Shown here: positions 1 through 64,000 of the stretch, piece after piece
Layout of the letters: the number at the start of each line of letters is the position of its first letter
Numbering within the stretch: position 1 is the stretch's first letter
Assembly (NCBI GenBank): GCA_963696735.1
Contig: CAVOLG010000006.1
Span: forward strand, 3,442 to 67,441
Source of the DNA: an uncultured Actinomycetes bacterium
GTDB lineage: Bacteria; Actinomycetota; Thermoleophilia; Gaiellales; JALYLC01
Direction of reading: 5' to 3'
Length of the DNA stretch: 64,000 nucleotides
Position numbers and translations under genes: made by a program
Notes under the pieces: model-generated
Databases searched by the model: none
What the model was told of the DNA's origin: nothing
Seen by the model: the letters and a program-made list of their open reading frames with translations, nothing else

Positions 1-238
1 TTTCGAGCGCCGCAGCTATCTCCCGGACATACCGTCCGATGCCCCGGAGCCCACTATCGCGGCTCTGGACACCTTGGATGTCGACGTAGGTCGCGATCCT
101 AGCCTCCGCCCGCGCCAATATAGGGCGCCGTCGCGAGACGCAGCGGCGGAGCAGTTCCCGTCACCCGCGCCGATGCTAGTCGACCTTCGCCGCTGCTGGC
201 GCGGAGGGCTACTGAGGCCGCTGGTACGATGGCTGGCC

Positions 239-1067
239 GTGGCCGTGGAGACAGCACGCCCGCTGGCGCTCCCGGCCCGCCTCGCCTGGATCTCGACGCA
301 TCGCGAGCTGCTCTGGAGCCTGCTCCGGCGCGAGGTCCGACAGCGCTACAAGGGCTCAGCGCTCGGCATCCTGTGGTCGTACCTGCATCCCCTGCTCATG
401 GCGGGGGTCTACACGCTGGTCTTCAGCGTCCTCTGGCGGGCAACGACCATTCCCGCATTACGCGCTGTTCGTGCTCACCGGGCTGGCTGTGTTCTCGTAC
501 TTCCAGTCGGGCGTGCTGTCCGGCACGACGTCGATCGTCGACAACGCCGACCTGGTGAAGAAGATCTGGTTCCCGCGCGAGGTCGTCGTCATGTCGAGCG
601 TGCTCTCACACGTGCTGGCGGCCGCGGTCATGTTCGCCATCGTCATCCCGGTCGCATGGTCATCGAGCCGGACACGGCCGAGACGTTCTGGCTCGTCGTC
701 CCCGCCTTCGCGCTGCTCATCACCCTGACGGCCGGTCTGGCCATGATGTTCGCGGCGGTGAACGTCTACTTCCGCGACGTGTCGCACCTGCTCGGCGTGC
801 TCTTCTTGCCGTGGTACTTCCTGACCCCGGTCCTGTACACGTTCGGGCAGCTGCCCGGCGCCGCGTCGCACCCGCACCTGGTCACCGCGCTGCGGTACGG
901 AAACCCGGTGACGCCATACGTCGAGGTCATTCGCGACGCCGTGCTCGCTGGGGCGGTTCCCGCCGGCGGTCGAGCTGCTCTACATCTTGCTCGTCGGGCC
1001 CGCCTTCTTCGTGCTCGGCCTGCGGCTGTTCCAGCGCCGCGCGGACAGCTTCGCGATCGAGCTCTAG
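239..1067 (+). CDS. wzm: ABC-2 polysaccharide export permease (frameshifted)
   Basis: RELLWSLLRREVRQRYKGSALGILWSYLHPLL, LVKKIWFPRE, VYFRDVSHLL, NPVTPYVEVIRD read across frames; TAG overlaps the GTG of the next gene; start approximate. Confidence 0.9.
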
Positions 1068-2333
1068 TGGACGACGACCGGATCCTCCCCGGCGACGTGA
1101 TCGTCGACGACGTGAGCCGGCGGTTCCTGCGGAACCCAGGAGCTGGCCCGATCGCTGAAGCGGACGATCGTCCGGCGCGAAATCGATCGTCATGAGTGGT
1201 TCTGGGCCCTTCGCGACGTGTCCCTGCGAGCACGGCCCGGCGAGGCGGTCGGGGTCATCGGTCAGAACGGCTCGGGCAAGTCGACGCTGCTCAAGCTTCT
1301 CGCCGGGATCTTCCGCCCATCCTCTGGCGCGATCGCCATCGGCGGGTCGATCTCGTCGCTGCTCGAGCTTGGCGCCGGCTTTCACCCTGAGTTCACGGGC
1401 CGTGAGAACGTCTACCTGAACGGCGCGATCTTCGGGCTCTCGCATGACTACATGGAGCGCCATATGGACGAGATCATCGATTTCGCCGAGCTGTCGCGAC
1501 TTCGTCGACCAGCCCGTGCGCACGTACTCCTCCGGCATGTACGTGCGCCTCGGCTTCTCGGTGGCGATGCACGTCAACCCCGACGTGCTTCTGCTCGACG
1601 AGGTATTCGCAGTCGGCGACGAGACGTTCTCGAAGAAGTGTTACGGGCGCATCTTCGACTTCAAGCGAGCGGGACGAACGATCGTCTTCGTTTCGCACGA
1701 CCTCAGCAGCGTCGAGATGCTGTGCGATCGCGCCGTGCTTCTCGAGCAGGGCCGCGTGGTCGCCGACGGAGTGGTCGAGGATGTCGTTCGGGCGTACCAC
1801 CGACGTCTCGCTGGCCGCCGACGCGTCCGCCCGTAGCGACCGGCCGGGCGAGAACGCCGATCAGCCGACGCAGGCTAGTCGACGCCAGCCATCGTCAACA
1901 ACGCGGGCGAGGACACCGACGTCATCCTCGACGGCCATCGGGTGCTTTTCTGCGCCTCGTTGATCGCCGGCTGCGGACGAGTCCGCAAGCGCGCGTGGCG
2001 TTCATGTTCCGGGACGCCGCCGGCAAGCTCGTGGCCGGCCGCACCGGAACGGTGGATCTGGCCGCGGGAGACGTCAATGACGTCCGGCTTGACGTCGACG
2101 CCGTGCCGTTTCGTGAGGGCCGGTTCACCGTCGATGTCGTCGTCACGCAGCGAGGACGGCAGCCGCGAGCTCGCGCGCGTCGACCACGCGCTGAGCTTCA
2201 CGGTGCTGAGCGACGACGCCGAGGGCATCGGCCCGGTGCGCGTGCAGCGGCGTCATGGGTGCGTCGAGCGGCGGCCGGCCGAGCCGGCGGCGCGCGATGC
2301 CACCGCCGGCGGCCTGACGGGCGGGTCGCACCC

Positions 2334-2337
<4 letters not shown>
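1067..2337 (+). CDS. wzt: Polysaccharide ABC ATPase with Wzt C-terminal domain (frameshifted)
   Basis: Walker [54 protein letters not shown], plus a beta-rich C-terminal extension. Confidence 0.9.
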
Positions 2338-5469
<3,132 letters not shown>

Positions 5470-5524
5470 GCTCCCGACCGTACCAGGGCGCCCGCGTCGC
5501 CAGGCGGCCTCTAGACTCGGCTTC

Positions 5525-6360
5525 GTGCCACTGCCGACCGCCGTCGTCGTCACCTGGCAGGCGGCGGACCGGACGGCCGCCTGCCTCGACCGCCTGGCCG
5601 AGGTGGCTCCGGCGGCGCCGGTGGTCGTGGTCGACAACGAGAGCGACCCGGCGCGCCTCGCGCGCGTCCTGGGCGACCGGCCGGTGACGGCCGTGCCTCT
5701 GGCCGACAACCGTGGCCTGGCCGGCGGGGCGAACGCCGGCCTCGATCGAGCGTTTGCCGACGGCGCGAGCCAGGCGGTGCTCCTCAACGACGACGTGCTC
5801 GTCGCTCCCGACTGTCTGGAGACGCTCGGCGAGGTGGCCGGAACGGACGGCGCGGCCTCGCCTCGCATCCATGCCGACGGACCGGACGCGTTTGCCGGCG
5901 GCCTCCTGGACAAGCGCGGGTTCGGCCGGCACGCCGAGGGCGCGGTCGAGTACCTGACGGGGGCCGCGCTGTGCATCCCGGCTGCCGTGTGGGAGCGGGT
6001 CGGCCCCATGGACGAGCGCCTCTTCCTCTACTACGAGGACGTCGACTGGTGCCTGCGCGCCCGGGCGCTGGGCGTGCCCCTGCGCGTCGCCGACCAGGCG
6101 CGAGGCAGACCATGCCGCCGGCAGCTCCACCGGCGGCGCGAGCGGCCCGACGTGGGCCTACTACAGCACGCGGAACCGGCTGTGGATGCTCGCCCGGAGG
6201 CGGGGCGCGGCCGTGGCCCGCCGTGAGGCCGCGGGCACGGCCCTGCGGGCGCTGGCCCGCCTGGCCCAGCCGAGCCGGCGAGCCGTGGCCCGGGCGAAGC
6301 TCGACGGCGTCGCCGACTTCCGTCTCGGGACGCATGGGCCGGGGGCCATACCCGCGATGA
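5525..6360 (+). CDS. Glycosyltransferase family 2 (frameshifted)
   Basis: VVVVDNES, NRGLAGGANAG, LLNDD, MDERLFLYYEDVDWCLR. Confidence 0.9.
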
Positions 6361-7380
6361 GGGTGGCCTTCGACGCCGCCTGCTTCCGCCTCGACCGGGC
6401 CGGCACCGCGCGGGCCGCGGCGGGGCTGCTCGGCGCTCTCGTGGCGATGGCAGAACCGCCTGACGTGGCCCTGCTCGGAGACGGACCGCCGGTCGACCGG
6501 GGGACGGTGGCGCGCCGGCTGACCGTCCTCGACCAGGACCTGGCCTGGTACGGCCGCGGGCTGGCGGCGGCCGCGCGGCGGGCCGGCGCGGACATCCTCC
6601 ACTGCCCGACCTTCCGTGGGCCGCTGACGCGGCCGGCCCAGCCGCTCGTGGTGACCGTGCTCGACCTGGCCGTGCTGCGCGAGCCCGGCTGGTTCCCGCG
6701 CTGGAGCCGCACCTACGGGGCCTTCGCCGTCCCGCGGCGTGGTGCGATCGGCCGACCGGGTCATCTGCGCCTCGCAGGCCACGGCCGACGACGTCTCCGA
6801 GCGGCTCGGCGTCGCGCCTGAGCGTCTGCGCACGGTGCCGCTCGGCATCGATGCGCTGTTCTCCGAGCCGCCCGGGCCGGCGCCGCTGGCCGGGCCGTAC
6901 GTTCTGGCCGTGGCCACGCCCGAGCCGCGCAAGAACCTCGACCGCGTCCTGGCCGCGCACCGCCTGCGCCGGGCGCGCGGCTCGCCGCGAGACGCTCGCG
7001 CTCGTGGGCGGCGGCGGCTGGGGCGACGTGCGCCTCGCGCCCGAGGACGGGGTGACGGTCCTCGGCCGCGTCGGGGACGTGCGGCTGCGCGACCTCTACG
7101 CCCACGCCTCCGCGACCGTGGTGGCGTCCCTGTGGGAGGGCTTCGGCCTCCCGGCCGGAGAGGCCCTGGCCACGGGCTGCCCGCTCGTCTGCTCCGACAT
7201 CCCGGCTCTGCGCGAGGTGGCCGGGGAGGCCGCGGCCTACTGCGATCCCGCTGTCCGTCGGAGAGCATCGCCGACGCCGTCGACCGGGCCGTGTCCGGGC
7301 CGAGGCCGGCTCCCCGCCGGGAGCTGACGTGGGAGCGGACCGCCGCCGGGACCCTCGACGTGTGGCGCGAGCTCGCGTGA
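6357..7380 (+). CDS. Glycosyltransferase family 4 (frameshifted)
   Basis: VVTVLDL, EPRKNL, SLWEGFGLPAGEALATGCP. Confidence 0.9.
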
Positions 7381-8484
7381 GCGGCCGCCCGCGCGTCCTC
7401 GTGGACGCGGACGTCGTCGGCCGGCAGCGGACGGGCGACGAGACCTACACCGTGAACCTGCTCCGCGAGCTGCCGCACGTGGCCCCGGACCTCGACCTGG
7501 CCTGCTCGCTGCGCGACCCGAGCGCGCTTCCCGCCGACGTCGACCCGAGGGTCGAGCGCCTCGAGCTGAGACGTGGCGTCGCCGTACCGGCGCATCCCGG
7601 TGGCGTTCCCGCGCCTCGCCTCGCGGGCCGGCGCCTCGCTCGTGCACGTCCAGTACTTCGTGGCTCCGCGCCTCCCGTGCCCGGCCGTGCTGACGGTGCA
7701 CGACCTCTCCTTCGCCCGCGCCCCCGAGCTCCTGCGGGCGCGCGACCGGCTGCTCTTCCGCCGCTTCGTGCCCGGCTCGCTGCGCCGCGCGCGGCGCATC
7801 ATCGCCGTGTCCGAGTTCACCCGCCGGGACCTGGCCGACGCCTACGACGTGCCCCTGGACCGGATCACGGCGATCCCGAACGGGGTGGGCGAGGCCTTCC
7901 GGCCGCTCCCCGACGCCCGCCGCCTGGCGGCCGAGCGGCTCGGGCTGGCCGAGGAGTACGTGCTCTTCGTGGGCGCTCTCGCCCCGCGCAAGAACCCGCT
8001 CGCCCTGCTCGAGGCCTTCGCGCGGGTGGCGCGTCTCGGCGGCGCCCACCAGCTCGTGCTGGCCGGCGCCGACCGCGGCTCCGGGGCGGCGATGCGCCGC
8101 CGGGCGGACGAGCTCGGGCTGACCGGGCGGCTCCGGCTGCTCGGTCACGTGGCCGAGGCGGACCTGCCCGCCCTCTACGGCGCGGCCGAGGCCGTGTGCG
8201 TGCCGTCGCTCTACGAGGGGTTCGGCCTGCCGGCGCTGGAGGCCATGGCCTGCGGCACGCCCGTCATCGCCAGTGGGACGACGGGGCTCGGCGAGGCCGT
8301 GGGCGAGGCCGCCCTGACCTTCGACCCGCGCTCGGTGGCGGAGATCGCCGACGCCCTCGAGCGGGTCCTGGGGGATGCGTCGCTCCGGGAGCACCTGGTC
8401 GCCGCCGGCCGGGCGCGGGCCGCGGCCTTCACCTGGCGGCGCTCGGCCGAGGCCACGGCGCAGGTCTACCGGGAGGCGCTGTGA
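7377..8484 (+). CDS. Glycosyltransferase family 4 (frameshifted)
   Basis: LTVHDLSF, APRKN, PSLYEGFGLPALEAMACGTPV. Confidence 0.92.
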
Positions 8485-9257
8485 CCAGCGAGGTCGTGGC
8501 CGCGATCGTGTCGCACGGCCACCGGGAGTACCTCGGCCCCTGCCTCGACGCGCTGGCGCGGGACGACGTTCCCGCCGTGGTCCTGGAGAACATCCCGGAT
8601 GGGAGCGCCGCCCTGGCCGCCGACCGGGGCGCGAGGGCCGGCCGCAATCCCGAGCCGCGCTCCCCGGCGGTCAACTGGAACGCCATCGTGGCCGCCACGA
8701 CGGCGCCGTACGTCCTCCTCCTCAACCCGGACACGGAGGTCGCGCCGGGGGCCGTGCGCCCGGCTCGTGGCTCACGCCGAGGCGCATCCGCGCTGCGGCC
8801 TGGCGGGCCCGCGGCTGCTCGATCCCGACGGCTCTCTCCAGCGCTCGCGGCGGCGCTTTCCGACCGTCGGCGGCACGCTCGTCCGGCGCACGCCCATCCG
8901 CCTGCTCGTCGGCGACGTCGAGGCGGCCCAGCCCGGTCACTACCTGGCCGACGTGCCGGACGGTCCCGTGCGAGTGCGACTGGATGCTCGGCGCCTGCCT
9001 GCTCGTCCGGCGGGCCATGCTCGACGACATCGGCGGCCTCGACGAGGGCATGCCGATGTACGGCGAGGACATCGAGCTCGCGTACCGGGCCATGCGGGCG
9101 GGCTGGGAGCGCTGGTACGTGCCGGACGCCGTGGCCGTCCACCACTACCAGCGGGAGACCGACCGCAGCCTGGTCGACGCGCGCGGAGCTCGCGCACGCC
9201 CGGGGCATCGCTCGGTACGTGCGCCGGCATCCCGAGTCGCTCGTGCGGCGGCCGTGA
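8481..9257 (+). CDS. Glycosyltransferase family 2, WbbL-like (frameshifted)
   Basis: LLLNPDT, GPRLLDPDGSLQRS, DWMLGACLLVRR, MYGEDIEL. Confidence 0.88.
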   Translation: MTSEVVAAIVSHGHREYLGPCLDALARDDVPAVVLENIPDGSAALAADRGARAGRNPEPRSPAVNWNAIVAATTAPYVLLLNPDTEVAPGAVRPARGSRRGASALRPGGPAAARSRRLSPALAAALSDRRRHARPAHAHPPARRRRRGGPARSLPGRRAGRSRASATGCSAPACSSGGPCSTTSAASTRACRCTARTSSSRTGPCGRAGSAGTCRTPWPSTTTSGRPTAAWSTRAELAHARGIARYVRRHPESLVRRP

Positions 9258-9258
9258 T

Positions 9259-10105
9259 TCAGTCCTTGCGCAGCGCGAGGTGGACGCTCGTCCACGTCTC
9301 CGGGCCGGTGGTGAGGACGATGTGCGGATAGTGCGGGCTCGCCGCCCGCGCGTCACGACGTCCGGGCAGGTACTGCACCGTCCCGCGCGTGCCGGCGGAC
9401 ACGTGCACGTCGAGAGGCGACAGAAGGCCGCCAGCGCGAGGTCCGCCGATCACGGTCTCCTCGAGCTCCGCCCCGCTCGAAAAGCAAGGGCGCCCGGGAA
9501 TGCCAGGCGGCGGCCCTTCGATCCGATACTCCGTGGACAGGCTGAGGACGCCACCCGGCCGCAGGACCCGGAACATCTCGTCGATGCTTCGGCGCACGTC
9601 TTCAACGCGTCCCGAAGTGCTCGATCGAGCTCGACGAGAAGATGCGCGTCGAAGGAGGCAGTCGCCCATAGCGCAGGTCCCGTGCGTCCATGTGCTGCAC
9701 CACCGAGGCGCCGCGGGTCCCAGGCGCCGCTCCAGAACTGCCCGGGGTCGATCAGCATCGACGTGCTTGCCGTCTCCTGCCAGGTGGTCGGGTCGAGGTG
9801 AAGGTCTGTGGCGAATACCCGGCGGCACGCGTCGTCAGCCGAGACGATCGTCGACTCGTCACCCGCGCCCACCCCGAGGACTCTCCGCGATTCGGCCCCA
9901 GGACGCCGCCTGCCTCGAGGGCCCTCGCGGCCATGGCGACCTCCCAGCGCTTGCGGTGTTCGCGCCCGCGCGGCAAGTCCGGCCCGTAGCGCTCGACCTC
10001 GTGCCGGAAGACATCCCGAAAGGTCTCGAGGAACGCCGGGTCGCGGAAGTCTTCGAGCTCGCAGACCTTGCAGTACGGAGCCTGGGCGCGTGACGCGGTG
10101 CTCAG
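9259..10105 (-). CDS. Class I SAM-dependent methyltransferase (frameshifted)
   Basis: EHRKRWEVAM, GVGAGDE motif I, ATDL, EMFRVLRPGGVLSLSTE read across frames; start uncertain. Confidence 0.75.
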
Positions 10106-11002
10106 GCGCTCTCGCTGGCCGCCGCCCGCAGGAAGCTCAGGAACGCCTCCATCAGGCGCGACGGCTCCCGCGCCGCCGCCCGCACCAGCACGTAGCGCCG
10201 CGTCGGCCGGATCCCCTGCACGCGGGCCTCGGCCAGCAGCCCGAGCGCCACCTCCTTGCGGATCGCCGCCCGCGAGGTGAAGGTCACGCCGAGGCCCTCC
10301 TCCACGGCCGTGGTCGAGGACTCCTGCAGCCCCAGCTCGGCCACGACGTCGAGATCACGCACGCGCACGCCCGCGGTCCGCAGCTCGCGCTCGATGACGG
10401 ACCGCACGCCCGACCCCTCCTGCTGAAGGATCAGCGGCGCGGCCCGCAGCTCGTCGAGCGTGATCGAGCGCCCGGCGAACGGGTGCCCCGCCGGCACGGC
10501 CAGGACCACGTCGTCGTGCAGCCACGGCTCGTACACGAGGCTGCGGTGCTGGCGCTCGGCGCCGACCACGCCGAGCTCGAGCTCGCGCTCGAGGACGCGG
10601 TCGATGACCGTCTGGGTGGAGTCGATGCGCAGGACGACCCGCACGTCCGGGTGCGCGCGGTGGAACTGCACGAGCAGGCTCGGAAGCAGCCGCGTCCCCG
10701 GGCCGGTGGAGGCGCCGACCACCAGGTCGCCGCCCAGCGTCTCGGCCTCCTCCTGCAGGGTGGCCGTGATCTCGCGCTCGAGCTGGAGGATCCGCTGCGC
10801 GCGCCCCAGCACGACCTGCCCCGCGGCCGTCGGCTGCGCCCGCCGCCCGGACCGATCCAACAGCTTCTCACCGAGCCGCCGCTCCAGCGCACGCACCGCC
10901 AGCGACACCGCCGGCTGCGTCACGCCGAGGCTCTCCGCCGCCTGCGAGAACGAGCCCCTTCTCGACGACCGCGACGAAGGCCGCGAGCTGCCGGGTGTCC
11001 AT
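10102..11002 (-). CDS. LysR-family transcriptional regulator (CysL/CbbR-like)
   Basis: [14 protein letters not shown]...[30 protein letters not shown]; one frameshift in the HTH. Confidence 0.92.
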
Positions 11003-11004
11003 CG

Positions 11005-12870
11005 TCAGATGGCGGTCCCGACGCCGGTGCGGCGCGGGGCGGCGATGACCCGCCGGAGGGCGACCTCGACCGCGGCGCCGTCGCCGGCGGCCACGAGGTC
11101 GGCGAGGGCCGCGAGCTCGGCGTCGAGCCACTCGGCGTCGATCGGCGGCCGGGTGGCGCGCCGGATCTTGTCGTGGTGCGTCACCTCGACGTGCTCCCAG
11201 GGCTCGAACAGCTCCTCGTGCAGCTTCTCGCCCGGGCCGGATGCCCACGATCTCGATGGGAACGTCCCGCCCGGGCTCCCGGCCGGAGAGGCGGATCATG
11301 TCGCGCGCCAGGTCGAGGATGCGCACCGGCTCGCCCATGTCGAGGACGAAGATCTCGCCGCCGTGGCCGATGCCGCCGGCCTGCACGATCAGCTGGGCCG
11401 CCTCGGGGATGGTCATGAAGTAGCGCGTCATCTCCGGGTGGGTGACCGTCACCGGGCCGCCGCGGGCGATCTGGCGCCGGAAGATGGGCACCACCGAGCC
11501 GGAGCTGAGCCAGCACGTTGCCGAAGCGCACGGCCACGAAGGCCGTCTCGTCCGTGCGCTGGGCCATGGCCTCGACGACCCACTCGGCCAGGGCCTTGGA
11601 GGAGCCCATCGTGGTCTGCGAGTTGACGGCCTTGTCGGTCGAGACGAGGACGAAGCGGCCGACCCCGTGGGCGGCCGCGGCCCGAGCCACGGTCTGGGTG
11701 GCCAGGGCGTTGTTGCGCACCGCCTCCATGGGGTTCGCCTGCATCAGCGAGACGTGCTTGTAGGCCGCGGCGTGGAAGACCACGGCGGGCCGGTGCTCGG
11801 CGAAGAGGCGGTCGACCTGGGCGCCGTCGCGCACGTCGGCGATGACCGGCACGAGCCCGGCCATGCCGCGCTCGGCCAGCTCGCGCTCGATGAGGAAGAG
11901 GTTGTTCTCGGCGTTGTCGAGCAGGATCAGCCGCTTCGGCCCGACCTTGATCAGCTGGCGGCAGAGCTCCGAGCCGATGGAGCCGCCCGCGCCCGTGACC
12001 ATGACCACGACGTCGCGGGCGTAGGTGCCGACGCCCCCCTGGTCCAGGTGGACCGGCTCGCGGCCGAGCACGTCCTCGACCCGCACCTCGCGCAGCTGCT
12101 GCACCAGGTCGGCGTCACCGTTCAGGAGCTCGGGCAGCGTCGGCAGCGTCTTCACCGGAACGCTGGCGTCGCGGCAGGCGTGGACGATCCGGTTGCGCAC
12201 GTCGCCGCCCGCGGACGGGATGGCGATGTGGACCTCGTCCGGCCGGCGGTCGCGCAGGACGGTCGACAGCTCCTTGGTCGTCCCGAGCACGCGGACGCCG
12301 TGGAGGCGCATGTGCCGCTTGCGCGGGTCGTCGTCGATCAGCCCGATGGGCGTGTAGCCGGCGGCGCGGTTCTTGAGCATCTCGCGCAGGACCAGCCCGC
12401 CCGCGTCGCCCGCGCCCACCACCACGACCTCCTTGCCGCCGCGGCACGAACGAGCCCGGCCGCGGGCGCTCGACCAGCGAGCGTACGAGGACGCGCGCGC
12501 CGCCCAGGGCCACGAGCGTGAACACCGCGTCCATGACCGCCACCCCGAGAGGCAGGCGATGGTGCGAGTCCACCGGTGGGATCAGGGTGAAGCCGATCCA
12601 CAGGACCCCCTCGGCGATGAGCACCGCCCGGGCCAGGACCTGCAGGTCGCGCAGCGACGTGTACCGCCACCACTTGGTGTACACGCCGGAGAGCAGGAGC
12701 ACGGTGAGGTTCACCGCGACCACGATGAGGATGGTCCGGTGCCAGTACCGCGCGTACAGCGGCCCGATGCCGCGGTCGAAGCGCAGGGCGAAGGCCAGGT
12801 ACCAGACCCCGGCGACCAGCAGCCCGTCGACGGCGACCTGCCAGAGCCGGTAGCGGCTGATCAGGCGCAC
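11005..12870 (-). CDS. Membrane-bound nucleotide-sugar 4,6-dehydratase (PglF/CapD/WbpM family; frameshifted)
   Basis: N-terminal TM segments, [53 protein letters not shown]. Confidence 0.93.
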
Positions 12871-12879
12871 TGCGAGATT

Positions 12880-13991
12880 CTAGGCCGTCACCGCGGCGGC
12901 ATCGCGCACTGCGGCCACGACCTCGGCCTGGCGCGCCTCGTCCAGGGTGACGAACATCGGGAGCATCAGGTTCTCGCGCGAGGCCCGCTCGGTCTCGGGC
13001 AGCGCGCCCTCGGGCACGCCCAGGTGGGCGAAGGCCGGCTGGCGGTGGAGCGGGGTGTCGTAGTACGACGGTGGCCCCGATCCCGCGCTCGCGCAGGGAG
13101 GCCTTGAGGGCGTCGCGGCCCTCGGTCCGGCACACGAACAGGTGGTAGACGTGCCGCGCCCCATCGGCCACCGCCGGGAGGTCCACCAGCTCGCCGAGCC
13201 CGAGCTCCGCGTAGCGGGCGGCCACGGCGATGCGGCGGTCGTTCCAGTCGTCGAGCTGGGGCTCGAGCTCGAGCAGGACCGCCGCCTGCAGCTCGTCGAG
13301 GCGCGAGTTGAAGCCCACCCGGTCGAAGGTGACCTTGTCGCGCGAGCCGTGGAAGCGCAGGAGCCGCGGCGACCTCGGCGACCTGCTGATCCGACGTCGT
13401 GATGAGGCCGCCGTCGCCGAAGCAGGGCAGGTTCTTCGTCGGATAGAAGGAGAAGGTGGCGGCGTCGCCCATCGACCCGCACAGCTCGTCGCCCAGGCGG
13501 GCGCCGATGGCCTGGGCCGCGTCCTCGAGCAGGGCCAGGCCGTGCCGCTCGCACACCGCCCGCAGGGCCGGCGCGTCGGCAGGGTGGCCGAACAGGTGGA
13601 CGGCGCACACGGCGCGCGTCCGCGGCGTGACGGCCGCGGCCACGGCCTCGGGGTCGAGGCAGAAGGTGGCCGGGTCGATGTCGGCGAAGACGGGGACCGC
13701 CCCGGCCCGGGCGATGGCCTCGGCCGTGGCGAAGAAGGTGAAGGAGGGGCAGATGACCTCGTCGCCCCGCTCGATCCCGAGCGCCTCGAGCGCGATGACC
13801 AGCGCATCGGTGCCGTTCGCGACCCCCACGCCGTGCGCGGCGCCGACCCGGGCCGCGAGGCGCTCCTCCGCCTCGGCCACGCGGGGGCCGAGCACGAAGC
13901 GGCCCGACCGCACGACGTCCTGCATGGCCGCGGTGACGCGGTCGAGCAGGGGCGCGACCTGGGAGTGGGGGTCCATCAGGGGAACGGGCAC
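12880..13991 (-). CDS. DegT/DnrJ/EryC1/StrS PLP aminotransferase (frameshifted)
   Basis: VANGTDAL, TFFATAEA, EDAAQA, SFYPTKNL, NSRLDELQAA. Confidence 0.95.
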
Positions 13992-14090
13992 GCAGAAACC
14001 TTCCTGTCGGAGACAGGTTCGACCCTAGCAGCGGATTCCCCGCCTCCGCGACGGACGAACCGACCGGCAGGCGCGCCCGTAGGGTTCAGG

Positions 14091-15113
14091 ATGGCGATGT
14101 ACGACCACGAGGCTCCCGCCCGCCCCCCGCGGCCGCCCCGCGCCCCGACGTCGGGGTCGCGACGCGTCCGCGTGGCGGTCGCCGTGGCCGCCGCGCTCCT
14201 GGCCGTCGGGGCCAGCGCCCTCATCTGGTTCGGAGCCAAGGGGTCGACGGCGCCGCCGCTCCCGCCGCCGACCGTGGCGGCCGCGGTGCGCCCCGGAGTG
14301 CCGCCCTCGCCGCCACGCGGCGCCCTCGTCCTCGCCGGGCAGGATCGCGACCTGGCCGTGGCCATCGCCGCGCGGCACACGGGCCCCGACGTGGACGTCC
14401 AGACCACCATCCTCGCCCCCACCGGCGACGGGCAGCGCGGGCTCCACGTGGGCCTTCGCCTGCTCCCGGGCGGGCGCGCACAGCCCGCGCCGGCCTGCGG
14501 GGCCGGGTGCTACGCCGCCACCCTGCCGCCCGGGCACTCGGCGCAGGGGCTCGAGGTCCACATCACGGGCCCGGGGCGCCGTCCGTCGACGGTGACCTTC
14601 GCCCTCCCCAAGCGCTGGCCGGTGCCGGCCTCGGGGCTCGTGCGCCGGGCCAGCGCCACGTTCCGCAGCCTGCGCACCCTCGTGTACCGCGAGTCGCTGG
14701 CCTCCGGGCCCTCGGGGGGCATCGTCACCCTGTGGCGCGAGGAGGCTCCCGACCGCCTGAGCTACCACATCAACACGGGCAGCGCCGGGATCGTCATCGG
14801 CGGGCGCCGCTGGGACCGCTCCAAGGGCACGCCCTGGCAGGCCTCCACCCAGGACCCGATCCTCCCCATGCCGGTCGTTCCCTGGGGGACGTCCTGGGAG
14901 GACGCCTCCCTCCTGGGATCCGGGACGCTCAACGGGAAGCCCGTGTGGCGGATCTCCATGGTCGATCCGGTCACCCCGGCCTGGTACACGATGACCGTGG
15001 AGCAGTCCACGGGCCGGACGCTGCGGCTGGACATGATCGCCGCGGCCCACTTCATGCACCACCGGTACCTGCGCTTCAACCCGCCGATCCGCATCGTGCC
15101 GCCGGCGCGGTAG
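14091..15113 (+). CDS. Membrane-anchored hypothetical protein with CxxxC and a LolA/LppX-like C-terminal region
   Basis: One N-terminal TM helix, ACGAGCY, C-terminal AHFMHH...FNPPIRIVPP; fold assignment is inference. Confidence 0.6.
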   Translation: MAMYDHEAPARPPRPPRAPTSGSRRVRVAVAVAAALLAVGASALIWFGAKGSTAPPLPPPTVAAAVRPGVPPSPPRGALVLAGQDRDLAVAIAARHTGPDVDVQTTILAPTGDGQRGLHVGLRLLPGGRAQPAPACGAGCYAATLPPGHSAQGLEVHITGPGRRPSTVTFALPKRWPVPASGLVRRASATFRSLRTLVYRESLASGPSGGIVTLWREEAPDRLSYHINTGSAGIVIGGRRWDRSKGTPWQASTQDPILPMPVVPWGTSWEDASLLGSGTLNGKPVWRISMVDPVTPAWYTMTVEQSTGRTLRLDMIAAAHFMHHRYLRFNPPIRIVPPAR

Positions 15114-15137
15114 GCGCCGGCGGCAGAGGCGGACGGG

Positions 15138-15515
15138 TCAGGCGGGCGCGGCGCCGGCCGGCACGGTGCCGATCAGCTTCGCCTTCTCGCTGGCGAACTC
15201 GGCGTCGGTGAGCTTGCCTGCGTCGTGCAGCTCGGCCAGGACCTTGATCTGGCTGGCCGTGTCGTTCGGCGCGTAGGTCTGCACGGACTGCTCGATGGCC
15301 TGGCGCTCCTCCCGCGTGGCCCCCGGCGGGCGGGTGAGCAGGTAGACGAGCGTCCCGAGGAACGGGATGAAGAGGACGACGACGAACCACAGGGCCTTCC
15401 AGCCGCCGCTCAGGTCGTCCCGCCGGAAGATGTCGAAGATCGAGAAGCCCCAGATCAGGAGCAGCGGGACGTAGATCAGCATGAGGAAGAACACGTCCCA
15501 GAAGTTGTGATCCAT
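15138..15515 (-). CDS. PLDc_N + SHOCT small membrane protein
   Basis: DIFRRDDLSGGWKALW..IPFLGTLVYL; LAELHDAGKLTDAEFASEKAKL. Confidence 0.88.
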   Translation of the reverse strand: MDHNFWDVFFLMLIYVPLLLIWGFSIFDIFRRDDLSGGWKALWFVVVLFIPFLGTLVYLLTRPPGATREERQAIEQSVQTYAPNDTASQIKVLAELHDAGKLTDAEFASEKAKLIGTVPAGAAPA

Positions 15516-16492
15516 CAGGCCTCCTCTGTCGCCGGGGTCGCGGGCTCGATAGTAACCCCCGCGTGGAGCGCCTCCAGGGCGCGGGCCTGGCCCAGCGCGT
15601 CCTCACGCCCGAGCAGCGGCTGCCCGGAGCCGTCGGCGGCAGCCGCCAGGTCCTCGAGCTCGAGCCGGTACGGATCCGCCTGCTCCACGGCCAGGTCCTC
15701 GCTCCTTCCGTCGCGGTGGAGCGTGATCCGCGCATGGGTCCCGATCCAGGGATCGTCGAGGACCAGGGTCCCGTCGGAGCCGTTGACCTCGAGCCTCGCC
15801 AGCGCCGGCAGGTCGATGGCGGCGTCGATGACCCCGAGCACCCCGCCCTCGAAGCCCAGGACGCCGGCCACGCGCACGTCGGCCCCGCCCGGGCCGGGGA
15901 CCTTGACGCCCTCGGCGGCGATCGGCTCACCGGCCAGCAGGCGGCAGCCCGACACGCAGTAGCAGCCGACGTCCATCAGGGCACCGCCGTCCAGCTCGTC
16001 GGAGAACCGGATGTCGCCCGGCCGGTCGAGGCTGAAGCGGAACGTCGACCGGACGAGGCGCAGCTCGCCGATGACGCCGTCGCGGACGAGCTCGACCAGC
16101 CGGCTCGCCTGCGGGTGGTGGCGCCACATGAAGGCCTCGGCCACCACGAGCCCCGCGGCATCGGCGGCGTCGAAGACCTCCTCGACCTCCTCCGGGTGGC
16201 GCGACAGCGGCTTCTCGCACAGCACGTGCTTGCCCGCCTCCAGCGCCCGCAGGGTCCAGGAGACGTGGAGGCTGTTGGGCAGCGAGATGTAGACGGCGTC
16301 GACCTCCGGGTCGTCGAGCAGGGCCTCGTACGACCCGTGGGCGCGCGCCAGCCCGTGCTCGCCCGCGTACGCCTGGGCCCTGGCGCCGTCGCGGCTTCCC
16401 ACGGCCACGACCTCGACCCGGTCCGAGGCCGCGGCGCCGCGGATGACGCGCGTGTTGATGCGCGCCGTCGAGAGCAGTCCGAGGCGCAGCAT
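15515..16492 (-). CDS. Gfo/Idh/MocA oxidoreductase (xylose dehydrogenase-like)
   Basis: YISLPNSLH, AGKHVLCEKP, EAFMWRHHPQ, GGALMDVGCY. Confidence 0.9.
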   Translation of the reverse strand: MLRLGLLSTARINTRVIRGAAASDRVEVVAVGSRDGARAQAYAGEHGLARAHGSYEALLDDPEVDAVYISLPNSLHVSWTLRALEAGKHVLCEKPLSRHPEEVEEVFDAADAAGLVVAEAFMWRHHPQASRLVELVRDGVIGELRLVRSTFRFSLDRPGDIRFSDELDGGALMDVGCYCVSGCRLLAGEPIAAEGVKVPGPGGADVRVAGVLGFEGGVLGVIDAAIDLPALARLEVNGSDGTLVLDDPWIGTHARITLHRDGRSEDLAVEQADPYRLELEDLAAAADGSGQPLLGREDALGQARALEALHAGVTIEPATPATEEA

Positions 16493-16502
16493 GGGCTTGC
16501 GG

Positions 16503-17811
16503 TCAGGCTGCGCCGGAGGCGGCCAGGCGGCGGCGGGAGAGCGAGTCGACGACCACGGCGGCGAGCAGGATGAGGCCCGTGACGGCGAACTTCTTGCCGT
16601 CGCTGATGTTGATCAGGTCCATCCCGTTGGCCACGCTGGCGATGACCAGGGCGCCCAGGAAGGCGCTCGTCACCTTGCCGCGGCCGCCGAAGAGGCTCGT
16701 GCCGCCGATGACGGCGGCGGCGATGGAGTCGAGCAGCAGCGTGCCCGCCGCCGGCCTCGGTGTCGACCGAGTACAGGCGCGAGGCCAGGATGACGCCGCC
16801 GAGGGCGGCCATGGCGCTCGAGATCATGAACCCGTAGATGCGGATGCGGTCGACGCTGACGCCGGCCCGCCGGGCGGCCTCGGCGTTGCCGCCCACGGCG
16901 TAGAAGTAGCGCCCGAAGCGCGTGCGCAGGGAGATGAACGACCAGCCGACGACCAGGACGAGCAGGATCACGCCCACCACCGGCAGGCCGCGGTTCGGAT
17001 CGCGGTTGCAGACGTCGACCACGAAGATCGCGGCCGCGGCCACCGCGGCCACCTTGATGGCGATCACGGCCAGCGAGCCCGACGGCAGGCCCGCCCGGCG
17101 GCGACTCATGATCCCGATCCACCTGCACCAGCGCGTAGAGGGCGATCACCACGCCTCCCACGACCCAGGCCTGGTTGTGGGAGAGGAACTTGTTGGCCGT
17201 GTCGGTGACGACGTAGTCCTGGATGATGATCGTGCCGCGGCCGCCGATGAGGATGCAGGACCATGCCCTGCCAGAAGAGCAGGGCGGCCAGCGTGGCCAC
17301 GAATGACGGGATTCGCAGCCTGGTGATGATCAGCCCATGGACGAGCCCGATGCCCGCCCCGATGATGACCGTGAAGATGATCGCCACGATGCCCGGCAGC
17401 TGGTCGCCGCCGGGCCAGATGAACGTTGCCGAAGCGGTAGAACGGGTTGTTGTCCGGCAGCAGGAAGAGCGCCGTCATGATCCCGCAGGCGCCGCTGACG
17501 TAGCCGATCGAGAGGTCGATCTCCCCCAGCAGGAGCACGAACACGACGCCGATGGCGATGGTCGTGAAGCCCGCCATCTGGACGATGATGTTGATGAAGT
17601 TGGGCGCGGTGAGGAAGTTGCGAGTTCTTGGTCTGGAAGAAGACGCAGATGACGAGCAGGCCGAAGATGATGGGCAGGCTGCCCCAGTCGCCCGCGCGCC
17701 AGCCGGCGATCCGGCGGCGGATGGCTGCGCCGACGGAGTCGGCCGCGTCGATCGAGCCCGGCTGTCGCCGTGGGGGGTGGGGGGCAGTTCGGGTTCGGCG
17801 ACGTCGGCCAT
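16503..17811 (-). CDS. xylH: Sugar ABC permease, XylH-like (frameshifted)
   Basis: VLLLGEIDLSIG, IPSFVATLA, TRFGRYFYAVGGNAEAARRAG. Confidence 0.8.
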
Positions 17812-18640
17812 CAGGTGGCGCTCCCCTCGGTGTCGCGGGGCCGCGAGCCCTCGGGGATGCCCGAGGTGATGGCCTCGACGACCTCGAGGTTGTTGGTGTC
17901 CTTGGCCATGTACTCGGCCACGTTCTGGCCCAGGCGCAGGACCGTGATGCGGTCGGCGACCTCGAACACGTCGCAGCAGGTTGTGCGAGATGAGGACGAC
18001 GGCCAGCCCCTGGTCGGCCAGGCGCCTGACCAGGTCGAGCACCTGCCGGGTCTGGGCCACGCCGAGGGCGGCCGTGGGCTCGTCGAGGATGACCAGGCGC
18101 GAGTTCCACATCACGGCCTTGGCCACGGCCACCGACTGCCGCTGACCGCCGGAGAGGCCGGCCACGACCATGCCGCACGGACCGGATCGTGGTCACCGAG
18201 AGGGACTTCAGGGTCTCGCGCGTGCGCCGCTCCATGGTCGGCCTCGTCCAGCACGTGCACCGCGTTGATCGGCCTCACGGCCCAGGTACATGTTCTGGAC
18301 GACGTCGAGGTTGTCGCACAGGGCCAGGTCCTGGTAGACGATCTCGATGCCCAGGCGGGCCGCGTCCTTGGGCCCGTGGATGGTCACCGGGCCGGCCGTC
18401 GAAGATGATCTCGCCCTCGTCGATCGGGTGGATCCCGGCGATCGACTTGATCAGGGTCGACTTGCCGGCGCCGTTGTCGCCGACGAGGGCCATGACCTCG
18501 CCCGGGCACGCCCGGAAGTCGACGTCGGTGAGGGCCTGCACCGAGCCGAAGTGCTTGGACACGCCGCGCAGCTCGAGCAGGGGGGTCGCGCTCGCTGGGG
18601 TCGGTGCGCTCTCAGGCGCCTGTGGAGCGGCGGTGCTCAC
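17811..18640 (-). CDS. Sugar ABC ATPase, single domain, XylG-like (frameshifted)
   Basis: [30 protein letters not shown]. Confidence 0.88.
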
Positions 18641-18662
18641 CTCGGTCCTCGGCAGAAGGTTA

Positions 18663-18695
18663 CGGGGAGGGGCGCCACGCGCACGCCCCTCCCCG
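18663..18695 (-). terminator. GC-rich stem-loop after the sugar-binding protein gene (partial terminator or mRNA stabiliser)
   Basis: CGGGGAGGGGCG-N9-CGCCCCTCCCCG, 12-bp inverted repeat. Confidence 0.65.
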
Positions 18696-18709
18696 CCGGA
18701 CCGGCCTTC

Positions 18710-19820
18710 CTACTTGTTGTAGGGAGCCGGGCAGTACTTCTTGTAGCTCCCGATGCAGATCTGCTTCCAGGTCAGGAACTTGTCCTTGATGACCGTGGAG
18801 GCGATGTTCTTCTTGGTCACGGCCACCGGCGTGAGCAGGACCGACGGGACCTGACGCACCCCGTCGCTGATCCTCTGCTTCGCCAGTGCGCTCGCGTTCT
18901 GGCCCTTGATCAGGGCGATGGCCAGCTTCGAGGCAGAGTCGGCCTCGCGCTTGATGGCCTTGTAGACCGTCATGCACTGGTCACCCGACAGGACGTACTG
19001 GACGCCCGTGAGCGTGGCGTCCTGTCCCGTCACCGGGATCTTGGGCAGATGGCGCGAGTGCAGCGCCGAGATCACGGAGCCGCCGAGGCCGTCGTTGGCC
19101 GCGAGCACGCCGTTGATCTTGTTGTGCGTCTGACGCGAGCATCTGCTCGAAGATCGTCAGCGCCTTCTGGTTGTCCCAGGCAGGCACGGACTTGTTCGGG
19201 CCCTTCACGAACGTGTGGTTCTTGTACAGCGGGTTCAGGACCGAGTTGTAGCCCTGGGCGAACAGCGTCGCGTTGTTGTCGGTCGGCGAGCCGTTGAGCT
19301 CCGCCACGACCGGCTTCTTGACGCCCTTCGCCTTGAGGCAGTTGACCAGACCCTGGCCCTGCAGCTTGCCCACCGTCACGTTGTTGAACGAGACGTAGTA
19401 CGACGCGGCGCCCTTGAGGGTGAGCCGGTCGTAGTCGATGACCTTGACCCCACGAGACTTGGCCAGCTTCTCAATGGCCGCGCCCGACCCCGAGTCGAGG
19501 TTGACGAGCAGCAGGACCTTGGCGCCGTTCGAGATGTCCGCCTCGGCCTGGCTCTGCTGTGTGGTCGGGCTGCCCTGGGCGTTGGTGATGTTGTCACTCA
19601 GACCAGCGGCCTTGAAGGCCGCGTCGAGATAGGGCCGGTCGGCGGTCTCCCACCGCACCGACGACTGACTGTCGGGGAGCAGCACACCCACGTCGATCCC
19701 CGCCTTCTTGGCGGAGGGGTGGTTTGCCCCGAGCGCCGTCGCGGCGGTGATCGCAAGCACGAGCGCTCCCCCAGCGCAAGCGCCCGCAAGCACGCGGCGG
19801 CTCCGGTACCAGCTCTTCAT
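18710..19820 (-). CDS. xylF: Sugar ABC substrate-binding protein, XylF/ChvE-like (frameshifted)
   Basis: Signal peptide, SSVRWETADRP, IDYDRL, GSPTDNNA, AANDGL, TGQDA, MTVYK. Confidence 0.8.
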
Positions 19821-19869
19821 CCTATGTCCCCCAGTGTTTCTTCCGCCGGCGGCGGAAATTGGCTCCGGG

Positions 19870-19898
19870 AGGGTATGAGCGAGTGGCTCATATTGCAA
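19870..19898 (-). promoter_or_regulatory. Sigma70-type promoter with palindromic operator upstream of xylF
   Basis: Minus strand TTGCAA-N17-TACCCT; TATGAGC-N5-GCTCATA (19874-19892) fills the spacer. Confidence 0.6.
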
Positions 19899-19910
19899 GC
19901 GGGTGGGAAC

Positions 19911-21353
19911 TCAGGCGCGCGCGCGAGGCACGTCGCGGAGCGCCGGGTAGAGCGCGCGATAGGTCCTCGAGGGCGCCGGGATAGGCGGCCGCCCAGGCGG
20001 CGTCGGGCTCCACGATCCCGGCCGGATGCACGCACGCGGCCACGGCCTCGGCGGCGTCGGCGAAGGCCCCCGCGGCCATGCCGGCCAGGAGGGCCGCGCC
20101 GTAGGCGGCGCCCTCGTCCACGGCCACCCGCTCGAGGCGAAGCTCGAGCACGGAGGCCACGATGCGCAGCCATTCCGTGCTCCGCGTCCCGCCGCCCGAG
20201 ACCCGGCCGCGGTCGGCGCCGACCCCCAGGTCGCGCAGGAGGTCCAGCGAGTCGCGCAGGCCGAAGGCCACACCCTCGAGGACGGCGCGGACCAGCGCGC
20301 CGCGGTCGTGGCGGAGGGTGAGGCCGGCGAAGGCCCCGCGCGCCTCGGGGTCCGCGTGCGGGGTGCGCTCGCCGGCCAGGTAGGGCAGGAACACCAGCCC
20401 CTCGGTGCCGGGCGGCCAGGCCGCGGCCTCGGTCACGAGCTCGTCGTAGGACGCCCCGCCCGTGGCATCGCGCAGCCACCGCAGCGCCCCGCCGGCCGAG
20501 AGGGTCACGCCCATGAGGTGCCACCGGCCGGGGACGGCGTGGCAGAAGGCGTGGGCGCGCGCCATCGGGTCCGACGCGTACGACGGGCAGCGCGGCGAAG
20601 ACCACCCCCGACGTCCCGAGGGCCACCGACAGCGGGCCGTGCTCGTCCACCACGCCCACGCCCAGGGCACCCGCGGCCTGGTCGCCCGCGCCGGCTGCCA
20701 CGGGGACGCCGCCGGCCGTCGTGCCGCTCACCTCCGGCGACTCGAGGGCGGCCGGGAGCCACTCGAGCGGGATGTCCAGGGCCTCGGCCACCTCCGCGCT
20801 CCAGCGCCGGTCGGCCACGTCCAGGAGCAGCGTCCCCGAGGCGTCCGAGACGTCGGTGGCGCAGCTCGCCGGTCAGGCGGAGGCGGACGTAGTCCTTGGG
20901 CAGGAGCACGTGGGCGATGCGCCCGTAGAGCTCGGGCTCGTGCGTCCGCATCCACAGCAGCTTCGGCGCGGTGAAGCCGGCCAGCGCGCGGTTCCCGGTC
21001 AGGCGCACCAGGCGCTCGAGCCCGATCCGCTCCTCGATCTCGCGGCACTCCTCGCCCGTGCGCGCGTCGTTCCACAGGATGGCCGGCCGCAGCACGCGTC
21101 TGCTGTCGTCCAGGGCCACCAGCCCGTGCATCTGGCCCGAGAGCCCGATGGCGGCGATGCCGTGCCGCGACAGCGCCTCGAGCGCGCCGCGCGCGGCGGC
21201 CCACCAGTCCTCGGGGTCCTGCTCGGACCAGCCCGGCCGCGGCGTGGAGAGGGGGTAGGGACGCTCCTCGCGCCCGACCACCTCGCCGTCGGGCGTGACG
21301 GCCAGGGCCTTGACGCCGGTGGTCCCGACGTCGAGCCCGACGAGGACGCTCAC
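19911..21353 (-). CDS. xylB: Xylulokinase (frameshifted)
   Basis: GLDVGTTGVKA, GLSGQMHG, ILWND, GFTAPKLLW, LPKDY, GAGDQAAGA, PYLAGERTPH. Confidence 0.92.
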
Positions 21354-22357
21354 GCGCCGAGCGCCGCGTAGACGATCTCGTAGGCCCGCACCGCGTCCTT
21401 GGCGGCCTGCGCCTCGCGCAGGGCGTCGTCGTCGATGCGGGCCGCGATCCCGTCGATGAAGCGCCACTGCAGGACGCTGCGCTTGACGGCCGCGACCGCG
21501 TCCTCGGTGTACGGGAAGAGGTCGAAGCCCAGACGCTCGCCGCCGTTCCCGTACCCGGCGCGGCGGAGCTCGACGGCGAGCTCCAGCGTCTCCATGAACG
21601 AGGTCGCCCCGACCATGTTGTCGTCGTCGAAGGTGCCCCAGCCGGAGTTCGCGTGCAGGTGGCCGAGCAGCCCGTCGCCGGCCAGCAGCGCCGCGTACTC
21701 GGCCAGGTTCTCGCCGTTCATGATCAGGTGCTGCCAGTCGAGGTTGACCTTGACGTTGTCGATCCCCTGCTCGCGCAGCCGGTGGATGACGTGCAGCGTC
21801 ATGCCCACGTTGCGCATGAGGATCTTCATCGCCGGCTCGGAGTTCTTGTGCTCCAGGAAGAGCAGCACGCCGTGGCTGCGGCAGCGCTCGGCCGCCTGGC
21901 CGATCCCGTCGATGAGCCAGGCCCAGCTCTCGCGGTACGGCGTCTGGAACGGGTAGTTGTAGCCCTCGATCCCGGGCCAGATGATGAAGTGGGCGCCGAG
22001 CGAGCCGGCCATGTCGACGGCGCTGAGGGTGCGCCGGACGGCCTCCTCACGCGTCTCGCGGTCGGGCGAGACGAGGCCGCCGCGGCCGAACCGGGGATCG
22101 AGGTGCAGGCCGGTGGCCAGGCAGTAGATGCCGTGACCGTCCAGGGCCTCCCGCACGGCGTCGAGGTTCGACTCGTCGAGCTCCTGCGGGTAGTGGAACT
22201 CGTAGTCGTCGATCAGGTCGCCGAGCCCGGTCACCGCCCGCCGGACGCGGTCGGCGGTGGTCTCGTTCTCGTACTCGGGTTTGTATCCCCCGGGCACGAA
22301 GCGCGTGACCATGGGCCCGAGGGCCCAGATGCCGAGGCTCGTGCGCAGCTCGCTCAT
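21350..22357 (-). CDS. Xylose-isomerase-like TIM-barrel sugar isomerase (divergent)
   Basis: EFHYP, IWPGIEG, EHKNSEP, NLDWQH, FDDDN, GFDLFPY; RBS AGGAGGAG; coupled to xylB. Confidence 0.8.
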   Translation of the reverse strand: MSELRTSLGIWALGPMVTRFVPGGYKPEYENETTADRVRRAVTGLGDLIDDYEFHYPQELDESNLDAVREALDGHGIYCLATGLHLDPRFGRGGLVSPDRETREEAVRRTLSAVDMAGSLGAHFIIWPGIEGYNYPFQTPYRESWAWLIDGIGQAAERCRSHGVLLFLEHKNSEPAMKILMRNVGMTLHVIHRLREQGIDNVKVNLDWQHLIMNGENLAEYAALLAGDGLLGHLHANSGWGTFDDDNMVGATSFMETLELAVELRRAGYGNGGERLGFDLFPYTEDAVAAVKRSVLQWRFIDGIAARIDDDALREAQAAKDAVRAYEIVYAALGA

Positions 22358-22422
22358 GCTCTCCTCCTGGGGCGACAGGGCGACGGCGCCATCATCCTTC
22401 ACGGCGCCGGTACAGTCGCCCG

Positions 22423-23887
22423 GTGCCGCCGTCCATCCCCGTGCCCGGCCACGCCCGGTCGTTCTGGCTGCAGCAGGCGCTGGCCGCCGATCCCGGACAT
22501 CCGTGCCCGCCCCTCGACGCCGACGTGCGGGCCGACGTGTGCATCGTGGGCGGCGGCTACACCGGGCTCTGGACCGCGCTCGAGCTCAAGCGGCGCGACC
22601 CCTCGACCGACGTCGTCCTGGTCGAGGCCGACATCTGCGGCGGGGGCGCCTCCGGCCGCAACGGCGGCTTCGTCCTCTCCTGGTGGGACGAGCTCCCGGA
22701 GATGGTCGAGCGCTTCGGGGCCGAGCAGGCGCTGTTGCTGGCCCAGGCCTCGACCGACGCGGTGGGCCAGGTGGGTGAGTTCTGCGCCGACCACGGCATC
22801 GGCAGCTACCGCCAGGCCGGCACCATCACCGCCGCCACGTGCGAGCCGCAGCTGGGCGCCTGGGACGCCGTCGTCGAGGCCTGCCGCGCCGTCGGCCGGC
22901 CGGAGATGGCGGTGCCGATCTCGGGCGAGGAGGCGCGCGCCCGTACGGGCTGCCCGCTGCTCCTGGCCGGCGTCCTCTATCCCGACGCGGCCACCGTCCA
23001 GCCGGCCTTCCTGGCCCGGGCCATGCGGGAGGCCGCCCTCGACGCCGGCGTGCGCATCCACGAGCACACGCCGCTGCTCGAGCTCGACCGGAGCTGGCCG
23101 GCGCGCGTCTCGACGCCCCGTGGGTCGGTCGAGGCCGACCGCGTCGTCCTGGCCCAGAACGCGTGGCTCGCCCGCTGGCGCGAGCTGCGGCGGGCCATCG
23201 TCCCCGTGGCCAGCTACATCGTCCTCACCGAGCCCGCCCCGGAGCGCATCGCCCAGATGGGCTGGACGGGCGGTGAGTCGCTCGGCGACGCCCGCCTGCT
23301 CGTCCACTACACGCACGTCACGGCCGACGGGCGCATCGCCTTCGGGCGTGGCGGCGGGGCCATCGGGCCGCTGGGGCGCGTGACCCGCGGGATGGAGCAT
23401 GACGCGCGTGTGGCCCAGACGGTGGCCGACGACTTCCGGCGCTTCTTCCCGGCCCTGGCAGACCTCCGCATCACGCACGCCTGGGGCGGCCCCATCGATC
23501 GCGCGCCCAACCACCTCCCCTTCGCGGGCACGCTCGGCGCCGCCGAGCACGTCCTGTACTTCGGGGGCTACTCCGGGAACGGGGTCGGCCCGACGCGCCT
23601 GGCCGGGACGCTGCTGGCCTCGCTCGTGCGCGGCGAGCGCGACGCCCTCTCCACGTCGGCCCTGGTCTCGGGGCCGCCGGCGTACCTCCCGCCCGAGCCC
23701 GTGCGCACGCTGGGCGGCGCTGGTCATCCGCGAGGCCGTGCGGCGCCGGGAGGGGGCGGAGGAGCTGGGCGAGCGGCCGGACCGGGTGTCCGAGGCCCTC
23801 TCCCGGCTGGTGTGGTTCACGATGCCCGAGGCCGTGGAGCCGCGGCTGCGAGGAGCTCGGCCGCGCTCTCCTGCAGCAACGCCGTGA
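22423..23887 (+). CDS. FAD-dependent oxidoreductase, DAO/PuuB-like
   Basis: IVGGGYTGLWTA, GASGRNGGF, HAWGGPID, GYSGNGVG; late frameshift, end approximate. Confidence 0.9.
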
Positions 23888-24449
23888 TGCGGGCGTCGGA
23901 GAGCCCGGCCTCGCGCAGCTCGCCGTAGGTCTCGTAGCTGGTGAGGACCATCAGCAGGGCCAGTGCCCGGGGCGCCGTGACGCCGGGGCGAAGCCGTTTC
24001 GTGCGGCGGAGGTTGCGCACCAGGCGCTCCAGCTCCCCACGCCGGTCGCGGCGCTGGCGGTCGACGAGGTCCCGGGCCGCGGGGTCGATGGCCGAGACGC
24101 CGTAGAGCGGGCGCAGAACGGCGTCCTCCGAGGACCAGAAGGCCATGGAGCCGGCGATCGTCCGGCGCAGCGCGTCGTCGCCGTCGGGCAGGTCGACGAT
24201 GCGCCGGAGCTCGCGCAGCGCCGGGTTGGCGTCGAACGTCTCGCACATGGCGTCGACGAGCTCGAGCCGTGAGCGGAAGTGCTGGTAGAGGGTGGCCCGC
24301 GAGACGCCGGCGCGGTCGGCCACCTGCTCCACCGTCGACTCGTGGAACCGCCCCTCGGCCATGAGCTCCCGGACGGCGGCGTTGATGCGGGCCCGCGTGT
24401 CCGAGGAGGAGCTCCGGCGGGCGCGGGTGCGGTACGGACGAGCGGACAT
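23817..24449 (-). CDS. TetR-family regulator
   Basis: TVEQVADRAGVSRATLYQHF. Confidence 0.93.
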   Translation of the reverse strand: MSARPYRTRARRSSSSDTRARINAAVRELMAEGRFHESTVEQVADRAGVSRATLYQHFRSRLELVDAMCETFDANPALRELRRIVDLPDGDDALRRTIAGSMAFWSSEDAVLRPLYGVSAIDPAARDLVDRQRRDRRGELERLVRNLRRTKRLRPGVTAPRALALLMVLTSYETYGELREAGLSDARITALLQESAAELLAAAAPRPRAS

Positions 24450-24520
24450 AGACACGATCAGTCTAGACAACGAGTCCACGATCTGCTTAGACTAGACAGT
24501 GTGTCTAGATTCATCGTCTA
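24449..24520. promoter_or_regulatory. Cluster of TAGAC-N5-GTCTA operator palindromes between tetR and the GNAT-like gene
   Basis: CTAGACA-GTG-TGTCTAG at 24492-24508; one-mismatch copies at 24464-24478 and 24506-24520. Confidence 0.75.
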
Positions 24521-24540
24521 CCGACCGAGAGGAGAGCACC

Positions 24541-25419
24541 ATGCCGAGCGAGCTTGAGATGGCCACGCGCACGCCCGCGATCGATGTCACGCCGGTCGAC
24601 CGGCCGACCGCCGCGGCCATCGAGGAGGCCGAGTGCCGGGCCTGGGCGGATCTGTACGGGGCCGCTCCGGCCGACTGGGCCACCGAGGCCGGCCTCGGTT
24701 GGCACGAGGCCGACGGCGCCCTGGTCCTGCGCTGGGCCGTCACCGGGCGGCGGTACTTCAGCCGGGTCATCGGCCTGGGTGTGACCCGGCCGGCGACGCC
24801 CGAGGCCCTTGACGCGATCCTGGCCGGCTACGCGGAGGCCGGGATCTCGCAGTTCCTGCTGCAGTCGCTCCCCCACTGCCTCCCCGATGCGTACGAGGAT
24901 TGGCTGCGCGACCGCGGGCTGGAGCCCTTCGACGCCCAGGACCGCGTCGTCCGCGACGGCCGTCCCCTCGGTGGCAGGGGGCCATCGGTGCGCGAGGGGC
25001 TCGTGGTCGAGAAGGTCACGCAGGAGACCGCCGACGAGTGGGCCGGGTTCCTGCAGGAGGTCTACCGTCTCGACACGGGGCCGTGGCTCCAGCGCCTCGC
25101 GGGACGGCCGCGCTGGCACCAGTACGTGGCACGCGAGGACGGGCGGGTCGTCGCCGCCCGGGGCATGTACGCCGGCCCCAACGGAACGGCGTGGCTGGGC
25201 ATGGACGGTCCCGTCCCCGGGCTGTGGACTGACGACTTCGACCCCGACGCGGCCATCCTCGAGGCCATCGTCCGCGATGGGCTTGCGCTCGGCATGCGCC
25301 GGTTCATCGCCGACATCGAGGCGCCGTCGCCTGACGCCACCGGTCCGGCGTACGACGTGTTCGCGAGCCTCGGCTTCTCCCGCCCGTACGTCCGCACGCA
25401 CTGGGCGGTCGTCAGCTAG
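24541..25419 (+). CDS. GNAT-fold-like hypothetical protein
   Basis: RBS GAGGAG; FSRVIGLG, RPRWHQYVA..DGRVVAARGM, AWLG, LGFSRPYVR; canonical acetyl-CoA loop not obvious. Confidence 0.65.
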   Translation: MPSELEMATRTPAIDVTPVDRPTAAAIEEAECRAWADLYGAAPADWATEAGLGWHEADGALVLRWAVTGRRYFSRVIGLGVTRPATPEALDAILAGYAEAGISQFLLQSLPHCLPDAYEDWLRDRGLEPFDAQDRVVRDGRPLGGRGPSVREGLVVEKVTQETADEWAGFLQEVYRLDTGPWLQRLAGRPRWHQYVAREDGRVVAARGMYAGPNGTAWLGMDGPVPGLWTDDFDPDAAILEAIVRDGLALGMRRFIADIEAPSPDATGPAYDVFASLGFSRPYVRTHWAVVS

Positions 25420-28058
25420 GCGGCAAGCTCCTGCTCGCCGGCGCCGAGCTCCAGGAGAAGCGCGTCCACGACGGCGGGGTCGAGCTGCGCCCCGGCCACC
25501 CGGCGCAGCTCGGCCAGGGCTTCGCCGAGGGGCAGCGCCTTGCGGTACACGCGGTCGCTGGTCATGGCGTGCCAGGTGTCGCACGCGAACACGATGCGCG
25601 CTGCCAGCGGGATGTCCTCGGCGGCCAGGCCGTCGGGGTAGCCGTGGCCGTCCCAGCGCTCGTGCGAGTGGCGGACGGCCGGGGCGATGTTGCGCAGGAA
25701 CCCGATCTGGCCCACGATCCGCGCCCCGTCGACCACGTGACGCTCGATGGTGGCCCGCTCCTCAGGCGTCAGGGCGCCTGGCTTGCCCAGGATCTCCGTG
25801 GGCGTGGCGATCTTGCCGATGTCGTGGAAGATCGCGGCGTACTCGACCAGCCGCGCGTCCTCCTCGGACTGGCCGAGGCGGCGGGACACGGCACCGGCCA
25901 GGGCGGCGAGGGCCCGGGCGTGGTCGCCGGTGTCGGCGTCCTTCGCCTCGAGGGCCGTGGCCAGGGCGCCCACCGTGTCGCGGTAGGCGGCCTCGAGGGC
26001 CACCGCCTGGTGCTCCCGGGAGAGGGCCAGGCCGGCGATGTCGGCCACCGCCACGGCGTGCTCCAGGTCGGCGTGCCCGGGGCCCGAGCGGTCGCGGAAG
26101 CAGAGCTCGATCAGCCCGGCGGACGAGCCGTCCACGGGCACCGGGATGTTGACGAGCGAGCCGAGGCCGAGGGAGCGCAGGTACTCGGCCTCGCACGGCT
26201 CGGCGCCGGGGTCGTCGACGCGGACCGTCATGGGCTCGGCCGACTGCAGCGTCCGGCGCCGGCTCGTATGGGTGGTCAGGTCCGTGGCCTCCGGCAGGGG
26301 CGTGGGGACGAGGCTCGGATCGAGCGTCCGGGACTGGCGGCGGACCAGGCGGTCGGTCTCCGGGTCGTGCTCGTAGTAGCTCCCGCGGTCGGCGGCCAGG
26401 GCGTGCACGAGGCCGTCCAGGAGCGTGACCAGCAGGTCGCTCGAGCCCCCGGGACGCCACGCGGCCCGCTCCAGGGCCTGGGTGAGGGCGGACGAAGGGG
26501 AGCGCGACGGCCGCAGGCGCGGCTGGTACACGTGTGTCCGGCCCCGGCCCGCCCGCTTGGCGGCGTACAGGGCGAGGTCGGCGGCGTGACGAAGCGAGGG
26601 GCCGGAGTCGGCGTGCTCGGGGACGGCCGCGGCGCCGGCGCTGAAGGCCACGCCGACCTCGGCCGCACGCTGGCGCACGGGCTCGAGCACGGCCGAGATC
26701 CCCGCGGCCTCCAGGTCCTCGGCCAAGACCGCGAACTCGTCGCCGCCGAGGCGGAACGTCCGCATGTGCGGCGGGAGCGCGTCGACGAGCGCCTCGGCCA
26801 GGTCGCGCAGCAGCGCGTCCCCCCGCAGGTGCCCGGCCCGGTCGTTGATGGCCTTGAAGCGGTCGATGTCGAGCACGGCCAGCGCCGCCCGCTCGCCGCG
26901 GGAGACGACATCCTCCAGGGCCGAGGCGAAGGCGCGGCCGTTCTCGAGGCCGGTGAGGCCGTCGCGCGTGGCCATGTCGCGGGCCGCCTCCAGGCTCCGT
27001 GCGCCCTCGACGAGCAGCGCCGCCTGGCGGGCGAACAGCTCGAGGCGGCGGATCTTGCCGTCGGACGGCAGCAGCAGGTCCACCGGCTCGTCTACGAGGA
27101 GGAGCCCGAGGGCTGCGCCGCCGCCCGTGGTCAGGGGGACCGCGAGGCTGTGGTGGTTCCACCCGCGGGGGCCGCTGCCGTTCCGCTGCGTGCTGTGCAG
27201 CAGGCGCTGGTCGGCCGGCCGCGACGCCGCCGGCACGAGGTAGGACTCGCTCACGCGGTGGGCCGGTTGCATCATCAGGCGGTACTCGCCGGGCCCCATG
27301 GTCTCTCCGATCAGGCGGCGGCCCACGTCGCCCGCCCCGGCCACCATGACGAGCCGCGAGGCGTCGTCGAAGAGGCCGATGGCCGCCACCTCGAAGCCGC
27401 AGGCCGCGCACACGCCCTCGGCGGCGCGCTCGAGGATCTCGCGCTCCGAGATGCCGGCCGCGAGCGACGCGGACAGGTACGAGAGCTCGGCGGCCTCGTG
27501 CTCGGCCCGCTCTGCCTCGGCGAAGGCCAGGCGCGCCTCGAGCGCGGCCGCGCCCTGCTGGGCGGCGATGGCCAGGGCCTCGAGCCGGTCGGCAGACGGG
27601 TGACGGCCGTCCTCGGGGTCGTCCGCCACGATGATCGCCAGCACCTCGCCGTGCGTGTCGCGCAGCGGGATGCACAGGCAGTCGCCCGGATGCCAGGCAT
27701 CGGGCGTGTCGAGCATGATCTGCTGCTCGATGACCACCGCGCCCTCGAAGGTGTTCCAGAGCGGTGCGTCGTGGGGGACGACGTAGACGCCGTCGCGGGC
27801 ATAGGCCTCGTCGAGTAGGCACAGCATCGACTCGGGGCGGTACGTCTCCCCCAGCAGCGAGCCCACCTGCTCGCCTCCGCCGAACTCGTGCGTGACCTCG
27901 AAGAGGTCGAGCTCCGGGCGCAGGCGGTTGACGACGGCGGTCATGCCGACCGTCGTGTGGACGACCTCGGCCAGCACCACCAGGACGTCCTCGGCGTCGC
28001 GCGCGCCGGCCAGGCGGCGCGCGGCCTCGAGGGCAGCCTGAAGTGGGCGCTGACTCAC
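25416..28058 (-). CDS. GAF-GAF-GGDEF-GAF-HD-GYP c-di-GMP signalling protein
   Basis: DIDRFKAINDRAGH, RLGGDEF, HDIGK, HERWDGHGYPDGL; RBS GGGAG before GTG. Confidence 0.92.
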   Translation of the reverse strand: MSQRPLQAALEAARRLAGARDAEDVLVVLAEVVHTTVGMTAVVNRLRPELDLFEVTHEFGGGEQVGSLLGETYRPESMLCLLDEAYARDGVYVVPHDAPLWNTFEGAVVIEQQIMLDTPDAWHPGDCLCIPLRDTHGEVLAIIVADDPEDGRHPSADRLEALAIAAQQGAAALEARLAFAEAERAEHEAAELSYLSASLAAGISEREILERAAEGVCAACGFEVAAIGLFDDASRLVMVAGAGDVGRRLIGETMGPGEYRLMMQPAHRVSESYLVPAASRPADQRLLHSTQRNGSGPRGWNHHSLAVPLTTGGGAALGLLLVDEPVDLLLPSDGKIRRLELFARQAALLVEGARSLEAARDMATRDGLTGLENGRAFASALEDVVSRGERAALAVLDIDRFKAINDRAGHLRGDALLRDLAEALVDALPPHMRTFRLGGDEFAVLAEDLEAAGISAVLEPVRQRAAEVGVAFSAGAAAVPEHADSGPSLRHAADLALYAAKRAGRGRTHVYQPRLRPSRSPSSALTQALERAAWRPGGSSDLLVTLLDGLVHALAADRGSYYEHDPETDRLVRRQSRTLDPSLVPTPLPEATDLTTHTSRRRTLQSAEPMTVRVDDPGAEPCEAEYLRSLGLGSLVNIPVPVDGSSAGLIELCFRDRSGPGHADLEHAVAVADIAGLALSREHQAVALEAAYRDTVGALATALEAKDADTGDHARALAALAGAVSRRLGQSEEDARLVEYAAIFHDIGKIATPTEILGKPGALTPEERATIERHVVDGARIVGQIGFLRNIAPAVRHSHERWDGHGYPDGLAAEDIPLAARIVFACDTWHAMTSDRVYRKALPLGEALAELRRVAGAQLDPAVVDALLLELGAGEQELAA

Positions 28059-28096
28059 CTCCCAGATATCGGGAGATTTCGCCCGTTGCTTGATGG

Positions 28097-29602
28097 CTAG
28101 ACGGCGGCGATCTCGCGTGCCCGCCCGAGCAGAGCCTGCTCGGCAGCCGCGCTGCGCGCCCGCGCGGCGGCGCTCCACTGGCCGCCTTCCGACAGCGCCT
28201 CCTCGGCCGTGGTCAGCATCGCGGCCATGGCCTCCGGTGCGCAGGAGCCGGGCTGGGGGCGGTGGCGGATGTCCACCGCCGGGTCGAGGGCGGCGGCCAC
28301 GCTCTCGGCGGGAAGGTCCACCGGGTGCCCCAGGACCTCCTGGGCGGCCTCGGCCAGGACGTCGGGCGTCATCGCGATCGGGGGCGCGCCGGCCTCGTCG
28401 AGGTCGCGCACTGCGCGTCCCACCACCTTGTGGGCGCTGCGGTAGTCGAGCCCGCCCTCGAGAGCCAGGACATCGGCCACGTCCGCCGAGGCCACGAAAC
28501 CCTCCCGGGCCACGCGGGCCATCCGCTCGAGGTCGAGCTCGAGCCCGTCGGCCACGGCTGCCGCCAGCCGGGCGACGGCCGCGGCCTCCTCCAGCGCGCG
28601 CGGGACGAGGCCGTTCAACAGGTGGAAGTGGTCGGTCCGGGCCGAGCCGGTGTGCAGCGTGGCGAGCGCCGCGGCCAGGTCCCCGGCCGCCTGGCCGGCC
28701 TGCGTCCGGATCACGGCCAGGGCGTAGGGGTTGCGCTTCTGCGGCATGAGTGCGCTGGCCCGGCTGTGGCTGTCGGCCAGCTGGACGAGGCCGAACTCGC
28801 GGCTGGCGTAGATCTCCAGGTCCTGGCCGAGCTGGCTCAGGTGGGTGGCGGCCACCGCCATGGCCGAGAGGAGCTCGAGGTAGACGTCGGCCTGCCACGC
28901 CGCGTCCTTGGCGTGGACGACCAGGCCCTGGCATCCCAGTAGCTGGGCCAGGCGCTCGCGTGAGACCGGCCAGCGGGACCCGGCGCTGCCGCCGGCGCCG
29001 GCCACGGAGCGCTCGAGCTCGGCGTGCACGGCCCGCAGCCGCCGGGCGTCGCGGAGGGCCGGCTCCACGTAGGCCAGGAGCAGGTGGCCTGCGGTGGTGG
29101 GCTGCGCCGGCTGGAGATAGGTGTAGTCGGCGGCCAGCGCGTCGGCCGTGGCCGTCGCCTTCCGCACGAGCGCCGCGGCCAGGGCTTCGAGCGCGTCGTG
29201 GAGCTCGACCACGCCCTCGCGGGCCACGAGGCGCAGGGCCACGCGGAAGGCCTCGCGCCGGGGCCGCCCGGCGCTCAGCCAGCCTGCCGCCCGCCGGCCC
29301 ACACGGGCGGTCAGCTCGGCCTCGCGCGAGTTGAAGGCGTCGCCGAGCTCGGGCCGCCAGGGAAACTCGGCAGGATCGATGGCATCGAGCTCGAGCAGTC
29401 CCCGGCAGAGCGGCGCCGCGTCCTCGGCGGGGAGGGAGCCGCTCTCGGCCAGGGCCACGGCGTGGGCCATGTCGGCCTGGGAGAGGGCGTGGGCCAGCCG
29501 CGGGCCGTGCGCGATCTCGCGCGCGTAGCCCGCCGCCACCAGCTCCTCGGCGGGGCCGCCGGCGAGCCGGCCGCCGGCCCCCAGGTACTCCGCCCCGGCC
29601 AT
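28097..29602 (-). CDS. Argininosuccinate-lyase-family (fumarate lyase superfamily) protein, non-canonical
   Basis: SALMPQKRNP, YTYLQPAQP, YRSAHKVVG. Confidence 0.85.
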   Translation of the reverse strand: MAGAEYLGAGGRLAGGPAEELVAAGYAREIAHGPRLAHALSQADMAHAVALAESGSLPAEDAAPLCRGLLELDAIDPAEFPWRPELGDAFNSREAELTARVGRRAAGWLSAGRPRREAFRVALRLVAREGVVELHDALEALAAALVRKATATADALAADYTYLQPAQPTTAGHLLLAYVEPALRDARRLRAVHAELERSVAGAGGSAGSRWPVSRERLAQLLGCQGLVVHAKDAAWQADVYLELLSAMAVAATHLSQLGQDLEIYASREFGLVQLADSHSRASALMPQKRNPYALAVIRTQAGQAAGDLAAALATLHTGSARTDHFHLLNGLVPRALEEAAAVARLAAAVADGLELDLERMARVAREGFVASADVADVLALEGGLDYRSAHKVVGRAVRDLDEAGAPPIAMTPDVLAEAAQEVLGHPVDLPAESVAAALDPAVDIRHRPQPGSCAPEAMAAMLTTAEEALSEGGQWSAAARARSAAAEQALLGRAREIAAV

Positions 29603-29680
29603 GGACGCCAAGCGTAGAGGGGTTTGGCGCACCGCTCGCCGGGACACGCCCCTACTCCGTCACCCAGAGGAGAACCTCAC

Positions 29681-29779
29681 ATGCCCGCCCTCACCCTGGC
29701 AGCTCTCGGGACCGGCATCGGGATCATCGGCCTGATCGTCATCGTCCTGCTCGTCATCCTGCTCCTGCGCATCCTCTGA
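29681..29779 (+). CDS. 32-aa single-TM microprotein
   Basis: RBS GAGGAG; MPALTLAALGTGIGIIGLIVIVLLVILLLRIL; GC3-rich codons; absent from the ORF track. Confidence 0.7.
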   Translation: MPALTLAALGTGIGIIGLIVIVLLVILLLRIL

Positions 29780-29840
29780 CAGCCCCCTTGCGCGACCGCG
29801 CCCGGCGCCGTAGCCTGGGCGCGTTCGCGCTGTCTCGCCC

Positions 29841-29918
29841 GAGGAGGTGGTTCCCGTGCATCGCACTGACGTTCGTCCCGCCCATTGCACGGGCGTCCCC
29901 GCCTCCCCCGGCCGCTGA
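29841..29918 (+). promoter_or_regulatory. Putative leader peptide ORF and hairpin upstream of GNAT
   Basis: GAGGAGGT RBS, GTG at 29856, 20 aa; CCCGTGCA/TGCACGGG inverted repeat. Confidence 0.5.
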
Positions 29919-29971
29919 CCGCGGCCGCCGGCGCGCGCGGGCGCCCCTCACCACGAACGAGGGAGCAGCAC

Positions 29972-30922
29972 GTGTCCGTCAGCACGCATGCCGTGCGCCT
30001 GGCCGAGGTGGCCGGCGACGGCGACATCGAGACGTGGGTCGGCGTCGTCGACCGGGTCGACCCACTGGTTTATATGACCGTCGAGCAGGCCGTCCACGGC
30101 CGCGCCAAGAATCCGCAGCGCCTCGACCTCCTGGCCTGGTCGGGATCACGCGCCGTCGGCGCGGCCACCGTCGGGCCCAGCACGTGGGTTCCTGACGCCG
30201 ATCACTGCCATGCGGGGATCTGGGTCGAGGCGGGGAGTCGGCGGCAGGGCATCGGCACCGCCCTCTTCGCCGCGGTGAGCGGCCGCGCGCGGCGCCTCGG
30301 CCGGCACGAGCTGACATTCGAGACGCGCGACGACGACTCCGGCGGCCTCGAATTCCTCCTCCATCGAGGCTTTCGGGAGACGGAGCGGGAGCTCGAGGTC
30401 GAGCTCCCGCTGGAAGGCCTCGAACCGCCCGCCGTCGACCCGCCCGAGGGCATCCGCCTGGTCACCCGCGACGAGCGGCCGGACGTGGTCGACGGGATGT
30501 GGGTGGTGGCCTGCGAGGCCATCCCCGACATCCCCGGCGAGGAGACCATGGCGGCCCGGCCGGACTGGGAGGCCGTCGACATCCATCGGCCCGACCGTCG
30601 GCCCGACCTGTGCGTCGTGGCCCTGGAGGGCGACGTCGTGGTTGGCTACGGGATCCTGGGGGACGACGGGCGTGGGCGCGCCTCGCACGGACTCACCGGC
30701 GTCCGTCCCGCCTGGCGCCGGCGTGGCATCGCCTCGGCCATCAAGCGCCGGCAGATCGGGCTGGCCATCGAGAAGGGCTTCACCACGCTGATCACCGCCA
30801 ACGAGGTGCGCAACGAGCCCATGCGCCGGCTGAACGAACAGCTCGGCTACCGGCCCGCCGGCGCGGTGGTCATGCTCCGCGGGTCGGTCCCTGGGGCGGT
30901 CGGTAGCGGGTCTGCGAACTGA
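29972..30922 (+). CDS. Tandem-domain GNAT acetyltransferase
   Basis: RRQGIGTAL and TGVRPAWRRRGIASAIK..NEPMRRLNEQLGY. Confidence 0.92.
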   Translation: MSVSTHAVRLAEVAGDGDIETWVGVVDRVDPLVYMTVEQAVHGRAKNPQRLDLLAWSGSRAVGAATVGPSTWVPDADHCHAGIWVEAGSRRQGIGTALFAAVSGRARRLGRHELTFETRDDDSGGLEFLLHRGFRETERELEVELPLEGLEPPAVDPPEGIRLVTRDERPDVVDGMWVVACEAIPDIPGEETMAARPDWEAVDIHRPDRRPDLCVVALEGDVVVGYGILGDDGRGRASHGLTGVRPAWRRRGIASAIKRRQIGLAIEKGFTTLITANEVRNEPMRRLNEQLGYRPAGAVVMLRGSVPGAVGSGSAN

Positions 30923-30952
30923 ACTGAAACCCCCCGAACGCGTCGGCGCGGC

Positions 30953-31069
30953 GGCTTCGCCGGTGCGCCGAAGCCACCAGCGTTGGCCGTACGGAACATC
31001 AGCATCGCCCCTGAAGCCGCGGCCCAGAGGAAGGAGGGGGCCAACGGGGGAACCACGGGTTCCCCCGTT
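30953..31069. repeat. Paired hairpins between convergent genes (REP-like element or bidirectional terminator)
   Basis: AACGGGGGAACC-ACG-GGTTCCCCCGTT at 31043-31069; GGCTTCG-N9-CGAAGCC from about 30953. Confidence 0.6.
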
Positions 31070-31070
31070 T

Positions 31071-32107
31071 CTAGCCCCACGGTTCGTTGTACTGGTGGAA
31101 GAACGGGCAGGCCTGGGGCTCGCCGATGGTCACCGCCGGGTTGCCGCCGTCCTGGGCGAAGTGGAGGTGGGCCACGCCGTTGGCCTCGCCCGAGAGGCCG
31201 AGCTGCTGGCCCGCCTGCACCAGCTGGCCCGGCCGGACGTCGATGCGGGAGAGGTGCGCGTAGTAGAACCGCTGAGCGCCGGTGTCCAGGTTGACTCGCA
31301 GGCCCTGCAGACGAGGGTCGGTGGAGTTGAGCGAGCCGATGCCGCTCCCGATCACGCCGGGAGCCACGGCCAGGACGGGCGTGCCGATCGGGCACCGCGA
31401 TGTCGACGGCATCGTCGGAGGCAAGGTTGAACGGCCAGGTGAACGGGCTGTGCGTCGAGCCGATGACGAACGGGCAGCCGATGATCTGGCCGCGGCACGG
31501 CCAGCGGGTACGAGTACCCGAGCCCCCCGGGGTGGGCGAAGAAGACGGCGGAGAGGGCGAGCGGCGAGGCGGCCACCGCCGGGGCCGCGCGGGCCAGGCG
31601 CGATGCGGCGTGGCGGCGGGCCGGGGCCGTGGGCAGGCCGAGCAGGACGTCGGAGCCGGGGCCCAGGGCGCCGTCGGCCCCGGCCAGGTGCAGGCGCAGG
31701 CCGACGAGGCCCGCGCTGCCCGGCGCCACGGCTTCCTGCAGGCCGACGAGGTAGCCGCGCGTCCCGAGGGTGACAAGGGTGTTGGCCCCGACGGTGCGCG
31801 CCTGGCCGTCCACGGTCAGGCCCGTGACGCGGGCGCCGTAGAAGCCGTGGCGGGGGACGACGATGGTGGCTGCCCGCACCTGGCCGCCGAGCAGGCTGAC
31901 GCCCCGCAGCACGGTCTCCCTGCGGGTGGCGGAGACGGACTGCACCCGCACCAGCGAGCCGCTGCCCGGGTAGGCGAACCGTCCCGTGCTGGCAGACGCC
32001 ACGACGACGCCGCCCGGGTCGTGGACCTCGACCGCGGCCGCCTGCGCGGCGCCGGGGAGGACGGCCGCCGCCAGCGCCACGAGGAGGACGACCGCGCCGC
32101 GAGCCAC
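31071..32107 (-). CDS. Secreted M23-family peptidase (frameshifted)
   Basis: Signal peptide; AVDIAVPIGTPVLAV, YYAHLS, GQQLGLSG, HLHF. Confidence 0.85.
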
Positions 32108-32158
32108 GACCGCGAGGATAGCGAGCGCCGCGCCGGCGTCCGGCTAGGGTTCGCGCGC

Positions 32159-32732
32159 ATGCCGGTGACCACCCGGTCCCCGTTCTGGCGGGTTCGCACC
32201 CTCGGGGCAGCGGCCCTCTGTGCCCTGGCCGGCCACGCCGCGCTCTACCGGAGCCTCTGGCCGGGCGGCGGCGCCCACGGCTACCTCGGCTGGTACGAGG
32301 CCGCGCTCGGCGCGGCTGTCGTGCTCGCGCTGGCCGGGCTGGCCGCGCTGGTCGTGATCCCCGGGCCTCCGCCGGCGGCTCGCCGTCTCGCCGGGGCGCT
32401 CCGTCCCGGTCGGCGACCGGGCACGCGTCCTCACCGGCTTCGCCCTGGCCTGGCTCGCCGGCCAGGAGGCCGCCGAGCACCTGACCGCGGGCGGCTCGCC
32501 GAACGTGGCTCCGAGCGCCTGGCTGCTGGCCGTCATCGCCTGTCTCGCGGCAGCCCTCGTCGTGGCCTGGGCCGAGCGGGGCGCACACGCCGTCCTCGCC
32601 GGGACCGCCGCCATTCCGCGCTCGCGGGCCGCGCGGGCGACGGGCCTGCGGCCGCTCGTGGTCCGCTCGCCCCGCCGCCGTCCGATCGCCCTGCACCGCG
32701 CCCTGCGCGCGCCGCCCGCCCTCCTCGCCTAG
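32159..32732 (+). CDS. Membrane protein with C-terminal RAPP motif (one frameshift)
   Basis: AGHAALY..HGYL..QEAAEH, hydrophobic segments, Arg/Pro-rich tail ending HRALRAPPALLA. Confidence 0.7.
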
Positions 32733-32771
32733 GCCACCTCGCGCCCTTCGGGGCGCCGACCAGCGAGGAAC

Positions 32772-33779
32772 GTGACCGTCGATCCGCCCTGCCGCCGGCT
32801 GCGGCCGGCCTCGATCGCCATCGCCACCCTGGCCCTGCTCGCGGGGCCGGCGCCCGCCTGGGCGCACAGCGGCTCGGCCACCGCCGCGGGCGCGAGCTAC
32901 GAGGTCCGCGGCCTGCGCTTCGACCCGCCCGTGCCCGGCCTCCAGGCGCGCGTCATCGGAGGCGACCAGCAGTTGCGCCTGCAGGTTCCCCCCGATCTTC
33001 CGGTCACGGTCCTGGGCGACGAGGGCGAGCCGTTCCTCCGCTTCACCGCCAGCGGGGTGGACGTGAACCTGGCCTCGCCGACGGCTGCCGTCGCCCGCCT
33101 CGGCCCCAAGGGCGCGCAGCCCGGGGCCTCTCGCTGGCGCCACCTCACCAACGGACATGCGCTGGCCTGGCATGAGGGGCGCCTGCGCCCTCGCCCGCTC
33201 GGTGGGGCGCCGGCCTCCGCCCAGCTGGCCGGGGACGTGGCCATTCCGCTGCAGGTGGCGGGCCAGCGCGTCCACGTGGTCGGGCAGTCCTGGTACGCCC
33301 CGGGACCGCCGGTCTGGCCGTGGCTGATCCCGGCCGTGGTGATCGTGCTCGGGACCGCCCTCGTGCTCCTCCGCGGCCGGGCGCCGGTGGCCGCCGGCGC
33401 GGTGCTCGCCCTGGCCCCGCTGGCAGTGGTGGCCACACTGTGGAGCATGGCCGGCATCACCCTGGCCGGCCCGCACTCGGCCCTGGCCTCGGCGGTCGAG
33501 ATCGGATCTGCCGCGCTGCTCGGCCTGGCGGGTCTGGCCTACCTCGGCCTCAGCGGAGCCGGGGCGCGGCTCGGCGGCGCGGTCGTCCTGGGGACGCTCG
33601 CGTGCCTCGAGGCCACGGGGCTCCTCGGCGCCCTGACCCACGGGTTCGTGCTCTCGGCCTCCTCGCCCGACCTGACGCGCGGCGCCATCGCACTGGCCTT
33701 CTGGGCCGGCGTGGGGATGGTGGCCATCGCGGGGGGCGAGCTGGCGCGGGAGGCTCTCACGGTGCGGGGGAGCCGGTGA
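32772..33779 (+). CDS. Exported-domain plus multi-TM hypothetical protein
   Basis: Signal peptide AWA-H, GDEGEPFLRF, AWHEGR, about 5 C-terminal TM segments. Confidence 0.75.
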   Translation: MTVDPPCRRLRPASIAIATLALLAGPAPAWAHSGSATAAGASYEVRGLRFDPPVPGLQARVIGGDQQLRLQVPPDLPVTVLGDEGEPFLRFTASGVDVNLASPTAAVARLGPKGAQPGASRWRHLTNGHALAWHEGRLRPRPLGGAPASAQLAGDVAIPLQVAGQRVHVVGQSWYAPGPPVWPWLIPAVVIVLGTALVLLRGRAPVAAGAVLALAPLAVVATLWSMAGITLAGPHSALASAVEIGSAALLGLAGLAYLGLSGAGARLGGAVVLGTLACLEATGLLGALTHGFVLSASSPDLTRGAIALAFWAGVGMVAIAGGELAREALTVRGSR

Positions 33780-34330
33780 AGGCGGCCGTCATCCTGCTCG
33801 CCGCGGCGGGTACCGCGGCCGGTGGTCTCCCGCCCGGGTACGAGCCGCGGCCCGTAGGCCCCTCGCCCGCGTATCGGCCCAGCGCCGTCGGTCCGCTCGC
33901 GCCGCCGCGTGGACTGCCCTGCGGCAGCGCGCACGGGCGCGGGACTCTCGTCCACGTCGAGCTCTTCGTCCATCGCTACGTGGTCGTGGTGCCCGCGGGG
34001 ATCGGCATTGCCCGTCCGCGCCGCCACGGTGCGTACGTGATCGGAGGCGCCTGCCGCCGGCCGCTGTACACGCTCGAGCCCACCGGCGTCGTCCACGTGG
34101 CGGTAGGCCGGCCGGCCACGTTGGGAGCGCTCTTCGCGGTGTGGCGGATGCCGCTCGGGCCGAAGCGCCTGGCCGGCTTCGGCGGTCAGGGCGTTCGCGC
34201 CTACGTCGGCGGGCGCCGGGTGACGGGGGATGTCCGGCGCGTGCCATTGCGGCCGCACGCCGAGATCGTGCTCGAGCTCGGCGAGTACGTCGCGCCCCAC
34301 CACACCTACGCGTTTCCGGGGCGGCCATGA
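33776..34330 (+). CDS. Secreted hypothetical protein (paralogue of 39691-40422)
   Basis: HVELF..VVPAGIG..PLYTLEPTGVVHV..TLGALFAVW; GTGA overlap with the upstream gene. Confidence 0.7.
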   Translation: MKAAVILLAAAGTAAGGLPPGYEPRPVGPSPAYRPSAVGPLAPPRGLPCGSAHGRGTLVHVELFVHRYVVVVPAGIGIARPRRHGAYVIGGACRRPLYTLEPTGVVHVAVGRPATLGALFAVWRMPLGPKRLAGFGGQGVRAYVGGRRVTGDVRRVPLRPHAEIVLELGEYVAPHHTYAFPGRP

Positions 34331-35172
34331 GGATCCCCCTCCTCGCCGTCGTGCTCGCCCTCGTCGCCGCCGGCTGCTCCTCGGGAGGCGGCGGCGGCGG
34401 ACTGACGGCGCACATCCAGCCCGCCCGGGTGTTCGCCCTCTCCGGCGTCCAGCCCACCGGTGCCGCGCCGGTCGGGCGGCCGACGACGGTGGCCTTCACC
34501 ATCCGCCAGCCCTCGGGGCAGCCGTTGACGAAGTTCCGCACCGGCCCTGGGCCGCACACCGGCGTGCACGTGATCATCGTTCGCGACGACCTGTCGAGCA
34601 TCGTCCACGAGCACCCGCCGGTCGCGCCGAACGGGCGCATCTCGCTCCCGGTGACCTTCGCCCGGCCGGGTCACTACCGGATGCTGGTCGACGTCTACCC
34701 GGCGCTGGGCGGGCCGCTACGGAACTTCCAGCTCCATACCGACCTCCGAGCCGGCCGGGGCGGGGTCCGGCGCCCGCTGCCGCCCCCGCGCCAGGTAGTG
34801 ACCGTGGACGGCTACCGCGTGGCCATGACGAGCAAGCCACGGCTCGCTGCCATTCAGCCCGCCTTCATCCCCTTCAAGGTGACGGACACGAACGGCCGGC
34901 CGGCCCGGTTCGAACCGTGGTTCGGCGCGCTGGCCCACGCGATCTTCTTCCACGCCGGCAACCTCGACTACTTCCACACGCACGTGTGCTCTCCGGGAGC
35001 GACCGGCTGCGCGAGCCTCCTCGGCAGCTCGTCGGTCACCGGCCGGAGCACGAAGCCCGGCATCCTCACCGTCGGCGTCCTACTGCCCGAGCCCGGAACC
35101 TGGCGCCTGTTCTTGCAGACCCAGGTGAACGGCCACGTGATCACGGCCCCGTTCACCCTCAAGGTGCACTGA
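34327..35172 (+). CDS. His-rich putative metal-binding lipoprotein
   Basis: Lipobox AAGC; HTGVHVIIVRDDLSSIVHEHP; GALAH; YFHTHVC. Confidence 0.75.
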   Translation: MRIPLLAVVLALVAAGCSSGGGGGGLTAHIQPARVFALSGVQPTGAAPVGRPTTVAFTIRQPSGQPLTKFRTGPGPHTGVHVIIVRDDLSSIVHEHPPVAPNGRISLPVTFARPGHYRMLVDVYPALGGPLRNFQLHTDLRAGRGGVRRPLPPPRQVVTVDGYRVAMTSKPRLAAIQPAFIPFKVTDTNGRPARFEPWFGALAHAIFFHAGNLDYFHTHVCSPGATGCASLLGSSSVTGRSTKPGILTVGVLLPEPGTWRLFLQTQVNGHVITAPFTLKVH

Positions 35173-35182
35173 CCGATTCGTG

Positions 35183-35308
35183 TCAGGCCAGAGCGGTCTT
35201 GACCAGCAGGATGGCCACGATGATCGCCACGACGCCTGCGCCCAGGGCGACGACGGCGGCCACGAGCCGCAGGCGAACGCCGCCAAACGGCGTTTCGGGG
35301 TCGCTCAT
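35183..35308 (-). CDS. 41-aa membrane microprotein
   Basis: MSDPETPFGGVRLRLVAAVVALGAGVVAIIVAILLVKTALA; ATGA overlap with the copCD stop. Confidence 0.65.
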   Translation of the reverse strand: MSDPETPFGGVRLRLVAAVVALGAGVVAIIVAILLVKTALA

Positions 35309-37038
35309 CCGTTCGCCTGATCGAGGATGAGCGCGTTGAAGGCCGTCCCGCCCCTGGGCGCGACCTGGAAGTTGAGCGCCCACTTTCCGACCATGACGAG
35401 CGCGGGCGCGGCGCGCGAGTAGAGGCCTGGCTGAGTCTCGGCCAGCTGGTACGTCTGCTGGGGCATCTGCATCTCCGTATGGTTCAGTGTCAGCGTCACG
35501 TTCGCGCCCCGCACGGGCTGTCCGCCCTTGGTGATCCGAAGGGCGAAGCGGTCGGGCTGGACCGCCTTGTTGGGTGTGACGATCAGCTGCAGCGTGTAGC
35601 CGTCCTTGTTGATGGTCTTCGCGACCTGGCCGGGGCCGACCTGGGCAAGCGCCGAGTTCTGGAGCGCGAACGCCGGCGGCGGCGGCGCCAGGCTGGAGAG
35701 AACGGCGGCTGCGAAGACGGCGATCGCGATCAGCAGCGTCTCCCCGCTGATGAGCCTGCGCAGCACGCGCGCCGTGGGCTCGCCGAGCTCCGGCCGCGTC
35801 CGGGCGGCGACCAGTCGTGGCTTGGTGAAGAGCAGGTTGGCGGCGCCGAGCAGCATGGCCGCCGCCAGCAGGCCGATCTTCACCAGGATGGCCACGCCGT
35901 AGCTCGTATCCCAGAGCGCGTTGAGGACCGGCAGGTGGTTGATCGTCGCCCACGTCCCCGACGCCAGGAGCACCATCACCGAGACGAAGGCGACGTTCGA
36001 GAAGCGCGGCACGACGATCGACAGGCCCTCGCCCCGCCGACCGCGCGCGGTGGCGATGTAGAGGACGAGCAGGCCGACCAGTCCGCCGAGCCACAACGAG
36101 CCGGAGAGCAGATGCAGCCAGTCGAGCAGGACCGACAGGCCGCGAGGAGCGGTCTGCGCGGCGTGACCGGCAGCGCCCGGCATGACGAGCACCGCCGCGG
36201 CGGCCAGCAACGCGCCGAGCAGCGAGACGATCTCGGCTAGCGAGCGTTGCTCGCGGGTCGGAGTGTCCAGCCAGAGCGCGATCCAGGCCGCGGCGCAGAA
36301 GAGGGCAAAGCAGAGCGCCATGTCGACGTAGCCACGGCCGAAGGCGGTGACGCGGAACAGCGGCACCAGCGATGGCACGGCGAAGACCGAGCGCAACGAG
36401 TCGGTGGCCGTGGCGAAGTCGAGGTACGCCGGAATCGCGACCAGGGCGACGAGCGAAACGACCACGAAGGCCCATGAGACGGACGTCAGGCTCGAGCCCG
36501 GCACGCGTCGCATGAGCGGCCGCGCGATCAGCATCCGGAAGACGAACAGCCCGATCGCGAGCATCGTGGAGAGGAACATCGCCCAGCGAGCGATCAGGAG
36601 GTTGGTCGACGTCGCCGAGGCCGCGATGCTGGGCACCCGGAACTGCGGCGCCGGGCCGGGGTTCGGCCCGATGGCATAGGTGAAGGCGCCCTGAACCGGG
36701 TGGCCGTCGACCGAGATCGCCCGCCAGTAGACGAGGTACCAGCCCTCGGGAAGATGCGGTCGAAGCGGCACGACCAGCGTGTCCGGATTGGCGGGCGACC
36801 TCGTGACCGGACCGGTCGTCACCTGCTGCCCCGCGGCGTTGGTCACGGAGATGATCGCGAACTTCGGCTCGACCGCTTCGTCGTACGTCAGCTGCACGCT
36901 CGGGGGCGGAGCCGCGAGGACGCCACTCGCCGCCGGCACGGTCCTGATGAGATAGGCGTGCGCCGACGCGGTCGCCGGCAGCACGAGGCCGGCGGCGACC
37001 GCCGCCAGCGCGAGAAGGATCAGCCCCCGCCGTCTCAC
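35305..37038 (-). CDS. CopC-CopD-YtkA/FixH fusion copper uptake protein (YcnJ-like)
   Basis: ASA-HAYL, WRAISVDGH, GHA, DWLHLLSGSLWLGGL, RFS, TSYG..LVK, C-terminal HTEMQM. Confidence 0.92.
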   Translation of the reverse strand: MRRRGLILLALAAVAAGLVLPATASAHAYLIRTVPAASGVLAAPPPSVQLTYDEAVEPKFAIISVTNAAGQQVTTGPVTRSPANPDTLVVPLRPHLPEGWYLVYWRAISVDGHPVQGAFTYAIGPNPGPAPQFRVPSIAASATSTNLLIARWAMFLSTMLAIGLFVFRMLIARPLMRRVPGSSLTSVSWAFVVVSLVALVAIPAYLDFATATDSLRSVFAVPSLVPLFRVTAFGRGYVDMALCFALFCAAAWIALWLDTPTREQRSLAEIVSLLGALLAAAAVLVMPGAAGHAAQTAPRGLSVLLDWLHLLSGSLWLGGLVGLLVLYIATARGRRGEGLSIVVPRFSNVAFVSVMVLLASGTWATINHLPVLNALWDTSYGVAILVKIGLLAAAMLLGAANLLFTKPRLVAARTRPELGEPTARVLRRLISGETLLIAIAVFAAAVLSSLAPPPPAFALQNSALAQVGPGQVAKTINKDGYTLQLIVTPNKAVQPDRFALRITKGGQPVRGANVTLTLNHTEMQMPQQTYQLAETQPGLYSRAAPALVMVGKWALNFQVAPRGGTAFNALILDQANG

Positions 37039-37655
37039 GCGAGCGGGCGCTGCTTTCCGCTCCCGCTGCCCCTGACGAGCGCATAGCCGCCGGCGGCCAG
37101 CCCGAGCAGGCCGACGACCAGCGCGACGATCGTCAGCGTCGAGACGCTGCCGCCCCCGAGCGAGCTCTTGGCCTCGATCGTCGGGGCCGGAGCGTCCGAA
37201 GTCTCCGGGCCGGACCAGTTGACGATCGAGCCGTCGGAGTAGGTCTGCTCGACCTGGAACGTGTAGGTCTTGCTCGACGCGGGCTGGGCGAGGAACTGGA
37301 AGAGCGAGTCCTGCCCGGTCGGGGTCTTCCCGCCGGTCCACGTGACCTTCGTGATGACCGCGCTGTCCCCGGAGCCGCTCTGCTGCTCCGACTGCTTCCA
37401 GCCCGGCGGCGGTGGCACGAACGAGTCGATTCCGAACCCGGCCGGCACCGTCAGGACGATCTTGGACGTCGTCAGGTTGCTCTTCTCGGTCGGCACAGCG
37501 AGGCTGTAGAGCTGGAGCTTGCCCGAGAGCGATACGGGCGGGCTGACGCGCGCGTGGGCGGACGCCGACGCCGCGAGCGCCAGCGAGCCCACGGTCACGA
37601 CCGTGATGCCGAGCAGCCGCGTGATGCCACGCCCAGGGCCCGTGTGTCGAGGCAT
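37035..37655 (-). CDS. ycnI: YcnI/DUF1775 copper-binding membrane protein
   Basis: ASA-HARVSP, VPTE, PGW, VTWTGG, QTYSDGSIVNW, C-terminal TM. Confidence 0.88.
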   Translation of the reverse strand: MPRHTGPGRGITRLLGITVVTVGSLALAASASAHARVSPPVSLSGKLQLYSLAVPTEKSNLTTSKIVLTVPAGFGIDSFVPPPPGWKQSEQQSGSGDSAVITKVTWTGGKTPTGQDSLFQFLAQPASSKTYTFQVEQTYSDGSIVNWSGPETSDAPAPTIEAKSSLGGGSVSTLTIVALVVGLLGLAAGGYALVRGSGSGKQRPLA

Positions 37656-37733
37656 GTCGATCACCTTTCTGTCGTTGCCTTTCCGGAAGCCATGGCGCGG
37701 CCAGCAGCCGACGCCCGCTTGCTCAGGCAACGG

Positions 37734-38348
37734 CTAGCGGGCTATGGCGCCGACCGCGGGGCGAGGCGGCGGCCCGCGGCCGGAGGCCCCGCTCGCCAGC
37801 ACCCGCACACGGCGCAAGCACGCATCGGCCACGAGCCGGCCGGGCGAAGCCGCGGGGCGACGGCGCTGGGCGAGCCCGCTCAGCATCCGGCCGAGCCGCT
37901 CGGTGACGCGGAGCAGGAACCTGGCGATCAGGTAGGCGGCGAGCGCAAACGGCAGCTGAAGCAGCAGGCCGACGCGGAAGGTCGGCTGGAGGACGGTCCA
38001 CCACGGGAACGACGCTCCGGCCAGCCAGCGCTCCAGGAACTCCTGCAACGTGAAGCCCAACACGGGCAACAGTGCGAACGCCCAGGCCGGCACCGGCCGC
38101 TGGCGGCCACGGCCGAGGCAGGTCGCGAGCCAGGTGAGCGTGACGAGCTCGACCGCAAACCCGAGCCCCATGAGGAGCGGCAGAAACGCCGGGTAGCGCG
38201 CGTAGCCGTGGCCGGTGGCCAGGAGCTCGCTCCAGCGAACCCGGGCTTCCGGATACACCAGCCGGAACGCCAGCACGTGGGCCACCTGCGAGCCCGCCAC
38301 CATCAACGGCAACGAGGACAACCAGGCAGCCAGGCGACGCCCGCGCAC
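37734..38348 (-). CDS. Membrane protein with C-terminal RGPP motif
   Basis: GSQVAHVLAF..HGY..LQEFLE, about 4 TM segments, tail GASGRGPPP. Confidence 0.75.
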   Translation of the reverse strand: MRGRRLAAWLSSLPLMVAGSQVAHVLAFRLVYPEARVRWSELLATGHGYARYPAFLPLLMGLGFAVELVTLTWLATCLGRGRQRPVPAWAFALLPVLGFTLQEFLERWLAGASFPWWTVLQPTFRVGLLLQLPFALAAYLIARFLLRVTERLGRMLSGLAQRRRPAASPGRLVADACLRRVRVLASGASGRGPPPRPAVGAIAR

Positions 38349-38408
38349 ACCCGGATTGAACCACAGGCCGCACCGAGGTCAGCCCCGCGGAGACGGGGCC
38401 GGGTCCGG

Positions 38409-39035
38409 TCAGGTCCGGAGGCGGCGGCGGGCCAGCAGGTAGCCGGCCCCAAGGGCCAGGGCCAGGATGGCAGCCACGACCAGGGCCACGATCACGGTCG
38501 AGCTCCCCGTGTGGGCCGGGCCGCCCGAGCTCGAGGGCGGGGCCGGGGCGGTGGTGGGGAGAGGATGGCCGCCGGCCGCCGCCAACCGGCGGGTGCCGTC
38601 GAGCGCGGCGCGGCCCAGGCCGTTGATGCCCGGCGCGATGTGCAGACCCGCCAGGGCCCGGCGGGCGCGGGCCGGCGGGAGGCCCGCCGTCCCGACCCCG
38701 TTGGGCATCACCACCAGGAGCCCGCCGCGGTACCCGTACAGCTCCGCGTAGAGGAACCGGGCGTAGCGCTTCGGCTGCTTCCACAGGCCCGTGATCGCGC
38801 CCAGGTCCAGGGTCGAGCCGATCACCGCCACCCGGATCGGGTAGTGCGCCTTCTTGGCCGCCGCCGTGGCCTGGTCGATCTGGGCCGCGAGCGCCTTGTC
38901 CATCGGCGGGTTGTAGGGCAGGAAGGTGTTCTGGAAGAGGAGCACGTCGCTGGCCGGGTCGCCGTCGGCGGCGGCCGTCCCGGCCTGCAGCGCGACGGCA
39001 ACGGCCAGGGCGGCCGCGAGGATCGCCAGTCGCAT
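38409..39035 (-). CDS. Exported, C-terminally anchored hypothetical protein (DGDPASD motif)
   Basis: Signal peptide, DGDPASDVL, LLVVMPNG, C-terminal TM plus RRR. Confidence 0.75.
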   Translation of the reverse strand: MRLAILAAALAVAVALQAGTAAADGDPASDVLLFQNTFLPYNPPMDKALAAQIDQATAAAKKAHYPIRVAVIGSTLDLGAITGLWKQPKRYARFLYAELYGYRGGLLVVMPNGVGTAGLPPARARRALAGLHIAPGINGLGRAALDGTRRLAAAGGHPLPTTAPAPPSSSGGPAHTGSSTVIVALVVAAILALALGAGYLLARRRLRT

Positions 39036-39039
39036 TCGG

Positions 39040-39648
39040 CTACGCCGCTCCGGCGAGCAGGCCGGCGTCGTGCAGCACCTGCCGCGGGTCGAGCGGGCTT
39101 GCCGGGTAGAGCGTGCGGATCAGGCCCTGCGGGTCGATGCCGTAGATGAGGGCGGTGTGCTCGACCAGCTCGGGGTCGGACTTGATGCCGTGAATGCGCT
39201 TGCTCCCGACGTCGTACTCCTTCCAGACGGGCGCGAGCTGGGCGCGGGTCCCGAGCAGGAAGTGGACCTTGTGCAGCAGCCCCCGGGCGGCCAGCCAGCG
39301 CCGCACGTGCGCCGGCCTGTCGCCGGCCGGGTCGACCGATACGGCCACCACGGCGAAGCGAGGGCCGACCGCGTCACGGCTTCGGGCGAGCGTCTGCAGG
39401 ATCAGCGGGCACGTGTTCTTGCAGTGCGAGTACACGAACGTCAGGCCGATGGCCTTGCCACGGAACTGGTCCAGTGACACCGGTCGGCCGAACTGATCGT
39501 GCAGCTGGAAGTTCGGGGCTGCGCGGCGCGCGGTGACCACCATCGGGGCAGCGAAGTCGCTGCGCGCGGCCTCCTTGTGGCCGCTGTTCCCGCAGGCCGT
39601 GGCCGCCAGGACGGCGGCCAGGACCGCGCCGAGCACGAGTGGGCGCAC
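39040..39648 (-). CDS. SCO1/SenC copper chaperone lipoprotein
   Basis: Lipobox ATAC, FVYSHCKNTCP (CxxxC), SVDPAGD, VEHT..IDPQG. Confidence 0.93.
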   Translation of the reverse strand: MRPLVLGAVLAAVLAATACGNSGHKEAARSDFAAPMVVTARRAAPNFQLHDQFGRPVSLDQFRGKAIGLTFVYSHCKNTCPLILQTLARSRDAVGPRFAVVAVSVDPAGDRPAHVRRWLAARGLLHKVHFLLGTRAQLAPVWKEYDVGSKRIHGIKSDPELVEHTALIYGIDPQGLIRTLYPASPLDPRQVLHDAGLLAGAA

Positions 39649-39690
39649 CGGGGCAGGATAGGCGCAGCGACGCGCCGCCGAGCGGAGGGG

Positions 39691-40422
39691 CTAGAGCCCG
39701 TTCCAGGCGAAGGTCGAGCGGATCTTCTTCGGCATCTGCGCCGGCGTGCCGTACGCGAGGACGATGACCTGGTGCGAGGCCAGAACGAGCGCGCTCGGGT
39801 CACCATTCTGCGGCGTCCCATTCAGCCACCAGCGCAGCTCCTTGCCGTTCCCGGCGCAGTACATGCCGATGCAGTCCTTCGTCAGCTTCACGCCCCAGAC
39901 GCCGAAGGCCTCGCCCAGGGTGTAGGGCCGGTTCTTCGGCGACTCGTCGTGGAGGACGCCCGGGTACTGCGTGTGCACGTGCAGCGGCGACAGGAACCGG
40001 CCCACGAGGTCGATGCCCATGTTGCCGGGGATGAACATGTGCTTGCCGTCGACGTAGATGTCGATGTGCTGGTGGATGTGGACGATCTCGCGCTGATGCG
40101 TCAGCTCAGGGAGGCCGAGGGCGGACACGCGCCCTTCGAGGGCCAGGGTCGATCCGGAGTTCCACGGCGCAGGCCCGGTCTGCATGCCCTCCAGCTGGCT
40201 CCAGTCCACCTTGGTGGAGACCGAGGAGCCCTGGCCGAACGCGGCATAGGCCCCGAGGGCGACGAGGACCACGACGAGGGCCGCGCCTCCGGCGAGGAGG
40301 CCGACGCGGCGGCGGTCGCGTTGCGGAGTGTGCCCCGGAGGCAGCCGGCGTCCGCTCCTCTTGCCGGCGGCGGCCCGCCTGGCCTGGTTGGCCTTGGTGG
40401 CCTCCAGCTTGCGCTTGCTCAT
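39691..40422 (-). CDS. His-rich membrane-anchored hypothetical protein
   Basis: TM helix, HIHQHIDIYVDG, SPLHVH..GVLHDES, YTLGEAFGVWG. Confidence 0.8.
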   Translation of the reverse strand: MSKRKLEATKANQARRAAAGKRSGRRLPPGHTPQRDRRRVGLLAGGAALVVVLVALGAYAAFGQGSSVSTKVDWSQLEGMQTGPAPWNSGSTLALEGRVSALGLPELTHQREIVHIHQHIDIYVDGKHMFIPGNMGIDLVGRFLSPLHVHTQYPGVLHDESPKNRPYTLGEAFGVWGVKLTKDCIGMYCAGNGKELRWWLNGTPQNGDPSALVLASHQVIVLAYGTPAQMPKKIRSTFAWNGL

Positions 40423-40474
40423 GCCCGCAGAATAGGTGCGGATTCAGCAGATGCCCGCACCAGCGGGTCCTGCG

Positions 40475-41143
40475 TCAAGTCAGGCCGGGGGTGACCAGGC
40501 CGCTCTCGTAGGCGTAGATCACGGTCTGCACCCGATCGCGCAATCCGAGCTTGTGCAGGATGCGCGCGACGTGGGTCTTGGCCGTGGCCTCGCTGATCAC
40601 CAGCCGGTCGCAGATCTCGGGATTGGAGAGACCGCGGGCCAGGAGGTCGAGCACCTCGCGCTCCCGCGGCGTGAGGCTCTCGAGGGCCGGCGACGCCCGG
40701 TCGGCGGGCGCCTCGGACGGCCGCCGGCGGGCGAACTCCTCGATCACGGCCCGTGTGACCGCCGGTGCGAGCAGGGCATCGCCGTTGGCCACGATGCGCA
40801 CGGCGGCGGCGATCTCCTCCGGCGGGGCGTCCTTGAGCATGAAGCCGCTGGCCCCCGCCTGGAGCGCGTCGTAGACGTACGCATCCAGTCCGAAGGTGGT
40901 CAGGATCAGGACCCTGGTGGAGGGCTGCGCGCCCACGATCCGCCGGGTGGCCTCGATGCCGTCGAGGACCGGCATGCGGATGTCCATGAGCACCACGTCC
41001 GGCCGCAGGGCCTGGGCGGCGGTCACGGCCTGCTTGCCGTCGGCCGCGTCACCGACGACGGTGGTGCCGGGCTCGACCTCGAGGATCTTGCGCAGGCCGA
41101 CGCGCACCAGGCCCTGGTCGTCGGCGATGAGGACGGTGATCAT
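40475..41143 (-). CDS. NarL/LuxR response regulator
   Basis: IADDQ, LMDIRMP, LTTF, LTPREREVL, TAKTHV. Confidence 0.95.
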   Translation of the reverse strand: MITVLIADDQGLVRVGLRKILEVEPGTTVVGDAADGKQAVTAAQALRPDVVLMDIRMPVLDGIEATRRIVGAQPSTRVLILTTFGLDAYVYDALQAGASGFMLKDAPPEEIAAAVRIVANGDALLAPAVTRAVIEEFARRRPSEAPADRASPALESLTPREREVLDLLARGLSNPEICDRLVISEATAKTHVARILHKLGLRDRVQTVIYAYESGLVTPGLT

Positions 41144-41197
41144 CGAGATCGACGGTAGTGCGCACGCCGCCCGTTGTCATCGGCCGTGCGGCTGATC

Positions 41198-42151
41198 TCA
41201 GACGGCGTCCTCACGGGCGGCGGGGCCGAGCAGGCGCTCGACGAGGACGCAGTCCTGCCAGCGCCCGTCGAGGCGGCCGTGCCGGCGCTGGACGCCGACC
41301 TCGCGGAACCCCGCGGCCCGATGCGCCCGGAGGCTGGCCGCGTTCGTGGTCAGCACGCGGCTCGTCAGCTTGGTCATGCCGCTGCGCTCCGCGACCTCGG
41401 CCAGCGCCTCGAGCAGGTCGCGCCCGATTCCCCGCCCATGGACGTCCGGATGCACGTACACGGCGTGCTCCCCCACACCGGCGTAGACCGCCCGCGGCGA
41501 GTACGGCGTGACGCGCGCCCAGCCCACGACCTCGCCGTCGTCGGCCGCGACCAGGAAGGGCAGCCCGCTGTCGAACCAGCGCAGGACGTCGTCCGGCCTG
41601 CGCGGTTCGGTCTCGAACGTGGCCTCGCGGCCGGCGATGCCATGGTTGTAGATGTCGCACACGGCCTCGGCGTCCGCGCGGGTGGCCGGGCGGATGGTCG
41701 TGGTCGCCGGCAGGGTCTTGGCGAAGAACACGCGCTCGAAGCCGTGCTCGCCGCGGCGTTCCGTCTCCCGGTACCCGAGATGGCCGTACAGGGCCTGGTT
41801 CTCGGTCATCGTCACGTGGGTGTACAGGCGCAGCTCGGGGAGCCGGCGCTCCCGGGCCTCGCGCTCGGCGAAGGCCAGGAGCTCGCCGCCGACGCCGCTG
41901 CCCTGCCGCTCGGGGTCCACGGCCACGTTGTCGATCAGCAGGTGATCCTCGTGCGGGACGAGCACGATGAGCCCGGCGATGCCCTGCTCGTCCTCGGCCA
42001 CATAGGCCTCGTCGTCGCGCACTCGCGCGTCGTAGTCGTCGTCCATCGGGGCCGGGCGGCGGCCGATGCGGTCGACGTAGCGGCCGTAGGCCCGCTGGAC
42101 CAGCTCGTACATGGCGCGGCTGTCGGCCGGGACGGCAGGACGGATGTCCAC
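41198..42151 (-). CDS. Double GNAT fusion with a C-terminal Pat/ArsN1-like domain
   Basis: DNVAVDPERQGSGVG; then IYNHGI..ATFETEP, VYVHPDVHGRGIG, HGRLDGRWQD. Confidence 0.85.
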   Translation of the reverse strand: MDIRPAVPADSRAMYELVQRAYGRYVDRIGRRPAPMDDDYDARVRDDEAYVAEDEQGIAGLIVLVPHEDHLLIDNVAVDPERQGSGVGGELLAFAEREARERRLPELRLYTHVTMTENQALYGHLGYRETERRGEHGFERVFFAKTLPATTTIRPATRADAEAVCDIYNHGIAGREATFETEPRRPDDVLRWFDSGLPFLVAADDGEVVGWARVTPYSPRAVYAGVGEHAVYVHPDVHGRGIGRDLLEALAEVAERSGMTKLTSRVLTTNAASLRAHRAAGFREVGVQRRHGRLDGRWQDCVLVERLLGPAAREDAV

Positions 42152-42274
42152 GTCCGGAGAGTTCCAGATCAGCGGCGGCGCGCGCCACCGGCGGCCTGCT
42201 GCACGTTGGCAGGGCTCATCCATGCGGGTGCCCGCGTCGCGCCAGGGGCGGCCGCCAGCCCATAGAGTCGCGTG

Positions 42275-43875
42275 ATGCGCAAGTGGCTCCCGCTCGTCAT
42301 CCTCGCGTCGGCCCAGTTCATCATGGTGCTGGACTCGAGCGTGATGAACGTCTCGATCTCGCAGATCGTGGCCGACCTGAACACGACGGTCACGGGCGTG
42401 CAGAGCGCGATCACGATGTACACGCTCGTGATGGCGGCGTTCATGCTGGTCGGCGCGAAGCTCGGCGACATCCTCGGGCGTGACCGCGCCTTCGGCCTCG
42501 GCCTGGCGGTGTACGGGCTCGGCTCGCTGATCACGTCGCTCAGCCCGAACCTCACGGTGCTGCTGATCGGCTGGTCGGGGATCGAGGGGCTCGGCGCGGT
42601 GCTCGTGATCCCGGCGATCGCCGCGCTGACCGCCGCGAACTACGAGGGCAAGGAGCGCGCGTTCGCCTACGGGATGATCGGCGGCGCCGCGGGCGCGGCG
42701 ATCGCCGCCGGCCCGCTGATCGGCGGCTACGTGACGACGACCTGGAGCTGGCGGTACGTCTTCGTCGGCGAGGTCGTGGTGGTGATCGCGGTGCTTGCCG
42801 TCCACCGTCGCATGAAGCGCGCGCCCAAGCCGGAGCAGGCGCCGAAGCTGGACTACGGCGGCGCCGCGCTCTCGGCGCGTCGCGCTCGGGCTGATCGTGT
42901 TCGGGATCCTGAAGAGCAGCACCTGGGGCTGGATCAAGCCGATCGCCGCGCCGACGATCGACGGGCACGAGATCACGCCGCTCGGCTTCTCGCTGGTGCC
43001 GTTCCTGATCATCGGCGGCTTCGTCGTCCTCGGCTGCTTCCTCGACCTGGGAGGAGCGCCGCGAACGGCTCGGCCAGAGCACGCTCCTCAACCGCGCGCT
43101 GCTGAAGATCGAGACGCTGCGCGGCGGGCTGTCGTCGCTGTGCGCGCAGCAGCTGATCGTGATGGGCACGTTCTTCGTCCTGCCGGTGTACCTCCAGGTC
43201 GTGCTCGGCTTCGACGCGTTCGAGACGGGCAAGCGGCTCTTCCCGATGTCGGTCTCGATGCTGGCCGCTGCGCTCACTGGGCCGAAGGTGGCAGTGCGGT
43301 TCGGGCCGCGGGCCGTCGTCCAGGTCGGCCTCGGGGCAATGGCGATCGCTGCGCTCGTGCTCGTCGGGACGATCGACGTGACCCTGAACGGGACGGCCTT
43401 CGCCGTGTCGCTCATCTTCTTCGGGATCGGCGCCGGGCTCCTCATGTCGCAGCTCGGCAACGTGATCATGTCCTCCGTCCCACCGGAGGAGACGAACGAG
43501 GCCGGTGGACTGCAGGGGACTGCGCAGAACCTCGGCGCGTCCCTCGGCACCGCGCTGATCGGCTCCGTGCTCCTGCTCGGGCTGCTGAACGGGTTCAACG
43601 CGCGGATCGAGCAGAACCCGGCGTTGCCGTCCGACGTGAAGACGCAGATCGCGGCCGCCACCGAGAAGGGCATCCCCATCGTCACGACCGAGCAGGCGCA
43701 CAAGGCGCTGCTCGACGCCGGGCTGACGCCGGCCGAGGCAGACGCCGTCACGGCCGACTACGGCAACGCCCAGCTCGACGCGCTGAAGACGTCGATGCTC
43801 GCGGTCGCGTTCCTCGCGGCGCTTTCGCTCTGGTTCACGCGGCGGTTACCCGGAAGGCCCGAGGAAGCTGCCTAG
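42275..43875 (+). CDS. MFS transporter, DHA2-like (frameshifted)
   Basis: QFIMVLDSSVMNV, GAKLGDILGR, GPLIGG, GLQGTAQNLG. Confidence 0.92.
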
Positions 43876-43977
43876 CACGCACGCTCGGCTGGCCAGGCGC
43901 ATCCCGAGGACGCAGTCGCGCGGATCGCCGGCGCAACCGCGGGGCCGTTTCGCGAATGGCGTGGCACTGTAAGCCGC

Positions 43978-44390
43978 ATGGCGACGATGGCGGACCTCGA
44001 CGCGCTGGCCATGGCCATGCCGCAGACGACGAAGGAGCTGACGCCCGACGGCCGGCCCCGCTACCTCGTGCACGGCAAGCTCTACTGCTGCCACCGCAGC
44101 CGCCGCCCGGATGCCGTCGATCCGGCCACGGGCGAGCGGCTCGACGACGTACTGATGTTCCGCGTCGCCGACGTCGAGGTGAAGGACATGATCCTGGCTC
44201 GGACGATCGGGGCGTGTTCTTCACCACGCCGCACTTCGACGGCTACCCGGCGGTGCTCGTGCGCATCCGCGACCTGGCCCGCCTCGACCGGGAGGAGCTG
44301 CACGAGACCGTCGTCGAGGCCTGGCTCACCCGGGCGCAGAAGCGCGTGGCCAGGGCGTGGCTGGCCGAGCACGAGCCCGAGCCGGGCTAG
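43978..44390 (+). CDS. MmcQ/YjbR-family protein (frameshifted)
   Basis: FFTTPHFDGYPAVLVR..ELHETVVEAW. Confidence 0.85.
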
Positions 44391-44393
44391 ACG

Positions 44394-45125
44394 CTAGCCA
44401 ACCGCGGCGCCGAGGTACAGCTCGGCCACCCGCGGATCCTCGAGCAGGGCCTGGCTCGGCTCGGCGAGCCGCACGACGCCGGCGTCCATGACCGCGCCCG
44501 CGTCGGCGATCGCGAGCCCGGCGCGCGCGTTCTGCTCGACCAGCAGGACCGTCCGGCCGCCGTCGTTGAGCGTCGCGGATCGTCTCGAACACGATCTGCC
44601 GCGACTTCGCGGCTCGAGGCCCATCGACGGCTCGTCCATGAGGATGACGCGTGGGCTCGAGCATGCAGCGCGCGGGCGATCTCGATCAGCTTCTGCTGGC
44701 CGCCCGACAGCGACCCGGCCCGGTCGCGACGGCGCTCGCGGATGAGCGGGAAGCGCTCGGCGAGCGCGTCGGCGCGCGCGGCGCACGAGCCGCTGGTCGC
44801 GCATGACTGTGGCCGCCGATCAGCACGTTGTCCCAGACCGTCATCAGCGGGAACAGGCTGCGCTCCTGCGGCACGTGCACGGCGCCGAGCGCCAGCACCT
44901 CGCGCGGCGACCGGCCCGTGACCGGCGGTGTCGCCGAGCGCGATGCGTCCCGAGCGCGGCAGCGCAGGAGGCCGCTGATCGCCTTGCAGGACGGTCGACT
45001 TGCCGGCGCCGTTCGGGCCGATCACGCAGGTGATGGTGCCGCTCTCGACCTCGAGGTCGACGCCGCGCAGGATGTCGCCCTGGCCGTAGCCGGCGACCAG
45101 CGCCGCGGATGCTGATCGCGGTCAC
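44394..45125 (-). CDS. LivF-like ABC ATPase (heavily frameshifted)
   Basis: [29 protein letters not shown]. Confidence 0.85.
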
Positions 45126-45866
45126 GCGACCCCCAGGTAGGCGTCGAGCGACCCGCGGGTCGCGCTGCACCTCGAGCGGCGTCCCGCGCGCGATCGTCGC
45201 GCCGTGGTCGAGCACGATCACCGTGTCGCTCAGGCGCATGACGAGGTGCATGTCGTGCTCGACGACGAGGAACGTCAGCCCGCGCGCGTGCAGGTCGCGG
45301 ATGTGGCGCTCCATCGTCTCGACCATCACCGGGTTGACGCCGGCGGCCGGCTCGTCGAGCAGGACGAGCCGCGGCTCGCCCATCAGCAGCGACGCGAACT
45401 CGAGCAGCTTGCGCTGGCCGAACGACAGCGATCCGGCCCGGTCGTCGGCCAGCGCGCGTGAGGCCGAACTCCTCGAGCAGCGTCGTCGGCGCGCTCGCGC
45501 GTCGGCGCGGCTCAGCGATCGTGCGCAGGAGCGAGCGCCAGGGCTGCTGGAGCGCGACGGCGAGGTTCTCGCGCACCGTCAGCTCGGGGAACACGCGCGC
45601 CCGCTGGAAGGTGCGCGCGAGCCCGGTCGCGCGCAGAGCGCGCGTCGGGTCCGGCCGGCGCACGCGCACGCCCGCGAAGGTGACCGTCGCCGGCGTCGGC
45701 CGGCAGGTAGCCGGTGATCAGGTTGAAGGCCGTCGTCTTGCCCGAGCCGTTCGGCCCGATCAGCGCGGTGATCGTCCCCTGCTCGACGGCGAAGCTGCAG
45801 TCGTCGACGGCGGCCACGCCGCCGAAGCGCTTGGTCAGGCCCTCGACCGCGAGCAGCGCGCGTCAC
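45122..45866 (-). CDS. LivG-like ABC ATPase (heavily frameshifted)
   Basis: [28 protein letters not shown]. Confidence 0.85.
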
Positions 45867-46885
45867 GGCGCCGCCACCGCGTCGCGGCCTCGGGCGCGAT
45901 CCGGGCGCGGGCCGCAGCGGCGCGTGCGCCAGTCGCCGAGCGACGGCAGGATCCCGCGCGGCAGGAGCAGCATCACGACCAGGAAGACCGCCGAGTAGCC
46001 GACGAGGTAGAGCTCGCTCGCCCCGAGCCGGTAGGCGAGGTACTGCTGGGCGGGCACGAGGATGAAGGCGCCGAGCGCCGGTCCCCAGAGCGTGCCCTTG
46101 CCGCCCAGGTAGGCCATCAGCACCATGCCGATCGTGATCAGCGGATCGAACGCGAACTGCGGGTAGATGAAGCCGATGTAGTACGCCCAGACGGCGCCGG
46201 CCATGCCGACGAGGCCGGCGCTGGCGGCGAAGCGCGGCGACCTTCACCGCGGTCGTGTGCACGCCGAGGCCGCGCGCGCGGTCCTCGTCGTCGCGGATGG
46301 CGAACAGCAGCAGCCCGAGGTTCGAGCCGCGCACCCACCAGCAGATGAGCATCGCGAGCGCGAAGACGGCCGAGCATCGCGAGGTAGAACGGGCAGCTCG
46401 AAGTGCGCGAGCGCGAACGGCGGCAGCGGCATCGACGATGCCCTGCGAGCCGCCCGTCAGGCGAGTGCAGGTTGAAGGCGAGCTGCTGGCCGACGAAGAC
46501 GAGCGTGAGCGTGACGATGGCGAACGTCGCCGCCCGCGTCCGCAGCGCGAGCCAGCCGATCGGGCATCGCGACGAGCGCGCACGCCGACGCCGATCAGCG
46601 GGCACGAGCAGGAACGGCCCGTAGCCGGAGACGAGGCCGAGGTGCTCGAACGCGATCGCGTTCGCGTAGGCGCCGACGCCGAAGAACGCCACGTGCCCGA
46701 GCGAGAGGTAGCCCGAGAAGCCGCCGATCAGGTTCCACGGCGGTCGCGAGCGCGGCGTACATCACGACGAAGATCCCGATGTTGACGCACCCAGTGCTCG
46801 CCGAACACGAACGGGAGCGAGCGCGAGCGGCCCGAACACGCCGAGCGCCCGCGCGCCACGCCGGCGCGGACGTCGGCCGCCTCAC
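45863..46885 (-). CDS. LivM-like ABC permease (heavily frameshifted)
   Basis: AFFGVGAY, AIRDDEDRARGLG, LGGKGTLWGP. Confidence 0.85.
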
Positions 46886-47771
46886 AGCGCGCCCCGCTCG
46901 ACGCGGCCGAACAGCCCCTGCGGCCGCACGATGAGCACGGCGATCAGGACGCAGGAAGAAGGTCAGCGAGGCCCAGGTCGGCGAGATCTCGGCCGACAGC
47001 ACCGCCTCGCTCACGCCCACGACGAGCGACGGCGACGACCGCGCCGCCGAGGCTCCCGAGGCCGCCGAGCACGATGATCGTCAGGAGCCGCGAGATCAGG
47101 TCGTAGTGGCTGCCCGGGTTGAACGAGAAGACGATCCCGTAGACCGCGCCGGCGGCGGTGGCCGTCGCCACGCTCAGCCGAAGCCGATCGCCGCGCACCC
47201 GCTGCGGGGTCGATCCCGAGGAGCTCGGCCGAGCACCGGGTTCTGGATCGTCGCGCGCATCGGACCGGCCGAAGCGGCTGCGCGCCAGGATCAGGTACAG
47301 CAGCGTCAGGATGACGAGCGAGTCACGAACGCCGTACACGCGCACCTCGAGACGATGTAGCCGTCGACGCTCCACGAGGCGTTGGCGTAGCTCGTGATCG
47401 TCGAGCCCGGTAGGTCGTCTTGTAGACGACGCTCAGCAGGCCCTCGATGCCGAGCGCGACCGCCCACGTGACGAGCAGCGAGAGCTCCTCGCGCTCGTCG
47501 CTGCCGCAGCGGGCGCAGGAAGGCGAGCTGCAGCGCCGACGCCGAGCGCGAACATCGACCGGCGTCATGATCAGGATCGACGACGAACGGGTCGATCCCG
47601 TAGCGCGTGAAGAGGCTGTGGCTGACGTAGGCGCCGAGGATGATCAGCGCGCCCTGGGCCACGTTGACCACGCGCATCACGCCGAACGCCAGCGTCAGGC
47701 CGCTGGCCATCAGGGCGTAGACGCCGCCGGTCAGGAGCCCGAGGATGCACGGCCTGGACGAAGAGGTGCAC
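46882..47771 (-). CDS. LivH-like ABC permease (heavily frameshifted)
   Basis: GLTLAFGVMRVVNVAQG, IVLGGLGS. Confidence 0.85.
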
Positions 47772-47797
47772 GGGCCCGAGCGGCGCGGGCCCCGGAC

Positions 47798-49035
47798 CTA
47801 GCCCTGTCCAGGCCGGCTTCGGGATCGTCGGCGCGTGCCGCGCGACGTTCGCCGGATACACCGGCAGCAGCTTGCCGCCGATCCACTCGACGAGGCTGTC
47901 GTTGCCCTTCGGGCTGCCGTTGGCGTCCCAGCTCAGGTTGCCCTCGATCGTCGGCCACACGCCCGTGGTGCAGGGTCTTGATGATCGTGCGCGTTGTCGA
48001 CCGAGTGCGTCTTGGCGGCCACGTCCTGGATCAGCTGGCCGACGGCGTAGGCCTCGGCCGAGCCGGAGTCGATCGTCAGCTCGGTCGCCGCCGTACTTCT
48101 TCAGGTAGGCGGCCACGAACGCCGGGTTGCCGGCCGACTTCGAGTCGGGGAACCAGTCGCCGCTCGAGAAGATGCCGTTGACGTTGCCTGGCCCCGACCT
48201 TGCTCGGGAACTCGACCGGCGAGTTCGCCCCGTTCGACAGGAACAGGAACTTGCGGGCTGAACTTGAGCTGGATCATCGCCTTGACCTGGGCGTAGGCGT
48301 CGTCCGACTGCGTCCCGCCGACCACCATGTCGGGCTTGGCGGAGGCGACCTTGCTCGACGATCGGCGTGAGGTCGGTCGTCTCCGGCGGGTAGATCGTCT
48401 TGAAGACGGTCTTGATGCCCGGCCTTCTCGAACTGGCTGCGCATGCGGTCGGCGATCGGCGACGAGAACGGGTCGTCGAGCGACGGGTAGGCCGCGGTCT
48501 TCGGGCGCTTCGACTTCGGCAGCGAGAGGATGTACTTGACGAAGGCGTCGCCGCTGTTGAGCACCGGCGCCGGCTGCACGAAGAACACGTTGCCGAGGTG
48601 CTCGGCGAACACCGCCGGGCCGCCGCCGGCCGGCTCGACGAACGCGTAGTGGTAGCGGTAGGCGACGCGCGCCGCCGGCGCCGTCAGCAGCGTCGAGAAC
48701 GGCCCGAAGACGAGGTCGACCTTGTCGCGCGAGATCAGGTTCTGGTAGTTCGTGACGACCTGGTTCGGGCTGCTCGTGTCGTCGACGATCTTGAGCTGCG
48801 ACCTTGCCGCCCGAGCACGCCGCCGTGCGCGTTGGCCTGCGCGGCCCAGAGCTGGTAGCCGCGCATCGCCGCCTTGCCCGGGTCGGAGAAGTCGCCCGAC
48901 AGCGAGAGCGAGATGCCGATCACGAGCGGCTTCGTCGCCGTCGTCGCGGCGCGAGCGGGCCTGGCCCGCGCTCAGCCGACGCCCGGCGAGCGCCGCGGCG
49001 ATGCCGATCGCGAGCCCGATGCGCGTTCTGGTCAC
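47798..49035 (-). CDS. LivK-like substrate-binding protein (heavily frameshifted)
   Basis: IGISLSLSGDFS, NAHGGVLG, LISRDKVDLVFGPFST. Confidence 0.85.
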
Positions 49036-49065
49036 CGTGATCCCCCTTCGGATGCAGCCCACTCA

Positions 49066-49201
49066 GTCTGATCGTCAGACAAGGCGGCGACTATACGGAG
49101 CGCCGATGCGGCGTCAAGCGGACCTGATTTCGCATGGTTGCAGCGGTCGAGATCCATGTTCTAAGCTCGTCGCCCCGCTCATCGTCCGCTTGTCGCGACA
49201 A
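49066..49201. promoter_or_regulatory. Putative FadR-type operators in the divergent intergenic region
   Basis: GTCTGA-TCG-TCAGAC (49066-49080) and TTGTCGCGACAA (49190-49201). Confidence 0.6.
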
Positions 49202-49213
49202 GGACGCGCCTCG

Positions 49214-49965
49214 ATGCGGGCACCGATCGCGAAGCGGAAGACCTACGAGCTGATCGCCGACCAGCTGCTCGGCGAGATCGGCACGCGCCTGCGGCCCGGC
49301 GACCCGCTGCCCACCGAGCGCGAGCTGACCGAGTCGTTCAAGGTCGGGCGCTCGTCCGTGCGCGAGGGGCTGCGCATGCTCGAGTCGCAGGGGCGTGATC
49401 GAGTCGATCGGCAACGGGACGCTTCGTCGTCGCCGAGCTCCGCAGCCCGCTCAACCGCTCGCTCGCGCTGCTGCTCTCGCTCGACGAGGCCAACCTGCGC
49501 GAGCTCTACGAGCTGCGCCGCATGCTCGAGGGCGAGGCCGCCGCGCTCGCCGCCGCTGCGGCGCTCCGACGCCGACCTCGCGACCATGGCGGCCGCCATC
49601 GAGGACATGGCCGCAGGGCCTCGACGACCGCGACGCCTACGCGCCCGCCGACGTGCGCTTCCACGTCGCCGTGGCGGCGGCGACCGGCAACCGGGTCGCG
49701 CTGCACGCGATGCACGCCATCCGCGATCTGCTGGAGCGGGCGCTCGAGCAGGTCTACGGGATCCCCGGCAGCGCGGCGCGCTCGCTCGAGCAGCACCGCG
49801 CAGATCCTCGAGGCCATCGAGGCCGGCCGACGCCGAGGAGGCGCGCGGACCGCATGCGCGACGCACCTGACGCGCGTCGAGCGCGAGATCCACGACGCGG
49901 TCACGACGAGCCGGCTCGCCGACTTCAGCACGCCGCCGGTCCAGCCGCTCGACGAGAAGGAGTAG
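49214..49965 (+). CDS. GntR/FadR-family regulator (frameshifted)
   Basis: LPTERELTESFKVGRSSVREGL; DVRFH..ATGN. Confidence 0.9.
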
Positions 49966-49969
49966 CACG

Positions 49970-50875
49970 ATGGCGCGCATCGGCTTCGTGGGACTCGGCG
50001 TCATGGGCGGCGGCGTCGCCCGCCGCCTGCTCGAGGCCGGCCACGAGCGTGACCGGCTACAACCGCACGCGCAGCAAGGCCGACGCCGCTGATCGTCGAC
50101 GCGGCATGCGCCTCGCCGAGACGCCGCGCGAGGCCGCCGAGCGCAGCGACGTCGTCTTCTCGATGGTCACGAACACGCAGGCGCTCGAGGCGGTCACCGA
50201 GGGCCCCGACGGGATCCTCGCCGGGCTCTCGGCCCGGGCAAGGTCTACGTCGACATGAGCACGGTCAGCCCGGCGGCCAGCCGCGCGCTCGCCGAGCGCG
50301 TCGCGGCGCGCGGCGCCGTCGATGCTCGACGCGCCCGGTCTCGGGCAGCGTGATCACGCTCGAGGAGGGCAAGCTCTCGGTGATCGTCGGCGGCGACGAG
50401 GCGACCTTCGAGCGCGTCGCTGCCGATCCTGCGCGACATCGGCCCGACGGTCACCCACGTCGGCGGCAACGGCCAGGCGGTGCTCATGAAGATCGCCACC
50501 AACCTCAGCCTCGCCGTGCAGATGCTGGCCTTCAGCGAGGGCGTGCTGCTGGCCGAGAAGGGCGGCATCTCGCGCGAGGACGCGGTCGCAGGTGCTGACC
50601 AACAGCGTGATCGCCTCGCCGATGGTGCAAGTACCGCGGGCCGTTCGTGCTCGAGATGCCGGACGAGGCCTGGTTCGACTGCAACATGATGCAGAAGGAC
50701 ATGGTGCTCGCGCTCGATCTCGGGCGCGAGCTCGACGTGCCCGCTGCCGACCACCGCGGTCGACCAACGAGTTCCTCACGGCCGCGCGCGGCATGGGCCT
50801 CGACAAGCACGACTTCGCCGTCGTGTTCGACGTCCTCGCGCAGCTCGCCGGCGCTGGCGGCGCCGGCGCCGCTGA
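49970..50875 (+). CDS. Beta-hydroxyacid dehydrogenase (MmsB/GarR family; frameshifted)
   Basis: IGFVGLGVMG, DMST, DAPVSG, MKIATN, MQKDM. Confidence 0.85.
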
Positions 50876-51859
50876 TGGCGGCCGACCCCGCATCGCCGGC
50901 GCGTCGCTGGCTCGAGCTCTACGAGCGGATGCTGACGATCCGGGTCTTCGAGGAGCACGTCAACGAGCTCTACACGACGGCCAAGATGCCGGCCTCGCCC
51001 ATCTCTACAGCGGCGAGGAGGCGGTCGCGGTCGGCGTCTGCGCCGCGCTGCGCCACGACGACTACATCACGAGCACGCACCGCGGCCACGGCCACTGCCT
51101 CGCCAAGGGCGCCTCGATCGACCGCATGTTCGCCGAGCTGCTCGGGCGCGAGGCCGGGTACTGCCGCGGCAAGGGCGGCTCGATGCACATCGCCGACCAG
51201 CAGAGCGGCAACCTCGGCGCGAACGCGATCGTCGGCGGCAGCGCGGGCATCGCCACCGGCGCGGCGCTGTCGGCGCAGATGCGCGGCAGCGGCCAGGTCG
51301 CGGTCTGCTTCTTCGGCGAGGGCGCGCTCGGCCAGGGGCTGCTCTACGAGGTCATGAACATGGCCTCGCTGTGGAAGCTGCCCGTCGTCTACGTCTGCGA
51401 GAACAACCTCTACAGCGAGTACACGCACTACCGCGAGACGACCGCGGGCAGCCTGACGGCGCGCGCCGAGGCCTTCGGGCTTCCCGCCGAGCGAGGTCGA
51501 CGGCCAGGACGTGCGCGCGGTGCACGCGGCCGCGGCCCAGCGCCGTCGAGCGCGCCCGGCGCGGGCGACGGGCCCGCGCTTCCTCGTCTGCGAGACCTAC
51601 CGCTACTGCACGGCCACCACGTCGGCGACGTCGACCGGGCCTACTACCGCTCGCGCGAGGAGGAGGCGGCCTGGCGCGACGAGCGCGATCCGATCGCGCG
51701 GCACGGCGCGTGGCTGCGCGAGCAGGGCCTCGCGAGCGCGGCCGACCTCGCGGAGATCGAGGCGCGCGTCCGCGGCGGCGGTCGAGGCCGGCGTGGCGTT
51801 CGCGCTCGCCGCGCCGTACCCCGATGACGACGGAGGTCGGACAGCATGTCTACGCCTAG
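50875..51859 (+). CDS. TPP-dependent dehydrogenase E1 alpha, AcoA-like (frameshifted)
   Basis: STHRGHGH, GKGGSMH, FFGEGA..ENNLY. Confidence 0.9.
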
Positions 51860-52883
51860 CGCCGCGGCTGCGCCGGTCGCAGGCGCCGGCGTCCGCGAGC
51901 TGACCTTCGGCGCAGGCCATCAACGAGGCGCTGCGCGAGGAGCTGCGCCGCGACCCGACGGTCTTCGTCATCGGCGAGGACGTCGCCGAGGCGGGCACGC
52001 CGTTCAAGGTGCTGCTCGGGCTCGTCGAGGAGTTCGGCACCGCAGCGCGTCATCGACTCGCCGATCTCGGAGGCCGGCATCACGGGGATCGGCGTCGGCG
52101 CCGCCATGACCGGCATGCGGCCCGTCGTCGACATCATGTTCGGCGACTTCCTCACGCTGGTCATGGACCAGCTCGCCAACCAGGCGGCCAAGGTGCACTA
52201 CATGTCGGGCGGCACGCTGCGCGTGCCGCTGGTGCTGCGCACGACGCTCGGCGCGACGCGGCGCTCGGCCGCCCAGCACAGCCAGAGCCTGCACGCCTGG
52301 GTCAGCCACATCCCCGGCCTCAAGGTCGCGCTGCCCGCGACGCCCGTACGACGCGAAGGGCCTGCTCAAGGCGGCGATCCGCGACGACAACCCGGTCGTC
52401 TTCTTCGAGGACAAGCTCGCCTACGCACGTGCGCGGGCCGGTGCCCGAGGAGGAGTACGTGATCCCGCTCGGCGTCGCCGACGTCAAGCGCGCCGGGCAC
52501 CGACGTCACGATCGTGGCGACGAGCAGCATGGTCTACGTCGCGCTCGAGGCCGCGGAGCTGCTCGCGGGCGAGGGCATCAGCGCCGAGGTCATCGACCCG
52601 CGCACGACGATCCCGCTCGACCGCGAGACGCTGATCGCGTCGGCGCGCAAGACCGGCCGGGCGCATCGTCGTCGACGAGGGCCACCAGAGCTACGGCGTC
52701 GTCGGCCGAGCTCGCGGCGGTGATCGCCGAGGGCGCGTTCCACTACCTCGACGCTCCGGTCACCCGGCTCGGCGCGATGGACGTGCCGGTGCCGTTCTCA
52801 CCGCCGCTCGAAGATCTGACCGTGCCGACCGCGCAGACGGCGTCGCCGCCGCCGCGCGCGACGCTGTGCCGTCACCTGCGTAA
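51846..52883 (+). CDS. TPP-dependent dehydrogenase E1 beta, AcoB-like (frameshifted)
   Basis: [27 protein letters not shown]. Confidence 0.9.
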
Positions 52884-52895
52884 GGGGAGAAGGAC

Positions 52896-54250
52896 ATGGC
52901 ACTCAAGACGTTCGGCCTGATGGCCGTCGACTGGGAGCAGCGCGTCGACTTCGAGCGCCTGCGCACGCGAGCGGCTCGCGCGGGCGAAGCGGCTGCTCGC
53001 CGAGTCGGAGCTCGGCGCGCTGCTGTGCTTCGACATGAACAACATCCGCTACATCACGGCGACGCACATCGGCACGTGGGCGATCGACAAGCTCGCGCGC
53101 TTCACGCTGCTGCCGCAGGACGACGAGCCGATCCTGTGGGACTTCGGCTCGGCCGCCCGCCACCACCAGCTCTACTGCCCGTGGCTCGGCGAGCGCTCGC
53201 GGCCCGGCATCTCGACGCTGCGCGGCGCGCTCGGGCCCGAGGTCGGGCAGGCCGAGGACGTGGCGCGCAAGATCCGCGTCGAGCTCGAGCAGCGCGGGCT
53301 GCATGGGCGAGCCGATCGGCGTCGACGTCATCGAGCTGCCCGGTCCTGCTCGCCCTGCAGGCCGAGGGCATCACGGTGCTCGACGGCCAGCAGCTGATGC
53401 AGCAGGCGCGCGTGATCAAGACCGAGGACGAGATCACGCTGCTCAACACCGCCTGCATGATGGTCGACGCCGCCTACGACGAGCTCTACCGCGCGATGAA
53501 GCCGGGCATGCGCGAGAACGAGTGCGTCGGCCTCGTCTCCAAGGTGCTCTACGACCTCGGCTCGGAGCACGTCGAGGGCGTCAACGCGATCTCGGGCGAG
53601 CGCTGCAGCCCGCACCCGCACGTCTTCGCCGACCGGATCCTGCGCCCGGGCGATCCGGCCTACTTCGACATCCTGCACGCCTACATCGGCTACCGCACCT
53701 GCTACTACCGCACGTTCGCGGTCGGCAGCGCGTCGCGCGCGCAGGTCGACGCCTACAAGCGCTGCCGCGACTACCTCGACGCCGCCATCGCGCTCATCCG
53801 GCCCGGCGCGACGACGGCCGAGGTCGTGTCGAGGTCTGGCCGAAGGCCGAGGAGTTCGGCTTCCCGAACGAGGAGGCCGCCTTCGCGCTGCAGTACGGGC
53901 ACGGCGTCGGGCCTCTCGATCTGGGAGAAGCCGATCTTCAGCCGGCTCGTCTCGCTCGAGCACCCCGAGGTGATCGAGGAGGGCATGGTCTTCGCGCTCG
54001 AGACGTTCTGGCCCGCCTCCGACGGCTGGTCGGCGGCGCGCATCGAGGAGCAGCTCGTCGTCACCAGCGACGGGCTGCGAGGTCATCACGCGCTTCCCGG
54101 CCGAGGAGCTGCTCGTCGCCGGCGGCGCGCTACTACACGGTCGGCGGCCCGCTGCCCGGCGACGCGCGAGACGCAGTCGCACCTCAACCGCCGTGCCGAC
54201 GGCGCGGCGCTCGCTGCCGCGCGGCGACCACGCGGTGCGTCCCGGCCTGA
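52896..54250 (+). CDS. M24 / creatinase-like amidohydrolase (frameshifted)
   Basis: [49 protein letters not shown]. Confidence 0.85.
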
Positions 54251-54251
54251 C

Positions 54252-55398
54252 GTGGCCGACCGACGTGATCATGCCGGCGCTCGGCGTCGCCCAGGACACC
54301 GGGCGCGTCGTGCGCTGGCTCGCACGCGGAGGGCGACGCGGTCGCGCAAGGGCGAGCCGCTGATCGAGATCGAGACCGACAAGGTCACGGTCGAGCTCGA
54401 GGCGCCCGGCCGGACGGCACGCTCGTCGGCGTCACCGCGCACGCGGGCGACGACGTTCCGGTCGGGACGCGTGATCGCGCTGATCCTCGCCGCCGGGGGA
54501 GGCCGCGCCGCGCGCCGGCCGAGCCGCGGCCCCGGCCCGCCGCGCGGCCCGCGGCATCGCCGCTCGCGCGGCGCATGGCGCGCGAGTCGGGCGTCGATCT
54601 CGCCGCGCTCGCGCCGCGCCTCGGCCGTCCGGTGCAGGCGAGCGACGTGCCGCCGTCGCGCAGCGGCGCCGGCCGCAGCGCCGCCGAGCGCCCGCGCCCG
54701 CCGTCGCGGAGCCGCGAGCGCGGCCGTCAGCAGCGCGTGGCGCACGATGGCCGAGCGGACGCTCGCGAGCTGGACGACGGCGCCGCACTTCTCGCTCCAG
54801 CGCGACGGTCGACGCGAGCCGGCTGCTCGGCTGGCAGCGCGCGCGCGCGCGAGCGCACGGGCGTGCACATCACGGTCACCGACCTGCTCGTGCGCTCGGT
54901 GCGCGGACGCGCTGCGCGCGCACCCGGTCGCTCGAACCGCTCGTGGTCGCGACGACGGGCTCGTCGCGCAGCGCCGACGATCGGCATCGGGCTCGCCGTC
55001 GCGCTCGACGACGGGCTGGTCGTGCCGGTGATCCACGACGCCGACTCGCTCGACCTCGCCGAGCATCGCCGCGCGCCGCGAGGAGCTCGTCGGCGCGTGC
55101 GCGCGAGGGGCGCCTCGACGCCCGGCGACGTGCAGGGCGGGACGTTCACGATCAGCAACCTCGGCATGTACGGCGTCGACGCGTTCACGGCGATCATCAA
55201 CCCGCCGCAGGCGGCGATCCTCGCCGTCGGGCGCATCGCCGATCGGGTCGTGCCGCTCGGCGGCGTGCCGGCCGTGCAGCCGACGCTGACGCTGACGCTG
55301 TCGTGCGATCACCGCGTCGTCGACGGCGCGCGCGGCGGCGGCGTTCCTGCACCACGCTCGTCGAGCTGATCGAGGAGCCGGCGGCGCTCGCCCGCTGA
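54252..55398 (+). CDS. Dihydrolipoamide acyltransferase E2 (heavily frameshifted)
   Basis: Lipoyl motif IETDKV, TFTISNLG, IINPPQ, DHRVVDG. Confidence 0.88.
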
Positions 55399-55445
55399 GG
55401 GGGCGCGAACCCGGTCGCGCCGGAGGAAGCTGGTACGGTGCGACC

Positions 55446-55643
55446 GTGGCTGCCCAGTTCTCCGCCGGTGATCGTGTGGCGGCCACTCGCGTCCCGTTCA
55501 AGGGCCAGCACGGCCGGGTTCTCGGCGTGGACGGCAAGCGTAAGCGTCTGATGGTCGAGGTCCTCCTCGACGGGACGCAGCGCGCGGTGGAGATCAACGC
55601 CCGCGAGCTGCGCCGCATCACGGACGACGCGCCGGCCGGCTGA
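55446..55643 (+). CDS. Stand-alone KOW protein resembling the NusG C-terminal domain
   Basis: FSAGDRV....PFKGQHGRVLGVD..RKRLMVEV..G....VEI. Confidence 0.7.
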   Translation: MAAQFSAGDRVAATRVPFKGQHGRVLGVDGKRKRLMVEVLLDGTQRAVEINARELRRITDDAPAG

Positions 55644-55664
55644 CCACACCCCCGGCTGCTACGG

Positions 55665-55789
55665 TTCATGTGCGGGTGATCGCCGCCCGCTGAGGCTTCA
55701 GCTCGTTCGGCTCGCAACGCGGGTTTCGGGTGTGCGTGACACCTCACACCCAGAACGAGGCAGGTCATGTGGCCTGCAAAGGAGTCTCC
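55665..55789 (+). promoter_or_regulatory. Structured 5' UTR of the DEAD-box helicase gene
   Basis: TG-n-TACGGT extended -10 just upstream; stems GCGGG/CCCGC, CTCGTTC/GAACGAG, GGGTGTG/CACACCC, GCAGG/CCTGC before RBS AAGGAG. Confidence 0.5.
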
Positions 55790-57014
55790 ATGGAAGGATC
55801 GTTCCGCGACGCGGGGGTTTCGCCCCGCGTGGAGGAGGCGCTGCGGGCCACCGGGGTACGCGCGCCCTTTCGCATTCAGTCGCTCGTCCTCGCCGACGCC
55901 ATCGCCGGCCGCGACGTGCTGGCCAAGTCGCCCACCGGCTCGGGTAAGACGCTCGCCTTCGCCATCCCGATGGTGGAGCGGCTCGACCCGCGGGGCTCGA
56001 CGCCGGCCGCGCTCGTGCTCGTCCCGACGCGCGAGCTCGCGCAGCAGGTGACGGACGTGCTCGACGCCCCTGGCCCGGGTCCGCGGCCTGCGCGTCGCCG
56101 AGGTCTACGGCGGAGTCGGCATCGACCCCCAGGCCAAGCGCGCGCGCTCGGCGCACGCGGTCGTCGCCACGCCGGGCCGGCTCGAGGACCTGCTCGCCCG
56201 CCGGCTCATCCGTCTCGACGGCGTGCGCATCCTCGTCCTCGACGAGGCCGACCGGATGCTCGACCTCGGCTTCAAGCCGGCGGTCGACCGCATCCTGGCC
56301 CGCATTCCCCGCGATCGCCAGACGATGTACTTCTCGGCCACGCTCGACGGTGTGGTCGCCCGCCACGCCGAGTCGGCGACGCGCGACCCGCTGCGCGTCG
56401 AGGCCGAGGTGCCCGTCGAGCGGATCGGCGACGTGGCCCACCGCTTCGTCGCCGTCGATCGCGCCGACAAGCTCGAGCGCCTCGTCGAGCTCCTGAACGT
56501 GGAGCGCGATCTCGCCCTCGTCTTCGTGCGCACCAAGCGCGGCGCCGCTCGCCTCGCCCGGCGTCTCGACCAGCACGGCGTGCGCGCCGCCGCCCTCCAC
56601 GGCGACATGACCCAGGGCCAGCGCGCTCGCTCGCTCGAGCACTTCGAGCGCGGCCGCGCCGACACGCTGGTGGCCACCGACGTCGCCGCCCGTGGCCTGG
56701 ACGTCGACGACATCACGCACGTGATCAACTTCGACCTCCCGGAGGACGCCGTCAGCTACACGCACCGCCTCGGACGCACGGGGCGCGCGGGGCGCTCGGG
56801 GACCGGCATCACGCTGGTGGAGTCCGACCAGCACGACGACGCTGCGCGCATCGCGACGCGCGTCGACCGTCACCAGGAGCTCGAGACCGCCGGCATCCGG
56901 GGCGGGAACGGCGCTGTCGGGACCTCTACCCGGCGCGGACGCCGGGGCGGGAGCGGACGGCGCCAGACCCCGACCCGCCGCGGTCGGCCGGGGCAGGCGA
57001 GCCGCCCCCGCTGA
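55790..57014 (+). CDS. DEAD-box RNA helicase (one frameshift)
   Basis: PTGSGKT, PTRELA, TPGR, DEAD, SAT, ARGLD, HRLGRTGR; basic tail. Confidence 0.95.
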
Positions 57015-57081
57015 CTCGCTCCTGGCCGGGGCTATGCTGCCTCGGCGCTCACGAACGGCGGCCCGACGGCTGCCGGGGCGG

Positions 57082-57453
57082 GTGGCCGACATCGACGACC
57101 AGAGACGCCGCGTCTCCGACGCCAGACGGAACCTCGATCGCGCGCACGACGCGCACGATGAGGCGCGCCGCGAGTCGGCTGGAGCTCAGGAGCGGTTGGG
57201 AGAGGCGGAGGACGAGCTCACGGCGGCCGCGTCGGGTCGCGACTGGCTCGAGGAGGGCGAGACCCCTGCTCCCGCCGCGCTCGACGAGGCCGAGGCGCGG
57301 GTCGGGCGGGCCGAGGACGAGTGGGCCGAGCGGGAGGCCGAGGCGAAGTCCGCCTCCGGCCGGCGAGACGAGGCCGCGGGCGCCGAAGACGACGCCCGCG
57401 CGAGCCTCGACGAGTGCAACCGAGATGCCCCCTATGATCGAAAGTCTAAATAG
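57082..57453 (+). CDS. Acidic coiled-coil hypothetical protein
   Basis: GC3-rich ORF with an Ala/Glu/Asp/Arg heptad-like pattern; start uncertain. Confidence 0.5.
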   Translation: MADIDDQRRRVSDARRNLDRAHDAHDEARRESAGAQERLGEAEDELTAAASGRDWLEEGETPAPAALDEAEARVGRAEDEWAEREAEAKSASGRRDEAAGAEDDARASLDECNRDAPYDRKSK

Positions 57454-57463
57454 GAGGCCCACC

Positions 57464-57538
57464 GTGGCTGCACGACTCGAGCAGTTGAAGGCGTGGTGGC
57501 GGGACCGCATGGCCCGCCGCAGCTCGTCCAAGGTCTGA
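57464..57538 (+). CDS. 24-aa microprotein
   Basis: TATGAT -10 (57433), AGGAGG RBS, MAARLEQLKAWWRDRMARRSSSKV. Confidence 0.5.
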   Translation: MAARLEQLKAWWRDRMARRSSSKV

Positions 57539-57586
57539 GCTCGTCGCGCCCGCGTCTCCGGGTCACGTGATGCGCTCGGAGGCGCG

Positions 57587-57817
57587 TCAGCGCGCAGGCG
57601 GCGGAGGAGCGGTGGGCCCACCCTCCATCTGATCGCGCCGGGGGCGATCGTTCCACGCGCGGAGAAGCTCGTTCTCGGTGACCAGCCGCAGTTCGACACG
57701 GCGCAGCAGGGCCGACGACGCGCCGTGGGCATCGCTGTGGGCGATCTCCTCTTCGAGCTTGTCGATCCGCAGCTCGTTCCGGGCGATGCGCGTGCTGAAG
57801 TCCGCTGGCCGGTCCAT
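57587..57817 (-). CDS. Small hypothetical protein
   Basis: MDRPADFSTRIARNELRIDKLEEE..; GC3-rich; starts 4 nt after the upstream ORF stop. Confidence 0.45.
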   Translation of the reverse strand: MDRPADFSTRIARNELRIDKLEEEIAHSDAHGASSALLRRVELRLVTENELLRAWNDRPRRDQMEGGPTAPPPPAR

Positions 57818-57821
57818 CCCG

Positions 57822-58007
57822 CTAGGCCGCGAGCAATGTCGCGCCGGCTGCGTCCTCGCGGCCGTTCTCGACCACGGAGACGTCGTCCTCGTTGCCGAGC
57901 GTGTCCGAGTGGTCGATGGTGAGATCGTTGCCACTCACGGCTGGGCCGACGACCTCGGGTCGGCTTGCGTCATCGATCGGTACGACAACGCCGGTGGTCC
58001 TGTGCAT
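57822..58007 (-). CDS. Small acidic hypothetical protein
   Basis: RBS AAGGGA; mostly GC3-rich codons. Confidence 0.35.
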   Translation of the reverse strand: MHRTTGVVVPIDDASRPEVVGPAVSGNDLTIDHSDTLGNEDDVSVVENGREDAAGATLLAA

Positions 58008-58241
58008 CCGGGTCCCTTCGTGGGGAACGACGCAGACGGGGCGCGGACGCGTCCAACCGGCACTCGCTCGTATCGATCCATCCTAGCGCACGACTTTTCG
58101 GGACCTCTGGCGGCCGCGCGTTCCGAGACTGTTCAGATTGGGGCCGCAGGGCGTCGGTAGCGTCGTCGGCGACATCGCCCCCGCGGGGCCGTGACGGGAG
58201 GAGCTTCGCGGAGGTGGCCACCAATCCCTGAGGAGGGACTG

Positions 58242-59456
58242 ATGACGCACGCCATGACGCCCGTGCTCGACCGCCCGCACGCCCGGAGACCGCCGGCAGC
58301 GAACGGCAGGTTCCTTCGACGCGCCGTCTTCGCCGCTCTTGCAGGCGCCGCGTGCCTGCTGGCGGTAGGAGGCACGGCAGCCGCGTCCGCAGAGAACACC
58401 TCGCGGGTCGTCGGGCACCTGTACGTGAACGAGAACACCACCGGCACGAACACGGTCGCCGGATTCGACCGCCACGCCGACGGGAGCCTGTCGCCGATCC
58501 CGGGCTCGCCCTTCGCGGCCGGTGGGGCCGGGACCGGCAGCGGCATCGCCTCGCAAGGCGCGCTGCAGCAGAGCAGCGACGGGCGGTTCCTACTGGCCGT
58601 CGACGCGGGCAGCAACGAGGTCTCGGTGCTCAAGATCAAGCACGACGGGAGCCTTCGCGCGGTTCATGGCGGGACGGTCTCCTCGAACGGCATCGACCCG
58701 GTGAGCATCGCCGTCCACGGCGACCTGGTCTACGTCGCGAATGCCGGACTGGGTGGCAGTGACTACACCGGCTTCCGCTTCTCGGGTGGGCACCTGCGCG
58801 CCCTCGCCGGCTCGACGGTGTCGTTGCTTGACGGCTCCCAGCCGGGCGACGTGCTCTTCAACGGCACCGGCACGAAGCTCGTCGGCACGCGGATCGGAAC
58901 GTCGCTCATCGACAGCTTCACCGTGGGTCACGACGGACGCCTCAGCGCCGCTCCGGGCTCGCCGTTCGCCGCTCAGGGCCTGGGTCCGTTCGGGAGCGAG
59001 TTCCGGCCCACCGACCCGACGCAGCTGTTCGTGTCCAACGCGCACGGCGGCAAGAACAACGGGAGCGTCTCGGCCTTCGCCGACGCGGCCGACGGCACCC
59101 TCACTTCGATCGGGACCTCGCCGTTCCCCGACAACCAGACCGCCCCGTGCTGGGTCGAGATCAGCCACGACGGCCAGTTCCTGTTCACCGTCAACACGGC
59201 CGTCCAGACGATCTCGCGGTACTCGATCGCCGGCGACGGCTCGCTGGTGCTCCTGGGGAGCACGCCCCTTGCCGCACCGGCGGCAACGCCCGAGGACGCG
59301 CGGCTGTCGCCCGACGGGTCGACGCTGTGGGTGGTCGACCCGAAGGCGAACACGGTCAGCGGGTTCTCCGTGAACGGCGGCAGCCTGTCCGAGCTGGCGT
59401 CGTCGCCGACGTCGACGTCGGCGGGAGCCGCCCCTACGGGGATCGTCGTCACGTGA
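58242..59456 (+). CDS. Secreted lactonase-like beta-propeller protein
   Basis: RBS GAGGAGG; RR-containing signal peptide; repeated GSPF/DG.L blades; TAPCWV. Confidence 0.88.
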   Translation: MTHAMTPVLDRPHARRPPAANGRFLRRAVFAALAGAACLLAVGGTAAASAENTSRVVGHLYVNENTTGTNTVAGFDRHADGSLSPIPGSPFAAGGAGTGSGIASQGALQQSSDGRFLLAVDAGSNEVSVLKIKHDGSLRAVHGGTVSSNGIDPVSIAVHGDLVYVANAGLGGSDYTGFRFSGGHLRALAGSTVSLLDGSQPGDVLFNGTGTKLVGTRIGTSLIDSFTVGHDGRLSAAPGSPFAAQGLGPFGSEFRPTDPTQLFVSNAHGGKNNGSVSAFADAADGTLTSIGTSPFPDNQTAPCWVEISHDGQFLFTVNTAVQTISRYSIAGDGSLVLLGSTPLAAPAATPEDARLSPDGSTLWVVDPKANTVSGFSVNGGSLSELASSPTSTSAGAAPTGIVVT

Positions 59457-59479
59457 GGCTCGCGTAACGACCCCTCCCA

Positions 59480-59516
59480 CCGGGGAGGCGGGGCGGCGGT
59501 GCCGCCCGCCTCCCCG
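59480..59516. terminator. GC stem-loop between convergent genes
   Basis: CCGGGGAGGCGGGGCGGC-GGT-GCCGCCCGCCTCCCCGG. Confidence 0.7.
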
Positions 59517-59542
59517 GCCGCGCCAAAGCCGTTCAGCGACGA

Positions 59543-60187
59543 TCACGTTCCGCGCTGGAGCACAACGCTTTCCCAGAGCGCGCCACGCTGGTGGTGGGCC
59601 GAGTGGAAACCGCAGGAGTCGGCGAGCCTGATCATCTGTGCGGGCGGGTGGACGTAGCCGCGGAAGGCGATTCGGCGCAATCGCAAGCAGGTGTTCATGC
59701 CCCGGAAGCCGAGCTTCACCCACCACGTTTCGCGGGGGATGGTGATGGCGATGCGGTCACCGGCGCGGGCGCAGGCCGCCGTGATCAGGGCCTGAGGGTC
59801 CGGGTAGCAGCAAATGACGCGGTGCATGATCACGATGTCCGCCGCGGGCACAGCCTCCGGGCACTGCGCGAAGTCGGCGACGCGGCGCTCGACGCGCCCC
59901 GCCATGCCGCCCTCGGTGATCAGCGCGCGGGCGGTGGCCTCGTAGCTGTCGACAATCTCGACGTTGGCGGTGCTGGCCGCGCCGGCCTTGAGCAGTTCGA
60001 GCTGCAGGCCGCCGATGCCACCACCGACCTCGAGGACCGAGACCCCGTCGACCCCATCATCAATGAGCGTATGGAGGAGCCAGCGGGCGGAGCCGGTCAG
60101 GCCTTTGCGCCGGTAGCGGCGGGCGTCTCGTTCCACGGTCTTGGCGCCGAAGATGGCGCCGTAGCCGGTTGGTGTGCAGCAGCTCAT
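59543..60187 (-). CDS. Class I SAM methyltransferase (BchM-like) with N-terminal CC
   Basis: MSCC, VLEVGGGIG, HRVICCYPD; ATGA overlap with the MFS gene. Confidence 0.85.
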   Translation of the reverse strand: MSCCTPTGYGAIFGAKTVERDARRYRRKGLTGSARWLLHTLIDDGVDGVSVLEVGGGIGGLQLELLKAGAASTANVEIVDSYEATARALITEGGMAGRVERRVADFAQCPEAVPAADIVIMHRVICCYPDPQALITAACARAGDRIAITIPRETWWVKLGFRGMNTCLRLRRIAFRGYVHPPAQMIRLADSCGFHSAHHQRGALWESVVLQRGT

Positions 60188-61440
60188 GCTCCGGGCGCGG
60201 TTCTGAGGGCCGGAACGACCGGGCGTTGCTGCCAGTTGCTGAGTGCGACGGCGAGGCCGCTGACGGCGGTGAGCGCGGCGACGATGGTGATCGCGGCGGC
60301 GGGGCTGGTGGCGTCGGCGCCGACGCCGGCGATCAGCGCGCCGAGCACGAAGCCGAAGTCGCGCCAGAAGCGGTAGACGCCGACGACGCGGGCGCGGTCG
60401 CGCGGCTGGGTGGCGTCGGAGACGGCGGCGATCAGGGTCGGGTAGACCATCGCGGTGCCGACGCCGAGCAGCACGGCCGCGACGAGGGAGGGCGTGAAGG
60501 CGCCGCCGCCGGCGACGAGCAGTCCGAGCGCGCCGGCCTGCACGAGCATGCCGATCGTGATCAGCGGTTTGCGGCCCGTGTGGTCGCTGAGCCAGCCGGT
60601 GAGGAGCTGGCCGGCTCCCCACACCACCGGGTAGGCGGCGGCGACGATCGCGATCTGGCGTACGCTCGCGCCGTGCGCTGCCAGGAAGAGCGGCGCCAGG
60701 CCCCAGGCGAGCGCGTCGTTGAGGTTGTTCACCAGCCCGGCCTGGCTGCACGCCCGCAGCACCGGGTCGCCAGGTGGCGTGCGCGAACGCGCGTTCGCAG
60801 CGTGTGTGAGGCGACGCTCGGTCGTGGTCGCGCTGCTCGAGGGCGACGTGGGCGCCGGTGTCGCGCACCCAGACGAGCGAGATGACGAGGCCGGCGGCGG
60901 CGATCAGGGCGGCGCCGACCCAGACGACGGTGCGCGGCGCGTAGCTGGCGGCGAGCGCGCCGGTGATGAAGGCGGTGGCGGCGACGCCGAGGTAGCCGGC
61001 CGCCTCGTTCAGGCCGAGCGCAAGGCCGCGCCGGGCCGGGCCGGCCAGGTCGATCTTCATCACCACGGTCATCGACCAGGCCAGGCCCTGGTTGACGCCG
61101 AGCAGGAGGTTGGCGGCGACGATGAAGCCCCAGCTAGGCGCCAGCCCGATCAGCAGCGGCACCGGCAGTGCGACCAGCCAGCCGATCACGAGCAGCCGTT
61201 TGCGGCCGACGCGCTCGGCCAGGTCGCCGGCGGCGAGGTTGGTGACCGCCTTGGCGGCGCCGAAGGCGAGCACGAAGGCGAGGATGGCCGTGTTCGAGCG
61301 CAGCCCGAAGTCGTGCTTGCCGACCAGCGGCAGCACGCTTCGCTCGAGGCCGACCATGCCGCCGACGAGCGCGTTCAGCGCGACCAGCAGCGAGAACTGG
61401 CCGGCGTTCGCGCGCAGGCCGAGCCGGACGGCGCGGTCAC
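60184..61440 (-). CDS. MFS transporter (frameshifted)
   Basis: VGLERSVLPL, MKIDLAGP.RRGLALGLNE, GVYRFWRD. Confidence 0.9.
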
Positions 61441-62193
61441 GCGGCCGCGATTGACCTGCCGCGACGGTTGGCGGCGACGATCCGCTCCTGCTCGGGCGGC
61501 GGCGCGGCAGTGTCCTTGACCAGTGCCTCGGCGAAGGCGTCGGCGTCGGCGAAGGCGAGCATCTCGTTGTGCGCGCGCTCGAAGCCGATCGAGGAGATCG
61601 GGTTGCCGGACAGGCCCCGCCCGCAGACCGAGCCGGCGTAGTGGCTGGGAAAGACGACGACGTGGTCGGGCAGCTCGAGCAGCCGCCGAAGCGACGCGTG
61701 CAGGATTCGCGCCTGCCCGCGGGCGTCGCCGGCGACGTGCAGGTCGGGCCGGCCGACGTCGCCGATCAGCAGCGAGTCGCCGCTGAACACGAGCCACGGC
61801 TCGTCGGTCCCGCGGCGCAGATCGGCCACGGCGTAGGCGTGGTGGGCGGGCGCGTGGCCGGGCGTCGCGATCGCCGTCACGCGCGTGTTGCCGAGCTCGA
61901 CCACGGTCGCCGTCGTCGAGCGGCGTGTGCTCGAACTCGACGCCGGCGCCGGCCGGAAGGTACGCGGTCGCGCCGGTGCGCTCGACCAGCTCGGGCAGGC
62001 CGGAGACGTGGTCGGCCTGCACGTGTGTCTCGAACACGGCCACGATCGGCTGGCCGACCGCCTCGGCGGCGGCCAGGTAGCGATCGACCAGGTCGACGTG
62101 CGGATCGACGACCGCCAGCGTCCCATGTGTCGTGCACCCGAAGAGGTAGCTCGCACACGACGTGGCGTCGTTCAGGAACGGACGCAGCAGCAT
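61437..62193 (-). CDS. MBL-fold persulfide-dioxygenase-like protein (frameshifted)
   Basis: ETHVQADHVSG, TPGH, GDSLLIGDVGRPDL, HYAGSVCG. Confidence 0.88.
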
Positions 62194-62870
62194 CAGGCAG
62201 CCCCTTTGACGGGCATCTCGACGGGAAGTCCGGCGCGACGCCATTCCGGGAAGCCGACGTCGAGCCGGCGGGCGCGAACACCGCGTGCCCGCAGCAGCCG
62301 CACGGCGTCGTCGGCGTACACGCAGTACGGACCGCGGCAGTACGCGACGACCTCACCTCGCCGCGGCAACTTGGGCGGTCGTGCCACGAGCGTCTCGGCC
62401 GGCGCGGAGACTGCGCCGGCGATGTGCCCCGCCTCGTACTCGGCCCGCGGCCGCACGTCGAGCACGACCACCTCACCGCGCGCGAGCCGCTCCGCCAGCT
62501 CCTCTGCCGACACCTGCTCGATGCCCTGACGATCGCCCAGGTACTCGCCGGCAAGCACGCCCACCTCGGCCACATGCTGGGCCGCGACGTCGCGCACCGC
62601 CGCCCACAGATCCGCCACCCGGTCGCTCGCCAAGCGGTAGACGACTCGCGCCCCGTCGCGGCGCGAGCGGACGAGGCCCGACCTGGCCAGCAGCCGCAGG
62701 TGGTGCGACGTGTTGGCAAGGCTCTGCCCGATCTCGGTGGCGACCTCGTCCACCGAGCGCTCGCCCTGCGCCAACACATCCACGATCTCTGCCCGCCGGC
62801 CACTGCCCAGCGCCTGCGCCACCGACGCAAAGGCATCGAACAGGGCGTCCTTCGCCACTCGCTCACTCAT
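62193..62870 (-). CDS. ArsR/SmtB regulator fused to a rhodanese domain
   Basis: ALGSGRRAEI..GERSV..NTSHHL; LDVRP..EY..GHIAGA; YCRGPYC. Confidence 0.95.
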   Translation of the reverse strand: MSERVAKDALFDAFASVAQALGSGRRAEIVDVLAQGERSVDEVATEIGQSLANTSHHLRLLARSGLVRSRRDGARVVYRLASDRVADLWAAVRDVAAQHVAEVGVLAGEYLGDRQGIEQVSAEELAERLARGEVVVLDVRPRAEYEAGHIAGAVSAPAETLVARPPKLPRRGEVVAYCRGPYCVYADDAVRLLRARGVRARRLDVGFPEWRRAGLPVEMPVKGAA

Positions 62871-62874
62871 ACGA

Positions 62875-62890
62875 TCAAACTATCATTTGA
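62875..62890. promoter_or_regulatory. Putative ArsR operator
   Basis: AT-rich TCAAA-CTATCA-TTTGA, 4 nt upstream of the ArsR ATG. Confidence 0.65.
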
Positions 62891-62941
62891 GCTTCGGCTC
62901 GCCTAGCCCCGCTCGCCACTCGGGATCTGAGGCCCGCGCCG

Positions 62942-63115
62942 TGGCCCGATATTCGAGAGTGGCTCGCGGACGTGCCGACGACTGAGATAGCCGCGGCCGC
63001 CGGAGTGTCCGAGCGCCAGGCCCGCGACTACAAGACCGGGCGCTCTAAGCCGACCGGCGAGCGGTACCGCCGCCTGCTCCGGTTCTACCGCGAGCAGGCC
63101 ACAGACGCGGCCTGA
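62942..63115 (+). pseudogene. XRE-type HTH fragment or micro-HTH
   Basis: WPDIREWLADVPTTEIAAAAGVSERQARDYKTGRSKP; no clear RBS; only start is GTG at 62972. Confidence 0.5.
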
Positions 63116-63216
63116 ACGTGCTGGAGTTGTCGCAACACGGCTACGTAGCGGCGCTGTGCCAACGGCGGCGACCTGACGGGCGGGGACGGGACGAAGGTTC
63201 GTCGGGAGAGCGTGCG

Positions 63217-63888
63217 TTAGGCCAAGAGCCCGATCGCGCCGCGGACGACCAGGGCGACGCCAATGACGGCGGCTCCGATTGCGCCGGCCCGGCGGCCGTG
63301 GCGATTGAGCCAGTCCTTGAGCCGCTCGACGGCGGCAGGCGTCCATTCCGGCGCAAGCGCATAGCCGATGAGGGGCAGTTCGAGCAGCATGAGCATGATG
63401 ACGTTGACGGCGAGCACGGTCAGGAAGATCCCCGCCGAGCTGAGGTCCTGCTTGTGGATCTGGTCGAGCGCGGCCAGGTAGGACGCGCCGGGGAAGCTGA
63501 GGAGAACACCGACAACGAACGTGTCTCGTGCCTGGCCCTTACTCATCGTCCGCTGCCAACGCGGCGTCGTCTTCGGTTTGTCGGCGCTCCTGCGCGTACG
63601 CCGGTCAGCGAACGCTCCTTTCCCGACCACAAACGCGACCAAGAGCGCGAGCAGGCCGAGCGTGATGTCGACAATCGGGCTGAGCGTGTGCTGTGTCGTG
63701 CTGACCGTGCCCGACCCGTGCAGCCAATAGAGGATCGCGAGGCCGACGGTGATGCTCGTCGTGTAGGCGCCGAGCAGGTAGCCGAGCAGCAAGCGCTTCG
63801 GTCTCGGCAGGAGCAGCATCACCGTCGTCGCCGCGAGCAGCGTCGGATTGAGCGCCGCGGTCAGGGCGAAAAGAAAGACCTTGCTCAA
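63217..63888 (-). CDS. GAP (glycopeptidolipid-addressing / Sap) family membrane protein
   Basis: AALNPTLL, PGASYLAAL, ELPL..Y, LKDWLNRHG. Confidence 0.85.
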   Translation of the reverse strand: MSKVFLFALTAALNPTLLAATTVMLLLPRPKRLLLGYLLGAYTTSITVGLAILYWLHGSGTVSTTQHTLSPIVDITLGLLALLVAFVVGKGAFADRRTRRSADKPKTTPRWQRTMSKGQARDTFVVGVLLSFPGASYLAALDQIHKQDLSSAGIFLTVLAVNVIMLMLLELPLIGYALAPEWTPAAVERLKDWLNRHGRRAGAIGAAVIGVALVVRGAIGLLA

Positions 63889-64000
63889 CGGGTGACTGCT
63901 CCCGAGTGAATCCCCAGCCGAGCATCCCGCCGCGACGGTTGGTCCACCTGCCCCCTACGTGTTCGTGTGGTGAGCGTCCGCCGAGTGGTTATGGCCGCGA

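Follow-up and report, generated by a model that had tools for sequence, protein, structure and literature searches.

A family of membrane proteins with near-terminal RAPP or RGPP motifs ahead of copper-related genes: two candidate arrest loci in an uncultured actinomycete

Organization of the two loci

The DNA analyzed here (the window), a stretch of 64,000 nucleotides from an uncultured actinomycete, contains two genes, referred to as paralog 1 and paralog 2, which encode predicted membrane proteins that carry RAPP and RGPP, respectively, near their C-termini. Each gene is followed on its own strand by a gene set and, as a first-pass annotation had noted, the two sets converge, i.e., the plus-strand set ends at 35172 and the minus-strand set at 35305. 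The plus-strand features are:

32159..32365 (+): N-terminal part of paralog 1, in the frame of 32159; ATG, first helix with AGH, HGY loop, second helix
32358..32367 (+): frame break of paralog 1; a single surplus base relative to intact homologues
32358..32732 (+): C-terminal part of paralog 1, read in frame with 32160; QEAAEH-bearing third helix, fourth helix and then, in order, an Arg/Pro-rich spacer, RAPP, ALLA and TAG
32706..32717 (+): RAPP codons of paralog 1 (cgc gcg ccg ccc), four codons 5' of the TAG at 32730-32732
32722..32728 (+): anti-Shine-Dalgarno stretch (UCCUCGC) within the codons of the paralog 1 tail
32763..32774 (+): Shine-Dalgarno (SD) sequence GCGAGGA (32763-32769) and GTG start (32772-32774) of the gene after paralog 1
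32772..33779 (+): P335, a 335-aa ORF with a signal-like leader (...AWA/HSG) and a C-terminal multi-helix region
33779..34330 (+): P183, an ORF of about 183 aa; start uncertain
34324..35172 (+): P282, a 282-aa lipoprotein-like ORF that contains the motifs HEHPP and HTH

Paralog 1 is frame-broken in the present assembly. The first-pass annotation had read 32159-32732 as one ORF, but this joins two frames without saying so, with the break near 32358-32367. An ORF and frame check gave a length of 574 nt, which is no multiple of 3, and placed AGH and HGY in the frame of 32159 and the region from QEAAEH to RAPP in the frame of 32160, where a TGA is found at 32355-32357 and no ATG, GTG or TTG start occurs before 32505. 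Upon profile matching in the window's own genome, the N-terminal part aligns to A2, the paralog-1 profile, over positions 1-81 and the C-terminal part over positions 67-190. At the break, where homologues encode P-G-L-R-R-R, the sequence of the window is ...GGGCCTCCG..., i.e., there is an extra base near 32366. Seven homologues of paralog 1 found elsewhere are intact (182-191 aa), and in relatives' contigs from three soil runs the frame is restored either by -1 at 32359 (X3) or, in X1 and X2, by +2 after 32366.

The minus-strand features are:

35305..37086 (-): CopC-CopD-YtkA/FixH fusion (Pfam CopC 9e-20, CopD 2e-16, YtkA 2e-8)
37035..37655 (-): YcnI (DUF1775; Pfam E 7.4e-14)
37673..37732 (-): hairpin predicted within the 78 nt that separate paralog 2 from ycnI, CGUUGCCU ... 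AGGCAACG
37734..38348 (-): paralog 2, an intact single ORF of 204 aa; predicted four-helix membrane protein
37767..37778 (-): RGPP codons of paralog 2 (cgc ggg ccg ccg), ten codons 5' of the TAG at 37736-37734
38409..41143 (-): co-directional genes 5' of paralog 2, listed below
38409-39035 (-): 208-aa ORF
39040-39648 (-): SCO1/SenC
39691-40422 (-): 243-aa ORF
40475-41143 (-): NarL/LuxR-type response regulator with a LuxR-type HTH; head of the minus-strand string

The earlier description of two matching genes is therefore confirmed in part, i.e., for the intact paralog 2 and not for paralog 1 as a single ORF, while both terminal motifs are encoded where it had placed them, near the stop codons. 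Paralog 2 carries VAH in the first helix (H24), GHGY (G46-H47-Y49), QEFLER (Q102-E103-E106-R107) and RGPP (R191-G-P-P194), in agreement with the VAH, HGY and QE..E motifs noted earlier. Its AF2 model (pLDDT 82.6) has helices at residues 3-31, 56-76, 88-109 and 122-163, followed by a coil tail (164-204).

The distance to the next gene is 39 nt after paralog 1 and 78 nt after paralog 2. The three proteins encoded after paralog 1 gave no family match in Pfam or NCBIfam; by eye, all start with a hydrophobic or lipoprotein-like leader and contain His-rich motifs, consistent with the earlier account of three exported, His-bearing proteins. P335 follows a paralog-1-type gene in three of six other genomes, P183 is also present in the copper clusters, and P282 lies directly 5' of a family gene in many Solirubrobacterales loci. 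Paralog 2 does precede ycnI and the copCD fusion, as had been proposed, but it does not head its gene string, which begins four co-directional ORFs upstream. Among the 20 window ORFs scanned, none belongs to a CsoR, CueR or YcnK-type family, as had been stated, but the response regulator at the head of the minus-strand string had gone unmentioned.

A conserved membrane-protein family with a near-terminal motif

Pairwise BLASTP found nothing between the two proteins. A first profile comparison gave a moderate result (72.9%, E 3e-5) and a deeper hhalign comparison a clear one (97.8%, E 7.1e-13, 164 columns), which identifies the two as remote homologues and upholds the proposed paralogy even though BLASTP was blank. 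Homologues number 702 at E<=1e-3 in a word-index search, and at the 50% identity level the family comprises 1,578 clusters when the limit is E<=1e-3 and 720 when it is E<=1e-10. Neither Pfam nor NCBIfam holds a model for it, and neither window protein matches a Pfam family at E<=0.01. In a sample of the phylum, 97 of 401 genomes have a match (89 of 393 when eight unpublished genomes are left out), and the 97 genomes matching the A3 profile are all at most about 6.6 Mb in size. By these sequence comparisons both loci encode one large, unnamed family of Actinomycetota membrane proteins, predicted to have about 190-210 aa and four helices.

Every full-length homologue examined carries the motif close to its C-terminus, and 120/120 close homologues have it. 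Among 139 aligned, diverse members R-x-P-P is invariant, and the only invariant columns are H24, E103, R191, P193 and P194; the H-x-Y and QE..E positions are also conserved in family alignments, as the first-pass annotation had anticipated. Because R-x-P-P is found in 139/139 members and because all four synonymous codons are in use at R, G, P and P across genome loci, its conservation is more than chance. The motif lies within the last 45 aa in 135 of 150 cluster representatives; the other 15 are two proteins that run on beyond an RGPP at about residue 190 and 13 partial matches that stop short of the C-terminal end of the profile. At genome loci the motif is in frame in 77/80 cases and in a shifted frame in the remaining three, and in published genomes from other classes it lies 2-10 aa from the stop at all 25 loci. 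Among the members examined the tail after the motif spans 1-28 residues, and motif position 2 is G, A or, rarely, S.

The spacer that links TM4 to the motif is fixed in length, with 58.6±1.3 aa between P133 and R191 (range 54-63, n=139), but variable in sequence, i.e., at positions 157-172 the commonest residue reaches just 17-41%. Four long hydrophobic helices are found in both AF2 models, i.e., each protein carries a potential localization signal. From the positive-inside rule, both termini would be cytoplasmic; with that topology the polar residues facing outward would be the TM1 His, the H-x-Y just after TM1 and the Q-E-x-x-E at the outer end of TM3. No conserved Cys is found in the 139 members of A3 and no CxxC, as the first-pass annotation had stated; in A5, C21 is only nearly invariant, and it is not part of a CxxC. 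DUF2946 (Pfam PF11162) matches 0/139 and 0/12 members. One of the 139 members has a weak 60KD_IMP match (E 4e-4), which is probably noise. Because the membrane domain is conserved far beyond what is typical of leader peptides, this domain may act in its own right in the mature protein.

Relation to known arrest peptides

A switch of this kind, i.e., a RAPP/RGPP membrane protein ahead of copper genes, has already been published. Fujiwara et al. (EMBO J 2025; PMC12992588) describe RAPP/RGPP-bearing transmembrane uORFs 5' of YcnI-family and copper genes, so the novelty hoped for in the first-pass annotation does not hold. In their account the uORFs upstream of the YcnI family are for the most part TM proteins, and all seven RAPP/RGPP proteins tested from Streptomyces lividans arrested translation in a motif-dependent manner. 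The same S. lividans peptides gave weak arrest on E. coli ribosomes, which indicates that arrest is species-dependent. The S. lividans protein SLIV_18480 has four predicted TM helices, a predicted His-based copper site and motif-dependent arrest, and metal sensing was proposed for this four-TM Streptomyces example. Four predicted TM helices and a C-terminal RAPP or RGPP 5' of a metal-related gene are likewise found here and, as described in that report, the SLIV_18480-like uORFs share with the present family an R[AG]PP near the C-terminus, small size, a mostly transmembrane nature, a co-directional position 5' of YcnI/copper genes and occurrence in Actinomycetota. The putative ligands differ: compared by description only, SLIV_18480 has three conserved His, one Met and a Cys40/Cys127 pair, whereas the window proteins have two conserved His (H24, H47) and Glu/Glu, without a conserved Cys pair.

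These data bear on whether R[GA]PP might instead have a conserved function in the cytoplasmic tail of the mature protein, e.g., as a docking or processing site, with no useful stalling. In a rough and noisy ORF set from the window genome, RGPP and RAPP occur at 0.67 and 0.80 of expectation, just slightly rarer than AGPP (0.86) and AAPP (0.92), so that there is little extra depletion; together with the species dependence seen with the S. lividans peptides, this fits a tail motif. However, both the sequence and the length of the protein are free beyond the motif, and a module acting in the ribosome tunnel therefore fits better than a docking site. Furthermore, the variants at position 2 match the tolerance reported for arrest by Fujiwara et al., and each actinomycete protein tested in that study did arrest. 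A tail motif of this type is thus considered very improbable.

Two proteins of the DUF2946 family provide a further comparison. In CruR of Bordetella pertussis (Roy et al., mBio 2022; PMC9426467) a C-terminal RAPP, three residues from the stop, is found at a conserved spacing of 45 residues from a CxxC, i.e., a metal-ligand motif lies at a conserved distance from the arrest motif, as is also predicted for the present family. CruR heads copper genes and copper-tuned arrest has been proposed for it, but it is exported and soluble and carries CxxC, while the present family has four TM helices and His/Glu and no CxxC or DUF2946 match. In CutF of Rhodobacter capsulatus (Ozturk et al., mBio 2023 and bioRxiv 2025) the ribosome-binding site of the next gene is shielded by a stem-loop, which melts when the ribosome stalls at a Pro-rich motif near the C-terminus. 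The same layout is predicted for paralog 1 and most short-tailed relatives, although CutF, which has a signal peptide and a Cys motif and in which copper is described as prolonging the stall, differs from them in family, topology and ligands.

The arrest peptides SecM, MifM, ApdA and ApdP also combine a C-terminal core of the RAPP or RAGP type with an upstream localization signal. In SecM and MifM the arrested ribosome unmasks an SD sequence. All four are Sec or YidC monitors located 5' of sec or yidC genes, while the genes downstream of the present family encode YcnI, CopCD and uncharacterized exported proteins. The family could in principle be a monitor of membrane-insertion capacity (YidC/Sec) of the MifM/ApdA type, with no copper signal and with His/Glu in a structural role; TM4, about 45 residues and an arrest motif would constitute the geometry of a force-sensing monitor, and the single 60KD_IMP match, although probably noise, points in the same direction. 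Yet copper proteins rather than Sec or YidC are found downstream, the invariant His and Glu would be near the outer face, and Fujiwara et al. class the YcnI-upstream uORFs apart from the Sec/YidC class, and we regard such a monitor as quite unlikely.

A proposed route from arrest to expression of the next gene

The next gene on the same strand, within an estimated 400 nt, encodes YcnI at 45, CopCD at 13 and SCO at one of 80 genome loci (59/80 in all), in line with the position that had been predicted for homologues. How a stalled ribosome could act on this gene was considered by RNA folding, with the P and A sites at 32712-32717 in paralog 1, placed after the CruR toeprint in PMC12992588. Counted from the first P-site codon base, the sequence UCCUCGC then lies 10 to 16 nt further 3', and in the predicted minimum-free-energy fold it pairs with the SD at 32763-32769 in a 7-bp helix. 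Under the stalled footprint lies 82% of the SD-core pairing mass, compared with 10% in shuffles, none of which (0/40) reach the observed value. In the short-tailed members (n=34, paralog 1 included) this share is 0.44 vs 0.11 when the footprint sequence is shuffled, and at 18 of the 34 loci at most 2/40 shuffles attain the observed pairing. In the long-tailed members, paralog 2 included, such pairing occurs in 0/23. The folding thus places an anti-SD beneath the predicted stalled ribosome in paralog 1 and most short-tailed relatives and not in paralog 2.

The predicted opening of the SD by the ribosome is small. The unpaired fraction of the SD, taken over 18 nt (n=56), is 0.36 in the free RNA, 0.41 when stalled and 0.40 with a control footprint; the SD core of short-tailed members gives 0.22, 0.36 and 0.30, respectively. 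A gain of at least 0.3 is found at 8/34 loci with the stall footprint and at 3/34 with the control, and in paralog 1 the SD core is predicted to open just from 0.00 to 0.17. RNAalifold found no structure shared by 14 loci, and the whole tail-to-start region of paralog 1 is not more stable than shuffles (z +0.33). For paralog 2 the whole-region z-score is -1.82 (12/200 shuffles are equally stable), and the ycnI SD (37663-37669) lies outside the predicted hairpin and is predicted to be 68% open in every state. The C excess of the CruR route, where Rho-dependent termination occurs over a 162-bp C-rich spacer (PMC9426467), is present in paralog 1 (C minus G from motif to start, 0.20 over 66 nt) and absent in paralog 2 (0.01), with group means of 0.05-0.065.

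From these considerations, the reading that we favor, with some reservation, is that a ribosome stalled at R[GA]PP sets expression of the next gene and that the nascent membrane domain tunes the pause. By analogy with RAPP/RGPP peptides, for which this is established, the motif would halt translation at the point where the two Pro codons occupy the P and A sites. The end of TM4 would then be about 45 residues from the peptidyl-transferase center, i.e., TM4 would be just leaving the tunnel, and the duration of the stop would be set by the nascent membrane domain, probably through copper at the outward His/Glu site and/or insertion of TM4. The stopped ribosome would in turn determine expression of the next gene. 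In paralog 1 and most short-tailed relatives it would cover the sequence that pairs with the SD of that gene, and stalling would therefore mean ON, as with CutF, SecM and MifM. Paralog 2, with its ten-codon tail and 78-nt spacer, lacks this anti-SD design; candidate couplings are Rho, the hairpin or translational coupling.

Arrest could also be real but serve the making of the protein itself, i.e., provide time for insertion of TM4, for metal loading or for assembly with YcnI/CopCD. The strongly conserved membrane domain with its invariant H24 and E103, the fixed spacer length, which fits the timing of TM4 exit, the SD after paralog 2, predicted to be open with or without a stalled ribosome, and the mid-string position of paralog 2 would all be accommodated. 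Against this stand the SD-footprint pairing of the short-tailed members, which is far above that of shuffles, the location of the family gene directly 5' of YcnI, CopCD or SCO at most loci, and the published RAPP cases CruR and CutF, which are described as controlling the next gene; a role confined to the protein's own making therefore seems unlikely.

Taken together, control of the next gene by a stalled ribosome remains the preferred reading, and the earlier interpretation of the two genes as metal-sensing stalling leaders is partly supported by the sequence analysis. More tentatively, and as a possibility to which we assign a rather low likelihood, the family may be a widespread copper sensor that operates at the time of translation without a transcription factor. 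In such a sensor an outward His/Glu metal site of TM1/TM3 would decide whether TM4 inserts and so releases the chain from arrest at R[GA]PP by pulling on it, with the 58-59-residue spacer as the ruler. There would be two wirings, one in which short tails unmask the next SD while the ribosome is stalled and another in which long tails use a different route, and the two diverged copies in one genome would allow independent control of two convergent copper gene sets.

Two related genes, one of them split

The first-pass annotation had paired an RAPP-ending gene (paralog 1) and an RGPP-ending gene (paralog 2) as candidate ribosome-stalling metal sensors. These genes and their neighbors in the window, where P-numbers denote flanking ORFs, are:

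32159-32732 (+), paralog 1, RAPP-ending
32772-33779 (+), P335, 3' of paralog 1
33779-34330 (+), P183, 3' of paralog 1
34324-35172 (+), P282, 3' of paralog 1
35305-37086 (-), CopC-CopD-YtkA fusion, downstream of paralog 2
37035-37655 (-), YcnI, downstream of paralog 2
37734-38348 (-), paralog 2, RGPP-ending
38409-39035 (-), P208, 5' of paralog 2
39691-40422 (-), P243, 5' of paralog 2
40475-41143 (-), response regulator (receiver and LuxR-type HTH)

The window has a G+C content of ~73%. Paralog 2 is one unbroken ORF of 204 aa, in which VAH lies inside the first hydrophobic stretch, followed by GHGY and then by QEFLER; the RGPP codons (37778-37767) are followed by ten further codons and a TAG stop. 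The stretch assigned to paralog 1 is 574 nt long, i.e., not a multiple of three. Its AGH and HGY portion is read in the frame of 32159 and its QEAAEH and RAPP (32706-32717) portion in the frame of 32160, where a TGA at 32355-32357 closes the frame and no ordinary start is found until 32505. The paralog 1 protein consequently exists only if the two frames are joined, and the description of two similarly built proteins holds for paralog 2 as an intact ORF, but not for paralog 1 as a single one.

We tentatively regard this break as more likely an assembly indel than the mark of a true pseudogene, a view based on intact relatives, on other broken genes and on the state of the assembly. The C-terminal piece of paralog 1 matches seven intact public proteins of 182-191 aa that read ...IPGLRRRL... 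across the break, and relative to these homologues a surplus base is present in the window near 32366. In contigs of relatives obtained from three soil metagenome runs (44-60 differences per kb), the frame is restored at this position by -1 or +2 bases; they speak for an intact frame elsewhere, not for this strain. Within the window, an MFS transporter is split into overlapping ORFs at 42266-43105 (+) and 43009-43875 (+), covering profile positions 1-185 and 199-347, respectively. By eye, a peptidase (31071-32107, -) extends over three frames and a glycosyltransferase (5525-6226, +) goes out of frame; an apparent RGPP-terminal ORF at the latter position was rejected as an artefact on this ground. 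Only the C-terminal parts of an FGGY kinase (18710-19156, -) and a periplasmic binding protein (19888-20727, -) are present. Together with the eight contigs of the source genome and its marker completeness of only 72%, these frame-shifted and truncated genes point to indel errors in the assembly.

The claimed paralogy of the two genes was borne out as remote homology. Kinship is seen by profile-profile comparison only; BLASTP gave no match between paralog 2 and either half of paralog 1, and hhalign with single sequences gave a weak one. A profile of the seven close paralog 1 homologues against the paralog 2 family profile yielded 72.9% (E 3e-5). When the paralog 1 profile was extended by five remoter paralog-1-type genes, taken from further genomes of the order, comparison with a 139-member paralog 2 profile yielded 97.8% (E 7.1e-13) over 164 columns, with His paired to His, H-x-Y to HGY, QE..E to QE..ER and RAPP to RGPP. 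In AlphaFold2 models, both proteins have four long helices followed by a tail without structure (pLDDT 82.6 for paralog 2 and 70.2 for paralog 1). From these comparisons of sequence, we conclude that paralogs 1 and 2 are remote homologues of one family.

Size and conservation of the family

A word-index search with paralog 2 returned 702 homologues at E<=1e-3, and its profile matched 1,578 clusters (50% identity) at E<=1e-3, 720 at 1e-10 and 170 at 1e-30. In a sample of the phylum, profile matches were found in 97 of 401 genomes, many outside the class of the window, or in 89 of 393 when eight unpublished genomes were left out. Records carrying the gene bear names such as Solirubrobacterales, Gaiellaceae and Thermoleophilia; the contigs of two loci, L060 and L047 (L-numbers denote family-gene loci in other genomes or contigs), are labeled as a Bifidobacterium breve MAG and a Candidatus Acidoferrales MAG, unlike all other titles, which carry Thermoleophilia and other actinobacterial names, and these labels probably reflect mis-binning. 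A tblastn search of plasmids gave no match.

The family proteins are annotated only as "hypothetical protein" in the sources that name them. No Pfam or NCBIfam family was found for the window proteins, a Pfam scan of 139 members gave only eight weak matches, all to different families and each seen in one member, and 12 further members gave no match. Hits in the ESM Atlas were limited to unnamed actinobacterial clusters, and a Foldseek search of the PDB for structural relatives found nothing at E<=0.001 (best E 1.0). Likeness to FtsX/MacB/BceB-type permeases was considered and set aside; the top VIA-align-wide Z scores, 7.3-6.2 to their four-helix membrane domains, fall below what the tool itself rates as meaningful for helical bundles, and the match is therefore read only as a common four-helix arrangement.

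Alignment of 139 diverse full-length members revealed only five invariant columns, H24, E103, R191, P193 and P194 (paralog 2 numbering). The His, HGY and QE features and the terminal R[AG]PP singled out in the first-pass annotation are conserved among homologues; G46, H47, Y49, Q102, E106, R107, Q131 and P133 are conserved in at least 90%. All of 120 close homologues carry the motif (111 RGPP, 5 RSPP, 4 RAPP), and 135 of 150 cluster representatives have it within the last 45 aa (95 RGPP, 40 RAPP). The other 15 include 13 partial profile matches that stop short of the C-terminal end of the profile, and two proteins, P0202 (264 aa) and P0171 (675 aa), in which the chain continues far past an RGPP at residue ~190; they may represent genuine fusions to the gene downstream, or else stops missed or frames shifted in the source contigs. 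At the genome level, the motif is in frame at 77 of 80 loci and in another frame at three, and it is found at 25 of 25 loci in published genomes of other classes. Among six paralog-1-type genes, five end in RAPP plus 3-5 residues, and the sixth has RAPP with no nearby stop. Because every one of the four synonymous codons is in use at the R, the G and both P positions, the constraint acts on the peptide. In a noisy set of stop-to-stop ORFs from this genome, affected by 5' extensions, wrong frames and assembly frame breaks, RGPP and RAPP are only slightly rarer than AGPP and AAPP.

Between P133, located in TM4, and R191 the spacer measures 58.6±1.3 residues (range 54-63). Its sequence is variable (the commonest residue at positions 157-172 reaches only 17-41%), conservation is moderate over the ten residues ahead of the motif (P179, R180, L184, A185, G187), and the tails past the motif are 1-28 residues long and not conserved.

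Gene neighborhood and the RNA ahead of the next start

The placement of these genes upstream of ycnI, copC or SCO genes was seen in 59 of 80 loci, where the following gene on the same strand, at an estimated distance of up to 400 nt, encodes YcnI (45), CopCD (13) or SCO (1). Such a gene lies farther away in ten more; at the remaining eleven, three of which have <800 nt of downstream sequence, none was found downstream by tblastn (E<=1e-5). P335, P183, P282, P208 and SCO recur together in the same clusters, and the gene after a paralog-1-type gene is P335 in three of six genomes and YcnI in two. On the minus strand of the window, the order is response regulator, 243-aa ORF, SCO, 208-aa ORF, paralog 2, YcnI and CopCD. 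Thus, paralog 2 precedes YcnI as proposed, but as the fifth co-directional gene it does not head the string; in many Solirubrobacterales loci P282 is directly 5' of the family gene, i.e., the family gene is not always a first-gene "leader".

P335, P183/P243, P282 and P208 have no Pfam or NCBIfam match and recur with YcnI, CopCD and SCO over dozens of Thermoleophilia loci; P243 and P183 are probably related, since both queries land on the same place in L047. By eye, a His is found right behind a signal-peptide-like AxA site in P335, YcnI and CopC alike; P335 has no sequence likeness to YcnI and no likeness to any solved chain. Regulators similar to the one heading the minus-strand copper string also occur near the family gene elsewhere: in L053 and L066 at ~4.5 kb downstream, and in L119 at ~1.8 kb upstream, there on the same strand.

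The predicted pairing of the RNA between the motif and the next gene differs with the length of the tail. If the predicted stalled ribosome is taken to cover -12 to +15 relative to the Pro codon in the P site (the footprint), loci with tails of <=6 codons (n=33) have a mean of 43% of the pairing of the Shine-Dalgarno (SD) core of the next gene within the footprint, and 20 of the 33 reach >=30%, as compared to 0.3% and 0 of 23 for tails of >=8 codons (n=23, including paralog 2). For the short-tailed set including paralog 1 (n=34), shuffling of the footprint gave 0.11 vs 0.44 observed; the observed value was above the shuffle mean in 26 of 34 loci and was reached by at most two of 40 shuffles in 18 of 34. 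For paralog 1 the value is 0.82 vs 0.10 shuffled (0 of 40 shuffles match), reflecting a predicted helix of UCCUCGC (32722-32728) with GCGAGGA (32763-32769), immediately 5' of the GTG at 32772. By eye, the sequence of this SD-footprint helix varies among relatives and the pairing is kept; RNAalifold found no common structure in 14 tail-to-start regions, because the MAFFT alignment loses the register of the helices.

For paralog 1, the probable route would be SD unmasking; the thermodynamic support for SD opening is weak. In a simple accessibility test the stall footprint was no different from a control footprint, a terminating-ribosome footprint gave an unpaired fraction of 0.41, and the predicted net opening by a stalled ribosome is small, near the control value. 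For paralog 2 the SD is predicted to be 68% unpaired in every state, and the spacer contains a predicted hairpin (37732-37673) and no C-over-G excess. Intergenic folding energies are not unusual on average (mean z -0.91 relative to mononucleotide shuffles, 11 of 56 below -2), and an Rfam scan of 31000-41500 gave two chance-level matches only (a microRNA family, E 0.07; an IRES, E 0.15).

Two further RNA features were observed. Many short-tailed loci (L036-L051, L043, L056, L064, L067, L071, L074, L080) have a G+C-rich hairpin of differing sequence between the stop and the next SD. In long-tailed Solirubrobacterales loci (L009, L012, L023, L024), GCAGCGG(TC) in the tail codons has its complement, (GA)CCGCTGC, in the spacer 60-70 nt downstream (by eye); a long-range helix is possible there, which would be opened only by a ribosome already past the arrest site.

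A putative arrest-based regulator of copper genes

Fujiwara et al. (EMBO J 2025, PMC12992588) describe RAPP and RGPP as the strongest arrest cores. Bacterial proteomes avoid these motifs, yet small secreted or membrane proteins are enriched for them close to the C-terminus; they are present in uORFs of Actinomycetota, and the uORFs ahead of YcnI-family genes mostly encode TM proteins. For each of the seven S. lividans candidates, arrest was seen both in vitro and in vivo and depended on the Arg; among these is SLIV_18480, a proposed metal sensor with four TM segments and a predicted His/Met copper site. In CruR (PMC9426467), copper relieves RAPP arrest, upon which Rho terminates transcription, and the CxxC-to-RAPP spacing is fixed at 45 residues; for CutF (PMC9973294; bioRxiv 10.1101/2025.02.05.636593), copper is reported to prolong the stall, which melts a stem-loop over the RBS of the next gene.

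By analogy with the published cases (PMC12992588), R[GA]PP would arrest the ribosome while its P and A sites are occupied by the two Pro codons. The Arg-rich N-terminus, TM2-TM3 loop and tail would be placed inside the cell, so that the conserved His, H-x-Y and QE..E would point toward the outer face, and the end of TM4 (residue ~147) would lie ~46 residues from the peptidyl-transferase center when the ribosome arrests. The signal may be copper or membrane insertion, and the response to copper could go up or down, as CruR and CutF show that either sign is possible. With moderate confidence, we consider an arrest-based cis-regulator the most likely mechanism.

The pattern described in the first-pass annotation is thus real apart from the frame break, and its interpretation is reasonable and agrees with the comparative evidence; it is not new, being an already published idea (PMC12992588). 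The family to which it is applied here is not named in the main text of that paper, to the extent consulted, and the supplements of the paper may list these proteins. As judged from sequence, the family is a new, large and unnamed member of the published RAPP/RGPP arrest-uORF class for copper genes. Details that may be new are its set of invariant His and Glu residues, a ruler of 58-59 residues, the two layouts of the tail, and the occurrence in a single genome of two diverged copies, each at the head of one of two convergent copper gene sets.

For annotation, this is a family without a Pfam or NCBIfam model. The release of RAPP-type arrest by ligand or membrane insertion is listed as an open question in PMC12992588, and the family, with its invariant His/Glu, fixed-length spacer and two tail layouts, offers a large natural sequence set for how such release occurs. 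If these proteins do stall ribosomes, copper-uptake and -handling genes in much of soil Actinomycetota (about a quarter of the sampled genomes) would be under translational control by a nascent membrane protein, and such control would replace a classic metal-binding repressor.

Follow-up and report, generated by a model that had tools for sequence, protein, structure and literature searches.

A candidate translation-arrest switch between an undescribed RAPP-ending membrane protein and its downstream gene in a mainly actinobacterial family

The junction between two membrane protein genes described here is probably an arrest-controlled switch which unmasks a Shine-Dalgarno (SD) sequence, as in CutF-cutO and SecM-secA, and this is the most likely mechanism among those that we weighed. 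The switch logic is known from other bacteria; the sensor protein family which would operate it is new. All coordinates are those of the window, the whole stretch of 64,000 nucleotides that was analyzed.

In the proposed sequence of events the last ~13 residues of the sensor (RPxAxxxxLRAPP) would act as a RAPP-type translation arrest peptide, the ribosome stalling with the first proline codon (Pro1, 32712–14) in its P site and the second (Pro2) in its A site. In ribosome-free mRNA the stretch from the last Pro codon to the GTG start of the downstream gene would form one long interrupted hairpin. In it the tail codons of the sensor would pair with the downstream SD and start codon, clamped by an inner GC hairpin, and the downstream gene would thus be off. 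A stalled ribosome would keep the 5' arm in its mRNA channel, free the SD and so permit translation of an exported membrane protein with an N-terminal His. The duration of the stall is probably set by the part of the nascent chain lying outside the ribosome. Candidate signals are insertion of the last transmembrane (TM) helix and/or metal binding at a cluster of conserved His, Tyr and Glu residues, whose distance to RAPP is fixed.

Layout of the junction

The upstream gene specifies a four-helix membrane protein of ~190 residues and carries a frameshift in this assembly; related soil contigs have it intact. The features of the region are as follows:

32159..32366, + strand: sensor gene, N-terminal part, from ATG 32159; helices 1–2 and conserved His/Tyr/Trp (GC3 frame plot)
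32359..32366, + strand: frameshift site, homopolymer run CCCCGGGCC
32367..32732, + strand: sensor gene, C-terminal part; QE..E, last TM helix, Arg/Pro-rich linker, RAPP, ALLA and TAG
32706..32717, + strand: RAPP codons; presumed arrest with CCG 32712–14 in the P site and CCC 32715–17 in the A site
32717..32728, + strand: 5' arm of the outer helix (MFE and partition-function folds)
32733..32740, + strand: largely unpaired linker from outer helix to inner hairpin (fold; indels of relatives)
32741..32756, + strand: inner GC hairpin GCGCCC-UUCG-GGGCGC (sequence and MFE fold)
32763..32769, + strand: downstream SD region, GCGAGGA, which forms the 3' arm of the outer helix
32772..33779, + strand: putative regulated gene, a 335-aa exported protein with a GTG start

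The first-pass annotation of this DNA had read the same elements from the letters, and each is where it placed them. The RAPP codons CGC GCG CCG CCC (32706–32717) are followed by GCC CTC CTC GCC (ALLA) and by TAG at 32730–32732. TCCTCGC (32722–32728), which begins 5 nt past the last Pro codon, is the exact reverse complement of GCGAGGA (32763–32769). The GCGCCC-TTCG-GGGCGC hairpin (cUUCGg) occupies 32741–32756, and GTG 32772 is the first start of the 335-aa ORF, the sensor stop and the downstream start being 39 nt apart. The assignment of P and A sites is borrowed from the CruR toeprint in PMC12992588; counted from the first P-site nucleotide the anti-SD covers +10 to +16. As regards known RNA families, no Rfam covariance model matched at E ≤ 1 in 31900–33100, and this possibility was rejected.

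The upstream ORF might be taken for a short leader. This too was rejected, the ORF being the C-terminal part of the ~190-aa membrane protein gene, frameshifted near 32359–32366. The product of 32159..32366 aligns with columns 1–112 of full-length homologues and is read in a frame different from that of the C-terminal part. Related soil-metagenome contigs either carry an additional GG behind 32366 (X1 and X3) or lack one nucleotide at 32359 (X4), and each change fuses the two frames into one ORF. As assembled, the C-terminal frame has its first canonical start at GTG 32505 (75 aa) and, because of the frameshift, a full-length protein would not reach RAPP in frame. Indels in contigs of relatives at 32736 and 32739 both fall inside the linker 32733–32740.

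The downstream protein possesses a signal-peptidase site with cleavage between AxA and H, from which an N-terminal His is predicted for the mature protein. A WH[DE]xR motif (WHEGR in the window), a beta-sandwich domain and a C-terminal helical membrane domain complete it. It matched no Pfam or NCBIfam family.

The sensor family and its RAPP terminus

The sensor family comprises 1468 cluster representatives (the clusters, at 50% identity, number at least 1468) which are unannotated and derive mainly from Actinomycetota; the nearest clusters in the ESM Atlas are likewise unannotated only, and mostly of this phylum. The family is apparently undescribed. Pfam searches at E ≤ 1 returned chance-level rows only for five sensor homologues and none for the window ORF, NCBIfam gave no match for the sensor, and Foldseek searches of the PDB with AF2 models of either protein gave no match at E ≤ 0.001. 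Membership in DUF2946, the CutF/CruR family, together with its CxxC or CxxxC motif, was not found for the sensor by Pfam search and alignment.

Among the best 150 of the 1468 representatives, 137 possess RAPP (127) or RGPP (10) ending 1–8 residues from the C terminus. Of the remaining 13, eleven are partial profile matches that go no farther than position 178; the rest are P0033, with a match ending at position 191, and P0145, a full-length match carrying RSPP. In 18 diverse members the R, A, P and P are invariant and the linker that precedes them is poorly conserved. The distance from the QE..E motif to the Arg of RAPP has a median of 87 residues (IQR 86–88, n=137), and the last hydrophobic segment ends 49–50 residues from the P-site Pro.

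The AF2 model of a full-length homologue predicts four long helices (residues 2–27, 35–67, 82–109 and 121–154) followed by a low-confidence linker, and a hydropathy scan finds 3–5 hydrophobic segments in 122 of the 137 members. Residues H23, H37, Y39, Q100, E101 and E104 are invariant in 18 aligned homologues; no conserved Cys pair was found among them.

A genome search with the single protein gave 26 places, of which one was the locus of the window itself, 10 were true relatives and 15 arose by chance. The chance matches (including L049) were dropped after translation showed them to be matches to Ala/Arg/Pro-rich frames. L086, from Nonomuraea, the sole locus contributed by the single-protein scan of genome contigs, was also rejected as a chance match to the peptide pattern, with the upstream RAPP gene absent. 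In 31 of 34 homologous loci R[AG]PP is followed by 1–6 codons and a stop; L028 has RAPP at the expected spacing without a nearby stop.

The sensor has the properties by which RAPP/RGPP arrest peptides are recognized: a motif no more than about 10 residues from the C terminus (in the window, 4 residues ahead of TAG), a signal peptide or TM segments (AF2 helices and hydropathy), and a same-strand downstream gene close by (39 nt away in the window). RAPP motifs arrest ribosomes in other proteins (PMC12992588; PMC10951233); seven RAPP/RGPP proteins of S. lividans do so in vitro, as did every natural RAPP context tested (PMC12992588). Peptidyl-tRNA accumulation, a toeprint at Pro-Pro and loss of the arrest on R-to-A were shown there for other RAPP proteins. 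From the motif we infer a stall at the RAPP of the window. In a crude coding set from this genome RAPP occurs 7 times with 20 expected and RGPP 4 times with 14 expected, each being the rarest among its 12 letter orders. RAPP is thus costly in this genome, in agreement with what is reported in PMC12992588.

This bears on the simplest alternative, plain translational coupling, in which the helix would tie downstream translation to the passage of any ribosome over the tail and its termination at the stop. Coupling would give a fixed stoichiometry of two membrane proteins, with RAPP merely slowing the ribosome or serving the mature protein, and with neither regulated arrest nor signal. Such an arrangement needs no RAPP, yet the motif is near-universal in the family and avoided elsewhere in the genome, and the fixed 87-residue distance to the conserved motif would have no obvious use.

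Pairing of the sensor tail with the Shine-Dalgarno region

The sensor and downstream genes are separated by 29–69 nt in 26 of 30 loci and by 112–222 nt in the other four. MFE folds of these 26 loci pair the tail and stop codons with the SD region, and both in the window and over the 26 loci the SD and start codon are predicted in silico to lie in the 3' arm of a stem-loop. All 21 loci with an intergenic region of 39–69 nt have a GC-rich inner hairpin; the five with 29–32 nt lack one.

The first-pass annotation had made its case depend upon conservation of the pairing in homologues, and the pairing is kept. Counted from the P-site Pro codon, the predicted SD partners in the 26 loci fall at 0 to +15, with a mean probability mass of 0.67, while +16 to +30 receives 0.00–0.01 and holds a partner in no locus. 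At least half of the SD pairing probability goes to 0 to +15 in 18 of the 26, a 19th standing at exactly 0.50. It is less than half in seven (L064, L069, L073, L057, L065, L066 and L067), and in the last four of these the SD pairs mostly upstream of the P site. Over the 26 loci the 5' arm would therefore be expected within mRNA covered by a stalled ribosome, the window lying at the edge of that region. Removal of the footprint raises mean SD accessibility from 0.20 to 0.47 (30 loci).

Some of this geometry would also suit coupling. The stop codon is inside the 5' arm in most loci, the intergenic distances are short, both products are membrane proteins, and in the window a terminating ribosome is predicted to open the SD more than a stalled one (0.66 vs 0.47). 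The SD partners, however, cluster at the P- and A-site codons and the next 10 nt and not at the stop, whose position varies from +15 to +24. With the near-universal RAPP this leaves coupling unlikely in our judgment.

MAFFT and RNAalifold applied to 19 junctions yielded no consensus structure (0 pairs). In MAFFT alignments of 5–9 junctions the 3' arms were out of register, and helix registers vary even among close relatives. Since these registers failed no covariance model was built, and covariation was examined by alignment-free tests instead. Among 15 lineage representatives, cognate tail/SD pairs average -18.9 kcal/mol vs -15.3 for swapped pairs, and the observed sum is attained in only 2 of 20000 permutations; leaving out the SD core gives -10.3 and -6.7, and the sum is then attained in none of 50000. 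In a sliding-window test the tail ranks 0 of 170 in six loci, with a median rank of about 8 over the 24 loci which precede the 335-aa family. A synonymous-codon test gave a Fisher p of 9e-4 for the 15 representatives, and the rare codon CCT (8% usage) is the Pro1 codon in 9 of 26 loci, yielding CCUCC. By these tests the pairing appears to be conserved with compensatory change, the window's own locus not being significant alone. Across the homologous loci pairing clearly exceeds chance, and the comparative evidence is strong.

These tests also bear on the suggestion that C-terminal LRAPP is a binding or sorting motif of the mature protein, the helix being an mRNA-stability or processing element and its SD pairing incidental. 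Codons for Pro-Pro-Leu (CCN CCN CUC) can pair with GGAGG by their very sequence, Leu is most often encoded by CTC (54%), and SD regions across this GC-rich stretch are often predicted to be paired. Yet the pairing exceeds the CCUCC:GGAGG core and covaries when the core is excluded, rare codons are used where pairing gains, and the arrest seen in every natural RAPP context that was tested (PMC12992588) likewise stands against a role in the mature protein only. We regard this explanation as very improbable.

The window by itself is a less favorable case. The MFE fold of 32690–32790 reproduces the anti-SD/SD pairing around the hairpin which the annotation had noted, TCCTCGC pairing with the SD and CGC 32717–32719 with the GTG start. 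Stability above the expectation for its composition was not found, the energy being -39 kcal/mol vs -37.2 ± 3.1 for shuffled sequences (z -0.58), and 57 of the 200 shuffles were no less stable. The two strands of this 64 kb of 73% GC DNA together carry 42 copies of TCCTCGC; a second + strand copy, at 32593, falls within the same ORF and offers the SD another possible partner. Eighty percent of usage-weighted synonymous recodings of the tail pair with the SD region as well or better; the window codons show no tuning for pairing. The tail ranks 131 of 170 in the sliding-window test, the SD window of which also included a hairpin arm, and its cognate pair does not stand out when tails and SDs are swapped (row rank 5 of 15, or 6–7 of 15 with the SD core excluded). 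The window helix is the shortest of the family and its position is the outer edge of the footprint. The evidence from the window alone is weak and hardly exceeds a chance explanation.

In the ribosome-free fold of the window the unpaired probability is 0.01 for the SD core and 0.04 for the start codon, and 99% of the SD pairing goes to +6 to +15 from the P-site Pro codon; the predicted structure does not, then, leave the ribosome binding site (RBS) open regardless of the ribosome, an outcome which the annotation had named as fatal to its reading. When the mRNA that a stalled ribosome would hold, with Pro1 in its P site, is removed, accessibility of the SD rises to 0.29–0.50, and in these predictions the SD is only about half open (0.47). 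The SD opens only when coverage extends to +11 to +13 or farther; coverage ending at +9 leaves it closed (0.02). A stalled ribosome would be expected to open the mRNA at least as far as +11 to +13. Eight other SD-like sites in the window, a small and crude set of controls, are also mostly paired in prediction (mean unpaired probability 0.24), so that predicted sequestration is not distinctive and accessibility is no evidence on its own. Thermodynamic prediction alone does not discriminate in GC-rich DNA.

Control might alternatively be exerted at the level of transcription, the GC-rich stem serving as a terminator or pause site without a U-tract, or the untranslated RNA as a substrate for Rho, with the stalled ribosome as anti-terminator. 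There is precedent in CruR, a C-terminal RAPP protein of a copper operon for which such a role of the stalled ribosome, in Rho-dependent termination, was proposed (PMC9426467), and 21 of the 26 loci have a strong GC hairpin. A search for terminator-like sites (GC-rich hairpin plus T-run) in 31900–33100 found none, however, and an intrinsic terminator was rejected. Rho requires a long unstructured site, for which 29–69 nt of intergenic region leaves little room. It is, moreover, precisely the SD and start codon that make up the 3' arm, covariation is seen in the part flanking the SD, and five loci lack the inner hairpin. Transcriptional control is in our estimation improbable. SD unmasking by a stalled ribosome is the reading which folds and comparison favor, and they support the proposal of the first-pass annotation that stalling would free the RBS and switch the downstream gene on.

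Relation to known systems

In CutF-cutO of Rhodobacter capsulatus stalling melts a stem-loop which shields the RBS (PMC9973294; 10.1101/2025.02.05.636593). As described there, that system shares with the present one a nascent protein destined for export or for the membrane, a Pro-rich stalling motif at its C terminus and an anti-SD over the RBS of a copper-related gene, and its metal-binding site is extracytoplasmic, as we propose for the sensor. CutF differs in being a signal-peptide DUF2946 protein with CxxxC, whereas the sensor has four predicted TM helices, conserved His/Tyr/Glu and no Pfam match. Those papers place the CutF stem-loop between cutF and cutO, while here it is the final codons of the sensor ORF that make up the 5' arm. 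The gene regulated by CutF specifies a multicopper oxidase, and that downstream of the sensor an unannotated membrane protein with an N-terminal His. CutF belongs to the Pseudomonadota, and the sensor, judging by its nearest Atlas clusters, mainly to the Actinomycetota.

Like ApdA, ApdP, the seven S. lividans proteins and CruR, the sensor carries R-A/G-P-P a few residues ahead of its stop (PMC7897499, PMC12992588, PMC9426467). RAPP/RGPP proteins similarly have an N-terminal localization signal or TM segments and a downstream gene on the same strand, and among them are proteins of Actinomycetota with four TM segments whose genes precede copper genes. CruR has a conserved spacing of 45 residues between its sensing motif and RAPP (PMC9426467), and the sensor likewise a fixed one. 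For ApcA, ApdA and ApdP the authors predicted no SD-sequestering hairpin (PMC7897499), whereas here SD pairing is predicted; CruR was proposed to act through Rho (PMC9426467), and SD unmasking is proposed here. The text of PMC12992588 mentions neither Shine-Dalgarno, secondary structure nor stem-loop. Six strings typical of the sensor family, and four of six tail strings, were not found among the supplementary rows listed from that study, which does not imply that the family is absent from it.

The first-pass annotation had cited SecM-secA and MifM-yidC2 for their geometry. For SecM the accounts in PMC7897499 and PMC10987492 agree with it; for MifM the latter says only that it works 'in a similar fashion'. 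In SecM-secA, MifM-yidC2, VemP-secDF2 and uDF_RQH-secDF2 a stalled ribosome disrupts an SD-sequestering stem-loop (PMC7897499, PMC10987492), and a localization signal lies upstream of the arrest site as it does in the sensor. These four regulate the Sec/YidC machinery by other arrest sequences, whereas here the motif is RAPP and the target is not a localization factor. Unlike in SecM-type monitors, the anti-SD here begins at the P- and A-site codons or within about 10 nt of them.

A broader interpretation may be offered tentatively, as falling somewhat short of an even call. In it a large undescribed, mainly actinobacterial family of four-helix nascent-chain sensors would use an 87-residue ruler from an extracytoplasmic His/Tyr/Glu site to RAPP, and would unmask the SD of a second undescribed family, that of the N-terminal-His membrane proteins. 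It would be a transmembrane metal (copper?) sensor working only during its own synthesis, and the first arrest peptide of the RAPP class with a conserved, covarying anti-SD made of codons inside the stalled ribosome.

Nascent-chain sensing across the membrane has so far been represented by CutF and CruR, both of Pseudomonadota, and by the Sec/YidC monitors; if the interpretation is true it extends to many soil Actinomycetota with a fold unrelated to DUF2946. It would also answer, for one RAPP family, how the stall reaches the downstream gene, a matter which the discoverers left open; for ApcA, ApdA and ApdP no SD hairpin had been found (PMC7897499). The fixed 87-residue spacing and the footprint-limited anti-SD could serve as design rules for finding arrest-controlled operons in raw sequence.

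Were it true, metal handling would be indicated for two unannotated protein families. The downstream gene is probably copper-related, and we infer the link to copper from its surroundings: a CopC-CopD-YtkA gene lies on the - strand at 35305–37338, and in two homologous loci the downstream gene is DUF1775 (YcnI).

The junction in the window

[quoted passage not shown] The sequence elements to which it pointed are all present:

Features of the junction
32706–32717, + strand: RAPP codons, read from the sequence
32730–32732, + strand: TAG, following A-L-L-A after RAPP, read from the sequence
32722–32728, + strand: anti-SD TCCTCGC, exact reverse complement of GCGAGGA
32741–32756, + strand: inner hairpin GCGCCC-TTCG-GGGCGC, read from the sequence
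32763–32769, + strand: SD region GCGAGGA, partner of TCCTCGC
32772–33779, + strand: 335-aa ORF (target gene), start GTG 32772, ORF call

In the minimum-free-energy structure of 32690–32790 the anti-SD:SD helix is present around the hairpin, as had been expected, and 32717–32719 are additionally paired with the GTG start. The sequence and fold of this junction are by themselves weak evidence because the structure is not more stable than dinucleotide shuffles of the same region (-39 versus -37.2 ± 3.1 kcal/mol, z -0.58), the DNA is 73% GC, the window holds 42 copies of TCCTCGC and CTC is the commonest Leu codon (54%). A second + strand TCCTCGC lies in the same ORF at 32593–32599, 129 nt upstream, and could compete for the SD once the proximal copy is covered. 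The sensor TAG and the downstream GTG are in one frame, separated by 13 sense codons without a stop (32730–32774); read-through of the TAG would fuse the two proteins. Of the 26 homologous loci whose intergenic regions are short, 14 have an intergenic length that is a multiple of three.

The sensor gene and its family

Whole-genome searches yielded 34 homologous loci, 31 of which possess R[AG]PP followed by one to six codons and a stop, including L075, where the motif is in a shifted frame. At locus L028 the spacing of RAPP is as expected but no stop is nearby, and L082 and L083 are partial loci. A profile from 18 members, searched against 1.84 billion cluster representatives (E ≤ 1e-3), gave a family of 1468 representatives. 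Among the best 150 of these, 137 carry RAPP (127) or RGPP (10) ending one to eight residues, mostly three or four, from the C terminus; the other 13 comprise 11 partial profile matches (ending at position 178 or earlier), representative P0033, whose match reaches profile position 191, and P0145, which matches over the full length and has RSPP instead.

Residues H23, H37, Y39, Q100, E101, E104 and the R-A-P-P are invariant across the 18 members. The AF2 model of a full-length homologue consists of four long helices and a low-confidence linker, with a short helix directly before RAPP. This linker shows little sequence conservation but is fixed in length: QE..E and the RAPP Arg are separated by a median of 87 residues (interquartile range 86–88, range 79–91, n = 137, within representatives P0003–P0152), and the last hydrophobic segment ends 49–50 residues before the P-site Pro. 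This spacing echoes that of CruR, for which a fixed 45-residue CxxC-RAPP spacing has been reported. Searches of Pfam, NCBIfam and PDB folds revealed no relative of the sensor or target proteins; the closest clusters in the Atlas lack annotation and come mostly from Actinomycetota.

The canonical sensor ORF of the window (GTG 32505, 75 aa) covers no more than the 3' part of a longer gene. GC content at third codon positions follows this frame from about 32380 and another frame from about 32150, and the two parts line up one after the other with full-length homologues of 170–210 aa. Three soil-metagenome contigs from relatives approximately 90–95% identical carry +GG behind 32366 (runs X1 and X3) or -1 at 32359 (X4), and either indel merges the two frames into one ORF. 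Since these changes join both frames, the sensor gene is, judged by sequence comparison, frameshifted in the window at the homopolymer run CCCCGGGCC, 32359–32366. This is likely an assembly error, because the genome is 72% complete and in only 8 contigs; a real lesion is possible. As assembled, ribosomes from ATG 32159 would stay in a frame open to 33175 and would cross the switch. In the same relatives' contigs the unpaired linker of the junction has indels, at 32736 and 32739, and none of the 40 substitutions listed (32 further differences exist besides) falls in 32706–32735 or 32741–32774.

Conservation and predicted opening of the SD helix

The next gene in 30 loci belongs to the 335-aa family (24), to DUF1775 (YcnI; 2) or to neither (4). 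In the 21 loci with intergenic regions of 39–69 nt, the minimum-free-energy structure pairs the SD region with the codons after Pro-Pro, usually also with the stop codon, and encloses a GC-rich inner hairpin. Five loci with 29–32 nt are without the inner hairpin, and their SD pairs with the Pro-Pro codons or nearby bases. Partition-function folds of these 26 loci place the partners of the SD core close to the proposed arrest site.

Mean pairing mass of the SD core over 26 loci, by partner position from the first P-site nucleotide
0 to +5: 0.21
+6 to +10: 0.34
+11 to +15: 0.12
+16 to +20: 0.00
+21 to +30: 0.01

Partner positions keep to 0 to +15 though the stop codon ranges from +15 to +24, and in 18 of the 26 loci (L055 at exactly 0.50) this interval takes half or more of the SD pairing. 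At L031 (G007:C124) the order is 335-aa family gene, RAPP sensor and, 127 nt downstream, a DUF1775 (YcnI) gene; the predicted SD pairing to the footprint there is 0.00.

In a sliding-window comparison the tail, that is, the codons after Pro-Pro, ranks 0 of 170 own-ORF windows in six loci, with a median rank of about 8 over the 24 loci whose next gene is of the 335-aa family; the window's own tail ranks 131 of 170, its SD window including a hairpin arm. Among 15 lineage representatives, whose relatedness means that the figures of these tests overstate independence, cognate tail/SD pairs gave -18.9 versus -15.3 kcal/mol for swapped pairs, the observed sum being reached in 2 of 20,000 permutations. 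Without the SD core the values were -10.3 versus -6.7 (0 of 50,000 permutations), and a second set of representatives gave the same outcome. Synonymous recoding of Pro-Pro and tail (15 representatives) gave a Fisher p of 9e-4, the signal being driven by lineages with the rare codons CCT, CTT, TCG and GCT. Among 26 loci, 9 encode Pro1 by the rare CCT (8% usage in flanking genes) and 3 by CCA (4%), and 15 use CCC for Pro2 (27% usage); CCU CC(C) forms a perfect anti-SD across the P and A sites.

The pairing is conserved in homologous loci: the tail/SD fit beats swaps and the partners lie within 0 to +15. One rival explanation is an incidental helix. Arrest-controlled unmasking of the SD is supported by the comparison of homologous sequences; the window's own locus, with the shortest helix of the family, is unexceptional in all four selection tests (sliding window, two swaps and recoding).

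To model stalling, the mRNA as far as +15 (counted from the P site) was removed, upon which mean SD accessibility over 30 loci rose from 0.20 to 0.47. The window's SD is predicted to be closed in the free mRNA (0.01) and reaches 0.47 after removal, in agreement with the original proposal, and its start codon goes from 0.04 to 0.55. In the window the SD opens only when the covered mRNA extends as far as +11 to +13 or further, the values being 0.02 at +9, 0.17 at +10, 0.29 at +11 and 0.50 at +13. Given ribosome footprints and the entry-site helicase, a stalled ribosome would be expected to melt mRNA to such a distance. Because eight further SD-like sites of the window are likewise predicted to be mostly paired (mean 0.24), accessibility supports the model only jointly with partner geometry and covariation. 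Plain translational coupling, in which translation of the sensor gene as such would open the SD, is a rival to unmasking by arrest.

Target gene, copper and the proposed mechanism

A CopC-CopD-YtkA/FixH fusion gene (677 aa, 35305–37338, - strand) is located 1.5 kb beyond the regulated gene and suggests a copper context for the switch. The target family has no annotation. The AF2 model of the target (pLDDT 84.6) shows a beta-sandwich and then a helical membrane domain; no PDB fold matches it. Across 15 aligned members (window 32772–33779 and 14 homologues, alignment A5), the His that becomes N-terminal on cleavage at the AxA|H site is invariant. WH[DE]xR is largely conserved in these, with W and R invariant (WHEGR in the window's protein, WHDHR in most others), and an HG.V.S motif occurs in a late helix. 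The target looks like a metal-binding membrane protein, perhaps His-brace-like. We infer a copper link of the sensor/target pair from the fusion-gene neighbour, the YcnI genes directly after the sensor in two homologous loci, and the N-terminal His with WH[DE]xR.

SecM and related monitoring substrates have an established arrest logic (PMC7897499, PMC10987492). In Actinomycetota, RAPP/RGPP proteins with transmembrane segments precede YcnI and further copper genes, and seven such proteins arrest in vitro (PMC12992588); CruR joins RAPP to copper via Rho (PMC9426467). Stall-dependent anti-termination or Rho polarity is accordingly a further rival, acting on transcription. Full-text searches of the published literature and the papers cited here showed neither the sensor family, which may be listed in the partly readable supplements of PMC12992588, nor the target family, nor a RAPP-class peptide with a conserved helix that sequesters the SD. 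No SD-sequestering hairpin is predicted for ApcA, ApdA and ApdP in the available text of Sakiyama et al. (PMC7897499), and that of PMC12992588 makes no mention of Shine-Dalgarno, secondary structure or stem-loop. Both families appear to be new; the logic by which a stall opens an SD is already established.

Under arrest-controlled unmasking, the ribosome would stall at RAPP while Pro1 occupies the P site and Pro2 the A site, as in the CruR toeprint (PMC12992588). It would keep the junction hairpin's 5' arm inside the mRNA channel, so that the next gene's SD stays free. After release, termination two to seven codons on would allow the clamp hairpin to refold the helix and shut off the target gene. 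With the ribosome arrested, the fixed ruler would leave the last transmembrane helix just beyond the exit tunnel, which suggests that arrest time is set by insertion of this helix or by metal binding at the His/Tyr/Glu cluster, presumably on the outer membrane face given the positive-inside pattern.

In the crude coding set of the genome RAPP occurs 7 times versus 20 expected and RGPP 4 times versus 14, each being the rarest of 12 letter orders. Another open frame of this genome (G000 contig C2, 455359–456169, + strand) ends ...NRAPPLVVRAS, with RAPP six residues from the stop, and is possibly a second arrest peptide.
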